Below, one piece after another: positions 1 to 64,000 of a stretch of DNA of 64,000 bases. Location of the stretch: contig CAWJEN010000006.1 of assembly GCA_963841915.1 (NCBI GenBank), positions 448,001 to 512,000 of the forward strand, given 5' to 3'. The notes beneath the pieces were generated by a model, which saw only the letters and a program-made list of their open reading frames with translations, was not told the origin of the DNA and searched no databases. Position 1 is the stretch's first letter. The number at the start of each line of letters is the position of its first letter. The translations under genes were made by a program, and so were the position numbers. The stretch comes from an uncultured Planctomycetota bacterium (GTDB lineage Bacteria; Planctomycetota; Phycisphaerae; Tepidisphaerales; Tepidisphaeraceae).

Positions 1-292
1 GATATCCGCCGGTGACGTTGCCGTCGAGAATGCTGTTGACGTTGTTAAGGAAGTCGTCTGGCGAACCGAGTGACGCCAGCAGCGCGTCGAGCCCACCAGC
101 AAATCCCTCGGCTGCAAGGCTCGCATCCAGTACGGCAGCATCCTGATCACTGAGCATCTGCCCCGCGTCGAGCACCTGCTCGGTACCGGCGATGAGGTCG
201 TACTCGGTGACGCGGGTCGTCGACAAGAGGCGACGGCGTTCGAGCGACTCGAGCGTGGCGGCGGCAGCGTGGCCGAGGGCGGAGGACGGCAT
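1..292 (-). CDS. Secreted protein with planctomycete LEPRxLL-type N-terminal motif (5' part only; runs off window)
   Basis: Not in the ORF track. Manual translation from ATG at 292 gives MPSSALGHAAAATLESLERRRLLSTTRVTEYDLIAG..., open to position 1. LESLERRRLLS matches the planctomycete extracellular-protein motif. Confidence 0.75.
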   Translation of the reverse strand, partial: MPSSALGHAAAATLESLERRRLLSTTRVTEYDLIAGTEQVLDAGQMLSDQDAAVLDASLAAEGFAGGLDALLASLGSPDDFLNNVNSILDGNVTGGY

Positions 293-501
293 GAGCAATC
301 TCTGGAAGAAAATCAGATTCGGTGGCGACAAAATGTCGCCACAAGGGCGACAACAAAGGTACTCGCTACCTGCTAGTGCGGCAACAGGTTCGATAACGCA
401 AATTTGTCGTACATGCCGTCTCGCGTCCACGGGGCCGGCAGGCAGTCCATTCGGATCGAGATTTCCAGCCCCGGCAGGGTATTGAAGCGGCAGACACGCC
501 C

Positions 502-2232
502 TTATCGCGCTGTGCCATACTGCTCGGCGAACTTCTGCTCCGTGCGAGCATCACCGATGAGCAGGATGTCGCCCTCTACCGGCAGCATCGTGTCACTAGG
601 CGGATTGACCGTCATCACGCCATCGACCACCGTCGCGATGATCGTTGCGCCCGTGTCCTGACGCACACTCGTTTCGGCCAGCACAAGCCCGGTCAGGGCG
701 TCAGGGATCGGCACGCGCACGATGCTCAATCCCTCGGCAACTGGGACGACACTGTCCTGACGCAGCAGGTTCATCACGCGACTTGCGCCAAGGCTAGCCG
801 TCGACATCACGGAGTCGGCGCCGGCGCGGTGCAACGTGCGGACGTTGCTCTCGTGCGTCGCGCGGCTGACGATCTGCAAGTCCGGACGAAGGTCGCGCAG
901 CAGAATCGTCAGGTAAATGTTGGCTGAGTCGTCGTGCGGCGTGAGCAGGACGGCAGGGGTCGTGTCGATGCCGGCCCGCTTGAGCGTCTCACCGTCGGCG
1001 GCGTCACCGACGATGAAGCGGTCTTCGTTGATGTCCGGTGGGCGGCGGGTCGGATCGCTTTCCACCATAATCCAGTCGACACCGCGTTCGGTTAATGCTT
1101 GAGCCGCCGCCCGGCCGACGCGGCCACCACCGACGAGGATGACGGGATCGCCCGTGACGTTGTAGATCGCAAAGCCTTCATCGTAGAATTCGAGCTGTTG
1201 TCGCGTACCGCCGAGCAGTAACACAGAGCGTTCACCGATCATGGTGCCGGGTTGGGCGACGGTGAATTCGCCGCGTTCCCACAGGCCAAGCACGACGACG
1301 CCGAATTCGGCCGAAATGTTGTTCTCGGCGATGGTTTTACCGACCAGCGGTGTGCGGGCAGCGTTGGCTTCAGCGATCTGCAGGTCACCGATGGCGTCGA
1401 TGACGTGGCTCCGCGCGTCACCGCCGATGCACCGACGGGCCATCGCCTCGCCCGTCAGATCCGCCAGCACCACGGCGTGTGTCGCACCGGCCAGCTTGAG
1501 CACCTCGGCACTTCGCAAACGTCCGACGCTGGCAACTATGGGCACGTGGGTCGATACCTCGCGGGCGACGAACGTGATCTTCGTGTTTGTTGCGTCGTCA
1601 CACGTTGTGGCCAACAGGGCGGCATTTGTCAGGCGGCATCGGCGGTACGTCTCGACATCACCGAGGCTGCCAACCATGACGTGCAGGCCGGAGTCGTTGA
1701 GGCGCAACGCCTCTTCGCGGTCCGGCACGATCAGCACGTAGTCAAAGCCAAACCGCTGACACCGGGCGATGACGCTGCTGGCCACCGGATCGTGCTGCGT
1801 CAGGACGATGTGCCCGCGCGTGTTGGGGTCCAGCTCCGTCGGTGCGCGACCGGCGACCTGTGCCTCAACCCACGGCTGATAAAAGAAGCGGATAACGGTA
1901 AACGGCAACAAAACCAGCAAGAACAACACGCCGCTGAGCAGAACGAGCAGGCTGAAGGCCCGGCCGACATCGCCCTCGAAGGTGATGTCCCCGAAGCCGA
2001 GCGTCGACATGACGGTCAGGGTCCAGTAGAAGCCCGTGGTCCAGGAGTGGTCCTGGTCCTCCATCGCCATGAGGTAGTGAAACGTGACGCTGTAGGCCAC
2101 GATCATCACCATCAGGACGAACATGAACCGCCACAGCAGCACGCGATTGTGCTTACCGGGGCGGTCCTTGGCCCAGATAGCGAGTTGTGCGCCGAAGCCC
2201 TTCACGTCGAGAAACGTAGCGTGCGGGGGCAA
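502..2232 (-). CDS. Potassium channel protein (2TM pore plus tandem RCK/TrkA-N and TrkA-C domains)
   Basis: Pore filter TMSTLGFGD between two TM helices; Rossmann motif VGGGRVG; GDAAD...LKRAGI; C-terminal TrkA-C-like segment. Confidence 0.9.
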   Translation of the reverse strand: MPPHATFLDVKGFGAQLAIWAKDRPGKHNRVLLWRFMFVLMVMIVAYSVTFHYLMAMEDQDHSWTTGFYWTLTVMSTLGFGDITFEGDVGRAFSLLVLLSGVLFLLVLLPFTVIRFFYQPWVEAQVAGRAPTELDPNTRGHIVLTQHDPVASSVIARCQRFGFDYVLIVPDREEALRLNDSGLHVMVGSLGDVETYRRCRLTNAALLATTCDDATNTKITFVAREVSTHVPIVASVGRLRSAEVLKLAGATHAVVLADLTGEAMARRCIGGDARSHVIDAIGDLQIAEANAARTPLVGKTIAENNISAEFGVVVLGLWERGEFTVAQPGTMIGERSVLLLGGTRQQLEFYDEGFAIYNVTGDPVILVGGGRVGRAAAQALTERGVDWIMVESDPTRRPPDINEDRFIVGDAADGETLKRAGIDTTPAVLLTPHDDSANIYLTILLRDLRPDLQIVSRATHESNVRTLHRAGADSVMSTASLGASRVMNLLRQDSVVPVAEGLSIVRVPIPDALTGLVLAETSVRQDTGATIIATVVDGVMTVNPPSDTMLPVEGDILLIGDARTEQKFAEQYGTAR

Positions 2233-2273
2233 CGCCGGCCAGGCGGCCCGTCGCAGTACACCGCCGCGGCCGG

Positions 2274-4502
2274 CTACTCATCCACGTCCAGCAGGTGCTC
2301 CACAAAGAACTCACGACGCTTGCGTTCGCCGTAAGAACCACCACTCGTGTGGCCGGCATTGGGGATGACGAGCAGGTCGAAGTCCTTGTCGGCTTGGATG
2401 AGTGCGTCGACGACCTGCATTGTGCTGGCTGGGTCGACGTTCTGATCAACCTCGCCGAGGATCAGTAGCAAATGCCCTTGAAGCTTGGCGGCGTGGGTGA
2501 CGTTGCTCTGCTCTGCGTAGTGCGGACCGACCGGCCAGCCCATCCAGTATTCGTTCCACCAGATCTTGTCTATGCGGTTGTCGTGACAGCCGCATGCGCT
2601 GACGCAGACTTTGTAGAAGTCGGGGTACATCAGCATGCCTCGGAGGCTGGCTTGACCGCCTGCGCTGGTGCCGTAGATACCGACGCGGTCCAGGTCCATG
2701 AACGGGAACTTCGCCGCCGCTGCCTTAATCCATGGGATGCGATCCGGGAATCCGGCATCGCCGAGATTCTTGTAGCCGATGTCCCAGTGACGGCGGCTCG
2801 GCCAGACCGTGACGGCCGGGTCATTGACCACCACGATGAAGCCCAATTCCGCCAGCGCGCGGCGGCCGTTGTACGCTTGGAACCCCTTGGGTGCGATCGG
2901 CAGCCCCATGTAAATGTCTTCGATGATTGGGTACTTCTTCGACTCGTCCAGATCGGTTGGCGTGTAGATCGCACCGTGGACGATCAGCGTCTCGTCACGT
3001 CCTTCGGCAGCAAAGGCAATCGGGGGTTTCCACCCGGTGGCGTACAACGCCGAAGCGTCGGCCTCTTCAAGGGTCGCCAGTAACTGACCGTCGTCGCCTC
3101 CCCGAAACTCGTGCACCGGCGGCTGATCGATGCGTGACCAGGTGACGGTGTAGTGCGACCGGTCCGGTGAGAAGCTCGGCTCGTCGTGGGTGCCGTCAGC
3201 GTCTGTGAGCCAGGTAACGTTGCCGTCGAGATCGACCTTCGCGAAATGCGTGTAAAGCGGATCACGACCATCGGGTCGGCCGTAGGTCTGTAGCCAGAGC
3301 AGTTGCTTTTCATCGTCGTTTGCGATGATCTTGCGGACCGCCCAGTCGCCTTGCGTGAGCTGGCGAATGATTTCGCCCTTGTCTGCATCGAAAAGGTACA
3401 AGTGGTTCCAGCCGTCGCGCTCGCTCATCCAGATGACGCGGGTGTCGTCGATCCAGCGGAGGTAGTACTTGTCCTGGTGAGCGATGTGCGTGTCGCGAGC
3501 TTCTTCGATAACGGTCCGCGAGACGCCGGTATCAGCATTAACGGAGACGACCCGCATCACGAGATGCCCTCGCTCGTTATAGACAAAGCTGAATGCCGAC
3601 GCATCGCCTCGCCAGCGGATGTCGCGGATCGACCACGGGTTGGGCCACAACGCGTCGTCCACTTTGACCTGCGTCGGCTCACCCGTCTCGGCATCCTCGA
3701 CGTGGAACAGTTGCGGCTTGGCAATCGGGATCTGGTCACCAGCCTTGCGGTACGAGAACTCGATAAGCTCCGGCTGCAATTGGTCGACGGGGCTCGTGCG
3801 GACGATCTTGACCTTGCGGTCAAAGCCATCTCGGGTCCGCAAGACGACGAACTTTTTAGAGTCCGGCGACCAGTAGACGCGGCCGTCGTAGGCGTCCGTC
3901 GGTGAGCCGTCAAAGCTGACTTGCACCATCGGTGCGTTGAGGCGCTTCAGAAAAACGTTGTGGTCACGCAGAATGACGCGAAAGGTGCCGTCGGGCGAGG
4001 AGCGGGCGTCGTCCTCGGACTCCCGCCGGTTTTGGCGTTCCTGATGCTCGACCGGGTCGAGCATCTCAATCGCAACACCATCGGTGAATTTTGCCCGCCA
4101 CCGCTTGTCACCAGCATCGAACTCGATGATGACGACGGCGTCGCCATCAATCAGCTTGACATTTTGCAGTGGCAACGCGTCTGCAGCGACATCCTCGCCG
4201 AGTTCCTTGGCCAAAGCTTGTGCGAGTATTGCGTGGTCAAAGGCGGGCGACGGTTCGGGTGACTCGGCCGACGCCTTCTTCCAAGCGTGCGTTCTCGGGC
4301 CGGTCGACGCTCGGTAGATGAGCGAGGCTCCGTTGGCCCAAATCGGCGTCAGCTTCATGCCGACGACCTTGTCGCGGTACAGCTCTGGCAACTTGTCGGC
4401 CGCGGCGTGTTTGGCATCGGTTGCCGCCACTGCGGAGGAACAGGCACAGGCCAGCAGGGCGAGCAGAACGATGAGTAGACGACGCTTCAAGTGCGTTATC
4501 AT
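2274..4502 (-). CDS. S9B family dipeptidyl-peptidase IV-like serine peptidase, secreted
   Basis: Signal peptide from Met at 4502; DPPIV-N propeller motifs (SERDGWNHLY); catalytic GTSAGG, DQNV and GH. Confidence 0.9.
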   Translation of the reverse strand: MITHLKRRLLIVLLALLACACSSAVAATDAKHAAADKLPELYRDKVVGMKLTPIWANGASLIYRASTGPRTHAWKKASAESPEPSPAFDHAILAQALAKELGEDVAADALPLQNVKLIDGDAVVIIEFDAGDKRWRAKFTDGVAIEMLDPVEHQERQNRRESEDDARSSPDGTFRVILRDHNVFLKRLNAPMVQVSFDGSPTDAYDGRVYWSPDSKKFVVLRTRDGFDRKVKIVRTSPVDQLQPELIEFSYRKAGDQIPIAKPQLFHVEDAETGEPTQVKVDDALWPNPWSIRDIRWRGDASAFSFVYNERGHLVMRVVSVNADTGVSRTVIEEARDTHIAHQDKYYLRWIDDTRVIWMSERDGWNHLYLFDADKGEIIRQLTQGDWAVRKIIANDDEKQLLWLQTYGRPDGRDPLYTHFAKVDLDGNVTWLTDADGTHDEPSFSPDRSHYTVTWSRIDQPPVHEFRGGDDGQLLATLEEADASALYATGWKPPIAFAAEGRDETLIVHGAIYTPTDLDESKKYPIIEDIYMGLPIAPKGFQAYNGRRALAELGFIVVVNDPAVTVWPSRRHWDIGYKNLGDAGFPDRIPWIKAAAAKFPFMDLDRVGIYGTSAGGQASLRGMLMYPDFYKVCVSACGCHDNRIDKIWWNEYWMGWPVGPHYAEQSNVTHAAKLQGHLLLILGEVDQNVDPASTMQVVDALIQADKDFDLLVIPNAGHTSGGSYGERKRREFFVEHLLDVDE

Positions 4503-4564
4503 CGACCAGTCGAGGCCGCCCGCAAGTTCTGGTGACCGCGTTCTACATCCAAAACCCTGCAATA

Positions 4565-4597
4565 GAAAGGAGCGGCGACCTTTCGGCCACCGCTCCT
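4565..4597 (-). terminator. Intrinsic terminator downstream of atpD
   Basis: Minus-strand AGGAGCGGTGGCC-GAAA-GGTCGCCGCTCCT followed by TTCT. Confidence 0.65.
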
Positions 4598-4621
4598 GAG
4601 TACTTCAAAGTTGAGTCGGTC

Positions 4622-6262
<1,641 letters not shown>

Positions 6263-6437
6263 TCAATCTGCCGCCCAAACCCCTGAGGTGGGGATCTGCT
6301 AAAGCGTTGCGATCAGACGTTGGCAGCCAAGCCCCACGTGGGTATAGTTATTTAGGAAACAGCATCCCCCCGACCGCATTTGTTGTGGCCGGTCGCGACT
6401 GCCCCCGACGCGACTGGTTCACACGCAGGCCCTTGTC

Positions 6438-7637
6438 TTATGACAGGGGCCTGTTTTGTTGATGTTCTTGAACTGTCACTTTTCGCGCCGCTGCGAGAAA
6501 CGCGTCGTAGTTCTGACGCATCTCTCGCACGCTGTCGCCGCCAAATTTGTCAACAAGGGCGGTTGCGATCTCGAAAGCCACCACGTTCTCAAGCACCACG
6601 CCTGCCGCGCTGATGGCAGAGACATCGCTGCGTTCCCAGCCGGCCTCGCTGGCTTCTTTTGTGTTAAGATCGATCGACCGCAGCGGCTTGCCCAGCGTGC
6701 TAATCGGTTTCATCGCCGCCCGGACGACCACCGGCTGGCCGTTGGTCATGCCGCCTTCGAGCCCGCCGGCGTTGTTGCTGCCACGCTTGTATCCGAGCGT
6801 CGGCGTCTCGCGAGTCGTCTCGTCGAAGAAGATCTCATCATGCACCTGTGAGCCGGGCCGACGTGCAGTCTCAAAACCTAGTCCGATCTCGACGCCCTTG
6901 AACGCCTGAATGCCCATGACCGCTCCGCCGATGCGACTGTCGAGCTTATCAAACCAGTTCATGCTCGAGCCGAGCCCGACAGGGCAGCCGAAGACGTGAC
7001 ACTCGATGATGCCGCCTGCGGTGTCTTTGGCCATCTTCTGGTCGCGAATAAACGACCGCATCTGCTCGGCTGCCGCTTCGTCGGGGCAGTAAAGGTCGTT
7101 GGCGTCACGCCGAATCAGCATGTCACGCCAGTTCTCAGCCGTGACCTCGAATTCACCCGTGGCGGGTCCGACGGCGCGGACAAAGCCGAACGCCTCGATG
7201 TCGAACATCTTGAGTAGACACCTGGACAACGCACCGGCTGCAACCCGTGCCGCCGTCTCGCGGGCGCTGGCCCGTTCGAGTGTCTCACGGCAGTCGGTCG
7301 TGAGCCATTTGGCCGCGCCGGCCAAGTCGGCATGTCCCGGCCGGGGCTTGTAGAGCGGGGGCGTCCGCTCCAGATCGTCCAGGCGGCTGTCCTTGTTCTT
7401 GACCTTCATGACGATCGGCGCACCGGTCGACTTGCCCAGCCGCACGCCGCTGAGGTACTCGGCTTTGTCAGTCTCGATCTTCTGCCTTCCCCCGCGGCCG
7501 TACCCGCCTTGACGCCGTTTGAGCTCCAAGTCGACAAAGTCACTGTCGATCTCCACACCCGCAGGCATGCCATCGACCAGCGCAAAGAGCCCGGGCCCGT
7601 GCGATTCTCCGGCAGTGCGATACGAAAGCGTCGGCAT
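6438..7637 (-). CDS. aroC: Chorismate synthase
   Basis: TAGESHG, RPGHAD, ERASARETAARVAAG, GGLEGGMTNG, MKPISTL. Confidence 0.97.
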   Translation of the reverse strand: MPTLSYRTAGESHGPGLFALVDGMPAGVEIDSDFVDLELKRRQGGYGRGGRQKIETDKAEYLSGVRLGKSTGAPIVMKVKNKDSRLDDLERTPPLYKPRPGHADLAGAAKWLTTDCRETLERASARETAARVAAGALSRCLLKMFDIEAFGFVRAVGPATGEFEVTAENWRDMLIRRDANDLYCPDEAAAEQMRSFIRDQKMAKDTAGGIIECHVFGCPVGLGSSMNWFDKLDSRIGGAVMGIQAFKGVEIGLGFETARRPGSQVHDEIFFDETTRETPTLGYKRGSNNAGGLEGGMTNGQPVVVRAAMKPISTLGKPLRSIDLNTKEASEAGWERSDVSAISAAGVVLENVVAFEIATALVDKFGGDSVREMRQNYDAFLAAARKVTVQEHQQNRPLS

Positions 7638-7646
7638 TGCCGCAGC

Positions 7647-8312
7647 CTATTCCCCTGCACGTTCCACGTGGAACAAGTCGCTGCGTGTCGTGACCTTCAC
7701 GTTACCGGTATCTCCGGCGACGACGCGTACCGGGTAGCCTGCCGCTTCGAGCACACTCGCATCATCCGTCGCCCCGGCCGGTGCTCGCTCCAGCGCCTCG
7801 ACATACCAATCCAGCCGCATCGCCTGAGGCGTCTGCACCGCCACCAGCTCCGCCCGGGGCAACGTCTCGACGACTACTCCGTCACGACGCCGCTTGATCG
7901 TGTCCGTCACCGCCACGCCCGGAACGGCAGCACCGAACTGCAAGGCAGTGTCGAAGACACGGTCGATCAGTTCCTGCTTCACCATCGGTCTGGCCGCGTC
8001 GTGAACGGCGACGAAGGCGGGCACCAAATCCATCCGACGGACCAGGTCGATGCCGCGTCCGACGCTGTCGTGCCTCGTCTGGCCGCCCTCGCACCACGTC
8101 ACCCGACCCGGCTCGACATCGAGCGACGCCACCACGTCCGCCCGCTTGCGTGGCCCGACCACCACAACGACGGCCACATCGGCACGTCTGGCGAAAGCGT
8201 CGATGGCGTGCTGCAGTACCGTCCGCCCGTCGGACAACGTCACATCGAGCTTGTCGCTTCCGAAGCGCGAACCCGAGCCTGCTGCTGGAAGGATGACGCT
8301 GAAAGAGGCCAC
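7647..8312 (-). CDS. ispD: 2-C-methyl-D-erythritol 4-phosphate cytidylyltransferase
   Basis: AAGSGSRFG, GGQTRHDSV, VHDAARP, QTPQ, TDDAS, NVKVTT. GTG start at 8312 inferred. Confidence 0.93.
   Translation of the reverse strand: MASFSVILPAAGSGSRFGSDKLDVTLSDGRTVLQHAIDAFARRADVAVVVVVGPRKRADVVASLDVEPGRVTWCEGGQTRHDSVGRGIDLVRRMDLVPAFVAVHDAARPMVKQELIDRVFDTALQFGAAVPGVAVTDTIKRRRDGVVVETLPRAELVAVQTPQAMRLDWYVEALERAPAGATDDASVLEAAGYPVRVVAGDTGNVKVTTRSDLFHVERAGE
7660..7675. promoter_or_regulatory. parS-like site inside the 3' end of ispD
   Basis: CGTTCCACGTGGAACA: 15/16 match to the palindrome TGTTCCACGTGGAACA. Confidence 0.75.
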
Positions 8313-8329
8313 GATTCTATAGATTCTTA

Positions 8330-9052
8330 CTAAAAAAGATCCTCGAGAATGCCCTGCACGTCGTGCTTCATGCACGTGAACATGGGCGTGTCTCGCTGGG
8401 TGTAGAGGCTCGAGTCGGTTTCGCGAAGCTGCTGCACCAGGTCAAGGAAGTCGCTCGGCACGTCGGTTTCGAAGGCGACGACAAAGTCCTGGTCGTCGAG
8501 ACCGAAGCTGTAGGTCGTGTTGAGCTTGACGCTCGGGTAGTCGTTGCCGACGCGAATGTGCTCGGTCATGGCGGCCTGGCGTTCTTCGAGCGTCTTGAGG
8601 TACCACGGCCGCGTTTTGACGAACGGGTAGACGAACAGGAACTTGCGCCTGCCCGGAACGATCTTGGCGCGGCTGTTCTCGTCGTGGAATGGATCGACCG
8701 GGTCGACGTATTGGCTGCGTTTCGTCATCGCCAGGAAGCGGTGGCTGACCTCGAGGAAGCCGGCCAGACGCGTGCGGTTGAGCTTGGCCTCCTGCTCGCG
8801 CAGGACATCGGCGTCGTAGGCGATACGCCAGACGATGAAGTCGGTGTCGGTTTTGAGGCCGACGGTCGAGTAGGTGAGCTGGATGTACTCCTGCCGCGTC
8901 TCGCCGAGCGCCTCGACGAACTGCTGCTTGATAGTCTCTTTCTCTTCGGTCCCGAGTCGGCGGACGCTGGGATCGATCTTGTACATCGTCCACGTCACGA
9001 ACTGTCGGCGGACGTCGGGGGTTGTTCCTGAAGTCGTTCCTGATTCACTCAC
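8330..9052 (-). CDS. Chlorite dismutase-family heme protein, probable coproheme decarboxylase (ChdC/HemQ-like)
   Basis: YSTVGLKTDTDFIVW; YPFVKTRPWY...ERQAAMTEH; TYSFGLDDQDFVVAFE. GTG start at 9052 inferred. Confidence 0.8.
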   Translation of the reverse strand: MSESGTTSGTTPDVRRQFVTWTMYKIDPSVRRLGTEEKETIKQQFVEALGETRQEYIQLTYSTVGLKTDTDFIVWRIAYDADVLREQEAKLNRTRLAGFLEVSHRFLAMTKRSQYVDPVDPFHDENSRAKIVPGRRKFLFVYPFVKTRPWYLKTLEERQAAMTEHIRVGNDYPSVKLNTTYSFGLDDQDFVVAFETDVPSDFLDLVQQLRETDSSLYTQRDTPMFTCMKHDVQGILEDLF

Positions 9053-9124
9053 GCCGCAGCGTACGCGTCGGCGGCGCTGCGCCGCGGCGGCCGAATCGGC
9101 GTCGGCTTCGGCGGCGGGGCAGAA

Positions 9125-9140
9125 TGTTCCACGTGGAACA
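9125..9140. promoter_or_regulatory. parS site (perfect), core of a 30-bp perfect palindrome 9118-9147
   Basis: TGTTCCACGTGGAACA within GGCAGAATGTTCCACGTGGAACATTCTGCC; intergenic. Confidence 0.88.
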
Positions 9141-9200
9141 TTCTGCCGTCCCGGCAACCCTCGCCACGCTCGGCCATCACGGTTTCTGGCGCTCGCCCGA

Positions 9201-9216
9201 TGTTCCACGTGGAACA
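9201..9216. promoter_or_regulatory. parS site (perfect)
   Basis: TGTTCCACGTGGAACA, 76 bp from the previous copy; intergenic. Confidence 0.88.
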
Positions 9217-9359
9217 TTCCGGCTCCGCCAGTGCGTCGGCGGGTCGTCGGCCGTGCGCTATGGGGTCGTCGGCGAATCCATGACTTCTTGCGTACGTGGA
9301 CCGTGCGCAAACATACCGGCTACGACCGGCTGCGCACTTTTGCCCGCAGCGAGGCCGGA

Positions 9360-9887
9360 TCAGTATTTCGCGACCGAGTGGATGCGGGTGTTGCCCAGCT
9401 TGCTCCTGCCGCCGAGCGCTTCGAGCTCGATCAGGACCGCCGCGGCGACGACTTGCCCGCCGAGGTCGTCGACGAGATCGATGCACGCCGCCATCGTTCC
9501 GCCGGTCGCCAGCACGTCGTCACAAATCAGCACCCGTTGGCCGGGCTTGATGTCGCCCGTGTGCATCTCCAGCGTGTTCGTGCCGTACTCGAGCGCGTAG
9601 TCGCGACTCCTCTTTTCCCGCGGCAGTTTCCCCGGCTTCCGCACGAGGCCAAACCCCGCCGACAGACAACAGGCGACCGCCGTCCCGAAAATGAATCCAC
9701 GGCTCTCAGCCCCGATGACCAGATCAATATGTTGCCCGCGGAACGGGTTGGCCATGAGCTCGATCGACAACGCCAACCCCGCCGGGTCTGCCAGCAAAGG
9801 CGTGATGTCGCGGAACATGATTCCCGGTTCCGGAAAATCAGGCACATCCTGGATCAGCGACTTAAGCCGTGCGACGGGGTCGTTCAT
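9360..9887 (-). CDS. apt: Adenine phosphoribosyltransferase
   Basis: PDFPEPGIMFRDITPLL, ESRGF, RKPGKLP, LEYG, DDVLATGGT. Confidence 0.97.
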   Translation of the reverse strand: MNDPVARLKSLIQDVPDFPEPGIMFRDITPLLADPAGLALSIELMANPFRGQHIDLVIGAESRGFIFGTAVACCLSAGFGLVRKPGKLPREKRSRDYALEYGTNTLEMHTGDIKPGQRVLICDDVLATGGTMAACIDLVDDLGGQVVAAAVLIELEALGGRSKLGNTRIHSVAKY

Positions 9888-10005
9888 GTCGTCGCCAGCG
9901 TAGTCAGGACGTGACCGACGCTTCTAAGCCTTCAACTCCTTGGGTTAATCGAGTCGGGCGAATCGAAGCCGAAAGACCTCGCTGCCGTCGCCCTTTTTTA
10001 CAGCG

Positions 10006-11295
10006 TTATTGCGCGTCGAGCGCTTCGTGCAGCGTGACGAGGTTCGGCGTCGAACGCTTGCCGACGTGGTGAATGATCGATCCCAGCGGGTAGGCCCGTG
10101 CGAGCGGGCTTTGCGGATCAACGGCCAGGACCAGGCAGCCGCCGCCGGGCGTTTCGCTGTTGCCGAAGGTAATGCCTCCAAAGACGAGGCGTTGGCGTTC
10201 GGTATCGACGCCGGTCGTCTCGGGCCGCTGATCGAGCTGCACCACGACCGCCAGCCGCTGTCCGCCGCGGCGGACGTGCAGGGCAACCGGCTCGCTGACG
10301 GGCGAGGCACCGACGTGTTTGACGAAGGTCTCTTCGTCCCGCACCGGGCGGTCACCCAGGGCCAGAATCACGTCGCCGGCCTTGAGGTGGCCGTCGGCGG
10401 GCGTGCCGGGGCCGACGCGGGTGACGAGCATGCCGTCGGTCGAGCTGGCGGCGCGGCCTGCGACACCGAGGTAGCCGTACGTCGGGGCGTCGCCGAGGAT
10501 CATCCGGGCCACGCGGGCCTGCATGTCGGCGTCGGCGGGCATGGCAAAGCCGATGCCGTGCGTCTGTGCCTGGGGCAGCACGACGGCCGTCACGACGCCG
10601 ATCACGCGGCCGTGCAGGTCGAGCAACGGCCCGCCGCTGTTTCCTGGATTGAGTTCTGCCGTCGTCTGCAACAGGTTGGCGTAGTGGCGCCCTTCCTGCC
10701 GGCTCAGCCGCGGCAGGCTGCGTCCGGTGGCGCTGATGAGGCCGGCCGACACGCTCATGCCGCCGTTCCCGCCCAGACCGATCGGGTTACCGACCGCCAC
10801 CGCCCACTGGCCACGCTCCGCGACGGCCGGTGCGAACGAGACGCTTTGCATCCGCATCGGGACCTTGATCACCGCCAGATCGCCACGCGGGTCGGTGGCG
10901 ACGACCATGGCCGGGATGATGCGGCCGTCGTCGGTGGTGACGTAGATCTGGCGAGCGCCTTCGACGACGTGCTGGTTGGTGACGATGTACCCGCGGCTGT
11001 CGACGCAGAAGCCGGTGCCGACGGTGCGAGCGCCGCCCGCGGTGAGCTGATCGAGGACTGCGGCGTTGAGCTTACTGGACGTGGCAGGCAGCTGCGGTGG
11101 TGCCGTGGCCATGCCGACGGTGATGGCCACGACGCCCGGCGAGGCCTTTTTGGCGACGTCGGCAAAGGCCTTTTCAAGCTTGGCCAGCGAAGCGGTCTCG
11201 CTGTGGCTGACATAGGTCCCCTGGGCCGCCGCCGGTGCGGCAGGAAGTGTCACGGCGAGGGCGGCAAACAACAGGCCGCGGCAAAGGTGGTGCAT
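10006..11295 (-). CDS. HtrA/DegP-like trypsin serine protease with PDZ domain(s), secreted
   Basis: Signal peptide from Met 11295; TNQHV, DLAVIK, NPGNSGGPL triad motifs; GYLGV PDZ start. Confidence 0.9.
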   Translation of the reverse strand: MHHLCRGLLFAALAVTLPAAPAAAQGTYVSHSETASLAKLEKAFADVAKKASPGVVAITVGMATAPPQLPATSSKLNAAVLDQLTAGGARTVGTGFCVDSRGYIVTNQHVVEGARQIYVTTDDGRIIPAMVVATDPRGDLAVIKVPMRMQSVSFAPAVAERGQWAVAVGNPIGLGGNGGMSVSAGLISATGRSLPRLSRQEGRHYANLLQTTAELNPGNSGGPLLDLHGRVIGVVTAVVLPQAQTHGIGFAMPADADMQARVARMILGDAPTYGYLGVAGRAASSTDGMLVTRVGPGTPADGHLKAGDVILALGDRPVRDEETFVKHVGASPVSEPVALHVRRGGQRLAVVVQLDQRPETTGVDTERQRLVFGGITFGNSETPGGGCLVLAVDPQSPLARAYPLGSIIHHVGKRSTPNLVTLHEALDAQ

Positions 11296-11557
11296 CTCGT
11301 TCTCTTCCGGGTTGCAACGCGACCGCGATCCGCCACGGGGCGGTCGATTGCGCATGCGGAGGTTCCACCCGATGCGTCGGCTGGATAGCCAGACAGGTTG
11401 AGGTCGATCGGTCGGCTTAATCCGAAGCGTTGGTCCTGCTCCATTGTTCAGCGAAGACCGACGCGTTGGTGCAGTCGGGCAGGATGTTGTCAGACGTAAC
11501 CTGCGGGCTTCGCGTCCGCTGACTCTGGCGGAAGCAAGCGATACCTTAATGTTTTAA

Positions 11558-12268
11558 ATGCGAGTTCTGCTGACAACAATTACAGCCATAGTCATGCTTC
11601 TGCAAGGCGGTTGTGCGACGCTACTGACTTACCAAAGCTCGAAGAGCTGGAAGCAGAGGGCGGTGCGGGTCAATGAGCCCATCGCTTACGCCACGCATTC
11701 GAGCGGCGAAATCGTTATTGCTTACGGAAGGCCCGGCGACCGGAAATCGCGACAGCTGTTCGTTCTCTCGCCTGAGATTCTTCGGAGGGCTGCAGCGAAC
11801 CATCGCAAACGGGCGGCAGAACTTCGTCAGCAGTACCCGGACCCGACCACGCTTCCAGCGGGATTGAGCGCAAGTCTGCATCCGATCCCACAGATCTTTC
11901 TGCGACCCCAGCTCCCCGCTGCGGACGATCAGCTTCCATCAATTGCGGCCAATGAGTCACGGCCGCTACGTTTTGCCGAAGGACCACCGGCATGGCTGAA
12001 GCCCGGGATGCTGAAGCAGTTCGATGCAGAAACGCTCATCGAAGTGCGGGTTCCTGCTGTTACTGACGGACCTGCCACCTTGCCGTCGTCAGAGGTGTAT
12101 TACGTACGTGTCGGATCGCCATTCGCACCGAAGGTTTACAACCCGCTGGGACATGCTGCGCACGTCGCTGTACTCGTACCTGCCGTCGCGGTGGATCTGG
12201 TCACATTTCCGGTTCAGGTGATTGGCGTGCTGATTATCGTCGAAGGCTTGAGCGACATCGGCAAGTAG
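11558..12268 (+). CDS. Hypothetical lipoprotein
   Basis: MRVLLTTITAIVMLLQGGC lipobox; hydrophobic C-terminal segment; AT-rich upstream region. Confidence 0.7.
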   Translation: MRVLLTTITAIVMLLQGGCATLLTYQSSKSWKQRAVRVNEPIAYATHSSGEIVIAYGRPGDRKSRQLFVLSPEILRRAAANHRKRAAELRQQYPDPTTLPAGLSASLHPIPQIFLRPQLPAADDQLPSIAANESRPLRFAEGPPAWLKPGMLKQFDAETLIEVRVPAVTDGPATLPSSEVYYVRVGSPFAPKVYNPLGHAAHVAVLVPAVAVDLVTFPVQVIGVLIIVEGLSDIGK

Positions 12269-12310
12269 CCGGCGTGTCGTCAGGCGACCGGCGGCTTAGC
12301 ATGCCGGCCT

Positions 12311-14998
12311 ATGCCGGTCAGCAGCAGCGAAATCCGCCAGCAGTTTGTCGACTTCTTCACGAAGCAGCACGGCCACGCGCACGTCCCGAGTTCGCCGGTC
12401 GTGCCGCACGATGACCCGACGTTGCTCTTTGCCAACGCGGGCATGAACCAGTTCAAGCCGATCTTCCTGGGCGAGGACAAGCTCGACCACTACGGCCCGC
12501 CGCGGGCGGCCAACAGCCAGAAGTGCATCCGTGCCGGCGGAAAGCACAACGACCTCGACGACGTCGGCCGAGACACGTACCACCACACGTTCTTCGAAAT
12601 GCTCGGGAACTGGTCGTTCGGCGACTACTTCAAGGAAGGGGCCATCGACATGGCCTGGGAGCTGCTGACGAAGGTCTGGAAGCTCGACCCGGAACGGCTG
12701 CACGCCAGCTACTTCGAGGGCGACGAGAGCGAAGGCCTCGAGCCGGACACGGAGGCGAAGCAGCTTTGGACAAAGTACCTGCCGCCGGAGCGGATTCATC
12801 CGGGCAACAAGAAGGACAACTTCTGGGAGATGGGCGACGTCGGCCCGTGCGGGCCTTGCAGCGAGATTCACTACGACCGCTCCGACGACAAGAACGGTGG
12901 CAACCTCGTCAACGCCGACGGGCAGGACACGGTCGTCGAAATCTGGAACCTCGTCTTCATCCAGTTCAACCGGACGGCCGGCGGACTCAAGCCGCTGCCG
13001 GCCAAGCACGTCGATACGGGCATGGGCTTCGAGCGGATCGTGCGCGTCCTGCAGGGCGTGACGAGCAACTACGAGACAGACGTCTTCGGGCCGTTGCTTG
13101 ACGAGATCAGTCAGATCAGCGGAAAGGCGTACGAGCCGGCGCTCGACGCGCCGGTGGGCATTGCGTTTCGCGCGATTGCCGACCACGCGCGGATGGCGAC
13201 GTTTGCGATTGCCGACGGTGCGATGCCTGACGGCAAAGGCCGCGGCAGCGTGGTGCGGAGCGTGATCCGGCGTGCAGTGCGATTCGGCTACCAGACGCTG
13301 GAGCTACGCGAGCCGTTCCTTTACAAGCTGGTGAGCGTCGTGCAGGAGCAGATGGGCGACGCCTTCCCGGACGTTCGCGACACGAACGCGGCGAAGGTCA
13401 TCGAGAGCGAGGAGCGTGATTTCCTCAAGACCATCGAGCGTGGCCTGGCGTTGTTTGAAGAGTCAGTCACGGGCGGCGCTGAGGGCGTGTTTCCCGCACA
13501 GGCAGCGTTCGATTTGCACACGACGTACGGCTTCCCGATCGACCTGACGCGTCAGCTGGCCGAGGAGCGTGGGCTGACGGTCGACGTGGACGAGTACGAG
13601 CGGTTGTTCGCCGAGTTCCAGGAAGCCAGCGGCAAGGGTCGCAAGGCGGCCGGTAGCGGGGCCGTCGACTTCGGCGACTTGCCGGACACCGACGATTCGG
13701 GCAAGTACGGCTGCGTCAACGACGACGCGATCGTTCTTGCATTTGTCCGCGGCGATGACGTGGTGACGAGCGGCTCGATCAACGCAAACGACGAGGTCGG
13801 CGTGTTGCTCGATCGCACGTGCTTCTACGGCGAGCAGGGCGGCCAGGTCGGTGACACCGGCACGATTCGTGCCGACGATGCATCCTTTGAGGTCACCGAC
13901 ACCCGCCGCGTCGGTGGCCGGGTCATTCACGTCGGCAAGCTCGCCGCCGGCACGCTGAGGATTGGCGATGCCGTCCAGACGCACGTCAACTCCAAGCGGG
14001 CCGACATCGCTCGGCACCACACCGTTACGCACCTGCTCAACCTCGCCCTTCGTCAAACGCTCGGCGAACACGTCGCCCAACGCGGCAGCCTCGTCGACGA
14101 CACCAAAACCCGCTTCGACTTCTCGCACGACAAGCCACTCACCGCCGAGGACATCGTCAAGATTGAACGACGCGTCAACGCGTCCATACGGAGCAACTTT
14201 CCCGTCCACAGCGACACCGTTCCGCTGGCAGATGCCAAGCAGATCGAGGGCGTGCGTGCGGTGTTCGGCGAGAAGTATCCTGATCCGGTGCGGGTCGTTT
14301 ATGCGACGCCGACCGATCTGATGCAAAGCGACGGCAGCGTCCACAGCGTCGAGTTTTGCGGCGGCACGCACACGCATCGCACGGGTGACATCGGCTTGTT
14401 CAAGATCATCGCCGAGGAGTCGGTGAGCAAGGGCGTGCGGCGTGTCATCGGCGTCGCCGGTGACGCGGCCGTCGTGTACGTGCAGAACGCCGACGAGCAA
14501 CTACGCCAGACGTCTGCGGCATTGTCGGCCAAGCCTGAAGAGGCCGCCGACCGGGCGGCGGCGATGCGCGACGAAATCAAGAAGCTCAAGAAGCAGCTCG
14601 CCAGCGGTGGCGGCACGGGCGCTGCGGCGTTCGACGCTTCGGTCGTCGCGGCCGACCTGCTGGCCAAGGCGGAGAACGGCGTGATGGTCGCCCAGGTCGC
14701 CTCTCCCTCAGACGACGCATTGCGGTCGGTGGTCGATGCCGTCAAAGCTAAGGCCGACAGCTATGCGGTGCTGCTGGCATCGCCGGGCGACGACAAGGTG
14801 TCGATCGTCGCCGGCTGCAGCAAAGACGTCATTGGCAGGGGCCTCAAGGCAGGCGATTGGGTCCGCGACGTGGCCAAAGCCTGCGGCGGCGGTGGCGGCG
14901 GCAGGCCCGACCTGGCCCAGGCCGGTGGCAAGGACGCCAGCAAGCTGGGCGAAGCTCTTGCCGCGGCCAAAGCGATGGCAGAAGAGAAGCTGCGGTAG
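12311..14998 (+). CDS. alaS: Alanine--tRNA ligase
   Basis: DPTLLFANAGMNQFK, HHTFFEMLGNWSFGDYFK, DTGMGFER, editing HxxxH and EFCGGTH, GGGGGRPDLAQAGG. Confidence 0.98.
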   Translation: MPVSSSEIRQQFVDFFTKQHGHAHVPSSPVVPHDDPTLLFANAGMNQFKPIFLGEDKLDHYGPPRAANSQKCIRAGGKHNDLDDVGRDTYHHTFFEMLGNWSFGDYFKEGAIDMAWELLTKVWKLDPERLHASYFEGDESEGLEPDTEAKQLWTKYLPPERIHPGNKKDNFWEMGDVGPCGPCSEIHYDRSDDKNGGNLVNADGQDTVVEIWNLVFIQFNRTAGGLKPLPAKHVDTGMGFERIVRVLQGVTSNYETDVFGPLLDEISQISGKAYEPALDAPVGIAFRAIADHARMATFAIADGAMPDGKGRGSVVRSVIRRAVRFGYQTLELREPFLYKLVSVVQEQMGDAFPDVRDTNAAKVIESEERDFLKTIERGLALFEESVTGGAEGVFPAQAAFDLHTTYGFPIDLTRQLAEERGLTVDVDEYERLFAEFQEASGKGRKAAGSGAVDFGDLPDTDDSGKYGCVNDDAIVLAFVRGDDVVTSGSINANDEVGVLLDRTCFYGEQGGQVGDTGTIRADDASFEVTDTRRVGGRVIHVGKLAAGTLRIGDAVQTHVNSKRADIARHHTVTHLLNLALRQTLGEHVAQRGSLVDDTKTRFDFSHDKPLTAEDIVKIERRVNASIRSNFPVHSDTVPLADAKQIEGVRAVFGEKYPDPVRVVYATPTDLMQSDGSVHSVEFCGGTHTHRTGDIGLFKIIAEESVSKGVRRVIGVAGDAAVVYVQNADEQLRQTSAALSAKPEEAADRAAAMRDEIKKLKKQLASGGGTGAAAFDASVVAADLLAKAENGVMVAQVASPSDDALRSVVDAVKAKADSYAVLLASPGDDKVSIVAGCSKDVIGRGLKAGDWVRDVAKACGGGGGGRPDLAQAGGKDASKLGEALAAAKAMAEEKLR

Positions 14999-15019
14999 GC
15001 GTTTTACTCGTCGCAGGCG

Positions 15020-15886
15020 CTACCAGTACTTCTCGAAGTGAACGTTGCCGTCGGGGTTCTCACGGTCTTTGGGCGTGAAACCGCGGGCGACGAGGCTGTT
15101 GGTGACTTCGTCAATCATCGACGGGTTGCCGCAAAGCAGCACATGGCACTGCTCGGGTGTGAGGCCCTCGCCGACAAGGTCGCTGTAGGTGGCGTCGTCG
15201 AGGGCGACGTGGATGCGGCCGCGGAGGCCGAGCCAGCCTTGGCCGTCAGTTGCTTCGGGCTCGCGGCTGCAGGCGGGCACGTAGACGACGGTGTCGTCCT
15301 TGGCGGCGAGTTTTTCGAGCTCGTGCCGATAGCCCAGGTCTGCCGACAGGCGGGTGCCGTGGAGCACCACGAAGCGACGCCATCGGCCGGTTTCGCGGTA
15401 GGTTCGCAGCATCGACACGAACGGCGCGAGGCCCGTTCCAGTCGCGACGGCGACCAAGTCTCGTTCGGCCGGAATGCCGTCGAGCGTGAACTTGCCCTTG
15501 CACTTGGGGGCGCAGTAAAGGCGATCTCCGACGGCCAGCTCCCAAAGCCTCGGCGTCAGCGCGCCGCCATCGACGCGGGCGAGGTAGAACTCGATGCCTT
15601 CCTTGTCGAGCGGTGAGGAGCTGATGGAGTACGGCCGCAGGGTGAAACGGCCCAGACCTTTGCGGGTGCCGGTGTCGGCATCTGCGGCCGGTGCGACGCC
15701 GATCGTCGCGTACTGGCCAGGCTTGAAGTCGGGCACGCCACCGTCAGGCAAGATGCGCAAGATCGCCAGCTCTGAGGTGAGGTCTTCACGTCCGACGACG
15801 CGGGCATTGAGCAGCTTGGCATCGGCGTCGGACACAGCAGTAACGTCGGCGGTGTCGGCGGCGGGCATGGTGGGCGTGGCGGGCAT
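15020..15886 (-). CDS. fpr: Ferredoxin--NADP(+) reductase (start uncertain, 15868-16000)
   Basis: FKPGQY, RPYSISS, ATGTGLAPF, LCGNPSMI, C-terminal EKYW. Confidence 0.9.
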   Translation of the reverse strand: MPATPTMPAADTADVTAVSDADAKLLNARVVGREDLTSELAILRILPDGGVPDFKPGQYATIGVAPAADADTGTRKGLGRFTLRPYSISSSPLDKEGIEFYLARVDGGALTPRLWELAVGDRLYCAPKCKGKFTLDGIPAERDLVAVATGTGLAPFVSMLRTYRETGRWRRFVVLHGTRLSADLGYRHELEKLAAKDDTVVYVPACSREPEATDGQGWLGLRGRIHVALDDATYSDLVGEGLTPEQCHVLLCGNPSMIDEVTNSLVARGFTPKDRENPDGNVHFEKYW

Positions 15887-16127
15887 GGACGAAGTCGCGG
15901 CGTTTGGAACAGGATCAGCCGCGGGTGCAGTCTTGCCCCCTGTCGCCGGACGATCAAGCCACCGATGCTGCGAAAGGTCTGACGCCTCTGTCGGCGACAA
16001 TTGTTCGCGATGCGGTGACGGGGTGAGTCACATTGACGACACGGCGCGTTCCATTTTCGACAGGTGGCCGCGTATTGTGGCGCGACGAGCGGTCGGGCCA
16101 CGACAAACGCCCGACGCCGATGCCGCC

Positions 16128-19100
16128 ATGGATGACCCTGCCCCGCCAACCCGCCCTGCAACGCCACCTGCACCACGCGCGGGCAAGGGCCTGATCGATC
16201 AGCCGAACGGTGACGGCAAGACCGACACGAAGTCGACGCCGGTCGATGTGCTCATTGTTGACGACGCCGAGATGGATCGGATCCTGCTGTCGAGGCTGCT
16301 GGGTCGCGGGCTGATGGTGCGGGAAGCGGTGAATTTGACCGAGGCCGAAGTGAGCGTGCGGCAGGAGGTGCCCGACCTCATCCTGCTCGACAACAACCTG
16401 CCCGACGGCACCGCCTCGGACTTTCTAGAGGTGCTCAGCACGATTGAGGGGGATCGGCCGACCTATTTGGGGACGCTTGCGTGTCCGGTGGTGATCCTGA
16501 CGGGTGGTGGCAGCCCGTCGCTGGCCGCCGACCTGGTGCGGCGTGGTGCTGGTGACTACCTGCCGAAGGAATCGCTCCTGGCTGACGAAGACGGCCGCTT
16601 CACCACCGCCAGGCGTGCGCTGCATGACACGATTCGTCGTGCCCGCGACCATCACCACCTGACCCGCCGGGCCGGTCGATTGCTTGCCGGGGCGCTGCGC
16701 AAGCGCAGCCGCGCTCAAGAGGCCAGACGAGCTGAGAAAGAAGCCCGTAGCGAGGCGGATCTTGCCTTGCAGCGGCTGCAAAGCGCCCTCGACGCGGGCG
16801 AAATGGGCACCTGGGTCTGGAACCTTCAGACAGACGAGATCCAGTTCGATGCCCGTCAACTCGAGCTGTACGAGCTCAATTTCGGCAAGCTCAGCTTTGA
16901 GGCGGCGTTTGCCCGTGTGCACCCCGAAGATCGTGCCAGGGTCGAGCAGGCGATTGACGCAGTAACATCAGGAGCTGAGCCGAACTTCGAGGCCGAGTTC
17001 CGCCTTGACCTGCCGAGCAACACGCCGCGATGGATTGCGGCATACGGCCGAGCCGCCGGCGACGGGGACGACCGTCACCTGCTAGGTGTCAGCTTCGACG
17101 TCACCGAGCGCCACTGGGCTGTGGAAGCACTCCAAGCCAGCGAGGCGGAAAACGCCCGCCAGCTTTCAGCCCTGGCGGCCATCTACGACCAGGCACCGGT
17201 GGGGCTGGGGCTGCTCGATAGCGACCTTGCGTTCACGAGCGTCAACGGCATGCTCGCCGACCTGCTGGGGGTCCCGGCCGACGATCTGCGAGGCCGTTCG
17301 GCGGCCAGTGTGCTGCCCGCTGCTCTATGGCAACAAGTCGGCGACGCCTGCCGCGCCGCAGCAGACGGCCAGCAGCAACGCGTGCAGGTGCGACTCGAAC
17401 ACGACGGCCACAATAACGTCAGCCTGCTCTGGTCTTGCGGCCCGGTTCGCGGCATCGACGGCACGGCCGAGGGTGTGAACCTTGTCGTGCAGAACGTCAC
17501 CGACCTGCAGCTCAAAGAAGAACGCCTCGCCAAGCAGGCCCTGGAACTCGGTGACCAACGGCTCGAACTTGAACGCAGGAATGACGAGCTGTCCCGGGTC
17601 AACCACCGGCTCGGCGAAACGACGAGTCGGCTCGAGTCGCTGCTCGACAGCGCGCCCGTCGGCTTCGGCTTCTTCGACGACTCTGGACGATTCCTGCTGA
17701 TCAACGACGAGCTGGCGAGGCTAAACGGCCTGCCGGCCCGAGAGCACGTCGGCCGCGAGATTAACGAAGTGCTGCCGGATCTGGGCGGGCTCATGCGGCC
17801 GTATCTCGACCGCGTCGTCAGCACCGGCAGGCCCGTCATCGGCGTCGAGATCGAGGGGCAGACGCAGGCAACCGCCCATACGCCGCGATGGTTTCTGACA
17901 AGCTTTTTCCCGGTCCACGCCGGCCTGTTGAAGGCCGAGGGGCGTAGTGCGACGGAGGCCGTCGGCTGCGTCGTGCTCGACATCACCGACCGCAAACGCG
18001 GCGAGCGGTTGCTCCGCGAGGCCAAGGAAAATGCCATCAACGCCCGTATTTCTGCCGACCGGGCGCGGGAATTGTCTGAGCGGGCCAACCGCGCCAAGAG
18101 CGAGTTCCTGGCCGTGTTGAGCCATGAGCTGCGGACGCCGCTGACGCCGGTGCTGGCTGGGGCGCAGATGCTGGAGCAGGCGCTGAACCAGCAGCTACCG
18201 ACTTTGCGTGAGTCGGGAATGGATGGCGCTAATGAGCAGGAACTGCTACGCGAGCTCCTTGGTGATTCGCTGGCGACGATTCGCCGCAACGTCGAGCTCG
18301 AGGTTCGACTGATCGACGACTTGCTGGATTTGACGCGGATCACGCGTGGCAAGCTGCAGTTGACACGTCGGCCGATCGACCTCAATGACGCCGTCCGCCA
18401 CGCCATCGAGACGTGTCGAGGCGAGGCGGTCGAGAAGAACGTGTCGCTCGAATTAGACGCGGTCGATGGTCCGCTTGGCATGGTGGCCGACTCTGCCCGT
18501 ATCCAGCAGGTTATCTGGAATCTGGTGAAAAACGCGATCAAGTTCACACCCGAGGGCGGGCGGATCTGGGTCAACACGACCGCGACGACGACCTCCGTCG
18601 GGCCGCAGGTCGTATGCAAGGTGCGTGACAACGGCCTGGGCATCGACAGCGAGCACCTGCGGACGATCTTCAACGCGTTCGAGCAGGGCGGCAGAGGGAC
18701 GACGCGTACTTTCGGCGGTCTGGGTCTCGGCTTGGCCATCAGCCGATACCTCGTCGACGCGCACGGCGGCACGCTCATCGCCGAAAGTGCCGGCGCTGGT
18801 GAGGGCTCGACCTTTACTGTGTCGCTTCCGGCGCGTCAGCTCCGTCGCAGCAGCAAGCGGATCGAACGGGGCGGCGAGGCAGGCAATATCCAAGTGCCGC
18901 GCATTCTGCTCGTGGAAGATCATGCCGACACCGGGCGACTCATGGCGCGGTACCTGAAGATGCGACTCAAGGCCGACGTGGTGCGCGCAGAGACGGTTGA
19001 GACGGGGCGGGCCCGCTATGCCGAGTCGCTCGAAGGCGAGCGGTTCGGCCTCATTATCAGCGATATCGGGCTGCCCGACGGCAGCGGGATCGACCTGCTC

Positions 19101-19325
19101 GACTCCCTGCCGAGTGACCATCCGCCGGCAATTGCACTCAGCGGGTACGGCACCGAGGCCGACATCCGTCGCTCCAAGGACGTCGGCTTCGTCGAGCACC
19201 TCATCAAACCCGTTGATCTCGAGAGCCTCGAACGGGTGGTCATGCAAACGCTGGCCGGGGTGCCGAAGACGCCGGAAGCTGAGGCGGACGGCAGCGTGCC
19301 TGATAATGACGCGACCATTGCGTGA
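16128..19325 (+). CDS. Hybrid sensor histidine kinase (REC-PAS x3-HisKA-HATPase-REC), no TM segments seen
   Basis: N-terminal VLIVDD/LLDNNLPDG; PAS-like HPEDR and APVG repeats; SHELRTPL; NLVKNAIKF; DNGLGI; GLGLGL; C-terminal LLVED...SDIGLPD...KPV. Start taken at ATG 16128. Confidence 0.92.
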   Translation: MDDPAPPTRPATPPAPRAGKGLIDQPNGDGKTDTKSTPVDVLIVDDAEMDRILLSRLLGRGLMVREAVNLTEAEVSVRQEVPDLILLDNNLPDGTASDFLEVLSTIEGDRPTYLGTLACPVVILTGGGSPSLAADLVRRGAGDYLPKESLLADEDGRFTTARRALHDTIRRARDHHHLTRRAGRLLAGALRKRSRAQEARRAEKEARSEADLALQRLQSALDAGEMGTWVWNLQTDEIQFDARQLELYELNFGKLSFEAAFARVHPEDRARVEQAIDAVTSGAEPNFEAEFRLDLPSNTPRWIAAYGRAAGDGDDRHLLGVSFDVTERHWAVEALQASEAENARQLSALAAIYDQAPVGLGLLDSDLAFTSVNGMLADLLGVPADDLRGRSAASVLPAALWQQVGDACRAAADGQQQRVQVRLEHDGHNNVSLLWSCGPVRGIDGTAEGVNLVVQNVTDLQLKEERLAKQALELGDQRLELERRNDELSRVNHRLGETTSRLESLLDSAPVGFGFFDDSGRFLLINDELARLNGLPAREHVGREINEVLPDLGGLMRPYLDRVVSTGRPVIGVEIEGQTQATAHTPRWFLTSFFPVHAGLLKAEGRSATEAVGCVVLDITDRKRGERLLREAKENAINARISADRARELSERANRAKSEFLAVLSHELRTPLTPVLAGAQMLEQALNQQLPTLRESGMDGANEQELLRELLGDSLATIRRNVELEVRLIDDLLDLTRITRGKLQLTRRPIDLNDAVRHAIETCRGEAVEKNVSLELDAVDGPLGMVADSARIQQVIWNLVKNAIKFTPEGGRIWVNTTATTTSVGPQVVCKVRDNGLGIDSEHLRTIFNAFEQGGRGTTRTFGGLGLGLAISRYLVDAHGGTLIAESAGAGEGSTFTVSLPARQLRRSSKRIERGGEAGNIQVPRILLVEDHADTGRLMARYLKMRLKADVVRAETVETGRARYAESLEGERFGLIISDIGLPDGSGIDLLDSLPSDHPPAIALSGYGTEADIRRSKDVGFVEHLIKPVDLESLERVVMQTLAGVPKTPEAEADGSVPDNDATIA

Positions 19326-19435
19326 GGCGTGATCGGGCGTGAATACAGGTGTCAAGGCGGTAGAATTTGCGAGCGTTTGCCGGTTGCCTACGTTGGCACA
19401 GCCGAAACGTCCGCACCGACCGACCCTTTCCGCCG

Positions 19436-20248
19436 ATGACCGCCAGCGACACCATCACGTCCATAGACAGTAACGAGGCCGTGCCCGAGCACCCGTACGT
19501 GCGTGACACGAAGGCGATCCGGCCGACAAACGTGGTAAGCATCGTGATCCCCGTCTACAACGAGGAGCGGACGGTGGCAACGCTGATCGATCTGGTCGTC
19601 AGGGCCCGCGTGCCCGACGGGCTGACGAAGCAGATCGTCTGCGTCAACGACGCCAGCAGCGACGGCACGAGCGGCGTTCTCGAGGCCATCGCCAAGCACT
19701 ACAAAGCCAGCGAAGGCATCAAGTTTGTCGTCCACCACCAGAAGGAAAACCAAGGCAAAGGGGCCGCCTTGAGGACCGGCTTCGGCCTGGCGACGGGTGA
19801 CGTCGTGCTGATCCAGGATGCCGACCTGGAGTACGACCCGGCCGACTACATGAAGCTGCTGACGCCGATCGTGCAGGACAAGGCCGACGTCGTCTTCGGC
19901 AGCCGATTCATCGGCGAGCCGCACCGCGTGCTCTACTACTGGCACTCGATGGGCAACAAGTTCCTCACGTTCCTGTCGAACGCGTTCACGAACCTGAACC
20001 TTACCGACATGGAGGTCTGCTACAAGGTCTTTCGCAAGGACGTGCTCGACCGCATCGAGGTCAAATGCGACCGCTTCGGCTTCGAGCCCGAAGTGACGGC
20101 CAAAGTCGCCAAAATGCGCCCACGGTTGCGGATTTACGAAGTCGGCATCGCCTACTACGGCCGCAGCTACGAAGAAGGGAAAAAGATCACCTGGAAGGAC
20201 GGCGTCAAGGCGATTCTGGCGATCATCCGGTTCCGGTTTACCGATTAG
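19436..20248 (+). CDS. Glycosyltransferase family 2 (DPM1-like)
   Basis: VSIVIPVYNE, NDASSDGT, NQGKGAALRTG, QDADLEYDP, GSRF, KKITWKDG. Confidence 0.92.
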   Translation: MTASDTITSIDSNEAVPEHPYVRDTKAIRPTNVVSIVIPVYNEERTVATLIDLVVRARVPDGLTKQIVCVNDASSDGTSGVLEAIAKHYKASEGIKFVVHHQKENQGKGAALRTGFGLATGDVVLIQDADLEYDPADYMKLLTPIVQDKADVVFGSRFIGEPHRVLYYWHSMGNKFLTFLSNAFTNLNLTDMEVCYKVFRKDVLDRIEVKCDRFGFEPEVTAKVAKMRPRLRIYEVGIAYYGRSYEEGKKITWKDGVKAILAIIRFRFTD

Positions 20249-20278
20249 TCAGATCTCAGAGGCCGATCAGGATCGGCG

Positions 20279-20629
20279 CTACCCGCCGGACGATTTGGCG
20301 GCGTAACCGGCTGCTTTGAGCTCGTCGACGACCCGGTCACGCACATCACCCTGGAGCGTCAGGCCGTCGTCGGTAGCAGAGCCGCCGACGGCGAACTTCT
20401 GTTTGAGCTGTTTGGTCAACCCCGCCAGATCTGTTGCGGCGGCGTCGAGGCCGGTCACGACGGTCGTCCATTTGCCGCGACGCTTCTCGCGACGCACGCG
20501 CGGCGACTGCTTCTCGGGCGGCAGCACCTCGCCGGTGGCGTCGCGTGGGCAAGTGCAGTCGGCAAGCTCTTTGCCGCACCGTGCGCAAGTCACCGGTCGC
20601 TGCAACGCCGTTCCATCGAAGAGGCCCAT
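20279..20629 (-). CDS. yciH: SUI1/YciH-family translation initiation factor with N-terminal CxxC...CxC
   Basis: RREKRRGKWTTVVTGL, LKQKFAVGGS, LQGDVRDRV; start at Met 20629. Confidence 0.85.
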   Translation of the reverse strand: MGLFDGTALQRPVTCARCGKELADCTCPRDATGEVLPPEKQSPRVRREKRRGKWTTVVTGLDAAATDLAGLTKQLKQKFAVGGSATDDGLTLQGDVRDRVVDELKAAGYAAKSSGG

Positions 20630-20651
20630 GAGGCAAGCGTAAGACTGTGAC

Positions 20652-21953
20652 GTGATTCTCGCGATCGATGTCGGCAGTTCCTCCGTCAAAGCTGCGTTGC
20701 TCGACGGCACCACCATCGTCGGCGACAATGCCTACGAGCCGTTCGTGACCACCTATCGCGACCTGTGTGTCGAGGTCGACGCCGTCGCGATCGATGAGGC
20801 CATTCGCAGAGCGGTCGCCAGGCTCGATATTGCCGCTGCGAGCAGTGTCGGCATCACGGGCATGGCACCGGCGTGGCTGGCGATGGACGAGCACGGCCGG
20901 GCGATGACGCCGATCATCACCCACCAGGATCGCCGCAGCACCGAAGTCGCCCACGCCATCGAGGAAAGGATTGGCAGGAAACGCGGATATCTCCGACTGA
21001 CCGGCAATGTTGCCACGCCCGGGGGCATCAGCGTGACGACAGCTTCCTGGGTCGGCAGCCACAGCAACATCATCGACCGCTGCTCGATGATGGGGCATCT
21101 GCCGACTTCGCTGATGAAACGTCTGACCGGCGAATGGGCGATCGATCCGAGCAACGCAGGCTTCACAGGTCTGCTCGACGTCCAGGCGATGAAGTGGTCG
21201 AAGACCGTCTGCGATGCCGCACAGTTGCCGATGAGCAAGCTGCCGCCGATCGTGGATGCGGCAAGCGTGGTCGGTCAGACCGTGGCCAACGACTTGAGCA
21301 TTCCGATCGGTCTGCCGGTATTCGGCGGCTACGTTGACGGCAGCGGGCCGTTACTACTGACCGGGGCGACGCCCGGCACGCTCATGCACTCGGCCGGTTC
21401 GACCGACGTCCTGGCGGTGTGCGTCGATCGGCCGATCCCGACGAAAGGGCTGTTGTGTCGGCCGCTAGGCTCGAAAAACCTTTGGGTACTGGCCGCCACG
21501 CAGGCGGCCGGGGCGTCGTCGATCGGGTGGATCCGCGAGATGCTCTTTGCGGACCTCGACACCGATACGTTCACCGCCGAACTGCGCGCCGCGGCGAAAA
21601 CGGAGACGAGCGTGACGTTCCGCCCGTGCCTGGCCGGTGACCGCCAGAAGATCGATCAGTCGGCGGCTGGCCTTGAGGGCCTGACGTTGGCAACGACGCG
21701 TAAGGACATTCTCGCCGCGGTCGTGCAGGGTTTGGTGGCCGACCACGTCAAGCGGTTCGACCGCCTCATGCGAGCCGCCGGTGATGTCGACTCGAGAGTC
21801 GTCACCACCGGCGGGGCGGGTGCTTTTCGAGATGTCCTTCGCGCCGCATGGCCGAATCGGCCCGACGGGCAAAGCTGGGCGTTCGAGGAGGTCGAGCAGG
21901 CGACGCTCCGCGGCCTGGGAGCGCTCAATTCAGGGGCAGCTCCCAAGGCGTGA
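20652..21953 (+). CDS. FGGY-family carbohydrate kinase
   Basis: [46 protein letters not shown]. Confidence 0.85.
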
Positions 21954-22968
21954 CCTTGACCTTCTCGAACTGGCCCGGGTTGTCGGGAGTGCCGAACTTG
22001 ACGCTCTCGCCGTGGCCATCGACGAAGCCGACATTGACGCTGCCACCCTTGGGGTTGCCGAGCGTGCCGCGAGCCTCAGAGTTGGTCGCGCCGCTGTCGT
22101 GACGATCGAGCGGAACGCGCCATGCGAGCCAGGACGTCTGCATGATGCCTGCCATCGTGCCGTCGTAGGCGATGTTGCCGCCGTTGTAGTTGTTGGAACC
22201 GAAGTTGGTCGTCCAGATGAGCAGGTCGGCGCGGTCGAGGAAACCGCCGCCTTGTTGCGGGTCGGCACGGATGGTGCCGGTGTCACCCCAGAGCAGCGTG
22301 CTGGCCGGATCACGAACCGCGGTCAGCTTGGCATTGACCGACTTGCCGAGCTGCGGGTGCCAATAGCCTGGAGGGCTCGACAGCGGCAGTCCGCCGACGA
22401 CACCGACTTCCGAGCTGCCGATGCGACTGACGCCGCCGTACGTATTGCGGTCGATCAACGAAGCAATATCGCCGTTGATGCCGTAGCTGGCCGGAACCTT
22501 GTCAAGGGCGACACCCTGCGGTGCGACGTATCCCGCGCCTTCGGCTCCGGTGGCCACGCCCGGATCACTAGGGCAAATAAAGTAATCAGGCCAGTTGTTG
22601 CGTTCGTCAAACGTCGCATCCGCCTCGCCAAGATACCGGATCATGTACGTGTACAGGTCCAGGATCTCGACGCCGTCGTCGGCGTCCATGGGGTTGTCGC
22701 GGTACTCAAAGATGTTGCGGCTGCGGTCATACTGCTCGACCACGAAGTCGCCACTGACCGGAGGCAGGTAATTCGTGTCCAGGTTGAACTGCAACGACGC
22801 GCTGCCCAGCTCGCGCAGGCTGCTCAGGCATTTGACGTTGGCCGCGCTGGCCCGGGCGCGGTTCAGCGTCGGCAGCAGGATCGAGATCAGCAGCGCGATG
22901 ATGCCGATGACGACCAGCAACTCAACGAGCGTGAAACCGCGGGTGCGTGGGGATGGGGTTGCGTTCAT
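21925..22968 (-). CDS. Prepilin-type N-terminal cleavage/methylation protein (DUF1559 / H-X9-DG type)
   Basis: [48 protein letters not shown]-terminal RH...NVGFVDGH. Confidence 0.93.
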
Positions 22969-23054
22969 GGGAGGCCTCCTCGGCCGCTTTCGGCGGGATG
23001 GGGTGGGCGGCTCAAGAGCGAGGCGCCGCGGGGAAACAGGCAAAAGGGAGTTCG

Positions 23055-26000
23055 TCAAACGGAAGCTTGTGGTTTCGAGCGGCGTCGTAGTAGACCTGCA
23101 TAGGCGAGGCCCATTGTGACGATGCCTGTCGGCTCCGGAATCGTCGTCGGCAGCAGGTAGGCGAGCGAGCCGGCACTGCCTGCAACGCCTCGCTCGAAGC
23201 CGAAATTGTTGCGAAGCAGAGCAAAGTCGAGGATCGACACGATGCCGTCGGCGTTGAAGTCGCCGCCCGACCAGCCACCGTCGGTCCCGAAGTTGGCCCG
23301 CAACGCGGCAAAGTCGAGGATGCTCACCGTGCCGTCAAGATTCGCATCGGCGTACGCCGTCTCGAAGACGTCGAAGACCATCACGTCCAGATCGCCCTTT
23401 GTCAGCACGCCGTCGGCGTTGAGGTCGAGCGTCCACGTCGCCTCACCGCCAAGCGCGTCGGCAAGGGTGTCGATGTCGAAGGCGTCCGTGTCGCCAAAGC
23501 CGTTGAGGTTGCCGCGGCGAAGCTCTGCGGCACGAGCAGCGTTAGCCGTGTTGTTGGCGCCGAAGCTGCGGTAAATCTCCTCGAGCAGGAACAGGTCCGG
23601 CGTCGTGATGCGGCCGTCACCATTAGCGTCGGCGGCTGGGTTGAACTGGTCGCCCTGGGCGTACAGCACCGCCTCGAAGCCGTAGCTCGTCCCCGTCACA
23701 TCGTCGGTGCCGAAGAAGCCGTTTGAGTTGAGATCCCCGATCCCGCGGCCGATGCCGGTGTCGAATCCGAAGCCGCCGAACCGCTGGACGTTCAAGTTAC
23801 CGGAAATTTCTTTCGTGACGACGGTGACGGCATGGTTGCCGGTCACAAGCCCGCCGAAGCCGTACTTGAAGAGGTCGCGATCGACCTGGCTGGCCTTGGC
23901 GTTGTTGCCGACGAGCGAGAGCGGGTCGGTGTTTTCGGGCAGGTTCAGGAAGACGAAGACTTCGTCAGCCGTGCCGTCGACGCTCTCGACGATGAAGTCG
24001 CGACCGCTCTGGTTGAAGGCGACGACCTCATCAATGGCCGACACCGGCTTGAGACGGTCGACGTAGATGACCTCTTTGAACGGCGAGTAGACGGCCGGGC
24101 CGCCGTCACCGCGTTGGCGGAAGGCGCGGGCTTCGATGAAGTTGACGCCTTCGGGCAGCAGCGAGGTGTCGACCGTCTGGCGGAACTGTCCATCGCCGCC
24201 GAGGGCCAGCGGGCTGCTTTTGGTCGCGAACGATTCAAAGCCGTAGGCAACGCTGCCGGGGTTAACGATGTCGACGATGCCGTTGTTGTTGACGTCGATG
24301 CCGCCGTTGATCTTGAGCAGGGCGTTGTCGCCGTCGGCCTGGAAGTCGCGTTGGCCGTCGCTGAAGACGTAGGGCGTGGTGTCGAGTTGGACGGTAAAGG
24401 TGTCGCCGGTGACGACGGTGTAGTCGGCAATGCGAGTGGTGCCGTTGGTGGCCGCCGTGGCGGTGCCGCCCTCGATCACGCCGCTGGCGCCGCCGATGCT
24501 CATCGTGCCGACAGGCGTGGGCAGGCCGTAGATGACGAAGCCGTTGTCGTGCCGATCACCGTCAGCGGCAACGTTGCGCGGGATGCGGATGGCGACCTGA
24601 CCGTTGTCTTGAACCGTGACGAAGTCGGGAATGTCGTTGAACGGGTCGACGTTGCTGTCGTTGGCGTTGCCGGTGAGCTCGACGAGTCGAGTGCCTGCAC
24701 CAAATCCGCTGTCGACGATGCGCGTGTCGTAACCGCCGTCGAGACGATTGCTGAGGCCGACGATGGCCGAGCCTTCGCGGGCGTAGACGAGGGTCTCCTT
24801 GTCGATCCAAGCCTCGCGGTAGTCGCCGCGGCCGTGCGTGTTGCGGATGCCGACGAGCGTCGTGACGGTGTCGCCGTAGAGCCCGCCGAGCGCGTCACCG
24901 CGGCCGTCTTTGGGGAAGTCTCGGTTGGTGCCGAACTGCTCGGCGTTGTGATAGACGACCCAGTTGCCCGGCCGCATCGACAGGTAGGCGTTGGCGACGT
25001 TGCCGAGGTCGGCCCCGTTGTCGTCGTGGCTGGCGTCGAAGGCGACGCCCTGGCTGCCGTCGTTGGCCAGGCCGTCGTTGGCGTCGAAGCTGGCGTTGAC
25101 GATGTTGCGCCAGTCGTTGGCGAATCCGTTGTTCGACAGGTTGCCCTTGAGCGCAAAGTGCAACGGAAAGTCGAGGGCGTCGCGGTTGCCACCGATGCGG
25201 TTGGGCTGCTGTGGGTCGATGTCCTTGCGGGTGTACTGCTGAAGCAGGCTCTTGTTGCCGTCGAGCACTTCGCCGAACGAAAAGACGTGGTCGGTGCTGC
25301 CGTCGAGGAGCTTGCGCGGGTTAGCGCCGTAGACCGCGCGGTCGAGGTACTCGAGCACCCACGGCTCCATGTGCTTGGCGGCATCGAGGCGAAAGCCGTC
25401 GAAGCCGACGTCCTGCACGTACCACTGCGCGTTACGCATGAGGTACCCGGTTGCGTTCTCGGTGACGGGCGTGCCGTCGTTGATCTCGCTGCCGTCGCCT
25501 CGGAAGTCGTAGACGCGAAAGCTCTGATTCGTCTTCGGGTCGTACAGATCGCGGAAGGGGCCGCTCTGGCTCGCGTAGAAGCGGCGGTTACTGGCGTCGG
25601 GAACGTTGGCGATCTTGCCGTTCCAGAATTGCGTCCCGGCAGGCAGGTTACGCGAGTCGCCTGCGTCGACCGGGTTGCGGATGAACTGGAAATTCGTCTC
25701 GTGGTCGATGTCGATCAGGCCCGACAGGCGGCCTTCGTTGACACCACCTGCAAAGCCGCTGTGGAAGTCGCCGTCGATGGCATTGTCGAGCGTGAGGGCA
25801 AAGCCTGCGTACCCGCCTGACGCGGCAAAGCCGGGCGTCCCGAGGTCGGCAAAGCCGTTGTGGTTCCAGACAAGGTCTGCATAGACGCGCCCGCCGAAGC
25901 GTTGCCACGTCTGGTTCATGGACCGAACGCTGCGTTCGGTGCCGTAGAGCGTCTTGTCGTTCCAGGTGCCCAAGTCGAAGCGGTCGTACTGGTCGTAGCC

Positions 26001-26216
26001 GACGCTGAAGCCGCCGGTTTCTGCCTTGCCGGGTGGCGGTACCCAGAGTCCCCCGTAGCCGGCGATGAAGGCGTCGGCGGCGCGGCTTTCGGTGTTCTGC
26101 CAGGTCGACTCGAAGACCTGCAGGATCGCCGGTGCCGACGTGTCGGCCTGTGCGAGTCCGGCAGCGGCAAAGGTCGCAGTGACGGCAGCGGTGAGAATGT
26201 GGCGGCGGTACGGCAT
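23055..26216 (-). CDS. GH13 alpha-amylase with dockerin-like repeats and PEP-CTERM anchor
   Basis: Signal peptide; [27 protein letters not shown] (nucleophile), GEVL (acid/base), [17 protein letters not shown] repeats; IPEP+TM+RRR. Confidence 0.9.
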
Positions 26217-26261
26217 GTGTCGTTCTTCCTCTGCTCAATCGGTTAACCTGCTGCTCCTTAA

Positions 26262-26295
26262 AATGCCCCGACCCGCTCTCGCGAGTCGGGGCATT
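26262..26295 (-). terminator. Stem-loop between the PEP-CTERM gene and the amylase gene
   Basis: Minus-strand AATGCCCCGAC...GTCGGGGCATT followed by further T residues. Confidence 0.65.
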
Positions 26296-26304
26296 GCGTT
26301 GAAT

Positions 26305-27549
26305 TCAAGCGCGACGGCGACGCAGCATCGCCAGTCCGCCAAGGGCGAACAGGGCGGCGGTCGTCGGCTCGGGGACGACGCTGGCGTACCAGGCGTCGAC
26401 CGTTGCAAGCTGGGCCGGCGTCAGGCTCGTGCCGAAGTTGGCGCGAAGGATGGCGAAGTCGAGGATGGAAACAAGGCCGTCTTCGTTGAAGTCGCCGGTC
26501 TCGAAGGTGCCCATGTTGCTGCCGAAGTTGGCCCGCAGGATGGCGAAGTCGAGGATGGAGACGGTGCCGTCACCATTAGCGTCGCCTGGCAGGCGGGGCG
26601 TGCCGCCGAGGTCGATGCTGATGAACTGATCACCGGCAAAGGTGCTGGCGTCGAAGAGTGGCACGCCGCCGACACCACCCGGGCCGCCGAGGTTCTCGAC
26701 GCCGCCCAGGCCGGGCAGGAACTGGTTGCTCAGGAAGTCACCGCCGCCGTTGGTGATGAACGGCAGGAGCTTGATGTCGCCGCTCATGTTGAGGGCGGTC
26801 ATCAGGAACTCGTCGCTGAGGAGGTACTCGAGGCCGGTGTCGGCCGAAAGCGGGTCGCCGAGCGCGCCGGGCGGATTGGCGGAGTCGTACCCGAAGACGC
26901 CGTCCGTGTTGGTGTTGTCAAAGGCGAAGGTGATGTCGCCGACCACGGTGCCGTCGTCAAGGGTGTAGGTGCCGGTGGTGGCCGGGCCGTTGACGGTCGC
27001 CCCGCCGACGAAGCGGTCAACGTTCGGGTCGCCGTCGTTGGGCAGCGACAGGTCGATGACGTTGAGGAAGGCCGTGCCGTCGAAGATGTTGAGCTCGAGC
27101 GAGTAGTCCGGGTTGAAGCCGGGGTCGAGGATGGAGGGGATGTTGGCGGGATCCTGCATGCCCATCGAGCCGTCGCGGTCGGTGCCGAAGTCGTCGGTGC
27201 GTGCGCCGCCGACGCTGCCGAACGTGCCGAAGCCGTTGGGGCCGGTCGATGCGATCGCACCGCCGGGCTTGGAGTCGACGAAGAGGACGATACCGTTGCC
27301 GCCGCCTTCGAGGTTGCCGGTGAGGCCGAGGTAGAGGCCGGTGCCGGCCTGGTAGCTGGCGTAGGCGGCGTTGAGTTCGTTGGCGTTGTCACCGAAGCCG
27401 GTGGGCGTGTCCTGGACGGCGACGGCCTGGCCGTACTCGGCTGAGGTGATCGAGCCGTCGACAACGATTTGTGCCGAGGCGTCGGCGGCGAGGCCCGCCA
27501 CGGCCGCGACCGCGGCAAGGGTAACGGCGGTGTGCATCTTCTGGGTCAT
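26305..27549 (-). CDS. Non-catalytic PEP-CTERM surface protein with dockerin-like domain
   Basis: Signal peptide (ASA|Q); acidic G/D/T-rich body starting [19 protein letters not shown] and GDFNEDGLVSILDF; VPEP+TM+RRRR. Confidence 0.88.
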   Translation of the reverse strand: MTQKMHTAVTLAAVAAVAGLAADASAQIVVDGSITSAEYGQAVAVQDTPTGFGDNANELNAAYASYQAGTGLYLGLTGNLEGGGNGIVLFVDSKPGGAIASTGPNGFGTFGSVGGARTDDFGTDRDGSMGMQDPANIPSILDPGFNPDYSLELNIFDGTAFLNVIDLSLPNDGDPNVDRFVGGATVNGPATTGTYTLDDGTVVGDITFAFDNTNTDGVFGYDSANPPGALGDPLSADTGLEYLLSDEFLMTALNMSGDIKLLPFITNGGGDFLSNQFLPGLGGVENLGGPGGVGGVPLFDASTFAGDQFISIDLGGTPRLPGDANGDGTVSILDFAILRANFGSNMGTFETGDFNEDGLVSILDFAILRANFGTSLTPAQLATVDAWYASVVPEPTTAALFALGGLAMLRRRRA

Positions 27550-27661
27550 GGAAAGGTCCTCCGGAGGGGGGTTCTTGGTGAAGGAGTCGGTGGCAGACGC
27601 TGCGTCGACCCATCGGGTCAGGTTAATTGTTTAACCGGCAGGACGAACCACCGCCGCGGTA

Positions 27662-27689
27662 AGGCTAGCACATCGACCGCCACCGTCAA
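27662..27689 (-). promoter_or_regulatory. Putative sigma-70 promoter of the PEP-CTERM/amylase/pilin operon
   Basis: TTGACG-16 nt-TAGCCT with TG preceding the -10 element. Confidence 0.45.
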
Positions 27690-27772
27690 CCACAATTCGC
27701 CCGAACTTTGTGCATCACGTGCTGCAGCAGCCCGCAGTGCCTATGCAAACAGCATATTTGGCGTTGCTTGGC

Positions 27773-27801
27773 GTGACGAAACCGGTCGGACGGGGTAGAC
27801 T
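27773..27801 (+). promoter_or_regulatory. Putative sigma-70 promoter of the LacI gene
   Basis: GTGACG-17 nt-TAGACT. Confidence 0.4.
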
Positions 27802-27849
27802 GGTTCAACTCCGGTGTTTAACAGGGCCGCCGCGGTGAACAAGAGACGC

Positions 27850-29016
27850 ATGTCGAGATACGCCAATCATCATCCCAAGCTGTTGGTCCCGGCCGCGGAT
27901 GCGGAGACGGGCGACGCGTCGGCCGCGCGTCGACCGATCCAGCGGACCGTCGCCGCCGGTGAACCTGCAGGTCGCGGTGGTGGCGGGTCGCAGCCGAACC
28001 TCCGCGATGTCGCCAAAGAAGCAGGCGTTTCCGTGGCGACCGTCAGTCTCGTCCTCAACAAGTCGACCCGCATCTCCAAGCCGACGGCTGACAAGGTGCG
28101 GGGCGTCATGGACCGTCTGGGGTACCGGCCCAACCGCTTGGCGCAGTCGCTCAGTGGCCGGTACGTCAAGGTGCTAGCGGCCGTCCTGCCCGACCTGCGG
28201 AATGCCTTTGCCGATGCATACTTCGGCCAGTTGCTTGCGGGCCTGACCGATGCCGCCCACGAACGGGGTTTCAAGATTCTGCTGGAGCAGGCCAAGCCAA
28301 CCTGGATCAAAAGTGGCGGGCCATTGGAGCTGTTCGAGCGCCGATTCGTCGACGGCGTCCTGCTGCTGGGTCACACAGATTACAGCACGTACGTCGCCGA
28401 CCTTTGCCGCGAAGGCCGGCCGGCACTGGCGATCGACAACCGGCTCGAGTTCGAAGGTGCCGGCTGCGTCGACTTTGTCAGCAGCGACTACCAGAAGGGT
28501 GCTCAGCAGGCGATGAATTACCTGGCCCAACTCGGCCACCGCGAGATCGGGCTTATCGAGGCGGCACCGCAAATCGCCACCGTTCGCGACAAGAAATACG
28601 CGTGGGAAACCAAGCTCCGCGAGCTCGGGGTAGAGCCGGTCGAGACACGCGTCGGCGACGGCGAATTCACCGAGATCGGCGGCAGCGAGGCGTGCGAACG
28701 CGTCATGAAGCACCACCCCGAGACCACCGCCATCCTGGCGATGAGCGACAAGATGGCGATCGGTGCGACGAGCTGGCTTCGTCGCAACGGCCACCGCGTG
28801 CCCGAAGATGTCAGCGTCGTCGGCTTCGACGATCTGCCGCACGCGGCGTTCCTGGAGCCGTCGCTGACGACCGTGCACCTGCCGCTCTACGACGTGGGCC
28901 GTCGGGCGTGCATCCGCCTGATCGAACGCGTCGAGGGCAAGCGTGACAGCGTGCAAGAGGTGCTCGATACGCACCTGGTGATCCGCAACTCGACGAGCAT
29001 CGTGCGACGCTCTTGA
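27850..29016 (+). CDS. LacI-family transcriptional regulator
   Basis: LRDVAKEAGVSVATVSLVLN HTH; YRPNRLAQSL; VPEDVSVVGFDD; PSLTTV. Confidence 0.95.
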   Translation: MSRYANHHPKLLVPAADAETGDASAARRPIQRTVAAGEPAGRGGGGSQPNLRDVAKEAGVSVATVSLVLNKSTRISKPTADKVRGVMDRLGYRPNRLAQSLSGRYVKVLAAVLPDLRNAFADAYFGQLLAGLTDAAHERGFKILLEQAKPTWIKSGGPLELFERRFVDGVLLLGHTDYSTYVADLCREGRPALAIDNRLEFEGAGCVDFVSSDYQKGAQQAMNYLAQLGHREIGLIEAAPQIATVRDKKYAWETKLRELGVEPVETRVGDGEFTEIGGSEACERVMKHHPETTAILAMSDKMAIGATSWLRRNGHRVPEDVSVVGFDDLPHAAFLEPSLTTVHLPLYDVGRRACIRLIERVEGKRDSVQEVLDTHLVIRNSTSIVRRS

Positions 29017-29042
29017 TGCGCACTCTTTGCGTTGAGGACCTG

Positions 29043-29056
29043 ACACACACACACAC
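29043..29056 (+). repeat. (AC)7 microsatellite
   Basis: ACACACACACACAC in the 86-bp gap between lacI and the GH13 gene. Confidence 0.8.
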
Positions 29057-29102
29057 CGACCTGCGGCTCGTCGAGCCAAGGCGTCTCTGACGGAGGACCC
29101 TT

Positions 29103-31640
29103 ATGAACTTCAAGACTCACATCATCCTCGCCGCCGCCGTCGCTGCAACGGTCGGCGTTACGTTGCCGGTCGTGCCGGCGTTCGGCGAAGCAACAGCCGA
29201 GAAAACCGACAACGGTTACCAGGTCGTTTTCAGGCTCGACGCCAGCGGCTGGGACGACAAGCCCAGCAGCGTGAACGTTGCCGGCGACTTCAACGGCTGG
29301 AACAGCGGCGCCGACGCGATGACGGACCTCAACAGCGACAACATCTGGGAGTTGACGATGCCGATGTCGCCGGGGCAGTATGGGTACAAGTTCGTGATCG
29401 ACGGCGACCGGTGGATGACCGACCCGACGGACGACGCCGAGCTACGCGAGGGTGACAACTACGGCGGCGAGAACAGCGGCGTGATCGTGGGGCCAGACAT
29501 CCGTAAGGCTCCGCCGCCGGAGGAGGGGACAATCAATGATGAATTCGTTCGGCACGAGCCGGTTTCGGATGTCGTCCCGATCGACAACGATCGAATCCGC
29601 GTGCGCGTGAGTGCGTTGGAAGGCGACGTGAAAGAAGCTGTCGCAGGCGTCTATGTGGGTGAAGGAAACGAGGGCGCGCACGCCTTCCCGATGCGGAAGG
29701 TCGCTACCGCTGGCGGGTATGACGTCTTCGAAGCCGTCGTGATGGCCGATGGTCGGGACGAGATCCGTTACGCCATCTCAGCAAGCGATGGCAGCGCTCG
29801 CGTCATCATCGATGAAGACGGTGTGCGCGACCGTTCGGGTCAAGGCACTGGCGATGTCAATCCGTTTGTCGTTGCAGCCCCGAGCTTCGACGTCCCCGAG
29901 TGGGCCGCCGACGCCGTCTGGTACCAGATCTTCCCCGAGCGCTTCCGCAACGGCGACACGTCCAACGACCCCGGCCAGTTCGACTACGAGCTGCTCGTCG
30001 GCTGGACCACCAACTGGTGGGACGTGCTCGAAGGCGAAACGCCGCCCGACAGCATGAGCGACAACTTCTACAACGGCACCGGCGACGTCTGGGACCGGCG
30101 CTACGGCGGCGACCTGCAGGGCGTCCGTGAGAAGCTGCCGTATCTGAAGGAACTCGGCATCAACGCCATCTACTTCAACCCGATCTTTGAGGGCGAGTCG
30201 ATGCACAAGTACGACACCGCCGACTTCCGGCATATCGATGACAACTTTGGCGTGCTCGACGAGAGCGGCGTCTATCCGCCGAACTTCGAGGGTGAGACGG
30301 CCGACCCCGACACCTGGGTCTGGTCGCCCAGCGACAAGGTCTTCCTCGACTTCATCGAAGAAGCGCACAGCCAAGGCTTCAAAGTCGTCATCGACGGCGT
30401 CTTCAACCACGTCGGCACCGCTCACCCGTTCTTCCAGGACGTGCTCGAGAACGGCCAAGACAGCGAGTTTGCCGACTGGTTCGAGATCACCGACTGGGGC
30501 GACGGCACGCCGGAGAGCATTCAGTACCTCGCATGGGACAAGCCCAACGGTGCGTTGCCAGTCTTCAAGAAGGACGCCAAACTCGGCCTCGCCGAGGGAC
30601 CACGGCAGCACATCTTCGACATCACGAAGCGCTGGCTCGACCCCGACGGCGACCCGACGACGCGCGACGGCATCGACGGCTGGCGTCTCGATGTGCCCGG
30701 TGACATTCCGCACCCGTTCTGGGTCGAGTGGCGCAAGGTCGTCAAGGAAGCGAATCCCGACGCCTACATCACCGGCGAGATCTGGCAGTGGGCCGACGCC
30801 TGGCTCAAGGGCGACCAATTTGATGCTGTCATGAACTACCAGTTCGCGATGGCGACGCAGGACTTCCTGATCGACCAGTCGACGGCCAACACGCCGAGCG
30901 AATTCCTGGGCCGACTCGAAGAGCTGTACACGCGATACCCGGTGCCGGTCACGTACGCGATGCAGAACCTGATGAGTTCGCACGACACGGACCGCCTCGC
31001 GAGCATGTTCGTCAACCCCGATCGGCCATATGACGGAGCCAACCGGCCACAGGACAATGCCGTCAGCTTCAGCGGGCCGATGTACAGCGAGCGCAAGCCC
31101 GACGAGATCGAGCGTGAGAAAATGCGGCAACTCGTCTTCTTTCAGCACAGTTTCGTCGGTGCACCGATGACCTACTACGGCGACGAGGCCGGCATGTGGG
31201 GCCCGGACGATCCGAGCAACCGCATGCCGCTGCCGTGGCCCGATCAGGGTGAGTACCAGGGCAGCAGCGACGGCTTCGACGAGGCGACTTTCGACATGTA
31301 CCGCCACGCGATTGCGATGCGGAACACGCTGCCCGTGCTGCGGACCGGCGACTTCGAGCCGGTCATGGCCGACGACGCGACCGGCATCGTCGCGTTCAAG
31401 CGAACAGGCGAGGACGGCAGTGTCGCATACGTCGTGCTGAACAAAGGCGACGCGGCCGAGGCGACGCTCGAGCTGGTGGCGGGCGAATACGTGGACGTGT
31501 CTGACCCGGCCAACGTGGAACTGGTCGACGGCGAGGACGGCCGCCCGCGGCTGAAGGTCATGGGCGAGTCGATCCGCGCCGATGGCCGGTTGACGCTCAA
31601 CCTACCCGCCAACGGTGTGGCCGTGCTCGTTCATCGGTAA
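29103..31640 (+). CDS. Secreted GH13 neopullulanase/cyclomaltodextrinase-like enzyme with N-terminal CBM48-like domain
   Basis: Signal peptide; VAGDFNGW...YKFVIDG (CBM48/AMPK-like); WYQIFPERFRNGD, YGGDLQG, DGVFNH, DGWRLDV, GEIW, SSHDT, YYGDEAG. Confidence 0.93.
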   Translation: MNFKTHIILAAAVAATVGVTLPVVPAFGEATAEKTDNGYQVVFRLDASGWDDKPSSVNVAGDFNGWNSGADAMTDLNSDNIWELTMPMSPGQYGYKFVIDGDRWMTDPTDDAELREGDNYGGENSGVIVGPDIRKAPPPEEGTINDEFVRHEPVSDVVPIDNDRIRVRVSALEGDVKEAVAGVYVGEGNEGAHAFPMRKVATAGGYDVFEAVVMADGRDEIRYAISASDGSARVIIDEDGVRDRSGQGTGDVNPFVVAAPSFDVPEWAADAVWYQIFPERFRNGDTSNDPGQFDYELLVGWTTNWWDVLEGETPPDSMSDNFYNGTGDVWDRRYGGDLQGVREKLPYLKELGINAIYFNPIFEGESMHKYDTADFRHIDDNFGVLDESGVYPPNFEGETADPDTWVWSPSDKVFLDFIEEAHSQGFKVVIDGVFNHVGTAHPFFQDVLENGQDSEFADWFEITDWGDGTPESIQYLAWDKPNGALPVFKKDAKLGLAEGPRQHIFDITKRWLDPDGDPTTRDGIDGWRLDVPGDIPHPFWVEWRKVVKEANPDAYITGEIWQWADAWLKGDQFDAVMNYQFAMATQDFLIDQSTANTPSEFLGRLEELYTRYPVPVTYAMQNLMSSHDTDRLASMFVNPDRPYDGANRPQDNAVSFSGPMYSERKPDEIEREKMRQLVFFQHSFVGAPMTYYGDEAGMWGPDDPSNRMPLPWPDQGEYQGSSDGFDEATFDMYRHAIAMRNTLPVLRTGDFEPVMADDATGIVAFKRTGEDGSVAYVVLNKGDAAEATLELVAGEYVDVSDPANVELVDGEDGRPRLKVMGESIRADGRLTLNLPANGVAVLVHR

Positions 31641-31661
31641 AGGCGCAACGGGTACAAGCTT

Positions 31662-31694
31662 CCAAAGCCGCGGTTTGTTGGACCGCGGCTTTGG
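31662..31694. terminator. Intrinsic terminator after the GH13 gene
   Basis: 13-bp inverted repeat CCAAAGCCGCGGT / ACCGCGGCTTTGG. Confidence 0.7.
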
Positions 31695-31758
31695 GTTTGG
31701 GATTGACTAACCACCTTACCTCGTGCGGCAACGGCCCCCGGCTTCTACACTGCGCGTC

Positions 31759-31905
31759 ATGGCCCTGAATCACCCGACGAGCACGAGTCGACAGAACAAG
31801 CAACGCAAGCGACGGGCCGGCATGATCGGTAAACGCTCCGGCTGTTTCGGCAAGTCGGCGGCCTTCTTGCTGCTCATCGCTGTCGCGGTCGTCGTCGCCA
31901 TGTGA
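31759..31905 (+). CDS. Possible 48-aa membrane peptide
   Basis: MALNHPTSTSRQNKQRKRRAG...SGCFGKSAAFLLLIAVAVVVAM: basic N-terminus plus C-terminal TM; fills an intergenic gap. Confidence 0.4.
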   Translation: MALNHPTSTSRQNKQRKRRAGMIGKRSGCFGKSAAFLLLIAVAVVVAM

Positions 31906-32569
31906 CGATCGCGAAGAGCAGCGTTGCAACGATGACGTGCGCAGCCGTCGCCGGCCAGGCCGAGTCGGGTAGGGCGTAGGCAAGGTCGCTGCCGAGTGGC
32001 GTGCGGGCGTAAACCTCGGCCTGCTCCGCCCACGCGACGCCGCCCGTGATGGCGTCTGCGGCGAAGATCGGGTGAAGCTTCGTCAGCCACGCCGGGACCG
32101 TCGTCAAGTGGTCGGCCAGCCACAACGGCCAGGTGAGCCAGGCGAAGCAGAGTCCGCTGGCGATCGTGCCGATGACGGCCGCGTGGCGGCGGATCAAAGC
32201 GGCGAGTGCCACCACCGTGAGGGAATAGGCGAAGGAGAGCGCCGCGAAGGTGATCGACGGCAGCGTCGCGAAGAGAACGCAGCCGCAGATGGAAACAAGA
32301 GGCAGATGTGGTCGAAGCCAAACTGCCGTGAGCCGTAGGACCGCGGCTCGGGGGTTGTCGCCCGACACGGCAATATTTGCTGCTTGCTTGCGTTCTTCGC
32401 CCGCCAGCACGGGAGCAACGAATGTAACCATCACCAGCACCGCGACCCGCTCGTCGATGAGCGACGCCGTCATCAATGTGGCCACGACTCGTGTGGCAAT
32501 GCCCGCGACCAATCCGTACAGCGTCGCCCACAGCACACGTCGCACGCCGTCATACGGTCGGCGGTTCAT
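31874..32569 (-). CDS. Hypothetical multi-pass membrane protein
   Basis: Several hydrophobic segments; ATGA overlap with the upstream oxidoreductase stop. Confidence 0.65.
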   Translation of the reverse strand: MNRRPYDGVRRVLWATLYGLVAGIATRVVATLMTASLIDERVAVLVMVTFVAPVLAGEERKQAANIAVSGDNPRAAVLRLTAVWLRPHLPLVSICGCVLFATLPSITFAALSFAYSLTVVALAALIRRHAAVIGTIASGLCFAWLTWPLWLADHLTTVPAWLTKLHPIFAADAITGGVAWAEQAEVYARTPLGSDLAYALPDSAWPATAAHVIVATLLFAIVTWRRRPRQR

Positions 32570-33654
32570 GATTCCGGCTGGGCGGCGATCTGACGGGCAA
32601 GGCCTTCACTTCCGTGCAGCCGCTTTGACGTGCGGACCTTCACGTCCGACGTCGCGGCGAGGTGCCTTGCGATCCGCTCGGCGTGAACGTGGCAGTTCTC
32701 CAGGAAAATCTTGTAACTGCTCGACTGCGTGCCGGCCACGGCGGTGCCGGCGACATAGAGGCCGGGCACATTCGTCTCCATCGTCTCCTCGTCAAACGTC
32801 GGCCGCTCACCCGGGCCGATGAGATCGACACCCGCCCGGCGGAGCAGTCGCTTGTCCTGCTCGTAGCCGATGAGGCTCAACACTTCGTCGGCCTCAACGT
32901 CGACCGTCTCACCCGTGCCGACGTGGGCAAGCGTGACATGCGTCGGCGTGATCTTCGTCGGCTGCATCGAGAAGTAGGCGTCGATGCGGCCCGCTTTAAT
33001 GAGGCCTTCGATTTCTGGAAGAATCCAGTACTTAATGCTCTTTTGTGGCAGCTCGCTGCCGCGGTAGCACAAAGCGACCTTGGCCCCGGCGTGGTGACAC
33101 CGCAGGGCAGCTTCGACGGCGCTGTTGCGGCCTCCGACGACGAGCACGCGGCGGCCGAAGTAGCGGTGTGGGTCGCGCAGGTATCCGTCGACGTGCGGCA
33201 GATCGTCACCGTCGACGCCGAGACGTCGTGGCACGTCGGTCCCACCGATGGCCAGAACGACGCGTCGGCAATGCGTCCGGCGCTCGCCGCCGCGGGTTTG
33301 GCTGACGACGCTAAAGGTGCCGTCGTCGTGATGATCGATGTCGCTGACCGGCTCGAAGGTGCGGACGTGGAGGTCGTGTGCTTCGACGACGGTCCGCAGA
33401 TAGCTGAGGTATCGCTCGCGGGTCGCCTTTTGCCCGTCCTCGGTGACGAGCGGAATCCCTGCGATGGCGATGCGTTCGTTGCTGCTGAACCACCTGGTTT
33501 GCGGAGCCCACCACGACATGGTGTGACCGAGTTCCTTGGCCTCGAACAGGCGGTAGTCGACGCCGCCTGCTGCCAGGCTGGCTGCGACTTCGAGGCCGAT
33601 GGGGCCACCGCCGACGACGACGACGTCTGTGGTGTCGTGTTGCATCTGCGACAT
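32566..33654 (-). CDS. NAD(P)/FAD-dependent oxidoreductase, YpdA (bacillithiol disulfide reductase)-like
   Basis: GGGPIG; WFSS; GGRNSAVEAAL; IKYWILP; METNVPGLYVAG; IFLEN. Confidence 0.8.
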   Translation of the reverse strand: MSQMQHDTTDVVVVGGGPIGLEVAASLAAGGVDYRLFEAKELGHTMSWWAPQTRWFSSNERIAIAGIPLVTEDGQKATRERYLSYLRTVVEAHDLHVRTFEPVSDIDHHDDGTFSVVSQTRGGERRTHCRRVVLAIGGTDVPRRLGVDGDDLPHVDGYLRDPHRYFGRRVLVVGGRNSAVEAALRCHHAGAKVALCYRGSELPQKSIKYWILPEIEGLIKAGRIDAYFSMQPTKITPTHVTLAHVGTGETVDVEADEVLSLIGYEQDKRLLRRAGVDLIGPGERPTFDEETMETNVPGLYVAGTAVAGTQSSSYKIFLENCHVHAERIARHLAATSDVKVRTSKRLHGSEGLARQIAAQPES

Positions 33655-33743
33655 GAACTCAGTTTACGCGGCCGGTTATGAAGAAAGGGCACCCGGACAA
33701 ACGGGTACCCTTTCGAGGGGGAGAGAGATTTGTGCTGCCGACA

Positions 33744-34223
33744 CTAGGCCGATGCCGAAGCGCGGCGTCGGTCAAAAGCGGCGCGGGCGGCAGGCTCAAC
33801 GTGGTCGAAGTCATGACTTGACGACTTGCCGTAGCCCTTGTCGTCGTAGTGCGTCCGCAGGGCGTCGGCGTCGTAGTCGTGGTCCGAGTCGGCGGCGTTG
33901 TATCCGAGGCGGTACGCCGGCTCGTAATCCTCGTACTTGTCGTCAGAGGTGGCGTAGGGCTGGTTGCCGTGCTCGGCGCGCCAGTGGGCGTCCTCGGTCG
34001 GGTCGACCGCCTCACCAATGCCGTGACCGACGAGGCCACCGACAACAGCGCCGGCTACGCCTCCGATGACGGCACCGACGGGTCCGCCCAGGGCACCGAT
34101 GGCTGCGCCGGTGGCGGCGCCGCTGGCCGAGCCGATGCCGGTGCCCGCAGGGTGGCTGCCCGGATTGCCGGTGATGAGGTCAGGGTTCGTGTCTGCTTCG
34201 TGGTCTTTGTTGGTCGTGCTCAT
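33744..34223 (-). CDS. Glycine-zipper protein (general-stress type)
   Basis: HPAGTGIGSASGAATGAAIG...GGLVGHG; EDAHWR; YEDYEPAYRLGY; ARAAFDR. Confidence 0.8.
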   Translation of the reverse strand: MSTTNKDHEADTNPDLITGNPGSHPAGTGIGSASGAATGAAIGALGGPVGAVIGGVAGAVVGGLVGHGIGEAVDPTEDAHWRAEHGNQPYATSDDKYEDYEPAYRLGYNAADSDHDYDADALRTHYDDKGYGKSSSHDFDHVEPAARAAFDRRRASASA

Positions 34224-34259
34224 GGTGCGTTGGGTTGGTGGTGCTTTGACGAATTACAT

Positions 34260-34275
34260 TGCAACGGTCGTGCCA
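34260..34275 (-). promoter_or_regulatory. Sigma-54 promoter of the glycine-zipper gene
   Basis: TGGCACGACCGTTGCA matches the consensus TGGCACG-N4-TTGCW, 36 bp upstream of the ATG. Confidence 0.75.
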
Positions 34276-34329
34276 ACTGTGATGAACGCGCAGGTGCGCC
34301 GACAGATTGCGGCCTCCGTATGGTCGCCC

Positions 34330-35706
34330 GTGGCAAACGATGTCGAGCTGTCGGATCAACAGATGATCGATCTGACGGCGCGGGAGGCATACCGGTACTT
34401 CACCGATGAAGGACTACACGCGGGCGGGCTTGTGCGGGACTCGGCACGGCCGGGTTCGCCCTGCAGCGTCGCGGCGGCCGGTTTTGCCGCGGCAGCGCAC
34501 GTCGCGGCGGAGATCATGGGCATCGTCGACCGTCAGACGGCGTTGCGGTTGTGTCTCGAGATCGCCAGGACCTTTGCTGCGCTACCGACGCAGACGACAG
34601 TCGCCGAAGCCAGTGACGCGGCGGGGCATCGCGGGCTGTTTTTCCACTTCATCGAGGCAGACGGCGAACGACGCGGCAAGCGGGCGTGGAAAAGCGAACT
34701 CAGCACGATCGACACGGCCCTGCTCGTCGCCGGCCTGCTCACCGCGGCGGCCCACTTTGATCGGGACGACGAGGACGAGCAAGCCCTCCGAGACGCGTGC
34801 AACAAGGTTTGCGATGCCGTCGACTGGACGTTCTGTCTTCGCCCTGACGGCCTGCTTTCGCACGGCTGGCGACCCGAAGCGATCAAGCGGTCGCGGGCGC
34901 ATCACGGCCGCGACGGCTTTATCGTCCACGGCTGGGACGGATACGACGAAGGCTTGTTGCTCTATCTGTTGGCCCTCGGCTCGCCGACGCACGCCATCAA
35001 ACCTGAGAGCTACAACGCCTGGTGCTCGACGTACGCCCGCGACTGGAAGACGGTCGAGGGCATCGAGCACCTGCACTGTCCGCCTTTGTTCACGCACCAG
35101 TTTCCGCACAGCTTTGCCGACCTGGGTGGCGTCCGCGACGCGTTTTGTCGGGATCGCGGCCTCGACTACAACGAGAACGCCCGCCGCGGCACGCTCGCGC
35201 AGATCGAGTACGCCAAGCGGAACCCGCTCGGTTTTCCCGGGTACGGCGGATTCACCTGGGGCCTATCGGCGAGCAACGGCCCGGGCATCGACCACAAGCG
35301 ACAACTCGGGCGAAACGGGGAGAAGATGCGATTCTACCCGTATGTCGAGCGAGGCTTGTCGCCACCCGATGGCGTGGTCGATGACGGCACGCTGGCCCCC
35401 TGGGCGGCGGCGGCGTCACTGCCGTTCGCGCCGAACGAGGTCGTGCAAGCGATCCGCGGCCACCGGGCGGCGACGCTGTGTCGCCCCGACTGGGAAGGGT
35501 TCATGGGCAGTTACAATCTCGCCTACATCGACGAGAATTGCCCGCACGGCTGGGTCGACGAGTACGACCTGGCGATCGAGCAGGCACCTATCGTCATGAT
35601 GGCGGCCAATCACGTGCACGACGGCATCTGGCAGGCAACGCGCAAGTGCGGCGTCTTTCAACGTGGCCTGCGGGCGGCCGACTTCCGAGGCGGATGGCTT
35701 GATTGA
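34330..35706 (+). CDS. Glucoamylase-family/GH144-like glycoside hydrolase (possible beta-1,2-glucanase); start uncertain
   Basis: SVAAAGF, HRGLFFHF, ELSTIDTALLVAG, HGWRPE, WDGYDEGLLLY, PLFTHQF, WGLSASNGP, DDGTLAP, LAIEQAP. Confidence 0.8.
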   Translation: MANDVELSDQQMIDLTAREAYRYFTDEGLHAGGLVRDSARPGSPCSVAAAGFAAAAHVAAEIMGIVDRQTALRLCLEIARTFAALPTQTTVAEASDAAGHRGLFFHFIEADGERRGKRAWKSELSTIDTALLVAGLLTAAAHFDRDDEDEQALRDACNKVCDAVDWTFCLRPDGLLSHGWRPEAIKRSRAHHGRDGFIVHGWDGYDEGLLLYLLALGSPTHAIKPESYNAWCSTYARDWKTVEGIEHLHCPPLFTHQFPHSFADLGGVRDAFCRDRGLDYNENARRGTLAQIEYAKRNPLGFPGYGGFTWGLSASNGPGIDHKRQLGRNGEKMRFYPYVERGLSPPDGVVDDGTLAPWAAAASLPFAPNEVVQAIRGHRAATLCRPDWEGFMGSYNLAYIDENCPHGWVDEYDLAIEQAPIVMMAANHVHDGIWQATRKCGVFQRGLRAADFRGGWLD

Positions 35707-35790
35707 GCCGTTCCACGCGATCACGGCGTCGCTTGTCGTTGTTCAAGGCGGCTCAGTGTCGTAGGCTGGGCCAGAGGGGTTCAACAACGC

Positions 35791-36222
35791 ATGCTTCTGC
35801 AGACGAATAGTTATCTGGTGCCGCGTGACCGCCTTCGGGCGCACGACCTGCTCATGTCCCGGTTTCGTCAGTGCTTCGAGCGCATGGGACTGCCGAGCAG
35901 CGACTTCGACGTCTTTCGTCAAGCGGGTGAGGGATTTACCAGCGATCGCACGACGCCAGGCGTTCGTTGTGTGCAGATGATGCGATTCCGCGACCGCGAT
36001 CATTTCAACACGGTTCGGCAGACAGAGGAGGGCGACGCCGAGGCCAAGCGGCTCGTTGACGAGCTGTGCCGCCTGGTTGATCTGCCTGCCCAGCAACGGA
36101 CCGGGCACTTCGGCGGCGCGTTCTACACGGCCGCACCGCTCGAGCAGTCGACGACGCTGGCGCCGGCCAAGCCTGCTCACACCGACGGCAGCCAGGAGGC
36201 GGAGGAGGAGGTGGCCGTATGA
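35791..36222 (+). CDS. Hypothetical protein
   Basis: 143-aa ORF co-oriented with its neighbours; ATGA overlap with the next gene. Confidence 0.65.
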   Translation: MLLQTNSYLVPRDRLRAHDLLMSRFRQCFERMGLPSSDFDVFRQAGEGFTSDRTTPGVRCVQMMRFRDRDHFNTVRQTEEGDAEAKRLVDELCRLVDLPAQQRTGHFGGAFYTAAPLEQSTTLAPAKPAHTDGSQEAEEEVAV

Positions 36223-36575
36223 CCAAGTTCCTCTCGCCGCTGAGTTGGATCAAGTTCTTGATGCGTGGCGTCTTCGTCGTCCTGCTGGTGGGCGGCTGGG
36301 TCGTGGCGTTGCTGGCGACGCACATCGTGGTGGTGCCGCACGAGGCCGATGACGGCAGTGAGTCGTGGCGAGTCGTCGTCGTGCCCAAGAGCCGGCTCGG
36401 CGTAAGCGACACCTACGTCGACACGCGTGGCTGGACCACCGACGAGGCGGCCGAGCACGCGGACCTGCTGGTTCGCATGGCCGAGGCGGGTAAGGGTGCG
36501 AAGCTGCAAGACCTCCTCGAAGACGCCGCCGTCGCTGCGGCCATGGATCGGCTTCGTGAGCAGTTCGGCCGCTGA
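36219..36575 (+). CDS. Hypothetical membrane protein
   Basis: GGAGG upstream; N-terminal TM; VVVPKSRLGVSDTYVDTRGW. Confidence 0.7.
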   Translation: MTKFLSPLSWIKFLMRGVFVVLLVGGWVVALLATHIVVVPHEADDGSESWRVVVVPKSRLGVSDTYVDTRGWTTDEAAEHADLLVRMAEAGKGAKLQDLLEDAAVAAAMDRLREQFGR

Positions 36576-36584
36576 GGGACCGCT

Positions 36585-37052
36585 TTAGTTGGACGAATTG
36601 CCGCTGGCCTCGTCCATGGTGACGTCGCCTTTGAAGCCTTCGTTGTTGTGCTGCGTTTCGTTGTTCATGCCGTCGGCGCTGGTCGAGGAGCCAGAGGCCA
36701 GTTGCTGACCGCTCATGACGACGGGCGTGTCGAGCGGGTCCAGCGTCTTCGTGTCAGCCGCCTCTGAGCCATGCTCGTGTGGCTTTTGGTGTGGGTCACC
36801 GACACCGGTGAGGCTCGTGCCACCGACGTCGATGTCACCGCCACTGGAGGAGCCGGGGCCTACGTCGTAGCCACCGACGCCGCTGTCGCGTGGGCCGATG
36901 CCGCTGCGGACAGGCGCTTTACCGGGATCATTGCGGCGGGTCTCTTCTGAGACGTAGTTAGCCGCCTGCTTGTCACCGGCGTGAACGCCGAAGTCGCTGT
37001 CGCTAGGCGTGACGGCGTCTCGTTGGCTGCCGGGTTTGGGGTCGGTACTCAT
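36585..37052 (-). CDS. Hypothetical hydrophilic G/S/D-rich protein (alternative start 37061)
   Basis: Low-complexity acidic ORF with typical codon usage. Confidence 0.65.
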   Translation of the reverse strand: MSTDPKPGSQRDAVTPSDSDFGVHAGDKQAANYVSEETRRNDPGKAPVRSGIGPRDSGVGGYDVGPGSSSGGDIDVGGTSLTGVGDPHQKPHEHGSEAADTKTLDPLDTPVVMSGQQLASGSSTSADGMNNETQHNNEGFKGDVTMDEASGNSSN

Positions 37053-37063
37053 GGCAGACATGG

Positions 37064-37079
37064 AACAAGCGGCGTGCCG
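37064..37079 (-). promoter_or_regulatory. Sigma-54-like promoter
   Basis: CGGCACGCCGCTTGTT (GG-N10-GT variant); predicted start site falls at about the ATG at 37052. Confidence 0.45.
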
Positions 37080-37096
37080 GAGGCTACGTTTGCGTC

Positions 37097-37975
37097 GTGT
37101 TCGACTTGCCCGACGGCCCGCCCAGTGACTTTCAGAACCTGCAACGCCAGCTCAACGCGTCAGCGGGGCGTCGCCTGGCAATCCCTGCTGGTGTTGATCC
37201 CGTGACAGCTGAAGGCGACACTTGGCCGGACGGAACGTCGTTGTCGGTCGATCTGACGGAGTGCGTGATGACGGTCGACGCCGATGCGGGTGGCGTGCCG
37301 GATCATCTTAAGCCACCGACTATTTGTCAGGATCGCCAATCGGGGCCGACGTTCGAGCAAACGAGCGTGGTCGCCCGGCCGCTCCGGCTCGACATTGTCG
37401 GCGGTGATGTGCTGGAGACAATCATCGACGTGCAGGGGCGGCGTGTGACCTTCGACATCGGCCGCGACGAGTCGGGCCAATGGGCGATGGCCCCGGCTGC
37501 CGGTGAACTCGACGCGACAGTGTCCGTAGCCAAGATCGACTTACTGGCAGCGGTTGAAGCCAAGGCCAGGGCGGAGGCCAAGCAGCACGGCGTAATCATC
37601 GACCAGCTTGATGCCGACGTGTCGGCACCGTCGGAAAACAGCGCTCAAGTTGCCGGTCGGCTGACTGGTTCGAAGAAGGTCGCCTTCTTCAACGCCAGCT
37701 TCGCCATCGACTTCGTGGCAGAACTCACAGCCGAGCCCGACGAGCAGGGCGAGCTGGTAGGCCGCGTGACGCGGCTCGATCTGTCTGGTGACGGTGCAGT
37801 GATGAGCGTTGTCCTGTCGCTGGCCAAACCGGTCGTGGAGAAGGTCAAGCAACGGCCGCTTCCTTTGGGCGACGTGCTGGCAGCGGCAGGCGTGGCGGGG
37901 CTGCAAGTCCGCCACGTCAGCGTCGAAGCGGGCGAGCGGCTCACGTTGCGGGCGTCGTTCGGCACGCGGTTATGA
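37097..37975 (+). CDS. Hypothetical protein
   Basis: 292-aa ORF filling the gap; no recognised motif. Confidence 0.6.
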   Translation: MFDLPDGPPSDFQNLQRQLNASAGRRLAIPAGVDPVTAEGDTWPDGTSLSVDLTECVMTVDADAGGVPDHLKPPTICQDRQSGPTFEQTSVVARPLRLDIVGGDVLETIIDVQGRRVTFDIGRDESGQWAMAPAAGELDATVSVAKIDLLAAVEAKARAEAKQHGVIIDQLDADVSAPSENSAQVAGRLTGSKKVAFFNASFAIDFVAELTAEPDEQGELVGRVTRLDLSGDGAVMSVVLSLAKPVVEKVKQRPLPLGDVLAAAGVAGLQVRHVSVEAGERLTLRASFGTRL

Positions 37976-38002
37976 GCCTGAATCGACGGCGAGCCGACTT
38001 GT

Positions 38003-38018
38003 AGGAACATGCTTTGCT
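38003..38018 (+). promoter_or_regulatory. Sigma-54-like promoter
   Basis: AGGAACATGCTTTGCT (GG-N10-GC with TTGC), 13 bp before ATG 38032. Confidence 0.45.
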
Positions 38019-38031
38019 CCGCCGGTCAGGC

Positions 38032-38883
38032 ATGACGACCGCAAACGCCTCCTCCAAGGCTGCCCGCGAAGGATCCAAGTGGGGTGAACGCCTGGCACGG
38101 GCCGGCTACTTCGCCAAGGGCTTTCTCTACTTCACGATCGGCTTCCTCGCATTGAAGGCGGCGCTGGGTATGGGTGGCGACATCGGTGGCAGCAAGAACG
38201 CCCTGGCCGCGCTCGCCGGTGAAGGGATGCTGGGCCAGATTCTGTTGTGGATTATCGCCATCGGCCTCGTCGGCTACGCCGCGTGGAACGGCTGGCGGGC
38301 CGTCGTCGACCCCGAAGACGAAGGCGACGACAAGAAGGCCATCGGCAAACGCATCTTCTTCGGCATCAGCTCGCTCATCCACGCGTTCCTGGCATTCTGG
38401 GTCTTCACCACCCTTCTCGGTGGATCGGGTGGATCCTCGTCGGGCAATGGTGGCGGGTCCGGTGGCACCGAGGGCATGGTCGGCACCGTGCTCGGCTTCG
38501 GCACGATCGGCCGCATCCTTGTCGCCGGTGCCGGGCTCGGCATCGCTGGCTTTGCCAGTCAGCAGCTCATCAAGGCCTACAAGGTCGACCTCAGCGACCA
38601 GCTCATGTTCGGCAAGATGAGCGATGGCGTGAAGAAGGTCGCCGTCTACAGCGGCAGAGGTGGCCTGGCGGCACGCGGTGTCGTCTTCAGCATCGTCGGC
38701 TTCTTCCTCCTGCTGGCCGCTTGGCGGTACGACTCCGAAGCCGCCGCCGGCATGGGTGAAGTGCTCAAGATGCTCGACGGCACGCTCGGCTCCATCGTGC
38801 TGGGTGTCATCGCGATCGGGCTGGGGCTCTACGGCGTTCACATGATGGTGAAAGGTCGCTACCGCAAAATCGAGATCCGATGA
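38032..38883 (+). CDS. DUF1206-domain membrane protein
   Basis: LARAGYFAKGFLY, GLVGYAAW, GLAARGVVF, GLGLYG...RYRKI; three repeated TM hairpins. Confidence 0.85.
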   Translation: MTTANASSKAAREGSKWGERLARAGYFAKGFLYFTIGFLALKAALGMGGDIGGSKNALAALAGEGMLGQILLWIIAIGLVGYAAWNGWRAVVDPEDEGDDKKAIGKRIFFGISSLIHAFLAFWVFTTLLGGSGGSSSGNGGGSGGTEGMVGTVLGFGTIGRILVAGAGLGIAGFASQQLIKAYKVDLSDQLMFGKMSDGVKKVAVYSGRGGLAARGVVFSIVGFFLLLAAWRYDSEAAAGMGEVLKMLDGTLGSIVLGVIAIGLGLYGVHMMVKGRYRKIEIR

Positions 38884-38944
38884 GGAGCGGCATCGCCTTT
38901 CTCAGAATTGAGATGAGCCGGGGAACGAACTTCTACGCTGAACC

Positions 38945-39907
38945 ATGTCTCAGATGAAAGCCGCACAAGTTGTCGAACCGCGTCGCATCGAAGTCGTCGA
39001 CGCGCCTGTTCCTGATCCCCAGGAGGGCGAGGTGCGGGTGAAGGTAGAAGGCTGCGGCGTCTGCGCGAGCAACGTGCCGCCGTTCGAAGGTCGCGAGTGG
39101 TTCAAGTACCCGATGGGGCCCGGCGATCTGGGGCACGAAGCGTGGGGCGTCGTCGACGCTGTCGGTCGCGGCGTGAGCGGACTTTGCGAGGGCGACCGCG
39201 TGGCGATGCTGAGCTACAAGGCGTACGCCGACTACGACACGGCGACGGCGAGCAACGTCGCCAAGCTGCCGGACGGCTTGGCGGATGTGCCGTTTCCGGC
39301 CGAGCCGTTGGCGTGTGCGATTAATGTCTTTCGCCGGAGCCAGATCAAGCCCGGCGACACCGTTGTCATCGTCGGCGTCGGTTTTTTAGGAGCACTCATC
39401 AGCCGACTCTGCGTCGACGCCGGCGCGACGGTCGTCGCGATGACGCGGCGGCCTGAGGCGTTGAAGTTCGCCGGCGATGCCGGGGCCAAGACGCTGGAGA
39501 TGGATGATCACTGGCGTGTGATCGAGGCGACGAAGCAGCTTGTCGGTGAAGGCGGGGCCGACGTCGTAATCGAGTGCGTCGGCAAGCAGTGGCCGCTCGA
39601 TCTGGCGACGGAACTCGTCCGCGAGCACGGCCGCCTGGTCATCGCCGGCTACCACCAGGACGGCCCGCGTCAGGTGAACATGCAGCAGTGGAACTGGAAG
39701 GGCCTCGATGTCATCAACGCCCACGAACGCGTGCCCCAGACGTACGTCGACGGCATGAACCTCGCGATCGAGCACGTCGGCCGCGGGTCACTCGACCACC
39801 GGTCGCTGTTGACGCACACGCTCCCGCTGGAGCGGCTGGGTGAGGCTTTGCAGATGACGATCGACCGACCGAAGGGGTTCCTCAAAGCGTGGGTACGGAT
39901 GGGCTGA
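38945..39907 (+). CDS. Zinc-binding (MDR) dehydrogenase
   Basis: CGVCASN, GHEAWG, EPLAC, VGVGFLG, DVVIECVG. Confidence 0.9.
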   Translation: MSQMKAAQVVEPRRIEVVDAPVPDPQEGEVRVKVEGCGVCASNVPPFEGREWFKYPMGPGDLGHEAWGVVDAVGRGVSGLCEGDRVAMLSYKAYADYDTATASNVAKLPDGLADVPFPAEPLACAINVFRRSQIKPGDTVVIVGVGFLGALISRLCVDAGATVVAMTRRPEALKFAGDAGAKTLEMDDHWRVIEATKQLVGEGGADVVIECVGKQWPLDLATELVREHGRLVIAGYHQDGPRQVNMQQWNWKGLDVINAHERVPQTYVDGMNLAIEHVGRGSLDHRSLLTHTLPLERLGEALQMTIDRPKGFLKAWVRMG

Positions 39908-39974
39908 GCGTCCGTGCTCATGCGCAGCTGCCTTCTGGATGAGGCGACCTGCTAATGCTGGAGCTTGCCGTCGC

Positions 39975-40343
39975 TCACGCAGCCTTCTTCGCCATCGTGG
40001 CGTTGATCTTTTCCATCAGGCTTTCGGGGGTGAATGGCTTGATGACATAGTTGTTGACACCGGCCTTGATGGCTTCGACCACGCGGCTCTTCTCGGCCTC
40101 GGTCGTGCACATGACGAGCGGCGTGGTCTTGTCTGTTTCGCGGATCTTCTTGACCAGCGTGTGGCCGTCCATGTTGGGCATGTTCCAGTCGACCAGAATG
40201 AGGTCGAACTTGTCGCCGCCCTCAAGAACCTTGAGGGCTTCGAGGCCGTCACCGGCTTCGGAGAAGTCGGAACAGATCTGCGACAACACCTTTTTCTGGA
40301 TGTTCCGCATGGTGGATGAGTCGTCGACGAGGAGAAGCTTCAT
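39975..40343 (-). CDS. cheY: CheY-like single-domain response regulator
   Basis: MKLLLVDDSSTMR, DWNMPNMDG, TTE, AGVNNYVIKPFT. Confidence 0.9.
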   Translation of the reverse strand: MKLLLVDDSSTMRNIQKKVLSQICSDFSEAGDGLEALKVLEGGDKFDLILVDWNMPNMDGHTLVKKIRETDKTTPLVMCTTEAEKSRVVEAIKAGVNNYVIKPFTPESLMEKINATMAKKAA

Positions 40344-40389
40344 GAGTCGTGGTGAAGGAAAGGCTTGAGTTTTGTGATACGGCGGAGGT

Positions 40390-40893
40390 TCAGGCGGCGA
40401 TGCGGCAGGCGCCTTCGATGCTCTTGATGCTGACTTCGACGGCGAACGAGCCGGCGTCGACGTTGCAGGGCACACTCAGGCACGGCACGTCCTTGAGCCG
40501 TGCGATTTGGTGGCCGCGACCGACGATGACGCTGGGGATGCCAATGGAAGCCTCGTAACCGAGCTCACGCTTGGCAGCTCCGCTGACCATGTTGCACAGC
40601 TCACCGACGGCGTCGGCAAACTCGGGCGTCTTGGGCTCGATCTCCATGCCGGCAAACCCATTGACGATGGCCTCGGCGGCCTTCATCTCGAAGCTCAGGA
40701 CGACGGTCCCCATCACGTCGCCGCCGAACTGGATGATGCTGCTGACATCGAAACTGGCAACCGGATCGGACTTCACGCCCGGTCGACCGACCGTGACTTC
40801 AAGGCCGACCATGGTCTTGATGACCTCGCGAACGCTCTTGACGAACGGAACAATGAGCTTCGGATCAAAAGCGGCAGTCGGGCCTTGAGACAT
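40390..40893 (-). CDS. cheX: CheX phosphatase
   Basis: DAVGELCNMVSG (E-x2-N motif), IGIPSVIVG; immediately upstream of cheY. Confidence 0.88.
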   Translation of the reverse strand: MSQGPTAAFDPKLIVPFVKSVREVIKTMVGLEVTVGRPGVKSDPVASFDVSSIIQFGGDVMGTVVLSFEMKAAEAIVNGFAGMEIEPKTPEFADAVGELCNMVSGAAKRELGYEASIGIPSVIVGRGHQIARLKDVPCLSVPCNVDAGSFAVEVSIKSIEGACRIAA

Positions 40894-41055
40894 GGTGCGT
40901 TGGCGGAAGGAGTAACGGTGCCGGCTAAATTGCCCCCCAAGGCCGGCGTCTACACCCTCCATCGCCCGACCCGATGCGAGACTTGATGCCTTACGCAGAT
41001 TTCACATCTTCAACGCCTGACGTGACGAAGCACAGCACGGAACAGGCGGTGAAAG

Positions 41056-41129
41056 TACCCGCAGCAGGGCTCGAACCTGCGACCTCAGCTTTAGGAAAGC
41101 CGTGCTCTATCCAACTGAGCTATGCGGGC
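41056..41129 (-). tRNA. tRNA-Arg(CCT)
   Basis: GCCCGCA/TGCGGGT acceptor stem; anticodon arm CGGCT-TTCCTAA-AGCTG; GTTCGAG T-loop; CCA not encoded. Confidence 0.95.
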
Positions 41130-41181
41130 GACTGGCCCACGATAGGGCCGTGGGTGGACAGCCGGCGAGGTCGCGGCGACC

Positions 41182-42480
41182 ATGATCAGCGTGACCGAAA
41201 CGCCGTTACCACCCGCGCCGCTTTGGCTCTCGATCGGGCATTGGTGCCTCGTCGGGCTGTATGTCATCGTGCCGATCGTCGTCATCGGGCTCGCCTGGAG
41301 GCGAAAGGCGTGGCGGAATGACCTTGTCGCCACCGCTGTCGTGGGCTTCGCCATCGGCGTCGGCTTCGTGGCCGCCTACGCCCACCTCGTCGGTGGCAGC
41401 GTCACGCGGTTACGACCCTCGGAGGCGCTGCTGGGCGGTTACCTGGCGATCTCGCTGCTGGCGCTGATCAAGCTGATCGACCTTGCCGTACGACGCCTGG
41501 CGTGGCGGCCGATCGAGCCGATCGTGCGGGATCGAGGCAGCCACGCCAGGCGGTCGGGCAGGGCCGTCGTGACGCTGCTGCGAGCCTTTGCACTGGTTCT
41601 GATTGCGATGCCGCTGCTCGCGGCGGCGACGATGGTCTACCGGCCGAAGGTCACACCCGACCTCGTTCCTCCCGCCGACTACGAAGACGTCCGATTTAGT
41701 GCAAGTGACGGCACCGAAATCGCAGGCTGGTATCTGCCGTCGCGAACGCAGGCGACGTCGGCCGTGCTTGTCGTGCCTGGCCTTGGGTCTGGTAAAGCTG
41801 ACGCACTGCCGGTGGCGCTGGCGATGCTCGACGCCGGGCACAACGTCCTGGTGATCGACCCGCGTGCCCACGGCGACTCGGGTGGACGCCTGACAAGCTT
41901 CGGCGATCGCGGCAGGCTCGATGTCCGCGCCGCTCGGCAATGGCTTGGCGACGAGCGACCCGAGGCAAGCCAAGCTGTTTTCGGCCTCGGCATCAGCATG
42001 GGCGGGGCGGCGTTGTTGTCGTCGCAGGCTCCCTTCGACGCTGTGGCCGTCGTCGACACGTTCGATGATCTGGGCGTCCTGGCCGACGATGTGATCGCCC
42101 GGCAGTTTGCGTTTATTCCCCCGCTTCGGTGGTCGACGCAGCAGAGCGTGCCGTGGCTGGTGAGCCTTCACAACGGCCGGTCGATGGCAGCGTTCCGGCC
42201 GGCCGACTACGCAGCCGAGCTGTGGCCGACGCCGCTTCTGGTGGTGCACAGCCGCGACGACGATCTGATTCCCTTTGCGGCAGGACGCCGGCTGTACGAT
42301 GTGGCGGCGGCGCCGAAGCAGGCTCATTGGCCACGCGGATTGAGCCACCAAGAGGTCTTTGCAGACACCGACGTGCTCAAGGAGATCACGACGTACTTCG
42401 CCAAAGCGGCGAGGTGGCAGCCGGTCGTTCAGGCCGACTTCGTGCAGGCCGACTTCGTGCAGGCCGACTTCAGGCGTTGA
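41182..42480 (+). CDS. Membrane-anchored alpha/beta hydrolase
   Basis: Four N-terminal TM segments; DGTEIAGW, DPRAHGDS, GISMGG nucleophile elbow, VHSRDD, SH. Confidence 0.87.
   Translation: MISVTETPLPPAPLWLSIGHWCLVGLYVIVPIVVIGLAWRRKAWRNDLVATAVVGFAIGVGFVAAYAHLVGGSVTRLRPSEALLGGYLAISLLALIKLIDLAVRRLAWRPIEPIVRDRGSHARRSGRAVVTLLRAFALVLIAMPLLAAATMVYRPKVTPDLVPPADYEDVRFSASDGTEIAGWYLPSRTQATSAVLVVPGLGSGKADALPVALAMLDAGHNVLVIDPRAHGDSGGRLTSFGDRGRLDVRAARQWLGDERPEASQAVFGLGISMGGAALLSSQAPFDAVAVVDTFDDLGVLADDVIARQFAFIPPLRWSTQQSVPWLVSLHNGRSMAAFRPADYAAELWPTPLLVVHSRDDDLIPFAAGRRLYDVAAAPKQAHWPRGLSHQEVFADTDVLKEITTYFAKAARWQPVVQADFVQADFVQADFRR
42430..42471 (+). repeat. 15-bp tandem repeat, 2.8 copies (encodes QADFV)
   Basis: CAGGCCGACTTCGTG x2 plus CAGGCCGACTTC. 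Confidence 0.9.
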
Positions 42481-43843
42481 GTACGATCACCAGCAGGATG
42501 AGGTTGATCACCACGCTGGCGGCGGCGACGACGGCGGCGACGATGAACTCAGGTCGCTCCCATACGCGGCCGGGTGGCGGCGTCACGTCGACCGTGTGCT
42601 GCCGGGCAGCCTGTTCCATCTCGGCCAGCGTGCCGAAGTCGACGGCACGACGGGCAAATCGCGGGGCCTCGCCGCCTACGACGAGGCGAAGATCTTCGAG
42701 CATCTGGTCGGCGTCCTGATATCGCTCCTCGCGGTTCTTGCCCATCGAGTACTCAACGATCTCGCTGATCCCGGCCCCGAGAGCGACGTTAAGATGATCG
42801 GGTGGCGTCAACTCGTCCCGCAGGTGCTTGTGCATGACCGCCGTCGGCGAATCACCGTCGAACGGCGGTCGGCCCGTCACGAGGTGGTAAAGCGTCGCAC
42901 CGAGGCTGTACAGGTCGGCACGGTGATCGACGTCGACATCGCCGCGGATCTGCTCGGGGCTGATGTAGTACGGCGTGCCGTAGGCCTTGCCCGCTTCGCC
43001 TTCGGCGGCGGCTTTGTCGCTGACATCGCGGGCCAAGCCCAAGTCCGTCAGCTTCGCCTGACCCTTGGGCGTCAGGATGATGTTCTTCGGCTTGACGTCG
43101 CGGTGGACGAGGCCCTTGTGGTGCGCATGGGCTAGCGCATCAGCCATCTGTATCGTGATGTCGAGCGCTTCGGCTTCGCTGAAGTTGCGACCCTCGCCCA
43201 CCGGTGGTGGCTGCATGATGTCGTAGAGCGTCTTGCCCTCGAGGTACTCCATTACGAAGTAGTGCCTGCCGTCGGGCGTCTCGCCGACGTCGATCGCCTG
43301 CACGATGTTGTTGTGCGACAAGCGGGCGGCGGCCTGACCTTCCTTGTAGAACCGCTCGACGAAGTCTGGGTCGCGACTGCTCCGTTCGGGTAGGACCTTG
43401 AGTGCAACGATGCGGTCGAGCGAAATCTGGCGGGCCTTGTAGACCGTCGCCATCGCGCCGCGGCCCAGCTGGCCCATCAGCTCGAATCCCGGCACCTGAC
43501 CGGCCCGCCGCTGCTCGGCCCGCTTGCGAATTCGCTCGGCCTGCACCTCGGTCAGCAGCTTGCGACTGACGAGAATGTCGGTCAGCGTCCGCTGACTCGG
43601 ATCGCTCTCTGCGTTGGCATTGCGGAGCTGATCGCGAGCGTCCTCGAGCTCACCGGCCGTGATGATGCCGAGTTCAACGACGGCCTTGCCGATTTCGCTG
43701 TCGGTCTTGTGCACGCCGAACGTTTCACTCGATCGGAGCGAGGCGGTGTCGGTTCCGCGGCTTTGGGCGGCCTTGGAGCCGGAGCCGCCCGCGGGCGACG
43801 AGCCGGTCTTGTGGTCTGCGGAAGCAGTCGAAGCGGTCGGCAT
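42470..43843 (-). CDS. Ser/Thr protein kinase (Hanks type) with C-terminal TM
   Basis: LGRGAMATV, VALK, HRDVKPKN, DLGLAR, GTPYYISPEQ, DLYSLG. Confidence 0.95.
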   Translation of the reverse strand: MPTASTASADHKTGSSPAGGSGSKAAQSRGTDTASLRSSETFGVHKTDSEIGKAVVELGIITAGELEDARDQLRNANAESDPSQRTLTDILVSRKLLTEVQAERIRKRAEQRRAGQVPGFELMGQLGRGAMATVYKARQISLDRIVALKVLPERSSRDPDFVERFYKEGQAAARLSHNNIVQAIDVGETPDGRHYFVMEYLEGKTLYDIMQPPPVGEGRNFSEAEALDITIQMADALAHAHHKGLVHRDVKPKNIILTPKGQAKLTDLGLARDVSDKAAAEGEAGKAYGTPYYISPEQIRGDVDVDHRADLYSLGATLYHLVTGRPPFDGDSPTAVMHKHLRDELTPPDHLNVALGAGISEIVEYSMGKNREERYQDADQMLEDLRLVVGGEAPRFARRAVDFGTLAEMEQAARQHTVDVTPPPGRVWERPEFIVAAVVAAASVVINLILLVIVLNA

Positions 43844-44010
43844 GATCGACGGTCGTCGCGTTGGGGTAAAAGCTGGTGCGACGCCTTCTAGCGGGCGGTG
43901 GCGGTCCGCATTAGTGCTGAAACTCTCGCTGATGTCAAGGCTGTAGGTTGAATAGGCCGCGGCTTTGGGTGTGCGGGATGCCGAACTCCTGGACTGTTCC
44001 GAAAGGGCGG

Positions 44011-44039
44011 TTGACCCTGCCGCGGGAGTTGGGAATGAT
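44011..44039 (+). promoter_or_regulatory. Putative sigma-70 promoter for tRNA-His/hisF
   Basis: TTGACC-17 nt-AATGAT. Confidence 0.4.
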
Positions 44040-44071
44040 GTCGACCGGCCGACGGACTGTTGGCCCGAGAC

Positions 44072-44146
44072 GGTAGATGTAGCTCAGTTGGTTAGAGCGC
44101 CGCGTTGTGGTCGCGGAGGTCGCGGGTTCGAGTCCCGTCATTTACC
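44072..44146 (+). tRNA. tRNA-His(GTG)
   Basis: Encoded G-1; GTAGATG/CATTTAC stem; CCGCG-TTGTGGT-CGCGG anticodon arm; GTTCGAG; C discriminator. Confidence 0.95.
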
Positions 44147-44176
44147 CTTTGGCTGTAGCCATCAGTTGATACGGAC

Positions 44177-44947
44177 ATGTTGCTCAAACGGATCATCCCG
44201 TGTCTGGATTGTGATGCGGGACGTGTGGTCAAGGGCGTCCGATTTCAGGGCATCCGTGACGTGGGCGATCCGGTCGACATTGCAAAGCGCTACGAGGCCG
44301 ACGGGGCGGACGAGCTGGTTTTCTACGACATCACTGCCAGCCACGAGGGTCGCGGCATCATGGCCGACCTTGTGCGGGACGTCTGCGACAGCGTCTTCAT
44401 GCCGATCACGGTCGGCGGCGGGATTCGCACGGCCGACGATGCCGGCCGACTGATCCAGGCGGGTGCCGAGAAGGTGAGCCTCAATTCTGCCGCTGTCACG
44501 CGTCCTGAGTTGATTCGCGAAGTCGCCGATCGTTTCGGGACATGCGCCACAGTGCTCGGCCTCGACGCCAACCGGGTCCAGACGCCAGACGGCGAGGTGT
44601 GGCATGTTTTCGTCAACGGCGGCAGAAAAGACACCGGCCGAGACGTGGTTGAATGGGCCCTTGAGGCCGAAGCCCTTGGCGCCGGCGAAATCGTCTTGAA
44701 CTGCATGACCGCCGACGGCACGACGGGCGGTTACGACCTCGAGATGACGCGTGTGGTGAGCGACGCAGTGAGCGTTCCAGTAGTCGCCAGCGGCGGCGCG
44801 GGTGGCCCGGAGGATCTGTACGACGTGCTGACCGAAGGCCATGCCGACGCGGCCTTGGCGGCGAGCATCTTCCACTTCGGCACGCACCCGGTTCCGGCGG
44901 TGAAGGCGTACCTCGCCGACCGCGGCGTGGCGGTGCGGGTCATCTAA
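44177..44947 (+). CDS. hisF: Imidazole glycerol phosphate synthase cyclase subunit
   Basis: KRIIPCLD, GADELVFYDITAS, TVGGGIR, GAGEI, ASGGAG, ALAASIFH. Confidence 0.97.
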   Translation: MLLKRIIPCLDCDAGRVVKGVRFQGIRDVGDPVDIAKRYEADGADELVFYDITASHEGRGIMADLVRDVCDSVFMPITVGGGIRTADDAGRLIQAGAEKVSLNSAAVTRPELIREVADRFGTCATVLGLDANRVQTPDGEVWHVFVNGGRKDTGRDVVEWALEAEALGAGEIVLNCMTADGTTGGYDLEMTRVVSDAVSVPVVASGGAGGPEDLYDVLTEGHADAALAASIFHFGTHPVPAVKAYLADRGVAVRVI

Positions 44948-44971
44948 AAACCTCGACCTGCCGCATCTCCT

Positions 44972-45883
44972 CTAATTGTGTGCAAGCTTCAGGCGTAGGC
45001 CAGAGATCAGCATCGACAGTTGCAGGACGACCGCCATCAGGCAAGTGGCGAGCAAGGCGATCATCAGGACGAAGAGCGGAATGAACAAGATGCACCACCA
45101 CGTCGAGCGGCTGCCGCCCGCTGCGGCCAGGATGATGAACAGGCAGACCCAGAGGATGCCGTCCTGAGCGTGCTTCAGCGTGCCGAATTGGCGGCTTTCC
45201 TTGTCGGCAATGTCCGTCAGAAAGCGACCTTGCCAGCGACCATCAGCGCGAAGTGCGCGAGCCCGCTCGATCGCGAGACTCAGGCGGCCGAACCGGTCCC
45301 AGTAGCGGGGGATTCGCCACGAACCCGCGGCGAGCAGCAGGCACCCGATCATCGCGAGCGGAAGCGGCGACTTATTGGGCAACAGGGCCGTCTCGATGAA
45401 GACAAAAAACACGCCCACGACGGTGAGGATCTCGAAGATCGCCTCTGGCGAACGCCTCGGCAACTGGTTGCCGACGAGACGAACAAGCAGCGCGCCGGCC
45501 ACTAGACGGCAGAGAAGCGCCGTTGCGATCAAGCCGCACGCGGTCACGTTGATCGTCCCGTACTTGCCGAATGCCTTGTTCAGATCTGCGTGAGCGAGGA
45601 GCAGATAGAGCCCACCCGCAAAGGCTGTCAGCGTGCCTGTCACCGAGACTGCGGCAAAAGCGACGGCGAGAAGCTGATCACGCTGTGGAAGATGCCACGC
45701 ATCGCCTAGCGCGAATCTGCCGCGAGGCTGATAGACGGTCGAGATGTCCAAGCCACATTCTGGACAACGTCCGCCGGCCGGCATGCCGCGAAGGTCGTAG
45801 TCGCACTGCAGGCAGACGGTTCCGGCCGGCACGACGTGATCGTCGGGCGGAGGATGCGCGGAGTCCGTTGCCTCGCCTGTCAC
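44972..45883 (-). CDS. Membrane protein with N-terminal zinc ribbon
   Basis: CLQCDYDLRG...CPECG followed by about six TM segments. Confidence 0.75.
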   Translation of the reverse strand: MTGEATDSAHPPPDDHVVPAGTVCLQCDYDLRGMPAGGRCPECGLDISTVYQPRGRFALGDAWHLPQRDQLLAVAFAAVSVTGTLTAFAGGLYLLLAHADLNKAFGKYGTINVTACGLIATALLCRLVAGALLVRLVGNQLPRRSPEAIFEILTVVGVFFVFIETALLPNKSPLPLAMIGCLLLAAGSWRIPRYWDRFGRLSLAIERARALRADGRWQGRFLTDIADKESRQFGTLKHAQDGILWVCLFIILAAAGGSRSTWWCILFIPLFVLMIALLATCLMAVVLQLSMLISGLRLKLAHN

Positions 45884-45892
45884 GGGAGCAGG

Positions 45893-46813
45893 TTAACCGG
45901 CAGAGTGGTCTGTGGCAGCAGTCGTGTCCTGCGGCCCCAACCTTCGGCGGCGGGCGAGCGTCCGGTGTGTCAACGCCGCCAACCGCAGGTGCAGGATCAT
46001 GGCGATCAGCCAGAAGGCGATGCCGCAAAAGAAGGAGACGATGGCGACGCCTTCCAACCAGCCTGACCTGATGATTCGGTCAAAGGCAAGAACGTATGCG
46101 GCAAATCCGAGCAGAATGAGGAGGAAGCCGATCCACGCGACCCACAACCGAATCTGCGTCGGTCGGAGTCCCGGAGGCAAGTGGCGGCCGTGCTGCTCGA
46201 TGGCCGCCGCCTTCCTTGCAGTGAGCGTCCAGATGTCGAGGTAGTAGAGCCAGACTGGCAAGGCCGAGACGAGCACGAGGCTGACCATCCAACAATCGAC
46301 CAGTTCCTGCGACACATGACGATCAGTGGTTCGGGCCAGCCACATCAGACTCGACCACACGCCTGCCAAACCGGCTGTGCCGAGGATCGCCATGACTTTC
46401 GCCCGGGTCGGGAGGTTCGGGTACGGCACGACCATCAGGCGGACGGCGCGAGTTATTCGATTGATGGCGAGCATGCCGCTGAAGAAGAACACGGCGGCGG
46501 CCATCGCCACGACGCGGAGTGGCAGCGGGAGCGACTTGCCATCGTCCCAAATAGGGATGAATGTCACGATCGGCGGCAGGGCGATGGCCGCGAGGCCGGC
46601 GACAGCGGCAATCATCATCCAGAAGCTGCCCGATCGAGCCAAACTGATTGTTGCCGGCGATGCAGGTTGCACCACCGGCCCGAGTGAGGACCGGACGGGC
46701 AAGCCGCACTCGGGGCACAGGCCGCGTTCGGACGTGGCGCGGAGGTCATACCCGCATCTCGCACAAGAGATGCCGCGTGTCGCGAGCTTCGGTTGTGGGT
46801 CGGGCTCGGGCAT
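45893..46813 (-). CDS. Membrane protein with N-terminal zinc ribbon (paralog of the adjacent gene)
   Basis: CARCGYDLRA...CPECG followed by about six TM segments. Confidence 0.75.
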   Translation of the reverse strand: MPEPDPQPKLATRGISCARCGYDLRATSERGLCPECGLPVRSSLGPVVQPASPATISLARSGSFWMMIAAVAGLAAIALPPIVTFIPIWDDGKSLPLPLRVVAMAAAVFFFSGMLAINRITRAVRLMVVPYPNLPTRAKVMAILGTAGLAGVWSSLMWLARTTDRHVSQELVDCWMVSLVLVSALPVWLYYLDIWTLTARKAAAIEQHGRHLPPGLRPTQIRLWVAWIGFLLILLGFAAYVLAFDRIIRSGWLEGVAIVSFFCGIAFWLIAMILHLRLAALTHRTLARRRRLGPQDTTAATDHSAG

Positions 46814-46897
46814 GGACTCAGACGAATCTATTGCTCATGCTCCATCTCAACAAGCTCCCGCGACGCGGCATCCGGCTTGCACCACTAGTGTGGAACA

Positions 46898-47383
46898 ATG
46901 GCAAAACAATACAACTCACCGCCGGAACAAACGATCGACTCCAGCAAGCAGTACTCGGCCTCCATGAAGACCAACCGCGGCACGATCGAGATCGAGCTCT
47001 TCGCCGCTGATGCGCCCGAGACGGTCAACAACTTCGTCTTCCTCGCGCAGGACGGCTTCTACGACGGTGTGGCGTTCCACCGCGTCATCCCGGACTTCAT
47101 GGTGCAAGGCGGTGACCCGACCGGAACCGGTAGCGGCGGCCCGGGGTACAAGTTTGCCGACGAGAAGGCGGCGCTCAAGCTCAAGCACAAGGGTCCGGGC
47201 ACGCTCTCGATGGCCAACGCCGGCCCGAACACCAACGGCAGCCAGTTCTTCATCACGCACGTCGCCACCGACTGGCTCGACGGCAAGCACGCCGTCTTCG
47301 GCAAGGTGACCGAAGGTCAAGACATCGTCGACAGCATTCAGCAGGGCGACACGATCGACACCGTTGAAATCAAGACTGCCTGA
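46898..47383 (+). CDS. Cyclophilin-type peptidyl-prolyl isomerase (cytoplasmic)
   Basis: [38 protein letters not shown]. Confidence 0.96.
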
Positions 47384-47394
47384 ACCCGCACATC

Positions 47395-48060
47395 ATGAAT
47401 AGCAAAACCTTTAAGACTCTTTCGCTCGCGGGCGTTGCGATGATGGCTGTCTCCTGCGGCGACGCCGCGGGGCAGCCCTCGCCCGACGCCGCCAAGCCGC
47501 AGGCCGCCAAGCAATACGATGCGCCGCCACCGATGACGATCGATGCCGCTAAAGATTACTCGGCCAAGATCGTGACGAACCTCGGCAGCTTCACCGTCGA
47601 CCTCTTCGAGGCCGACGCGCCTGTTACCGTCAACAACTTCGTCTTCCTCGCCGGCGAAGACTTCTACGACGGGGTCATCTTCCACCGTGTCATCGACCGC
47701 TTCATGATCCAGGGCGGTGATCCGACCGGTACCGGCATGGGTGGCCCCGGGTACCAGTTCCAGGACGAGACTCGCGGCAACAAGCAGCAGCACGAGCCGT
47801 TCACCCTTTCCATGGCCAACTCGGGTCCGAACACCAACGGCAGCCAGTTCTTCGTCACCGAAGTCGCCACCGGCCACCTCGACGGCCGTCACACCGTCTT
47901 CGGACGCGTGACCGAGGGCAAGGACATCGTCGAGAAGATCAGCGACGTTCGCGTTGGCAGGGGCGACAAACCGGTCGAGGACGTTGTCATGCAGGACGTC
48001 ATCATCATGGTCGACGGCGAGCCGATGAACGGCGGGAAGCCGACGACGCAACCATCCTGA
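47395..48060 (+). CDS. Cyclophilin-type peptidyl-prolyl isomerase, lipoprotein
   Basis: Lipobox [36 protein letters not shown]. Confidence 0.95.
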   Translation: MNSKTFKTLSLAGVAMMAVSCGDAAGQPSPDAAKPQAAKQYDAPPPMTIDAAKDYSAKIVTNLGSFTVDLFEADAPVTVNNFVFLAGEDFYDGVIFHRVIDRFMIQGGDPTGTGMGGPGYQFQDETRGNKQQHEPFTLSMANSGPNTNGSQFFVTEVATGHLDGRHTVFGRVTEGKDIVEKISDVRVGRGDKPVEDVVMQDVIIMVDGEPMNGGKPTTQPS

Positions 48061-48085
48061 TCACTGGGATCTTGAGCAAAACTGA

Positions 48086-48117
48086 AAAGGCCCGGCAGTT
48101 CGCACTGCCGGGCCTTT
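48086..48117. terminator. Bidirectional intrinsic terminator
   Basis: AAAGGCCCGGCAGT-TCGC-ACTGCCGGGCCTTT between convergent genes. Confidence 0.85.
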
Positions 48118-48136
48118 GTCATGTCTTGAGCGACGG

Positions 48137-49012
48137 CTACTGAGCCGAGGCCTGTGCGTCACGCTCGGCGATGAGCTTGGGGATCAGCGTCTCGAGCTGG
48201 CCGCGAGCCTCGGTGCTGTGGAGCTTGCCTTCGGCGTCGATGATGAACAGCTGTGGGATGGCGTTGACGCCCCACGACTTGCTGAACTCGCTCTGCCAGC
48301 CGTTGCCTTGGTAGTACTGCGGCCAGGCGATGTCGTTTTCCTCGACATAGGCCATGAGCTTGTCCTTACCGCCTTCTGCCTCGGGGGCGTCGAGGCTGAC
48401 ACCGATGAACTCGACGCCTTGATCTTTGTACTCGGCGTAGAGCTTCTTCATCTTGGGCATCTCGGCGATGCACGGGCCACACCACGTGGCCCAGAAGTCG
48501 ATAACGACGACCTTGCCGGCGAGGTCCTCCTGCAGGCTCATTTCTTCGTCACTGCGCAGGGGCGTGAAGGTGAGCTCGAAGGGTTGGCCGATCTTCTCCA
48601 TCTGCTTCATGCCGGCCTTGGCCATGACAGCAAATTCGCTCTCGGGGTGCAGCTCGACAAGCTTGCCGAGGTAAGCGGACTTCTCCTCAGTCTCTTCGGC
48701 GTAGTCGCCCAAAACGTAGAGCAGCTGGGCTGACCGCTCGTCTTCGGGGTAGGCCTCAACGAACAGCTCAGCGGCGGCGAGTGCCTGGGGCAGATCGGTC
48801 GCCGCCTGCACACCGGCGTAGAGCGCTTCGGCCGACTTTTTGGCCTCAGTGGCCGGCTGCGTCGACGGCGCGTCGGCCTCCGTGCTGATGTCCATCATCG
48901 CCTCTTTGGCCGATGGAGCGTCGCAGCAGCTGTCGCCGGCGTGGACGGTGGAAACGAGCAGGGCCGCGGTGGCGGCGGAGGCGAGCAGAATCTTCGGGTT
49001 CACAAACGTCAT
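48137..49012 (-). CDS. TlpA-family thiol:disulfide redoxin, secreted
   Basis: Signal peptide; DFWATWCGPC; GVSLD; AIP; start at Met 49012. Confidence 0.92.
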   Translation of the reverse strand: MTFVNPKILLASAATAALLVSTVHAGDSCCDAPSAKEAMMDISTEADAPSTQPATEAKKSAEALYAGVQAATDLPQALAAAELFVEAYPEDERSAQLLYVLGDYAEETEEKSAYLGKLVELHPESEFAVMAKAGMKQMEKIGQPFELTFTPLRSDEEMSLQEDLAGKVVVIDFWATWCGPCIAEMPKMKKLYAEYKDQGVEFIGVSLDAPEAEGGKDKLMAYVEENDIAWPQYYQGNGWQSEFSKSWGVNAIPQLFIIDAEGKLHSTEARGQLETLIPKLIAERDAQASAQ

Positions 49013-49118
49013 GGGGTCCTTTCGGGCAGGTAGGTTGTTGACCCTATTCAAGACACACAAACGCCGCCGACGTCGCAACGCCGGCGGCAGATTTTCGGAC
49101 CACCTGCTGTGCCACGCC

Positions 49119-50150
49119 TCAGGCGCGACGGAGGCTCTCGAGGTACCGACCCGACTTGCCAAGACTGCGACGGCGGATCGCGTCGATGATCTCGTGCACG
49201 CGACTGTTCAGATTCGGGTCGGCGAGCATCGCCTCCATCTTGACGCTCATCGGGGCCTTCTTGCTCACAAACAACTTGCGGGCAGCGACCTCAAGGGCGG
49301 CGATGTCTTCCTCGCTGATCTTGCCGCTGCGACGCAGGCCGATGATGTTGACGGCCCGGATGCGGTCTTCCTGGTCGACCTTGACATAGGGCGGCACGTC
49401 GACGTGGACCTGCGAATACCCGCCGACGAAGGCAAAGTTACCGATCGTTACGAAGTGGTGCACTGCGCTGCCGCCCATCATCGAGACGTAGTCGTTGATG
49501 ACGACGTGCCCGGCCAGCATGACGTTGTTGCCGATGATGCATCGGCTACCAATGGAGGCATCGTGACCGACGTGGGCGCCGACCATGATGAGGTTGTGGC
49601 TACCGACGCGGGTCGTGCCACCACCGGTGGACGTGCCGGTGTGGATCGTGACGTGCTCGCGGATCTCGTTGCCGTCACCGACGATGAGGTAGGTCTTCTC
49701 GCCGGCGAACTTCTTGTCTTGCGGGTCACCACCGGTCACCGAGTACGGGTGGAAGGTGTTGTCGCTGCCACAGGTCGTGTTCCCGATGACGGTCGCGTGG
49801 GGCAACAGGCGGCAACCCGGGCCGAGGGTGACCTTCGGGCCGACGACGCAGAACGGGCCGATTTCGACATCTGGGGCGATGTCGGCACGCGGATCGACGT
49901 ACGCAAGCGGGCTGATGCGTGGGGAAGCGACATCGTCGTCACCCCATGGCTTACCCGTGTCGGCTACGCCGTCCATGTCCCGTCGGACGGGCCGACGGAG
50001 CTTGCGGCGGAGCCGGCTGGCGCGACCACCGACCAGCACCGGGTCTGCTCCGGCCTCACGGCTGGTGGCGTACGGCACGGTGTCGTCGGAGCGGTGCTCA
50101 GAGTCGCCGGAGAAGAAGTAACCGGTCAGGCTATCGAGAATCTTGGCCAT
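49119..50150 (-). CDS. lpxA: UDP-N-acetylglucosamine acyltransferase (start uncertain: 49976, 50150 or 50330)
   Basis: Hexapeptide repeats; PQDKKF; IREHVTIHTGT; HVGHD; LAGHV; DVPPY; NIIGLRR. Confidence 0.93.
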   Translation of the reverse strand: MAKILDSLTGYFFSGDSEHRSDDTVPYATSREAGADPVLVGGRASRLRRKLRRPVRRDMDGVADTGKPWGDDDVASPRISPLAYVDPRADIAPDVEIGPFCVVGPKVTLGPGCRLLPHATVIGNTTCGSDNTFHPYSVTGGDPQDKKFAGEKTYLIVGDGNEIREHVTIHTGTSTGGGTTRVGSHNLIMVGAHVGHDASIGSRCIIGNNVMLAGHVVINDYVSMMGGSAVHHFVTIGNFAFVGGYSQVHVDVPPYVKVDQEDRIRAVNIIGLRRSGKISEEDIAALEVAARKLFVSKKAPMSVKMEAMLADPNLNSRVHEIIDAIRRRSLGKSGRYLESLRRA

Positions 50151-50479
50151 GGCGTGGGCCGCCGGAGGAAGGTGGCGGTCCTTGGGAGCCGTTGTACCAG
50201 CTTTGGCTGCTCGGGGTTCACTGCAAATCGTCTTCGGACGAAGCAACGATCTCCCGGCGACCTGACTGTGCCCCGAGGGGCGGTCAGCGGCTTCCGAAAA
50301 AAGGGTACCAGCAGTCGGGGCAGTTGTCATGGCGATCTCGGGCTTTCGGTCCAGGACAGGTGTTTCGACGCGACAACACGTCTCACCCGGCAAGGTCCAA
50401 TAACGCGTTGTGCTCTGCTGACATCGGCCACATGCCTCGCCCGTCACCAGCGGCGACACATTGACACCTGCTGCACGAT

Positions 50480-51925
50480 CTACTCCGTGGCCGCATCCGT
50501 CAGGATGAACTTGATCTCCGCCTCTGCCGCCAGCTTCTCGGCCACGTACGCACGGCACCGCACCTGCCCCGAGCGACTCTTGACCCGAACCGCCTCGGCC
50601 ACGAGCACCAATTGATCCCCCGGCGTTACCGTCTGACGCAGCTTGACATTGTTCATGCTGAGCAGGATCGCGATCTTGCCCGTGTGCTCGAGCTTCTGGC
50701 TCAGCAGAATGCCACCCAGCTGGCCCATTGCCTCGACAATCAGGACACCCGGAAAGATCGGCTGTCGTGGGTAATGGCCAAGGAAGTAGACGTCACCCAT
50801 CGTGACGTTCTTGATCCCGATCGCCCGTCGGTCGCCATCGATCTCCAGGACGCGGTCGACCAGCAGCATCGGGAAGCGGTGTGGCAGAATCCGCTGGATC
50901 GCCCGAATGTCGATGGCTGCGTCGCTCGACGGCTTGTTGATCAGGTTGCGAAACTCGGCCGCCTCGCCCGGTGTGGCGTGGCGTGGCGTGCTGTTCTGCT
51001 TCGCAGGTGTCTCGGCCTCGAGCAGGGCCCGAACCAGGTCATGATTCAACGCGTGCCCGCTCTTGTGCGCGACGACCCGCCCGCAGATCGGCCGCCCGGC
51101 CAGCGCAAGGTCGCCAATGAGGTCGAGCACCTTGTGCCGAACAGGCTCATCGTCGAAGCGAAACTCGTTGTCGACCGGTCCCTCTTCGCCGACGACGAGA
51201 AGGTCCCTGTACGTCAGGTGGCCGCCCCAGCCTTGCGCTTTGAGCGCCTCGGCCTCGCGCTCGAAGATGAACGTCCTCGACGTCTGCACTTCGCTGGCAA
51301 ACGTCCCTTGCCGGCCGTCGGCGGGGTACTCGAACCTGCCGACGAACGTCTGCCTGCCGATGGGTGGTGGCGCTTCAAAGGTGTAGACGACATCTAAAGC
51401 GTCGGTCGGGCCGGGCAAGGCCACGATGGTCGCGCCGCCTTCGCTTCGGACATGCACCGGCTGGGTGATGATGAGCGGCTTGAGCGTCTCGCCTTCGTGT
51501 GCCTTGACGCCTGCCTCGGCGATGGCGTTGGCAAAGACCTCCGACGAGCCGTCACCCATCGGTAACTCGATCGACTCTGCCGCGGCGTCATCAAGGGCCT
51601 GAACGGCGATGGTCGCATCGGTCACGCCCGCCCCGGCCAAGGCAGCCATGAGGTGCTCGACCGTTTCGACGACAATGCCCTCGCCGCGCAGCACGGTGTG
51701 ACGGGGGCGTTGCTCGACGTTGCGGATGCGAGCTTCGACGGCGGCCGCCTCGCGGCCGTTGGCGTCGTGGCGGACGAACCGGATGCCGCGACCGGCGGCG
51801 GCTGGAAAAAGCTCGAGCTTTGCCTGGCGACCGGTGAAAAGACCCGGACCGGTCAGGCTGGCCGTCCCGGCAAAGGAGCGGCGTGGAAGAACGTGGTTCG
51901 AGTCGGTATCGCTGGAGTCAGGCAA
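50480..51925 (-). CDS. lpxC: Bifunctional LpxC deacetylase / FabZ dehydratase
   Basis: TVEHLMAAL and HKVLDLIGDL (LpxC); LPHRFPMLLVD and GHYP..PIFPGVLIVEAMGQ (FabZ). Confidence 0.95.
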   Translation of the reverse strand: MPDSSDTDSNHVLPRRSFAGTASLTGPGLFTGRQAKLELFPAAAGRGIRFVRHDANGREAAAVEARIRNVEQRPRHTVLRGEGIVVETVEHLMAALAGAGVTDATIAVQALDDAAAESIELPMGDGSSEVFANAIAEAGVKAHEGETLKPLIITQPVHVRSEGGATIVALPGPTDALDVVYTFEAPPPIGRQTFVGRFEYPADGRQGTFASEVQTSRTFIFEREAEALKAQGWGGHLTYRDLLVVGEEGPVDNEFRFDDEPVRHKVLDLIGDLALAGRPICGRVVAHKSGHALNHDLVRALLEAETPAKQNSTPRHATPGEAAEFRNLINKPSSDAAIDIRAIQRILPHRFPMLLVDRVLEIDGDRRAIGIKNVTMGDVYFLGHYPRQPIFPGVLIVEAMGQLGGILLSQKLEHTGKIAILLSMNNVKLRQTVTPGDQLVLVAEAVRVKSRSGQVRCRAYVAEKLAAEAEIKFILTDAATE

Positions 51926-52208
51926 GTCGTTACACCTCTAGACGCGGTTGCCAATGCTAGGTGACGGTCGGGAGGGGCTGGTGCGACGGCGCTGGGCACT
52001 GAGGGGGTGGATGTTCTGCGGGTCGATTGCAGCCGCAGAGCGGATCGGGTCGATACCACAGCAACCGCCTCTGCCGCGCTTGCGGCGGGCCGCGGGATCG
52101 CGACACTGCCGAGCCCGCCTGGGACCTTTGCGTCCCATAAGCTGCGACCGACGAAAGCGACGTAGCCTCTCTGCCCGCTTTGCCACCGCCCGAGCCGAAC
52201 CCGCCACG

Positions 52209-53612
52209 ATGGCCACGATGCTCCCTTTGCCGAACCGAACTGCCTCTTCCGTCCGCCGCCTGGCCACCGCCTGCGGGCTTGCTGCCGCCGCGTTGCTCGC
52301 CGGTGGGTGTGAAGTCTCCGACTTCCTCGACCCGTCGAACGTTGTCGACCCGAGCAAGCGAAACCAGCTCGAAAACGGCAAGGCCTCGCCTGTTGTCAGC
52401 GTCATCCTTGATGACCTGGACCTGGGCGTGACGCCACCCGACGAAGCCTTCGCCGACGCCCGTGACGTGCAGGCGGGTGACATGGCCGTCATCAGCGAGG
52501 ACTACATCATCGGCGCAGCCGACCAGTTGCGCGTCACGATCAACGACTACCCGGTTCCGGGTGGTCAGTTCGTCGACGCGTTCGAGGTTTCGAGCACGGG
52601 CTCGATCAACCTGCCCGATGTCGACGAGGTCGTGGTCGAAGGGCTGACAGAGAGCGAAGCCGCCGACGCCATTGAGGAGGCATTCGTCGACAGGCAGATC
52701 TTCGTCGACGGCGCCGCCCGCATCAACGTTTTGGCGTTCACGAAGCAGAACCGCACGTTCACGATCATCGGCAACGCCGTCGGCCGTGCCAACCGGTACG
52801 TCATCACGCAGCCCAACTTTCGCCTGCTCGACGCAATGGCCCTGTCGGGTGCCGTCACAAGTGCCGAGGTGCTGACGGAATACGCCTACATCATTCGTCG
52901 TCAGCCGTCCGACGGCGGACCGGCAGGGGAACGGGCCCAGCCACGGCGAAACAACGGCGGCCAGGCGGTGCCTCCGGGTGATAACGACCAGCTTTCACCG
53001 CGCGGCGACGCCGGTGACATAAACGACGCCGAGCCGATGCTGTCCGACGAATGGGCCCCGGTCTTCGCCCAGGCAGAGGGCACGGCAGGTGGCGGCAGTG
53101 ACTCGTTCAGCTTCGAGCCGCCGACCGAACCACAGGATGTCGAAGTTCTCCGCGTGCCGGTGCAGGAGCTGCTCAGCGGCCAACTCAAGTTCAACATTGT
53201 CGTGCGTCCGGGCGACACCATCGTCATGAACGCCGACGTGGGCGGCGTCTACTACGTCGGCGGTTACGCAGCCGTGACCGGCACGTACCAGCTCTCGCCG
53301 CAGAACCCGGTCACGCTCAAGCGGGCCATCATCAGTGCTCGTGGCCTGTCGCCTGTAGCCATTCCTAGCCGCACGCAGCTCATCCGCAAGATGGGTGATC
53401 AGGACGTCTTCGTCCGTGTCGACCTCAAAAAGATCTTCAGCGGTGAGGCACCTGACCTGTACGTCAAGCCCGGCGACATGATCATGGTCGGCACGAACTT
53501 CCCGGCACCGTTCCTGGCGGCACTTCGTAACGGCTTCCGCGTCAGTTACGGTTTCGGCTTCCTCTACGACCGTAACTTCGCCCGCGACCGGAACGACAAC
53601 AACAACTTCTAG
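52209..53612 (+). CDS. Polysaccharide export (Wza/SLBB-type) lipoprotein
   Basis: Lipobox LAGGC; YIIGAADQL...GSINLP...VEGLT (Poly_export); two SLBB-like segments ending VRPGD and VKPGD. Confidence 0.82.
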   Translation: MATMLPLPNRTASSVRRLATACGLAAAALLAGGCEVSDFLDPSNVVDPSKRNQLENGKASPVVSVILDDLDLGVTPPDEAFADARDVQAGDMAVISEDYIIGAADQLRVTINDYPVPGGQFVDAFEVSSTGSINLPDVDEVVVEGLTESEAADAIEEAFVDRQIFVDGAARINVLAFTKQNRTFTIIGNAVGRANRYVITQPNFRLLDAMALSGAVTSAEVLTEYAYIIRRQPSDGGPAGERAQPRRNNGGQAVPPGDNDQLSPRGDAGDINDAEPMLSDEWAPVFAQAEGTAGGGSDSFSFEPPTEPQDVEVLRVPVQELLSGQLKFNIVVRPGDTIVMNADVGGVYYVGGYAAVTGTYQLSPQNPVTLKRAIISARGLSPVAIPSRTQLIRKMGDQDVFVRVDLKKIFSGEAPDLYVKPGDMIMVGTNFPAPFLAALRNGFRVSYGFGFLYDRNFARDRNDNNNF

Positions 53613-53627
53613 TCGCACCTGAGTAAC

Positions 53628-53666
53628 CAAACGCCCCCGAACCGGTCGCCGGCTCGGGGGCGTTTG
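53628..53666. terminator. Bidirectional terminator
   Basis: CAAACGCCCCCGA / TCGGGGGCGTTTG inverted repeat between convergent genes. Confidence 0.8.
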
Positions 53667-53689
53667 CATACGGAAGGGGGTGGAAGTAG

Positions 53690-56600
53690 CTACACGGTCT
53701 GGCCGAAGTTGGCCCGTAGCAGGGCAAAGTCGAGAATGCTGACCGTGTCGTCGTAGTTGAAGTCACCCTCGGACCACAGCGAGCCGCTGCCGAACCCACC
53801 GCGCAGGCGGGCGAAGTCGAGGATGCTGACGGTGCCGTCGAGGTTGGCATCGCCGTATCGTGTGTAGCGGACGAGGGTGGCGGTGGCGTCGACGGGTCGA
53901 CCGGCGAACGAGCCGGCGCCACCGAGCAGGTCGGCCGAGTCGCCGTACCCGAGGGCGAACTGGTTGGCATTGCCGAACGACGTGTTGATGCCGGCCCCGT
54001 TCCACGCGCCGCCGTTGTAACCGGAATCGATGAGGGCGGCGATGGTGCCGAGCGGACTGACGCCGCCGAAGTCGACGATGAGCGCGTTGTCGGCGATGTC
54101 GAGGAACCCGCCTGCGTTGGTGTTGATCGACAGGAAGTCGGTCTCCAGCACGATCGGGGTGATGCTGTCGAAGGTCGCCCGGCCGCCGTCGTCGAGGACG
54201 AACTGCGACAGGGTTTGCGAGGTGAACATGCGGATCGCCGTGTCGGCGTAGATCTGGTCGAGACCGTCCTCGCCGTCCACAAATACCGGCGGGGCGAAGA
54301 TGTTCTTGCCGTTGATGTCGATGTTGTCGTTGCCGCCGCCAGCCTTGACGGAGATGGCACCGTTGAACGTCGAGTTGACGTCGATGGTGTTGTTGCCGAG
54401 GTTGGCCTGGAGGTCGAGCTCTTCGAGTCCGCTGAACGTCCTGCTGTACGTCGACGTGTTCTTAACGAGGGCTGTGGACGTCAGCGTGTAGGTGTCGTTA
54501 CCTGTGTCGAGTCCGTCGAGGAAGATCAGGTCATCCGTCCCGGCGTTGCCGTTGACGACGATGTCGCCGCTGAGGGAATCGATGCGCTGGGCACTTGCGG
54601 CGACGAGAATGTCGTCGTTGCCGCTGCCGGCGTTGATGACGAGGTCGACCGGGAAGATGATCGGCGGTCCGCCGATGATGAACTGTGAGCCACCCAGGCC
54701 GTTGACGTTGATCGTGTCGTTGCTCGTTCCGGCATTGACCGTCAACGCCTCGATTCGCGGCGGGCTGATGAGGCCGGAAATCCAGTCCACGCTTCCTTCC
54801 CAGCCGCTTCGGTCGAAGCCGCCTGAACCAATGTCGTAGGTTCGAGTGCCTGTCTCGCTCGCGTCGTTGATGTTGACCCGGTCGAAGCCTGCATTGCCAT
54901 CGACAAACACATCAGCGATGACCGGGTTGATGTCCCCGTTGCCGATGTTAATGGTGTCGTTGCCGTCACCGGCGGCGACGGTCAGATCGTTCTGGAGCGT
55001 AAAGCCGAAGCCCAGGACGCCCATCCCGTTGACGTTGATCGTGTTGGACCCGTCGTTGGCGTAGAGGGTCGTTTCTGCGATGGCGATGCTCGTGTAAACG
55101 TCTCCGCCGAGCGAGCTCTTGGTGAAGGTTTGTGCGCCACCGAACGTGCCACCGTCGAAGGTGTAGCTGTCGTTGAGCGTGTCGCCGCGGTCGTCGAGGA
55201 TGACGACGTTGGTGCCACCGTTGCCGTTAAGAACAAGGTTGGCCGAAACATTGGTATCGAGATCGCCGAGATTCACGGCACCGACGCGGAACGTATCGTC
55301 GCCGTTGTTGCCCTCGATCAGGACGTCGGCAACCGTGGCCGCGAACCGCTCGAGGTTGATCACGTTGCTGCCGGTGTTCGCCTCGAGTTCGACGTCCTCA
55401 ATGTTGCTGTACGTTGTGGTGCTGGTTTCGCTCGATTTGGAGAAAAGGGCCAGGTCGAACGTGTAACTGTCGTCAGCGGTGTCGCTTGCATCTTCGATGA
55501 CGAGCCGGTCGATGCCGAGGCCGCCGTTGACGATGACGTCGCCGCTGGTGTTGTTGTCGTAGTCGCCGCCACCGACAAAGACGGTGTCGTTGCCGTCATT
55601 ACCGTTGACAGTGAACGCGCCTGTGACGGTGCTCGACACCCGGTCGAGGTTGACCGCGTTGTTACCAGGGTTGGCGTCGAGCACGATGTTCTGCATGCTC
55701 GAGAAGGTGAACGTGTCGGAGAAGCTTGTTTTGGTCAGCGTGGTGAAGTCGAGCGTGTAAGTGTCGTTACCGGCATCGGTCGAGTCGTCGATGTTGAGCG
55801 TGTCGTCGCCGCCGTCACCGTTGAAGATGACGTTGGCACGGATGTCGGCATCAAGATCACCGTCGGCGACGTTGAAGATGTCGTTGCCGTTGTTGCCCTC
55901 GATGCGGAGTGGCAGGGTGCTGAACAAATCGTTGACGTTAAAGGTGTCATCGTTCTGCGAGGCGTCGATCACAACCTCCTCGGCGTCATTGCCGACAGTG
56001 ATAATGTCTGAGCCTTTGATAAAGTCGTTGCCGTCGATGGTCCAGGTGTCGGCACCGAGTCCGTCGTTGAAGTCTTCGATGTCGACAACGTCGGTGCCTG
56101 CTCCGGTGTTGACGACGACGTTGCTGGCGAGGTTGGTATCAACGTCACCGCCACCGATGCGGACGATGTCGTCGCCGTCGCCGGTCTCGATGCGCAGCGT
56201 GATCCCGCTCGGCAGTGAGTTGACGTTGACGGTGTCGTTCCCGCCGCGGGCGAAGATGATGACTTCGCTGGAGATGTCGCCGACGGATCGTGTGAAGGAG
56301 CCGTTACCGCTGGAGGCGATGGTGAGTTCGAGCCGCTGCCGCTGACGGTGAAGGTGTTGGCTGCCTTGGGTGCCGCTGACGTTCAGGTCGCCCTGACGAT
56401 CTTTGACCCAGCCCAGGCCGCGGTGTAGTGGGCGCGGACGCCGTTGATGTCGTCGGTGAGCAGGGTGCGGTCGTCGGGCCTTGTCATGCGGTTGCCGATG
56501 CAGGCGTCCATGATGGCCGGCTGCGGCGTCGGGCAGACGCCACCGACGACGTTACCGTTGGGGTGCCGAAGGCCGAGCGCGTGGCCGATCTCGTGGACGG

Positions 56601-57290
56601 CGACTTCGAGATAGTCGACACCGCTGCTGCCGGGCGAGCCGTCGCCCCAGCTGTTGCCGTTGTCGAAGTGCAAGTCACCGGCGATGCCGCCGGAGACGAG
56701 GTTGACCGGGAAGATCGGATTGGTCGGGAAAATAGGCGTGGGCCAAGACGTTGGCACCCGACTGCACCGTCGATGAAGTGGTGGCCGAAGCGCAGCTGCG
56801 GGTTGCCGCCAGCGCCGTAGTCGGGGTCGTCGATGCTGGACGCTCGGGCCGCTGTCGATCTCTTCGGTGAAGGTCAGGTCGCTGACTGCCGTCCAGATGA
56901 GCATGGCCTCTTCGGTCAGGTTGCGAAGCTCGGTGGTGATCAGGCCCGACGAGGCCGCCGTTGAGCAGATTGCTGTAGCTGTACGGACGTCGGGCGAATT
57001 CCACTTCGTCGTAAGATCGTGACGACAGCGTCGTTGCCGACGAGATTCTGCTCGTCGATCGGCACATGTTCGGCTCGCCATCGTCGACGTGGCCCATGTC
57101 GTCGTTGTAGCCGTAGAGGGCGTGCACCAGCTCGTCATCGCCGTGGTCGTGATGTGTGGTCGGTTCGGCAAGGTCGCCAGGCGGCGTGGGCCAGCAGGCG
57201 ACGGGCCTCGAGCGGCTCGATGGCCAACACCGGGATGCGGCGGCTTGCGCGAGGAGGAGGCGCGGGGAAGAGAGGCGATGCGACGGCCAT
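53690..57290 (-). pseudogene. Large secreted LEPRxLL / matrixin (M10) / RTX-like repeat / dockerin protein, multiply frameshifted (pseudogene or assembly error)
   Basis: ATG 57290 gives MAVAS...IEPLEARRLLA. Fragments in alternating frames include ANVLAHAYFP, GDLHFD and HEIGHALGLRH. A continuous frame from ~56340 to 53690 carries GNDTINV-type repeats and a C-terminal [14 protein letters not shown] dockerin. Confidence 0.8.
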
Positions 57291-57624
57291 GGCGGACGGG
57301 CGGGGGCAGAAAACATGTTCTCTCCGGTGGGATGAGGGCTGGGATCACGAGTTGCCCGAACCGCCCAATTACCGATCCCTACACCTTACGCTAACGTCGA
57401 CGAACAACTGCCGCGGGCAGGTTGGAGGAACAGCAGCGAACTCCGGCAACGGTAACAAGCCGGCGGAAGCAGCTCAAGCACATTTAGCATTAAGATGCGG
57501 AACAAGGAGTCGACAAGGCATGCCGTTCGGCGACGGCTCCTTCGCGTGTGAGGCGGGCTGGGAGGCACGACAAAGCCCGATGATCCAGCCGGACCAGCGG
57601 GCAGAGCTTTGCCGTGACAGGCCT

Positions 57625-58266
57625 CTACATCGGCTCGTGCTCGATCGTGCGGTCGTAGACCTCGAGCAGCTTGCTCTTGTCGAAGATCATCTCCTGACGC
57701 GTCAGGCCGACCAGGTCGTAGACGCTCGTCAGCTCGATGGCGTCGACGGGGCAGGCCTCCTCGCACATGCCGCAGTAGATGCAGCGAAGCTCGTCGATGT
57801 CGAACTTGATCGGGTACTTCTCGCGGTCTTCCCACGGGCTTTCGCCGGCCTCGATGTGGATGCAGTTGGCCGGGCAGGCGGTGGAGCACATAAAGCAGGC
57901 GACGCACTTGACGCGACCTTCTTCGTCTTTATTGAGCCGGTGCACGCCGCGGTAGGTGCTGCGGAAGATGCCACCGTCTTCGACGGCCTTGTCCTCGCGT
58001 CTCTCCTCGGGGTACTGGATCACGCGGTGCTCGTCCTTGACGACGACGTTGAACAGGTGCCGCATCGTCGTGCCAAGACCCTTGAAGACCTGCGGCAGGT
58101 AGAACTGGTCGCTGATTGTCAACTTCGGCTCGGTCATCGTCACGTACGTGCCGTCGTCGTCCTTGATGCGGGAGACGGGCCGCTCCATGATCTTGGGCGG
58201 CGTTTGGGCGACGGGGCCGGTGGGAACGGCGACCTTGGCTTTGTCGTGCGTCTGGGTCTCGGGCAT
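57625..58266 (-). CDS. nuoI: NADH-quinone oxidoreductase subunit I
   Basis: QYPEE; RGVHRL; CVACFMCSTACP and CIYCGMCEEACPVDAI (two 4Fe-4S motifs). Confidence 0.95.
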   Translation of the reverse strand: MPETQTHDKAKVAVPTGPVAQTPPKIMERPVSRIKDDDGTYVTMTEPKLTISDQFYLPQVFKGLGTTMRHLFNVVVKDEHRVIQYPEERREDKAVEDGGIFRSTYRGVHRLNKDEEGRVKCVACFMCSTACPANCIHIEAGESPWEDREKYPIKFDIDELRCIYCGMCEEACPVDAIELTSVYDLVGLTRQEMIFDKSKLLEVYDRTIEHEPM

Positions 58267-58352
58267 CTTGCGGCACGATAGGGGCCAACTGACAAGACGG
58301 CGGCCACGTCACCGTGGCCGCCGTCGGTTTGTGTGAAACACGCCTTTCAGTT

Positions 58353-59642
58353 TCACTCGACCAGCATCGTGCGGCTCGTCTCGTCGGCAAGCATCCAGCG
58401 GATCGTGTAGTTCAACAGGTCGTAACCGTCCTGGTTGTACTGCCACTTGCTGCCTGAAAATTCCGTGGTGCGGGTGAAGATACCGGCCCGCTTGTGCTTG
58501 GCGGTCTTGCCGTTACCCATCTTGCTGCCGGCGTCGAACCAGAAGGTGGTGGCCTTCATGAAGTCGTCCTTTACCGTGCTGAGCACGACGGCATCGTTGC
58601 CCAGGGCGGCGCGGTCGGCGTAGCCCATCAGCGAGTTGCCGTCAGAGGCCTTGGCCTTGTACTCGACGCGGTCCTTCGCCTTCATTTCACCCGATTGATA
58701 CTTGGCCCAGAGCTTGGCGTTGGTCCGGTTCTTACCGTCGGTGTCCCACCAGTCCTGCCACTGCGACCGCCAGTCGAGATCGAGCTCGTCGGCCTCGCCG
58801 TTCTTGCCTTCCTTCTTCATGCCGAGCTTGCGGACGTCGATCTCGCAGTCGAAGTCTTTGGCTTGGATGGTGGTGTGCGTTTCGCCGTCTGCGCCGCCGG
58901 TGAAGCCGAAGGAGTCGTACAGATTCGTCTCGCCGCACACCACCGGCGCGTCGATGTCGAAGAGGGCGGGGTCGACCCTGCTCGACGACACGCTGGAGCT
59001 GATGAACAGCACCTCGCCCGGCACGATGAGATCTTCATCAACGTTGTAGATCGTGACAAGCCGCACCGGGTAGCCGGCCTTGCGGATCTGCTTCATCATG
59101 GTGACGTCGTTGGCTTTGGGTGAATTGGCGTTGTCGACCGCCAGCAGCACGCCGGGCAGGAACGCCGTCGCCGACATCGTGTGCGTGGTCTCGCTGAGCC
59201 CGATCCAGCCGCTGGCGACGGTTCGGACGGTCATATCGACCTCGACGCGAACGGCATTGGCTTCGCTTGAGTCCGACGCCTCGACCGTGAACGCCTTCGC
59301 AACCGAGTTCCACTTGCCGTAGAGCACGCGAACCGCCTCGACGTCAGTCGTTCCGGAGCTGCTGCCGACGCTGAGGCCGGCATCCGCCAGCACGCCCGCG
59401 ACAGCGTCCTCGACGTCGTACTTGCCGTGGGCGACCCTGTAAGCGCCGGCCTTGGCCGCCGAGTCGGCGGCCGTCTGAACCATGCTGCGACCAACCGCGT
59501 AGTTGCCGACCTCCGTCATCACGCCCAAACCCAGGAGCATGACCGGGATCAAGAAAACGGCAAACAGCAGCACCGACCCGCGACGAATGTGAACGCGTTG
59601 CAGATGAATCGGTGGACCTTCTGAAGAGAGCTGGCGTGACAT
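58353..59642 (-). CDS. TadG/Tad-domain pilus assembly-like protein
   Basis: RRGSVLLFAVFLIPVMLLGLGVMTEVG...VQTAADSAAKAGA; YGKWN; NAVRV; SATA. Confidence 0.78.
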   Translation of the reverse strand: MSRQLSSEGPPIHLQRVHIRRGSVLLFAVFLIPVMLLGLGVMTEVGNYAVGRSMVQTAADSAAKAGAYRVAHGKYDVEDAVAGVLADAGLSVGSSSGTTDVEAVRVLYGKWNSVAKAFTVEASDSSEANAVRVEVDMTVRTVASGWIGLSETTHTMSATAFLPGVLLAVDNANSPKANDVTMMKQIRKAGYPVRLVTIYNVDEDLIVPGEVLFISSSVSSSRVDPALFDIDAPVVCGETNLYDSFGFTGGADGETHTTIQAKDFDCEIDVRKLGMKKEGKNGEADELDLDWRSQWQDWWDTDGKNRTNAKLWAKYQSGEMKAKDRVEYKAKASDGNSLMGYADRAALGNDAVVLSTVKDDFMKATTFWFDAGSKMGNGKTAKHKRAGIFTRTTEFSGSKWQYNQDGYDLLNYTIRWMLADETSRTMLVE

Positions 59643-59720
59643 GCAGCAAACCTGCAATCCACGCCAGCTCAAGACGAACCGCACCCGTGTTATCGGCCGG
59701 CCACCTGCGGCTGACTGCGG

Positions 59721-61427
59721 TCAGGAAGCGTCAGGCGCGTAGCTGACCAAGGCACCGTGACCGCCTGCCATGCTGGTGTTCGACCCGACGCCACCGACCG
59801 CTTCATAGTCGCTCGGCGACTGGTCGTTGGTCATGCGGCTGCGCTTGACGCCCTTGGGGAGCGGCGTGTTGCGGAAGCGGCTTCCGGGCACTGCCACGCG
59901 GCCGTTCTGGCTCTCACCGGCCGGGATGATGTAGCTGCCGACCACGATGATGCCCAGCACGACCACGTTCAGGCCCAGGAAGGAGAGCGCCTGCCAGCCG
60001 CTCAGGCCGTCGATCGTCGGATGGCCGTAGATCCCGAATGCGTACGTCAGCAGGGTCGTGGCGATGACGAGCACGAGCATGATCGGAATAAGGCCCTTCC
60101 AGGCAATCTGCATGAGCTGGTCGAAGCGGAAGCGGGGCAGCGACCAGCGCACCCACATGAAGACGAACATGACCAAGACGGCCTTTCCGAAGATGACACC
60201 GGCCCGGACGATGCACTCGATCAGGCTCGTCGTCACGCTTGCCGCCGCACCGTCCGGACGCGTCTCAAAGACAGCCTGGATCAGGAAGTCGATGTAAGGC
60301 ATGTGCCAGCCGCCCCAGAAGAGGGCCACGAGTACCAGCGACGTCGTGATCATGCCCGCGTACTCGGCCAGGAAGAACAGGGCAAACCGCATCGAGCTGT
60401 ACTCGGTGTGGTAGCCACCGACAAGCTCCTGCTCGGCCTCTGCCATGTCGAAGGGCGCGCGGTTGGCTTCTGCGTGGATGCAGATGAGGAACAGCATGAA
60501 CGCCAGCGGTTGGGCGAACATGTTCCACGCCGGGATCGGGATAAAGCCCAGCACCCACCAGTAGTCGACCTGTTTGTCGACGAGCAGGGCCAGGTCGAGC
60601 GTACCGAACATGATGACGACGATGAGCGCGCTCATGCCGAGCGGGATCTCGTAGGAGATCATATTGGCCGTCGCCCGCAGGCCGCCGAGGAAGCTGTACT
60701 TGTTGTCGCTGGCCCAGCCACCGATGACGACGCCGTAGACGGCCAGGCTGAGCGCGGCCAGGACGAACAGGACGCCGATGTTCAGGTTGGCGATCTGAAA
60801 GTTGTATTGGTAGACGACCGGTACGCGGTAGGCCGTCACGTTGGCACCGTTACCGACCGGGTTGGCTGAGGCGACGCTGAGGTCGACGGGCACGACGAAG
60901 CGGGCGTCATAAGGCAGGTAGTGCCGAATGGCGGCCTCGGCCTGCATGCCTAGGCGGCCGAGTTCTGCCGATTCGGCAAAGGCTTCTTCGGTCAGTCGCG
61001 ACGCGTCGACCTCGATGGTCTTGCTCACCTGCCGCACGCCGCCCCAAGGCACGACGGCGATAGAGATGATGACGACGATGATCATCACGATCGGTGCAAG
61101 GCTGAACAGCACGCGGTCGATGCCCTTGCGGCCGTAGTCCTCTTTGACAAGGAACTTGAGCCCGTCTGCGAGCGGCTGGCCGAGTCCCCAGAAGTGGAAC
61201 TTGGGCATGAACGGCAGGCCGAACCCGAAGCCGACGCGGTTGGGACCGATGCGGTCCTGCACCCACGAAGCCGTCTTGCGTTCGAGCAGAATCATGTACG
61301 CCACGGCGCCGAGCACGACGAGGTGGAACGTGAACGCCAGAATCACCCAGTGATATGCGGCGACGTAGGTCCAGACCGTCTCGATCAGGTCGGCGGGCGG
61401 CAAAGACAGGGGCATCGATGGCAACAT
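59721..61427 (-). CDS. nuoH: NADH-quinone oxidoreductase subunit H, extended
   Basis: LERKTASWVQDRIGPNRVG, QPLADGLKFLVKED, KYSFLGGLR, ISYE, EANRAPFDMAEAEQELVGGYHTEYS, RWSLPRFRFDQLM. Confidence 0.95.
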   Translation of the reverse strand: MLPSMPLSLPPADLIETVWTYVAAYHWVILAFTFHLVVLGAVAYMILLERKTASWVQDRIGPNRVGFGFGLPFMPKFHFWGLGQPLADGLKFLVKEDYGRKGIDRVLFSLAPIVMIIVVIISIAVVPWGGVRQVSKTIEVDASRLTEEAFAESAELGRLGMQAEAAIRHYLPYDARFVVPVDLSVASANPVGNGANVTAYRVPVVYQYNFQIANLNIGVLFVLAALSLAVYGVVIGGWASDNKYSFLGGLRATANMISYEIPLGMSALIVVIMFGTLDLALLVDKQVDYWWVLGFIPIPAWNMFAQPLAFMLFLICIHAEANRAPFDMAEAEQELVGGYHTEYSSMRFALFFLAEYAGMITTSLVLVALFWGGWHMPYIDFLIQAVFETRPDGAAASVTTSLIECIVRAGVIFGKAVLVMFVFMWVRWSLPRFRFDQLMQIAWKGLIPIMLVLVIATTLLTYAFGIYGHPTIDGLSGWQALSFLGLNVVVLGIIVVGSYIIPAGESQNGRVAVPGSRFRNTPLPKGVKRSRMTNDQSPSDYEAVGGVGSNTSMAGGHGALVSYAPDAS

Positions 61428-61600
61428 CAGCGTCGGAAGCAAAAGCAGGGGCAGCGGCGAACGGAATGAAGCATAATGCCGTCGAGGTCGCGGGCCAAGC
61501 GGCGGAACGATTGCCGCAGCCAGAACCTTTTCGAGCGGCAACCTGGCGTGTCACCGGCGACGGTTCGTAAGGCGGACGGACCGCCTTTACCGTTTGCATC

Positions 61601-62362
61601 GTGCCGGTGCCTGTTCTGCTGCGAAAAGTCACCAATCTGCTGGCCGATACCGTAAAAAACGTGAGTGATGTCGTGTGGCCGCGGGTGTGCCCGGTGTGTG
61701 AGAGCGACGCGAGGCGGTGGTTGTGCGACGCGTGCCTGGGCGAGTTGATCGACGCCTCGACGCAACCCAGCTGCCAAGCCTGTGGCAGGCCGGCGTCGGG
61801 GTCGGCGTGTCCCTGGTGCGGCGGCCGTGGTGACGGGCCGATCAAGCGTGTCGTCCGGCTGGGCGTCTACGAACCGCCGCTGAGCTCGCTGATCGTCTCG
61901 GCTAAGTTCTCCGGCCGCTGGGAGTTATGTCGACCGCTGGGCCATGCGCTGGCTGATGTCGCCGGTGATTTGCCACCCGACGCGGTGGTCGTGCCCGTGC
62001 CGTTGCACGCGCATCGATTGGCCAGTCGCGGGTTTGATCAGGCGTACCTCATCGCCGAAGCCCTTGCCGGTCAACGGCGTGTGCCACTGGTCCGGGCGTT
62101 GAAACGACAACGCCATACCCGCCCGCAGACGGCCCTCACCGGCACGACCGCCCGTCAGCAGAATCTGCGGGACGCCTTTGCCCTCAACGACTTAGGCGGG
62201 GTGGAAGGGCGTGCGGTGGTGCTGGTTGACGACGTCATGACCAGCGGCAGCACGCTCCGCTCCGCCGCACGGGCGGTGCAGGCGGGCAAGCCGCGTCTCA
62301 TCATGGCCGCCGTGCTGGCCGTGGCCACGCGAGCGCAGGAGGCAAGGCCCGTCAAGTGGTAA
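61601..62362 (+). CDS. comF: ComF family protein (double zinc ribbon + phosphoribosyltransferase)
   Basis: CPVC/CDAC/CQAC/CPWC; VPVPLH; RGFDQA; LVDDVMTSGST. Confidence 0.9.
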   Translation: MPVPVLLRKVTNLLADTVKNVSDVVWPRVCPVCESDARRWLCDACLGELIDASTQPSCQACGRPASGSACPWCGGRGDGPIKRVVRLGVYEPPLSSLIVSAKFSGRWELCRPLGHALADVAGDLPPDAVVVPVPLHAHRLASRGFDQAYLIAEALAGQRRVPLVRALKRQRHTRPQTALTGTTARQQNLRDAFALNDLGGVEGRAVVLVDDVMTSGSTLRSAARAVQAGKPRLIMAAVLAVATRAQEARPVKW

Positions 62363-62372
62363 GGCAAACGCC

Positions 62373-64000
62373 TCAATCGACGACGATCGTGCGGGCGTGC
62401 TCCTCGAGCTTCTGAACGAGGTCGGCAGACCGCTCGGAGCGGTCGCCGGTGCTGGTGGTCCAGGTGACCGGCTCGTTCCGCTTGATGCTCGCCTCGACGC
62501 GGCGGCAGGCGCTGATGACCGTCGAGTGGTTCCGTTTTCCCATACGACCGGCGATGTCGGGGTAACTCAGGTTCGTCAGCTTGCGGACGAGGTACATCGA
62601 CGTCGACCGAGCCAGCCCAATCGTCCGCTGGCGACTGCCGCTGAGCAATTCGTTGCGTTCGAGCCCGAAGAAGTCACAGGCAGCGGCAAAGACCTGCTCG
62701 GCCCGGACGGGGCGGCTCATCCGCTTGTCCAGGTCGCTGAGAATCTCTTGAGCCAACTTCACATCCGGCCGTCGATTATCGAGGCGGGCGTGGGCTTGCA
62801 TGCGATTGACGGCCCCTTCGAGTTCGCGGACGTTTTGCGTGACGCGGCTTGCGATCCAAGTCGTCGTCTCGCTGTCGAGACTCACGCCGCGCCGCTTGGC
62901 CAGGACGCGGAGCAGGTCTTCGCGCATCTCGCGGGCCGGCGGATCGACGCGGGCGATCATGCCGCTGACGAACCGACTCACGAGGCTCTCGCCGAATGAG
63001 GCGATCGTCTTGGGGTGAGCGTCGCTGGCGATGACGACATGTCGACCGGCCGCTTCAATGGCGTTGAATGTGTGGAGGAACTCTTCCTGTGTTGCCCGCT
63101 TGCCGCCGAGGAAGTGCACATCATCGATGACGAGCAGGTCGACGTCGCGCAGCTTGCGGCGGAACGCGTCGAGTCGGTTGCTCTTGACGGCTGCGATGAA
63201 GCTGTTCGTGAAGTCCTCGCCCGTGAGGTACATCCACCGGCCGGTCGGATGTTTCCTGGCGTAGCGGCGGCAGAGTCCCTGGAGCAGGTGCGTCTTTCCA
63301 AGACCGACGCCGCCATGGATGAACAGCGGGTTGTACGCGCCACCCGGATTGTCGGCCACGCTGCGGCAGCACTCGTAGGGAAGCTTGTTGTTGTCCCCGA
63401 CGAGGAACGTGTCGAGGTCGTGACGCAGGCTGTCGCCGGGTGTCGGGATCTGACGCTTGACCGGCGCCTGACGGGCCGACGTCTCGGCAGCACTCACGGC
63501 CGGAACCGGCAGGCCCGGCGACGTCGAGATGATTGACTCGCCACCGACCGGAGGCACCGGCAGCGGTGTCGTCGGCACCACCGTGTCCGAGGCGGTCGGG
63601 CGAAACAGCCCAGCGTCGCCATCACGCTCGAAGGCAACGGGTGACACCTCGTACTGCAACTCGAGAGAGCCGCCCATCGTCTCACCGGCGGCCTCACGCA
63701 GGGCCATTTCGAAGTGTCTGGCGACCCAATCCCTCACAAATTCGTCAGGAACCACGATCTCCAGTATCTCACCTTCGCCGCGACGGCCGAGGCGCAGACG
63801 GACGCTCTTGACGAACCAGACGTTGAACCGTTGACGCCCGATCCGTTGCTCGACGCCGCTCGTGATCGTCGCGAGAATCTCGTCGGACGATCGCTTGGCT
63901 TGTGACGCACTGGGCGAGGCGTCGTCACTCTCTATGACTGTGTGCGTCAGCCTGTCGGCTGCGTAGGGGCTTTCAACGTCGGCGTCCTGGCCGGGATCGA
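62373..64000 (-). CDS. dnaA: Chromosomal replication initiator DnaA (5' end beyond the window)
   Basis: YNPLFIHGGVGLGKTHLL, LLVIDDVHFL, TQEEFLHTFN, NVRELEGA, RNHSTV. The frame stays open upstream of 63755 (...EQRIGRQRFNVWF...VVPDEFVRDW) to the window edge. Confidence 0.95.
   Translation of the reverse strand, partial: DPGQDADVESPYAADRLTHTVIESDDASPSASQAKRSSDEILATITSGVEQRIGRQRFNVWFVKSVRLRLGRRGEGEILEIVVPDEFVRDWVARHFEMALREAAGETMGGSLELQYEVSPVAFERDGDAGLFRPTASDTVVPTTPLPVPPVGGESIISTSPGLPVPAVSAAETSARQAPVKRQIPTPGDSLRHDLDTFLVGDNNKLPYECCRSVADNPGGAYNPLFIHGGVGLGKTHLLQGLCRRYARKHPTGRWMYLTGEDFTNSFIAAVKSNRLDAFRRKLRDVDLLVIDDVHFLGGKRATQEEFLHTFNAIEAAGRHVVIASDAHPKTIASFGESLVSRFVSGMIARVDPPAREMREDLLRVLAKRRGVSLDSETTTWIASRVTQNVRELEGAVNRMQAHARLDNRRPDVKLAQEILSDLDKRMSRPVRAEQVFAAACDFFGLERNELLSGSRQRTIGLARSTSMYLVRKLTNLSYPDIAGRMGKRNHSTVISACRRVEASIKRNEPVTWTTSTGDRSERSADLVQKLEEHARTIVVD

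Follow-up and report, generated by a model that had tools for sequence, protein, structure and literature searches.

Among the known systems most like the present locus are the starch utilisation system of Bacteroides (SusA-G and SusR) and polysaccharide utilisation loci (PULs). The locus described here lies in a window of 64,000 nucleotides (the whole stretch of DNA that was analysed, to which all positions refer). It shares with the Bacteroides system a local regulator, a predicted surface GH13 amylase, putative surface starch-binding proteins and a probably periplasmic neopullulanase-like enzyme. It differs in that SusC/SusD and a TonB receptor were not found in the genome, the surface proteins are of the PEP-CTERM type rather than lipoproteins, and the regulator belongs to the LacI family instead of being SusR. 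In addition, a DUF1559-like pilin is a constant extra gene and many relatives have an ABC importer.

The alginate locus of Verruconatronum alginivorum is likewise a polysaccharide cluster with a pseudopilin, which comes from a paralogous family of 67 members, and over-expression of a pseudopilin was seen on the substrate (PMC13274419). However, this organism has a TonB system, the authors read the pilin as a part of type II export, and the portions of their account considered here contain no clade, operator or profile analysis linking the pilin to the substrate (PMC13274419). The Sulfolobus bindosome is alike in that its proteins bear signal peptides resembling those of type IV pilins, depend on a pilus-type assembly system and serve, together with ABC transporters, the uptake of sugars, but it is archaeal, functions without an outer membrane and has a classical ABC binding protein as its head (PMC3047682), whereas the head of the present pilin has no solved relative and its glucan binding is a proposal. 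Within the same phylum, dextran binds pili-like fibres of Planctopirus and Gemmata (PMC5394234), and alpha-glucan on such fibres is a proposed uptake route (PMC5394234; reviewed in PMC12673574). These are two members of the class Planctomycetia, whereas the present pilin clade was found, among the genomes searched, only in the class Phycisphaerae. In the PVC bacterium Akkermansia, pilin-like genes of MUL2 are needed for glycan acquisition (PMC13174399; bioRxiv 10.64898/2025.12.30.696933); as described there, MUL2 is one general pilus locus, unlike the substrate-specific paralogue inside a sugar regulon proposed here. The review calls the players in planctomycete polysaccharide uptake unknown (PMC12673574).

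Layout of the locus and its predicted products

The five genes listed in Table 1 are a conserved alpha-glucan locus of Phycisphaerae, whose arrangement is kept across the class and thus far beyond chance. The coordinates and orientations given for the five open reading frames in the earlier note on this DNA were all borne out, as was the division into a left arm (PEP-CTERM/dockerin-like protein, GH13 amylase and prepilin, in this order) and a right arm (LacI, followed by a signal-peptide-bearing CBM48/N-domain/GH13 enzyme). The pilin most likely starts at the ATG at 22968, which is preceded by a GGAGG site, the alternative TTG at 23058 being disfavoured; the ATG at 27850 is the most likely start of LacI. 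The locus brings together, for one glycan, a regulator, a surface glycosidase, a binding protein and a periplasmic glycosidase, with cellular locations predicted from signals. A convergent FGGY kinase gene (20652-21953) was left out because it has no match in related loci. Scans for sigma-70 promoters and terminators gave results at or below shuffle level, and an Rfam search of the window returned two tRNAs only.

Table 1. Features of the alpha-glucan locus, with positions in the window
Feature	Position	Strand	Remarks
DUF1559-like prepilin, 347 aa	21925..22968	-	head typical of one clade; proposed as a minor pilin for alpha-glucan
Predicted cell-surface GH13 alpha-amylase, 1053 aa	23055..26216	-	signal peptide, triad, dockerin-like EF-hand repeats, PEP-CTERM-like tail
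Weak third LacI-type operator (predicted)	26233..26248	.	PWM score 14.0
Non-catalytic PEP-CTERM/dockerin-like surface protein, 414 aa	26305..27549	-	PF07589, PF00404, TIGR02595
LacI-type operator GGTTAATTGTTTAACC, ahead of left arm (predicted)	27621..27636	.	score 20.9
LacI-type operator GGTAGACTGGTTCAAC, ahead of lacI and neopullulanase gene (predicted)	27794..27809	.	score 19.3
LacI-family repressor	27850..29016	+	PF00356, PF13377; frame open from 27814
Neopullulanase-like GH13 enzyme with CBM48 and N-domain	29103..31640	+	Pfam; TVA II E 3.5e-89

The amylase carries the Asp/Glu/Asp triad of GH13 alpha-amylases in the conserved regions (D278/E316/D398, unchanged in all 32 orthologues aligned) and matches Pyrococcus-type amylase structures (E 1.7e-15) as well as NCBIfam PRK09441 (E 3.5e-33, below the cut-off). 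Judging by its sequence, it is probably active and located at the cell surface. Its designation as a PEP-CTERM protein holds for the tail (IPEP, a hydrophobic stretch and RRR), which is visible in the sequence, but the thresholds of the PEP-CTERM HMMs are not reached. The right-arm enzyme combines an N-domain, a catalytic domain whose best solved relative is neopullulanase/TVA II and the triad D530/E559/D628, which places it in the neopullulanase group; its match to PF02903 is weak. The Sec-type signal peptide without a lipobox at its N-terminus makes a periplasmic location likely, and a neopullulanase-like activity is predicted.

The non-catalytic protein of the left arm was modelled with AF2 (pLDDT 93.4) as a CBM74/CBM9-like beta-sandwich with extra loops. 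Its best fold match is the CBM74 of Sas6 (Z 10.3, rmsd 4.9, 227 residues aligned), followed by CBM9 (Z 7.8), and the top four rows of a Foldseek search are all Sas6 (E 7.8e-3). Sas6 of Ruminococcus bromii likewise belongs to a starch system as a surface protein without catalytic function, and its W373 is invariant in CBM74 (bioRxiv 10.1101/2022.11.20.514607). Nevertheless, the identity to Sas6 is 12%, residues 26-318 contain no Trp, and the domain profile retrieved no Sas6 from the solved sequences at E<=10, its matches being at chance level (E>=0.22). Of 87 relatives, however, 79% have a Trp at position 121. The ESM Atlas placed the domain in an unnamed cluster, with Glucodextran_C (0.85) as a lead only. 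From the modelled fold, we consider the protein likely to bind starch. Its PEP-CTERM tail matches the HMM, and the genome holds three exosortase matches, as expected for an exosortase substrate. Both this protein and the amylase match PF00404, and the dockerin-like repeat is common to 24 PEP-CTERM proteins; a cohesin scaffoldin, the partner of dockerins in a cellulosome or amylosome, was not found in the genome (0 PF00963 matches).

The pilin clade and its predicted LacI operators

The prepilin has the features of a type IV pilin: a cleavage site between G and F in the motif GFTLVE, E5 and a hydrophobic alpha-1 helix with P22. It matches PF07963 and TIGR02532, and its first 60 residues give profile matches to solved pilins. 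Further motifs are CPSD, RH (289-290) and NxxFxDGH (NVGFVDGH, 312-319), the spacer between the latter two being longer than in H-X9-DG. The earlier note had called it a DUF1559 protein; the prepilin part of that description stands, while the score against DUF1559 (PF07596) is 20.4-20.8 bits against a gathering cut-off of 23.3, so that 'DUF1559-like' is a fair label. Among 33 clade members, 18 match PF07596 at E<=0.001 (best 1.4e-10). TIGR04294, which we take to be the model of the H-X9-DG prepilins, was absent from the NCBIfam matches of the pilin; JGI annotation names relatives of the pilin H-X9-DG prepilins. The AF2 model (pLDDT 88.6) has a 52-residue N-terminal helix (residues 14-65). Fold searches with the full model gave weak matches to pilin helices only (best Z 4.2) and hence barely probed the head, which makes no case for a new fold. 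In the ESM Atlas, the head falls into an unnamed cluster, with DUF1559 (0.90) as a lead only. Conserved clade-specific polar and aromatic residues are D167, D245, D248, W252, T254, N255, W280 and R284.

Within its own genome, the pilin head matches one locus among some 31 paralogues. In a quick tree, in which 28 of 43 branches are open, the pilin and 12 pilins of starch loci formed a 13-row clade (SH-aLRT 93) with the 31 paralogues outside. The occurrence of this clade (threshold E<=1e-30) was profiled over 300 genomes of the class, which are mutually related MAGs, so that the following counts overstate independence: the clade pilin was found in 50 genomes, 49 of which also encode the amylase family, and it lies within 5 kb of the amylase in 45 of these 49 and within 12 kb in 46. 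The amylase family is present in 76 of the 300 genomes, 27 of them without a clade pilin. In one bacterial family (f1), 21 of 24 amylase-positive genomes have the clade pilin, as against 1 of 19 amylase-negative ones; in another (f5), it is found in 22 of 22 amylase-positive genomes and, as one weak fragment, among 22 amylase-negative ones.

Loci with both the amylase and LacI contain a pilin gene in 23 of 26 cases (20 of the compared loci were hand-picked rather than random), and in six of the 23 the pilin belongs to a different DUF1559 clade within the same regulon. In the remaining three, the contig breaks off (G002) or the pilin gene is displaced (two cases). Conversely, none of seven amylases without LacI in the fetched stretch adjoins a clade pilin, although one of them (G010) is followed about 2 kb downstream by another pilin gene. 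In G062, the clade pilin is kept together with LacI and an X25-domain PEP-CTERM gene, and the amylase was not found. Thus, the pilin tracks the regulon, not one single enzyme. The gene-neighbourhood check proposed in the earlier note therefore found the pilin conserved beside GH13 genes, and the refutation that a lack of conservation would have meant did not occur.

The repressor has the HTH and sugar-binding domains of LacI/GalR proteins and a palindromic putative operator near its gene; its orthologues in related loci are 42-78% identical to it, compared with 24-30% for paralogues in its own genome. With an operator matrix trained on 15 other loci, the sites ahead of the left and right arms have the highest and second-highest scores of the genome, respectively. 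The weak third site sits 17 bp before the amylase start and would control amylase and pilin; a site just ahead of the amylase gene is also present in orthologous loci (e.g. L036, L037, L038, L039, L046, L053 and L054). Since the 26 sites above 14 bits in the genome equal the level of column-permuted matrices (13-57), only the top, positionally conserved sites are to be trusted. Of 29 pilin genes checked, 16 have an operator scoring at least 16 in the 350 bp upstream, two of these 16 being in the training set; the background in the own genome, at 250 bp, is 5 of 2977 genes. Each of the three displaced pilins has retained an operator (G034, 16.2; G266, 22.3; G061, 20.8), even that of G266, 346 kb away from the amylase. 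The locus is likely switched by its own LacI repressor. Assignment to alpha-glucan utilisation is supported. The clade pilin co-occurs with the amylase family and has a LacI operator of its own or downstream of one.

We regard as quite improbable the reading in which the pilin has another starch-linked role (contact sensing, or an adjustment of pilus adhesion or of motility on starch) or is no more than a co-inherited passenger. The family has no known function, and two of the 68 paralogues of Planctopirus are essential (PMC10632474), which would suit such a role; yet the loci share no conserved sensor partner. As for a passenger, the operators retained by displaced genes contradict it, as do the different pilin clades that fill the same regulon.

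Import, export and the role of the pilin

The locus, described previously as transporter-less, indeed contains no transporter gene, but the term fails for the locus type: 10 of 26 orthologous loci encode an SBP-permease fusion ABC importer. These are inner-membrane importers with their own SBP domain, and the pilin is therefore no substitute for inner-membrane import; the outer-membrane step alone remains. An orthologue of the importer was not found in the four genomes of this genus tested (G000, G001, G003 and G004), so that generic carriers would serve; G029 has one elsewhere (54%). No distant co-regulated importer was seen among the 40 best operator matches in the genome. The absence of a SusC-type or TonB receptor extends to the whole genome (93.8% complete), which has no matches to PF00593 or PF07715, with positive controls, and no LamB or OprB. 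A TonB barrel is absent from 10 of 14 pilin-positive relatives and lies on other contigs in the remaining four. The genome encodes a retractile type IV pilus machinery, with PilB/GspE-, PilC-, PilM-, PilQ- and PilD-like genes and three PilT/PilU ATPases over the cut-off.

We propose, with a probability of about 0.5, that in this conserved Phycisphaerae starch locus, likely switched by LacI, the pilin is a minor subunit of a retractile type IV filament and binds alpha-glucan there, so that it would take the place of SusC/SusD at the outer membrane. Maltooligosaccharides would release LacI from the three operators. The CBM74-like protein would hold starch at the surface, where the amylase, with its catalytic residues in place, would cut it. 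The pilin, processed by PilD and built into a type IVa filament, may catch the fragments, and retraction may carry them to or through the secretin, after which the periplasmic neopullulanase would trim them. In many relatives, the SBP-permease ABC importer encoded in the same locus would move the products into the cytoplasm.

Unspecific porins could admit small products of the surface amylase, in which case adhesion or export would be left as the role of the pilin. It could be a cargo-selecting pseudopilin of a type II secretion/type IV machine that exports or displays the PEP-CTERM amylase and binding proteins, with sugars entering by unspecific porins. The genome has GspE/GspF-like genes, three secretins and three exosortases, its pilin genes adjoin PEP-CTERM genes in 13 of 34 cases against a background of 161 of 2848 (5.7%), and the close linkage of 45 of 49 clade pilins to the amylase suits this reading too. 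The PEP-CTERM gene that remains upstream of the displaced or amylase-less pilins of G061 and G062 fits export equally well, and type II export is how the one induced pseudopilin of a published PUL was interpreted in V. alginivorum (PMC13274419). We nevertheless think this, the main rival, rather unlikely: 98 PEP-CTERM genes face some 31 pilins, the PEP-CTERM cargo changes from locus to locus (CBM74-like, PEP-B, X25, one to three amylases) although the pilin clade stays the same, the seven amylases outside the regulon lack an adjoining clade pilin, and G062 retains pilin and LacI where the amylase was not found. A complex prediction for amylase residues 26-700 and pilin residues 40-347 (score 0.00) weighs neither way.

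The chances are slimmer for a solute-binding protein in the manner of the bindosome: although processed as a pilin, it would stay on the inner membrane or on a short periplasmic pseudopilus, bind maltodextrin there and pass it to the neopullulanase or the ABC importer. Sulfolobus sugar-binding proteins do use class III signal peptides and type IV-like assembly (PMC3047682), Tuwongella proteins combining N_methyl and SBP_bac_10 were recovered in both detergent fractions (PMC8567305), and ABC importers are present in those 10 loci. Against this, the importers have their own SBP domain, this genus, in which none of the 4 genomes tested yielded an importer orthologue, has retained the pilin, and the outer-membrane step would stay unexplained.

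Returning to the glucan-binding filament subunit, we tentatively extend the proposal, as a doubtful generalisation, to DUF1559-type pilins as interchangeable substrate-specific receptors of a retractile type IV pilus. Oligosaccharides would be pulled through the secretin into the periplasm, in a TonB-independent, ATP-driven import across the outer membrane of PVC bacteria; this clade would be the starch receptor and also the molecular basis of planctomycete fibre-mediated glycan uptake.

How polysaccharides pass the outer membrane of planctomycetes and their relatives is an open question (PMC12673574), and DUF1559 pilins are among the largest function-less families of these bacteria. In the present locus, a single pilin clade is tied to a single, simple substrate (starch), to a predicted repressor with its operator and to partner enzymes, which brings both questions within reach of binding and knockout experiments. 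Should the pilin prove to be a receptor, the paralogues might each indicate a glycan usable by a PVC genome, like SusD in Bacteroidota.

Genes and enzymes of the locus

All five ORFs described in the earlier note were present (see the table). The genome that carries them (G000) is 3.63 Mb in size and 93.8% complete. The closest amylases in named records come from Tepidisphaerales/Tepidisphaeraceae MAGs (63–77% identity), and the catalytic residues D278, E316 and D398 are kept in 32 of the 32 aligned orthologues. The right-arm enzyme is nearest to TVA II and neopullulanases (E 3.5e-89); by its sequence, the N-terminus is of the Sec type and lacks a lipobox. The pilin gene most likely starts with the ATG at 22968, which follows a GGAGG and lies 87 bp past the amylase stop. 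Within the related loci, the neighbouring genes belong to alpha-glucan metabolism, encoding GH77, phosphorylase, GH15, GH31, pullulanase, CBM20 esterases and X25/CBM53 PEP-CTERM proteins.

Genes of the alpha-glucan locus in window coordinates
Feature	Position	Strand	Basis
Pilin	21925–22968	-	Pfam/NCBIfam: N_methyl and sub-threshold DUF1559 match
GH13 amylase	23055–26216	-	Pfam/NCBIfam: GH13 match and dockerin-like repeats
Surface protein (predicted)	26305–27549	-	Pfam/NCBIfam: dockerin-like repeats and PEP-CTERM
LacI	27814–29016 (open frame)	+	Pfam/NCBIfam
Right-arm enzyme	29103–31640	+	Pfam/NCBIfam: CBM48/GH13

The domain of the predicted surface protein was modelled at pLDDT 93.4. Compared with 48,161 chains, the fold came closest to the CBM74 of Sas6, a module that binds starch (Z 10.3, rmsd 4.9, 227 aligned); CBM9 (Z 7.8) and the glucodextranase C-terminal domain (Z 7.3) came next. 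The top four Foldseek rows were all Sas6, at an E-value (7.8e-3) that is not significant alone. Fold and context suggest that the domain likely binds starch. Membership of CBM74 itself was rejected, as there was no profile match and the Trp invariant in that family (excerpt of bioRxiv 10.1101/2022.11.20.514607) is absent.

Some related loci carry two or three tandem amylase paralogues with a single pilin (L040/L041 in G032, L049 in G036, L078 in G086); in G036, each of both amylase copies is broken into two frames. In the window, a PF10091 'putative glucoamylase' gene (34066–35706) lies 2.4 kb past the locus, has no operator and falls outside the conserved unit. At 53690–57348, a matrixin-domain ORF and a 760-aa ORF with terminal dockerin-like repeats share one strand and a slightly lower GC content; they are possibly a single broken large surface protein.

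Co-occurrence of the pilin clade with the amylase

In this genome 40 ORFs carry a prepilin motif, some 31 being DUF1559-type, and PEP-CTERM genes number about 100, so that the membership of the pilin in the locus was open to real doubt. The shared N-terminal helix was stripped from the query and the head alone was searched. It matched one place in its own genome and 14 of 60 relatives, all 14 within the 18 that carry the amylase. Genome G006 contributes to denominators alone. A 16-row head profile, searched against 300 genomes of the class Phycisphaerae, matched 50 at E ≤ 1e-30, and the amylase family was found in 76. All but one of these 50 genomes carry the amylase family (49/50; within 5 kb in 45 and within 12 kb in 46), 27 genomes have the amylase without the clade pilin, one has the reverse and 223 have neither. 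Loosening the threshold to E ≤ 1e-8 added five weak pilin matches, in amylase-negative genomes.

The association holds inside two families of the class and cannot be attributed to kinship alone. The clade pilin is found in 21 of 24 amylase-positive versus 1 of 19 amylase-negative genomes of family f1, and in 22 of 22 amylase-positive genomes of family f5 versus one weak fragment in 22 amylase-negative ones. A quick tree of 46 heads, with 28 of its 43 branches left open, placed the pilin of the window in one group with 12 pilins from starch loci (SH-aLRT 93), and none of 31 paralogues fell inside it. The clade comprises 128 clusters in a 50%-identity library (E ≤ 1e-30), and 300 genomes from across the phylum yielded a single match to it, from the same class. 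Broken pilin genes occur as well: the clade pilin of G027 (L054:12642–13611) is split into prepilin part and head by a frameshift or assembly error, and two DUF1559-type genes of the own genome (C5:72554–73529 and C6:1529363–1530309) are broken into N-terminal and head ORFs.

Gene maps were drawn from 41 fetched wide stretches, 20 of them hand-picked exceptions and examples, analysed together with stretch L002; 26 contained both the amylase and the LacI orthologue. A pilin gene was present in 23 of these 26 loci, belonging in six cases (families f4 and f23) to another DUF1559 clade; three of these six were scored on Pfam, all above the cut-off. The remaining three comprise a contig break in G002, where the clade pilin opens another contig, and displaced pilins in G034 and G266. 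Seven further amylases had no LacI within the stretch that was fetched; none of them had a clade pilin beside it, and one had a different pilin gene 2 kb downstream. Genome G062 retains the pilin, LacI, the operators and an X25-domain PEP-CTERM gene, and no amylase was found in it.

Predicted LacI operators

Motif sampling of the divergent intergenic regions yielded a LacI-type palindrome, to which the repressor would bind; the genes are likewise predicted to be inducible. With a matrix derived from 15 other loci, the two best scores genome-wide fell at 27621–27636 (20.9) and 27794–27809 (19.3); a weak site at 26233 (14.0) has counterparts in orthologous loci. Checking the upstream 350 bp of 29 pilin genes located an operator of at least 16 bits for 16 of them (two from the training set), against a background of 5 among 2977 genes of the own genome, taken at 250 bp. 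Of the 13 pilin genes without one, 12 are directly downstream of the amylase or of the amylase and one PEP-CTERM gene. The three displaced pilins each have an operator: G034 (16.2), G266 (22.3), where 346 kb separates pilin and amylase, and G061 (20.8), where the pilin adjoins GH77 and GH31 genes. The third-best site of the own genome (C6:909821, 18.8) precedes a PEP-CTERM gene (C6:908979–909836; L059:8980–9837) whose relatives sit within the starch locus in several other genomes, and this gene is therefore likely a displaced regulon member.

Transport, pilus machinery and the role of the pilin

The locus had been called transporter-less, which holds only for the window; an SBP-permease fusion, a second permease or both are, however, present in 10 of 26 orthologous loci, and several stretches end too early to be scored. 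ABC importers of about 800–860 aa, with the solute-binding domain fused ahead of the permease, lie in orthologous loci at L046:1340–3931, L049:2509–5085 and L061:14726–17134. An SBP-permease orthologue lies away from the locus in G029 and was not found in G000, G001, G003 or G004. Searches for TonB barrel, plug, LamB and OprB gave no match in the own genome, with positive controls. TonB barrels matched in 24 of 60 relatives; among the 14 pilin-positive ones, none was found in 10 and the other four had matches on different contigs. A Pfam scan of 62 selected ORFs from the loci showed no TonB receptor or porin. Judged by the absence of detectable genes, the outer-membrane importer is the consistently missing component.

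Genes for a retractile pilus are present: the genome encodes three PilT/PilU ATPases above cut-off, PilB/GspE-, PilC/GspF-, PilM- and PilD-like proteins and three secretins, as well as three exosortases. The pilin retains G|F, E5 and P22 and has a predicted N-terminal helix of 52 residues. A PilT/PilU ATPase gene is followed immediately by a gene of the exosortase family (C6:866302–869437, L084), a possible link of PEP-CTERM sorting to the pilus motor. In the window, a Tad/TadG-like gene (58353–59684) is flanked by a NuoH-like gene of unusual length on one side and a 4Fe-4S NuoI-like gene on the other (57625–61541).

The protein locations are predictions, as is every role proposed for the pilin. 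Acting as a minor pilin, it would catch alpha-glucan, a reading to which we assign a probability of roughly one half. This is favoured because the gene goes with the regulon and not with a particular cargo, because different pilin clades occupy one slot in the regulon, and because the head has clade-specific conserved Asp, Asn, Thr, Arg and aromatic residues. True import through a secretin, as opposed to surface capture, is the bolder part of this reading and appears doubtful. The pilin might instead export or display PEP-CTERM proteins: PEP-CTERM genes neighbour pilin genes genome-wide (13/34 versus 161/2848), and one accompanies even the amylase-less pilin of G062. We consider this the main rival, at a clearly lower probability. 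A periplasmic binder resembling the bindosome (compare the excerpt of PMC3047682) seems improbable, and other roles still more so. Other clusters of the genome combine a regulator, PEP-CTERM and DUF1559-type pilin genes and ABC permeases (e.g. C6:1623687–1629031 and C6:1707434–1716925).

In the openly licensed literature (CC-licensed PMC and bioRxiv) we found no paper linking a DUF1559 clade with a substrate or with an operator; such a link could exist in subscription papers or supplements. Excerpts describe a pseudopilin within an alginate cluster, taken as export (PMC13274419), dextran on pili-like fibres (PMC5394234), fractionated N_methyl+SBP_bac_10 proteins (PMC8567305) and planctomycete CAZyme clusters without functional characterization (PMC11131199); that of PMC12673574 calls the players unknown. 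The comparison also took in parts of the texts on MUL2 (PMC13174399; bioRxiv 10.64898/2025.12.30.696933) and of PMC11685898, PMC6461901, PMC4807772, PMC2754498 and PMC10632474. Real, conserved and non-trivial, this is a variant type of polysaccharide utilisation locus: it lacks the outer-membrane importer and has a substrate-linked pilin as its constant partner.
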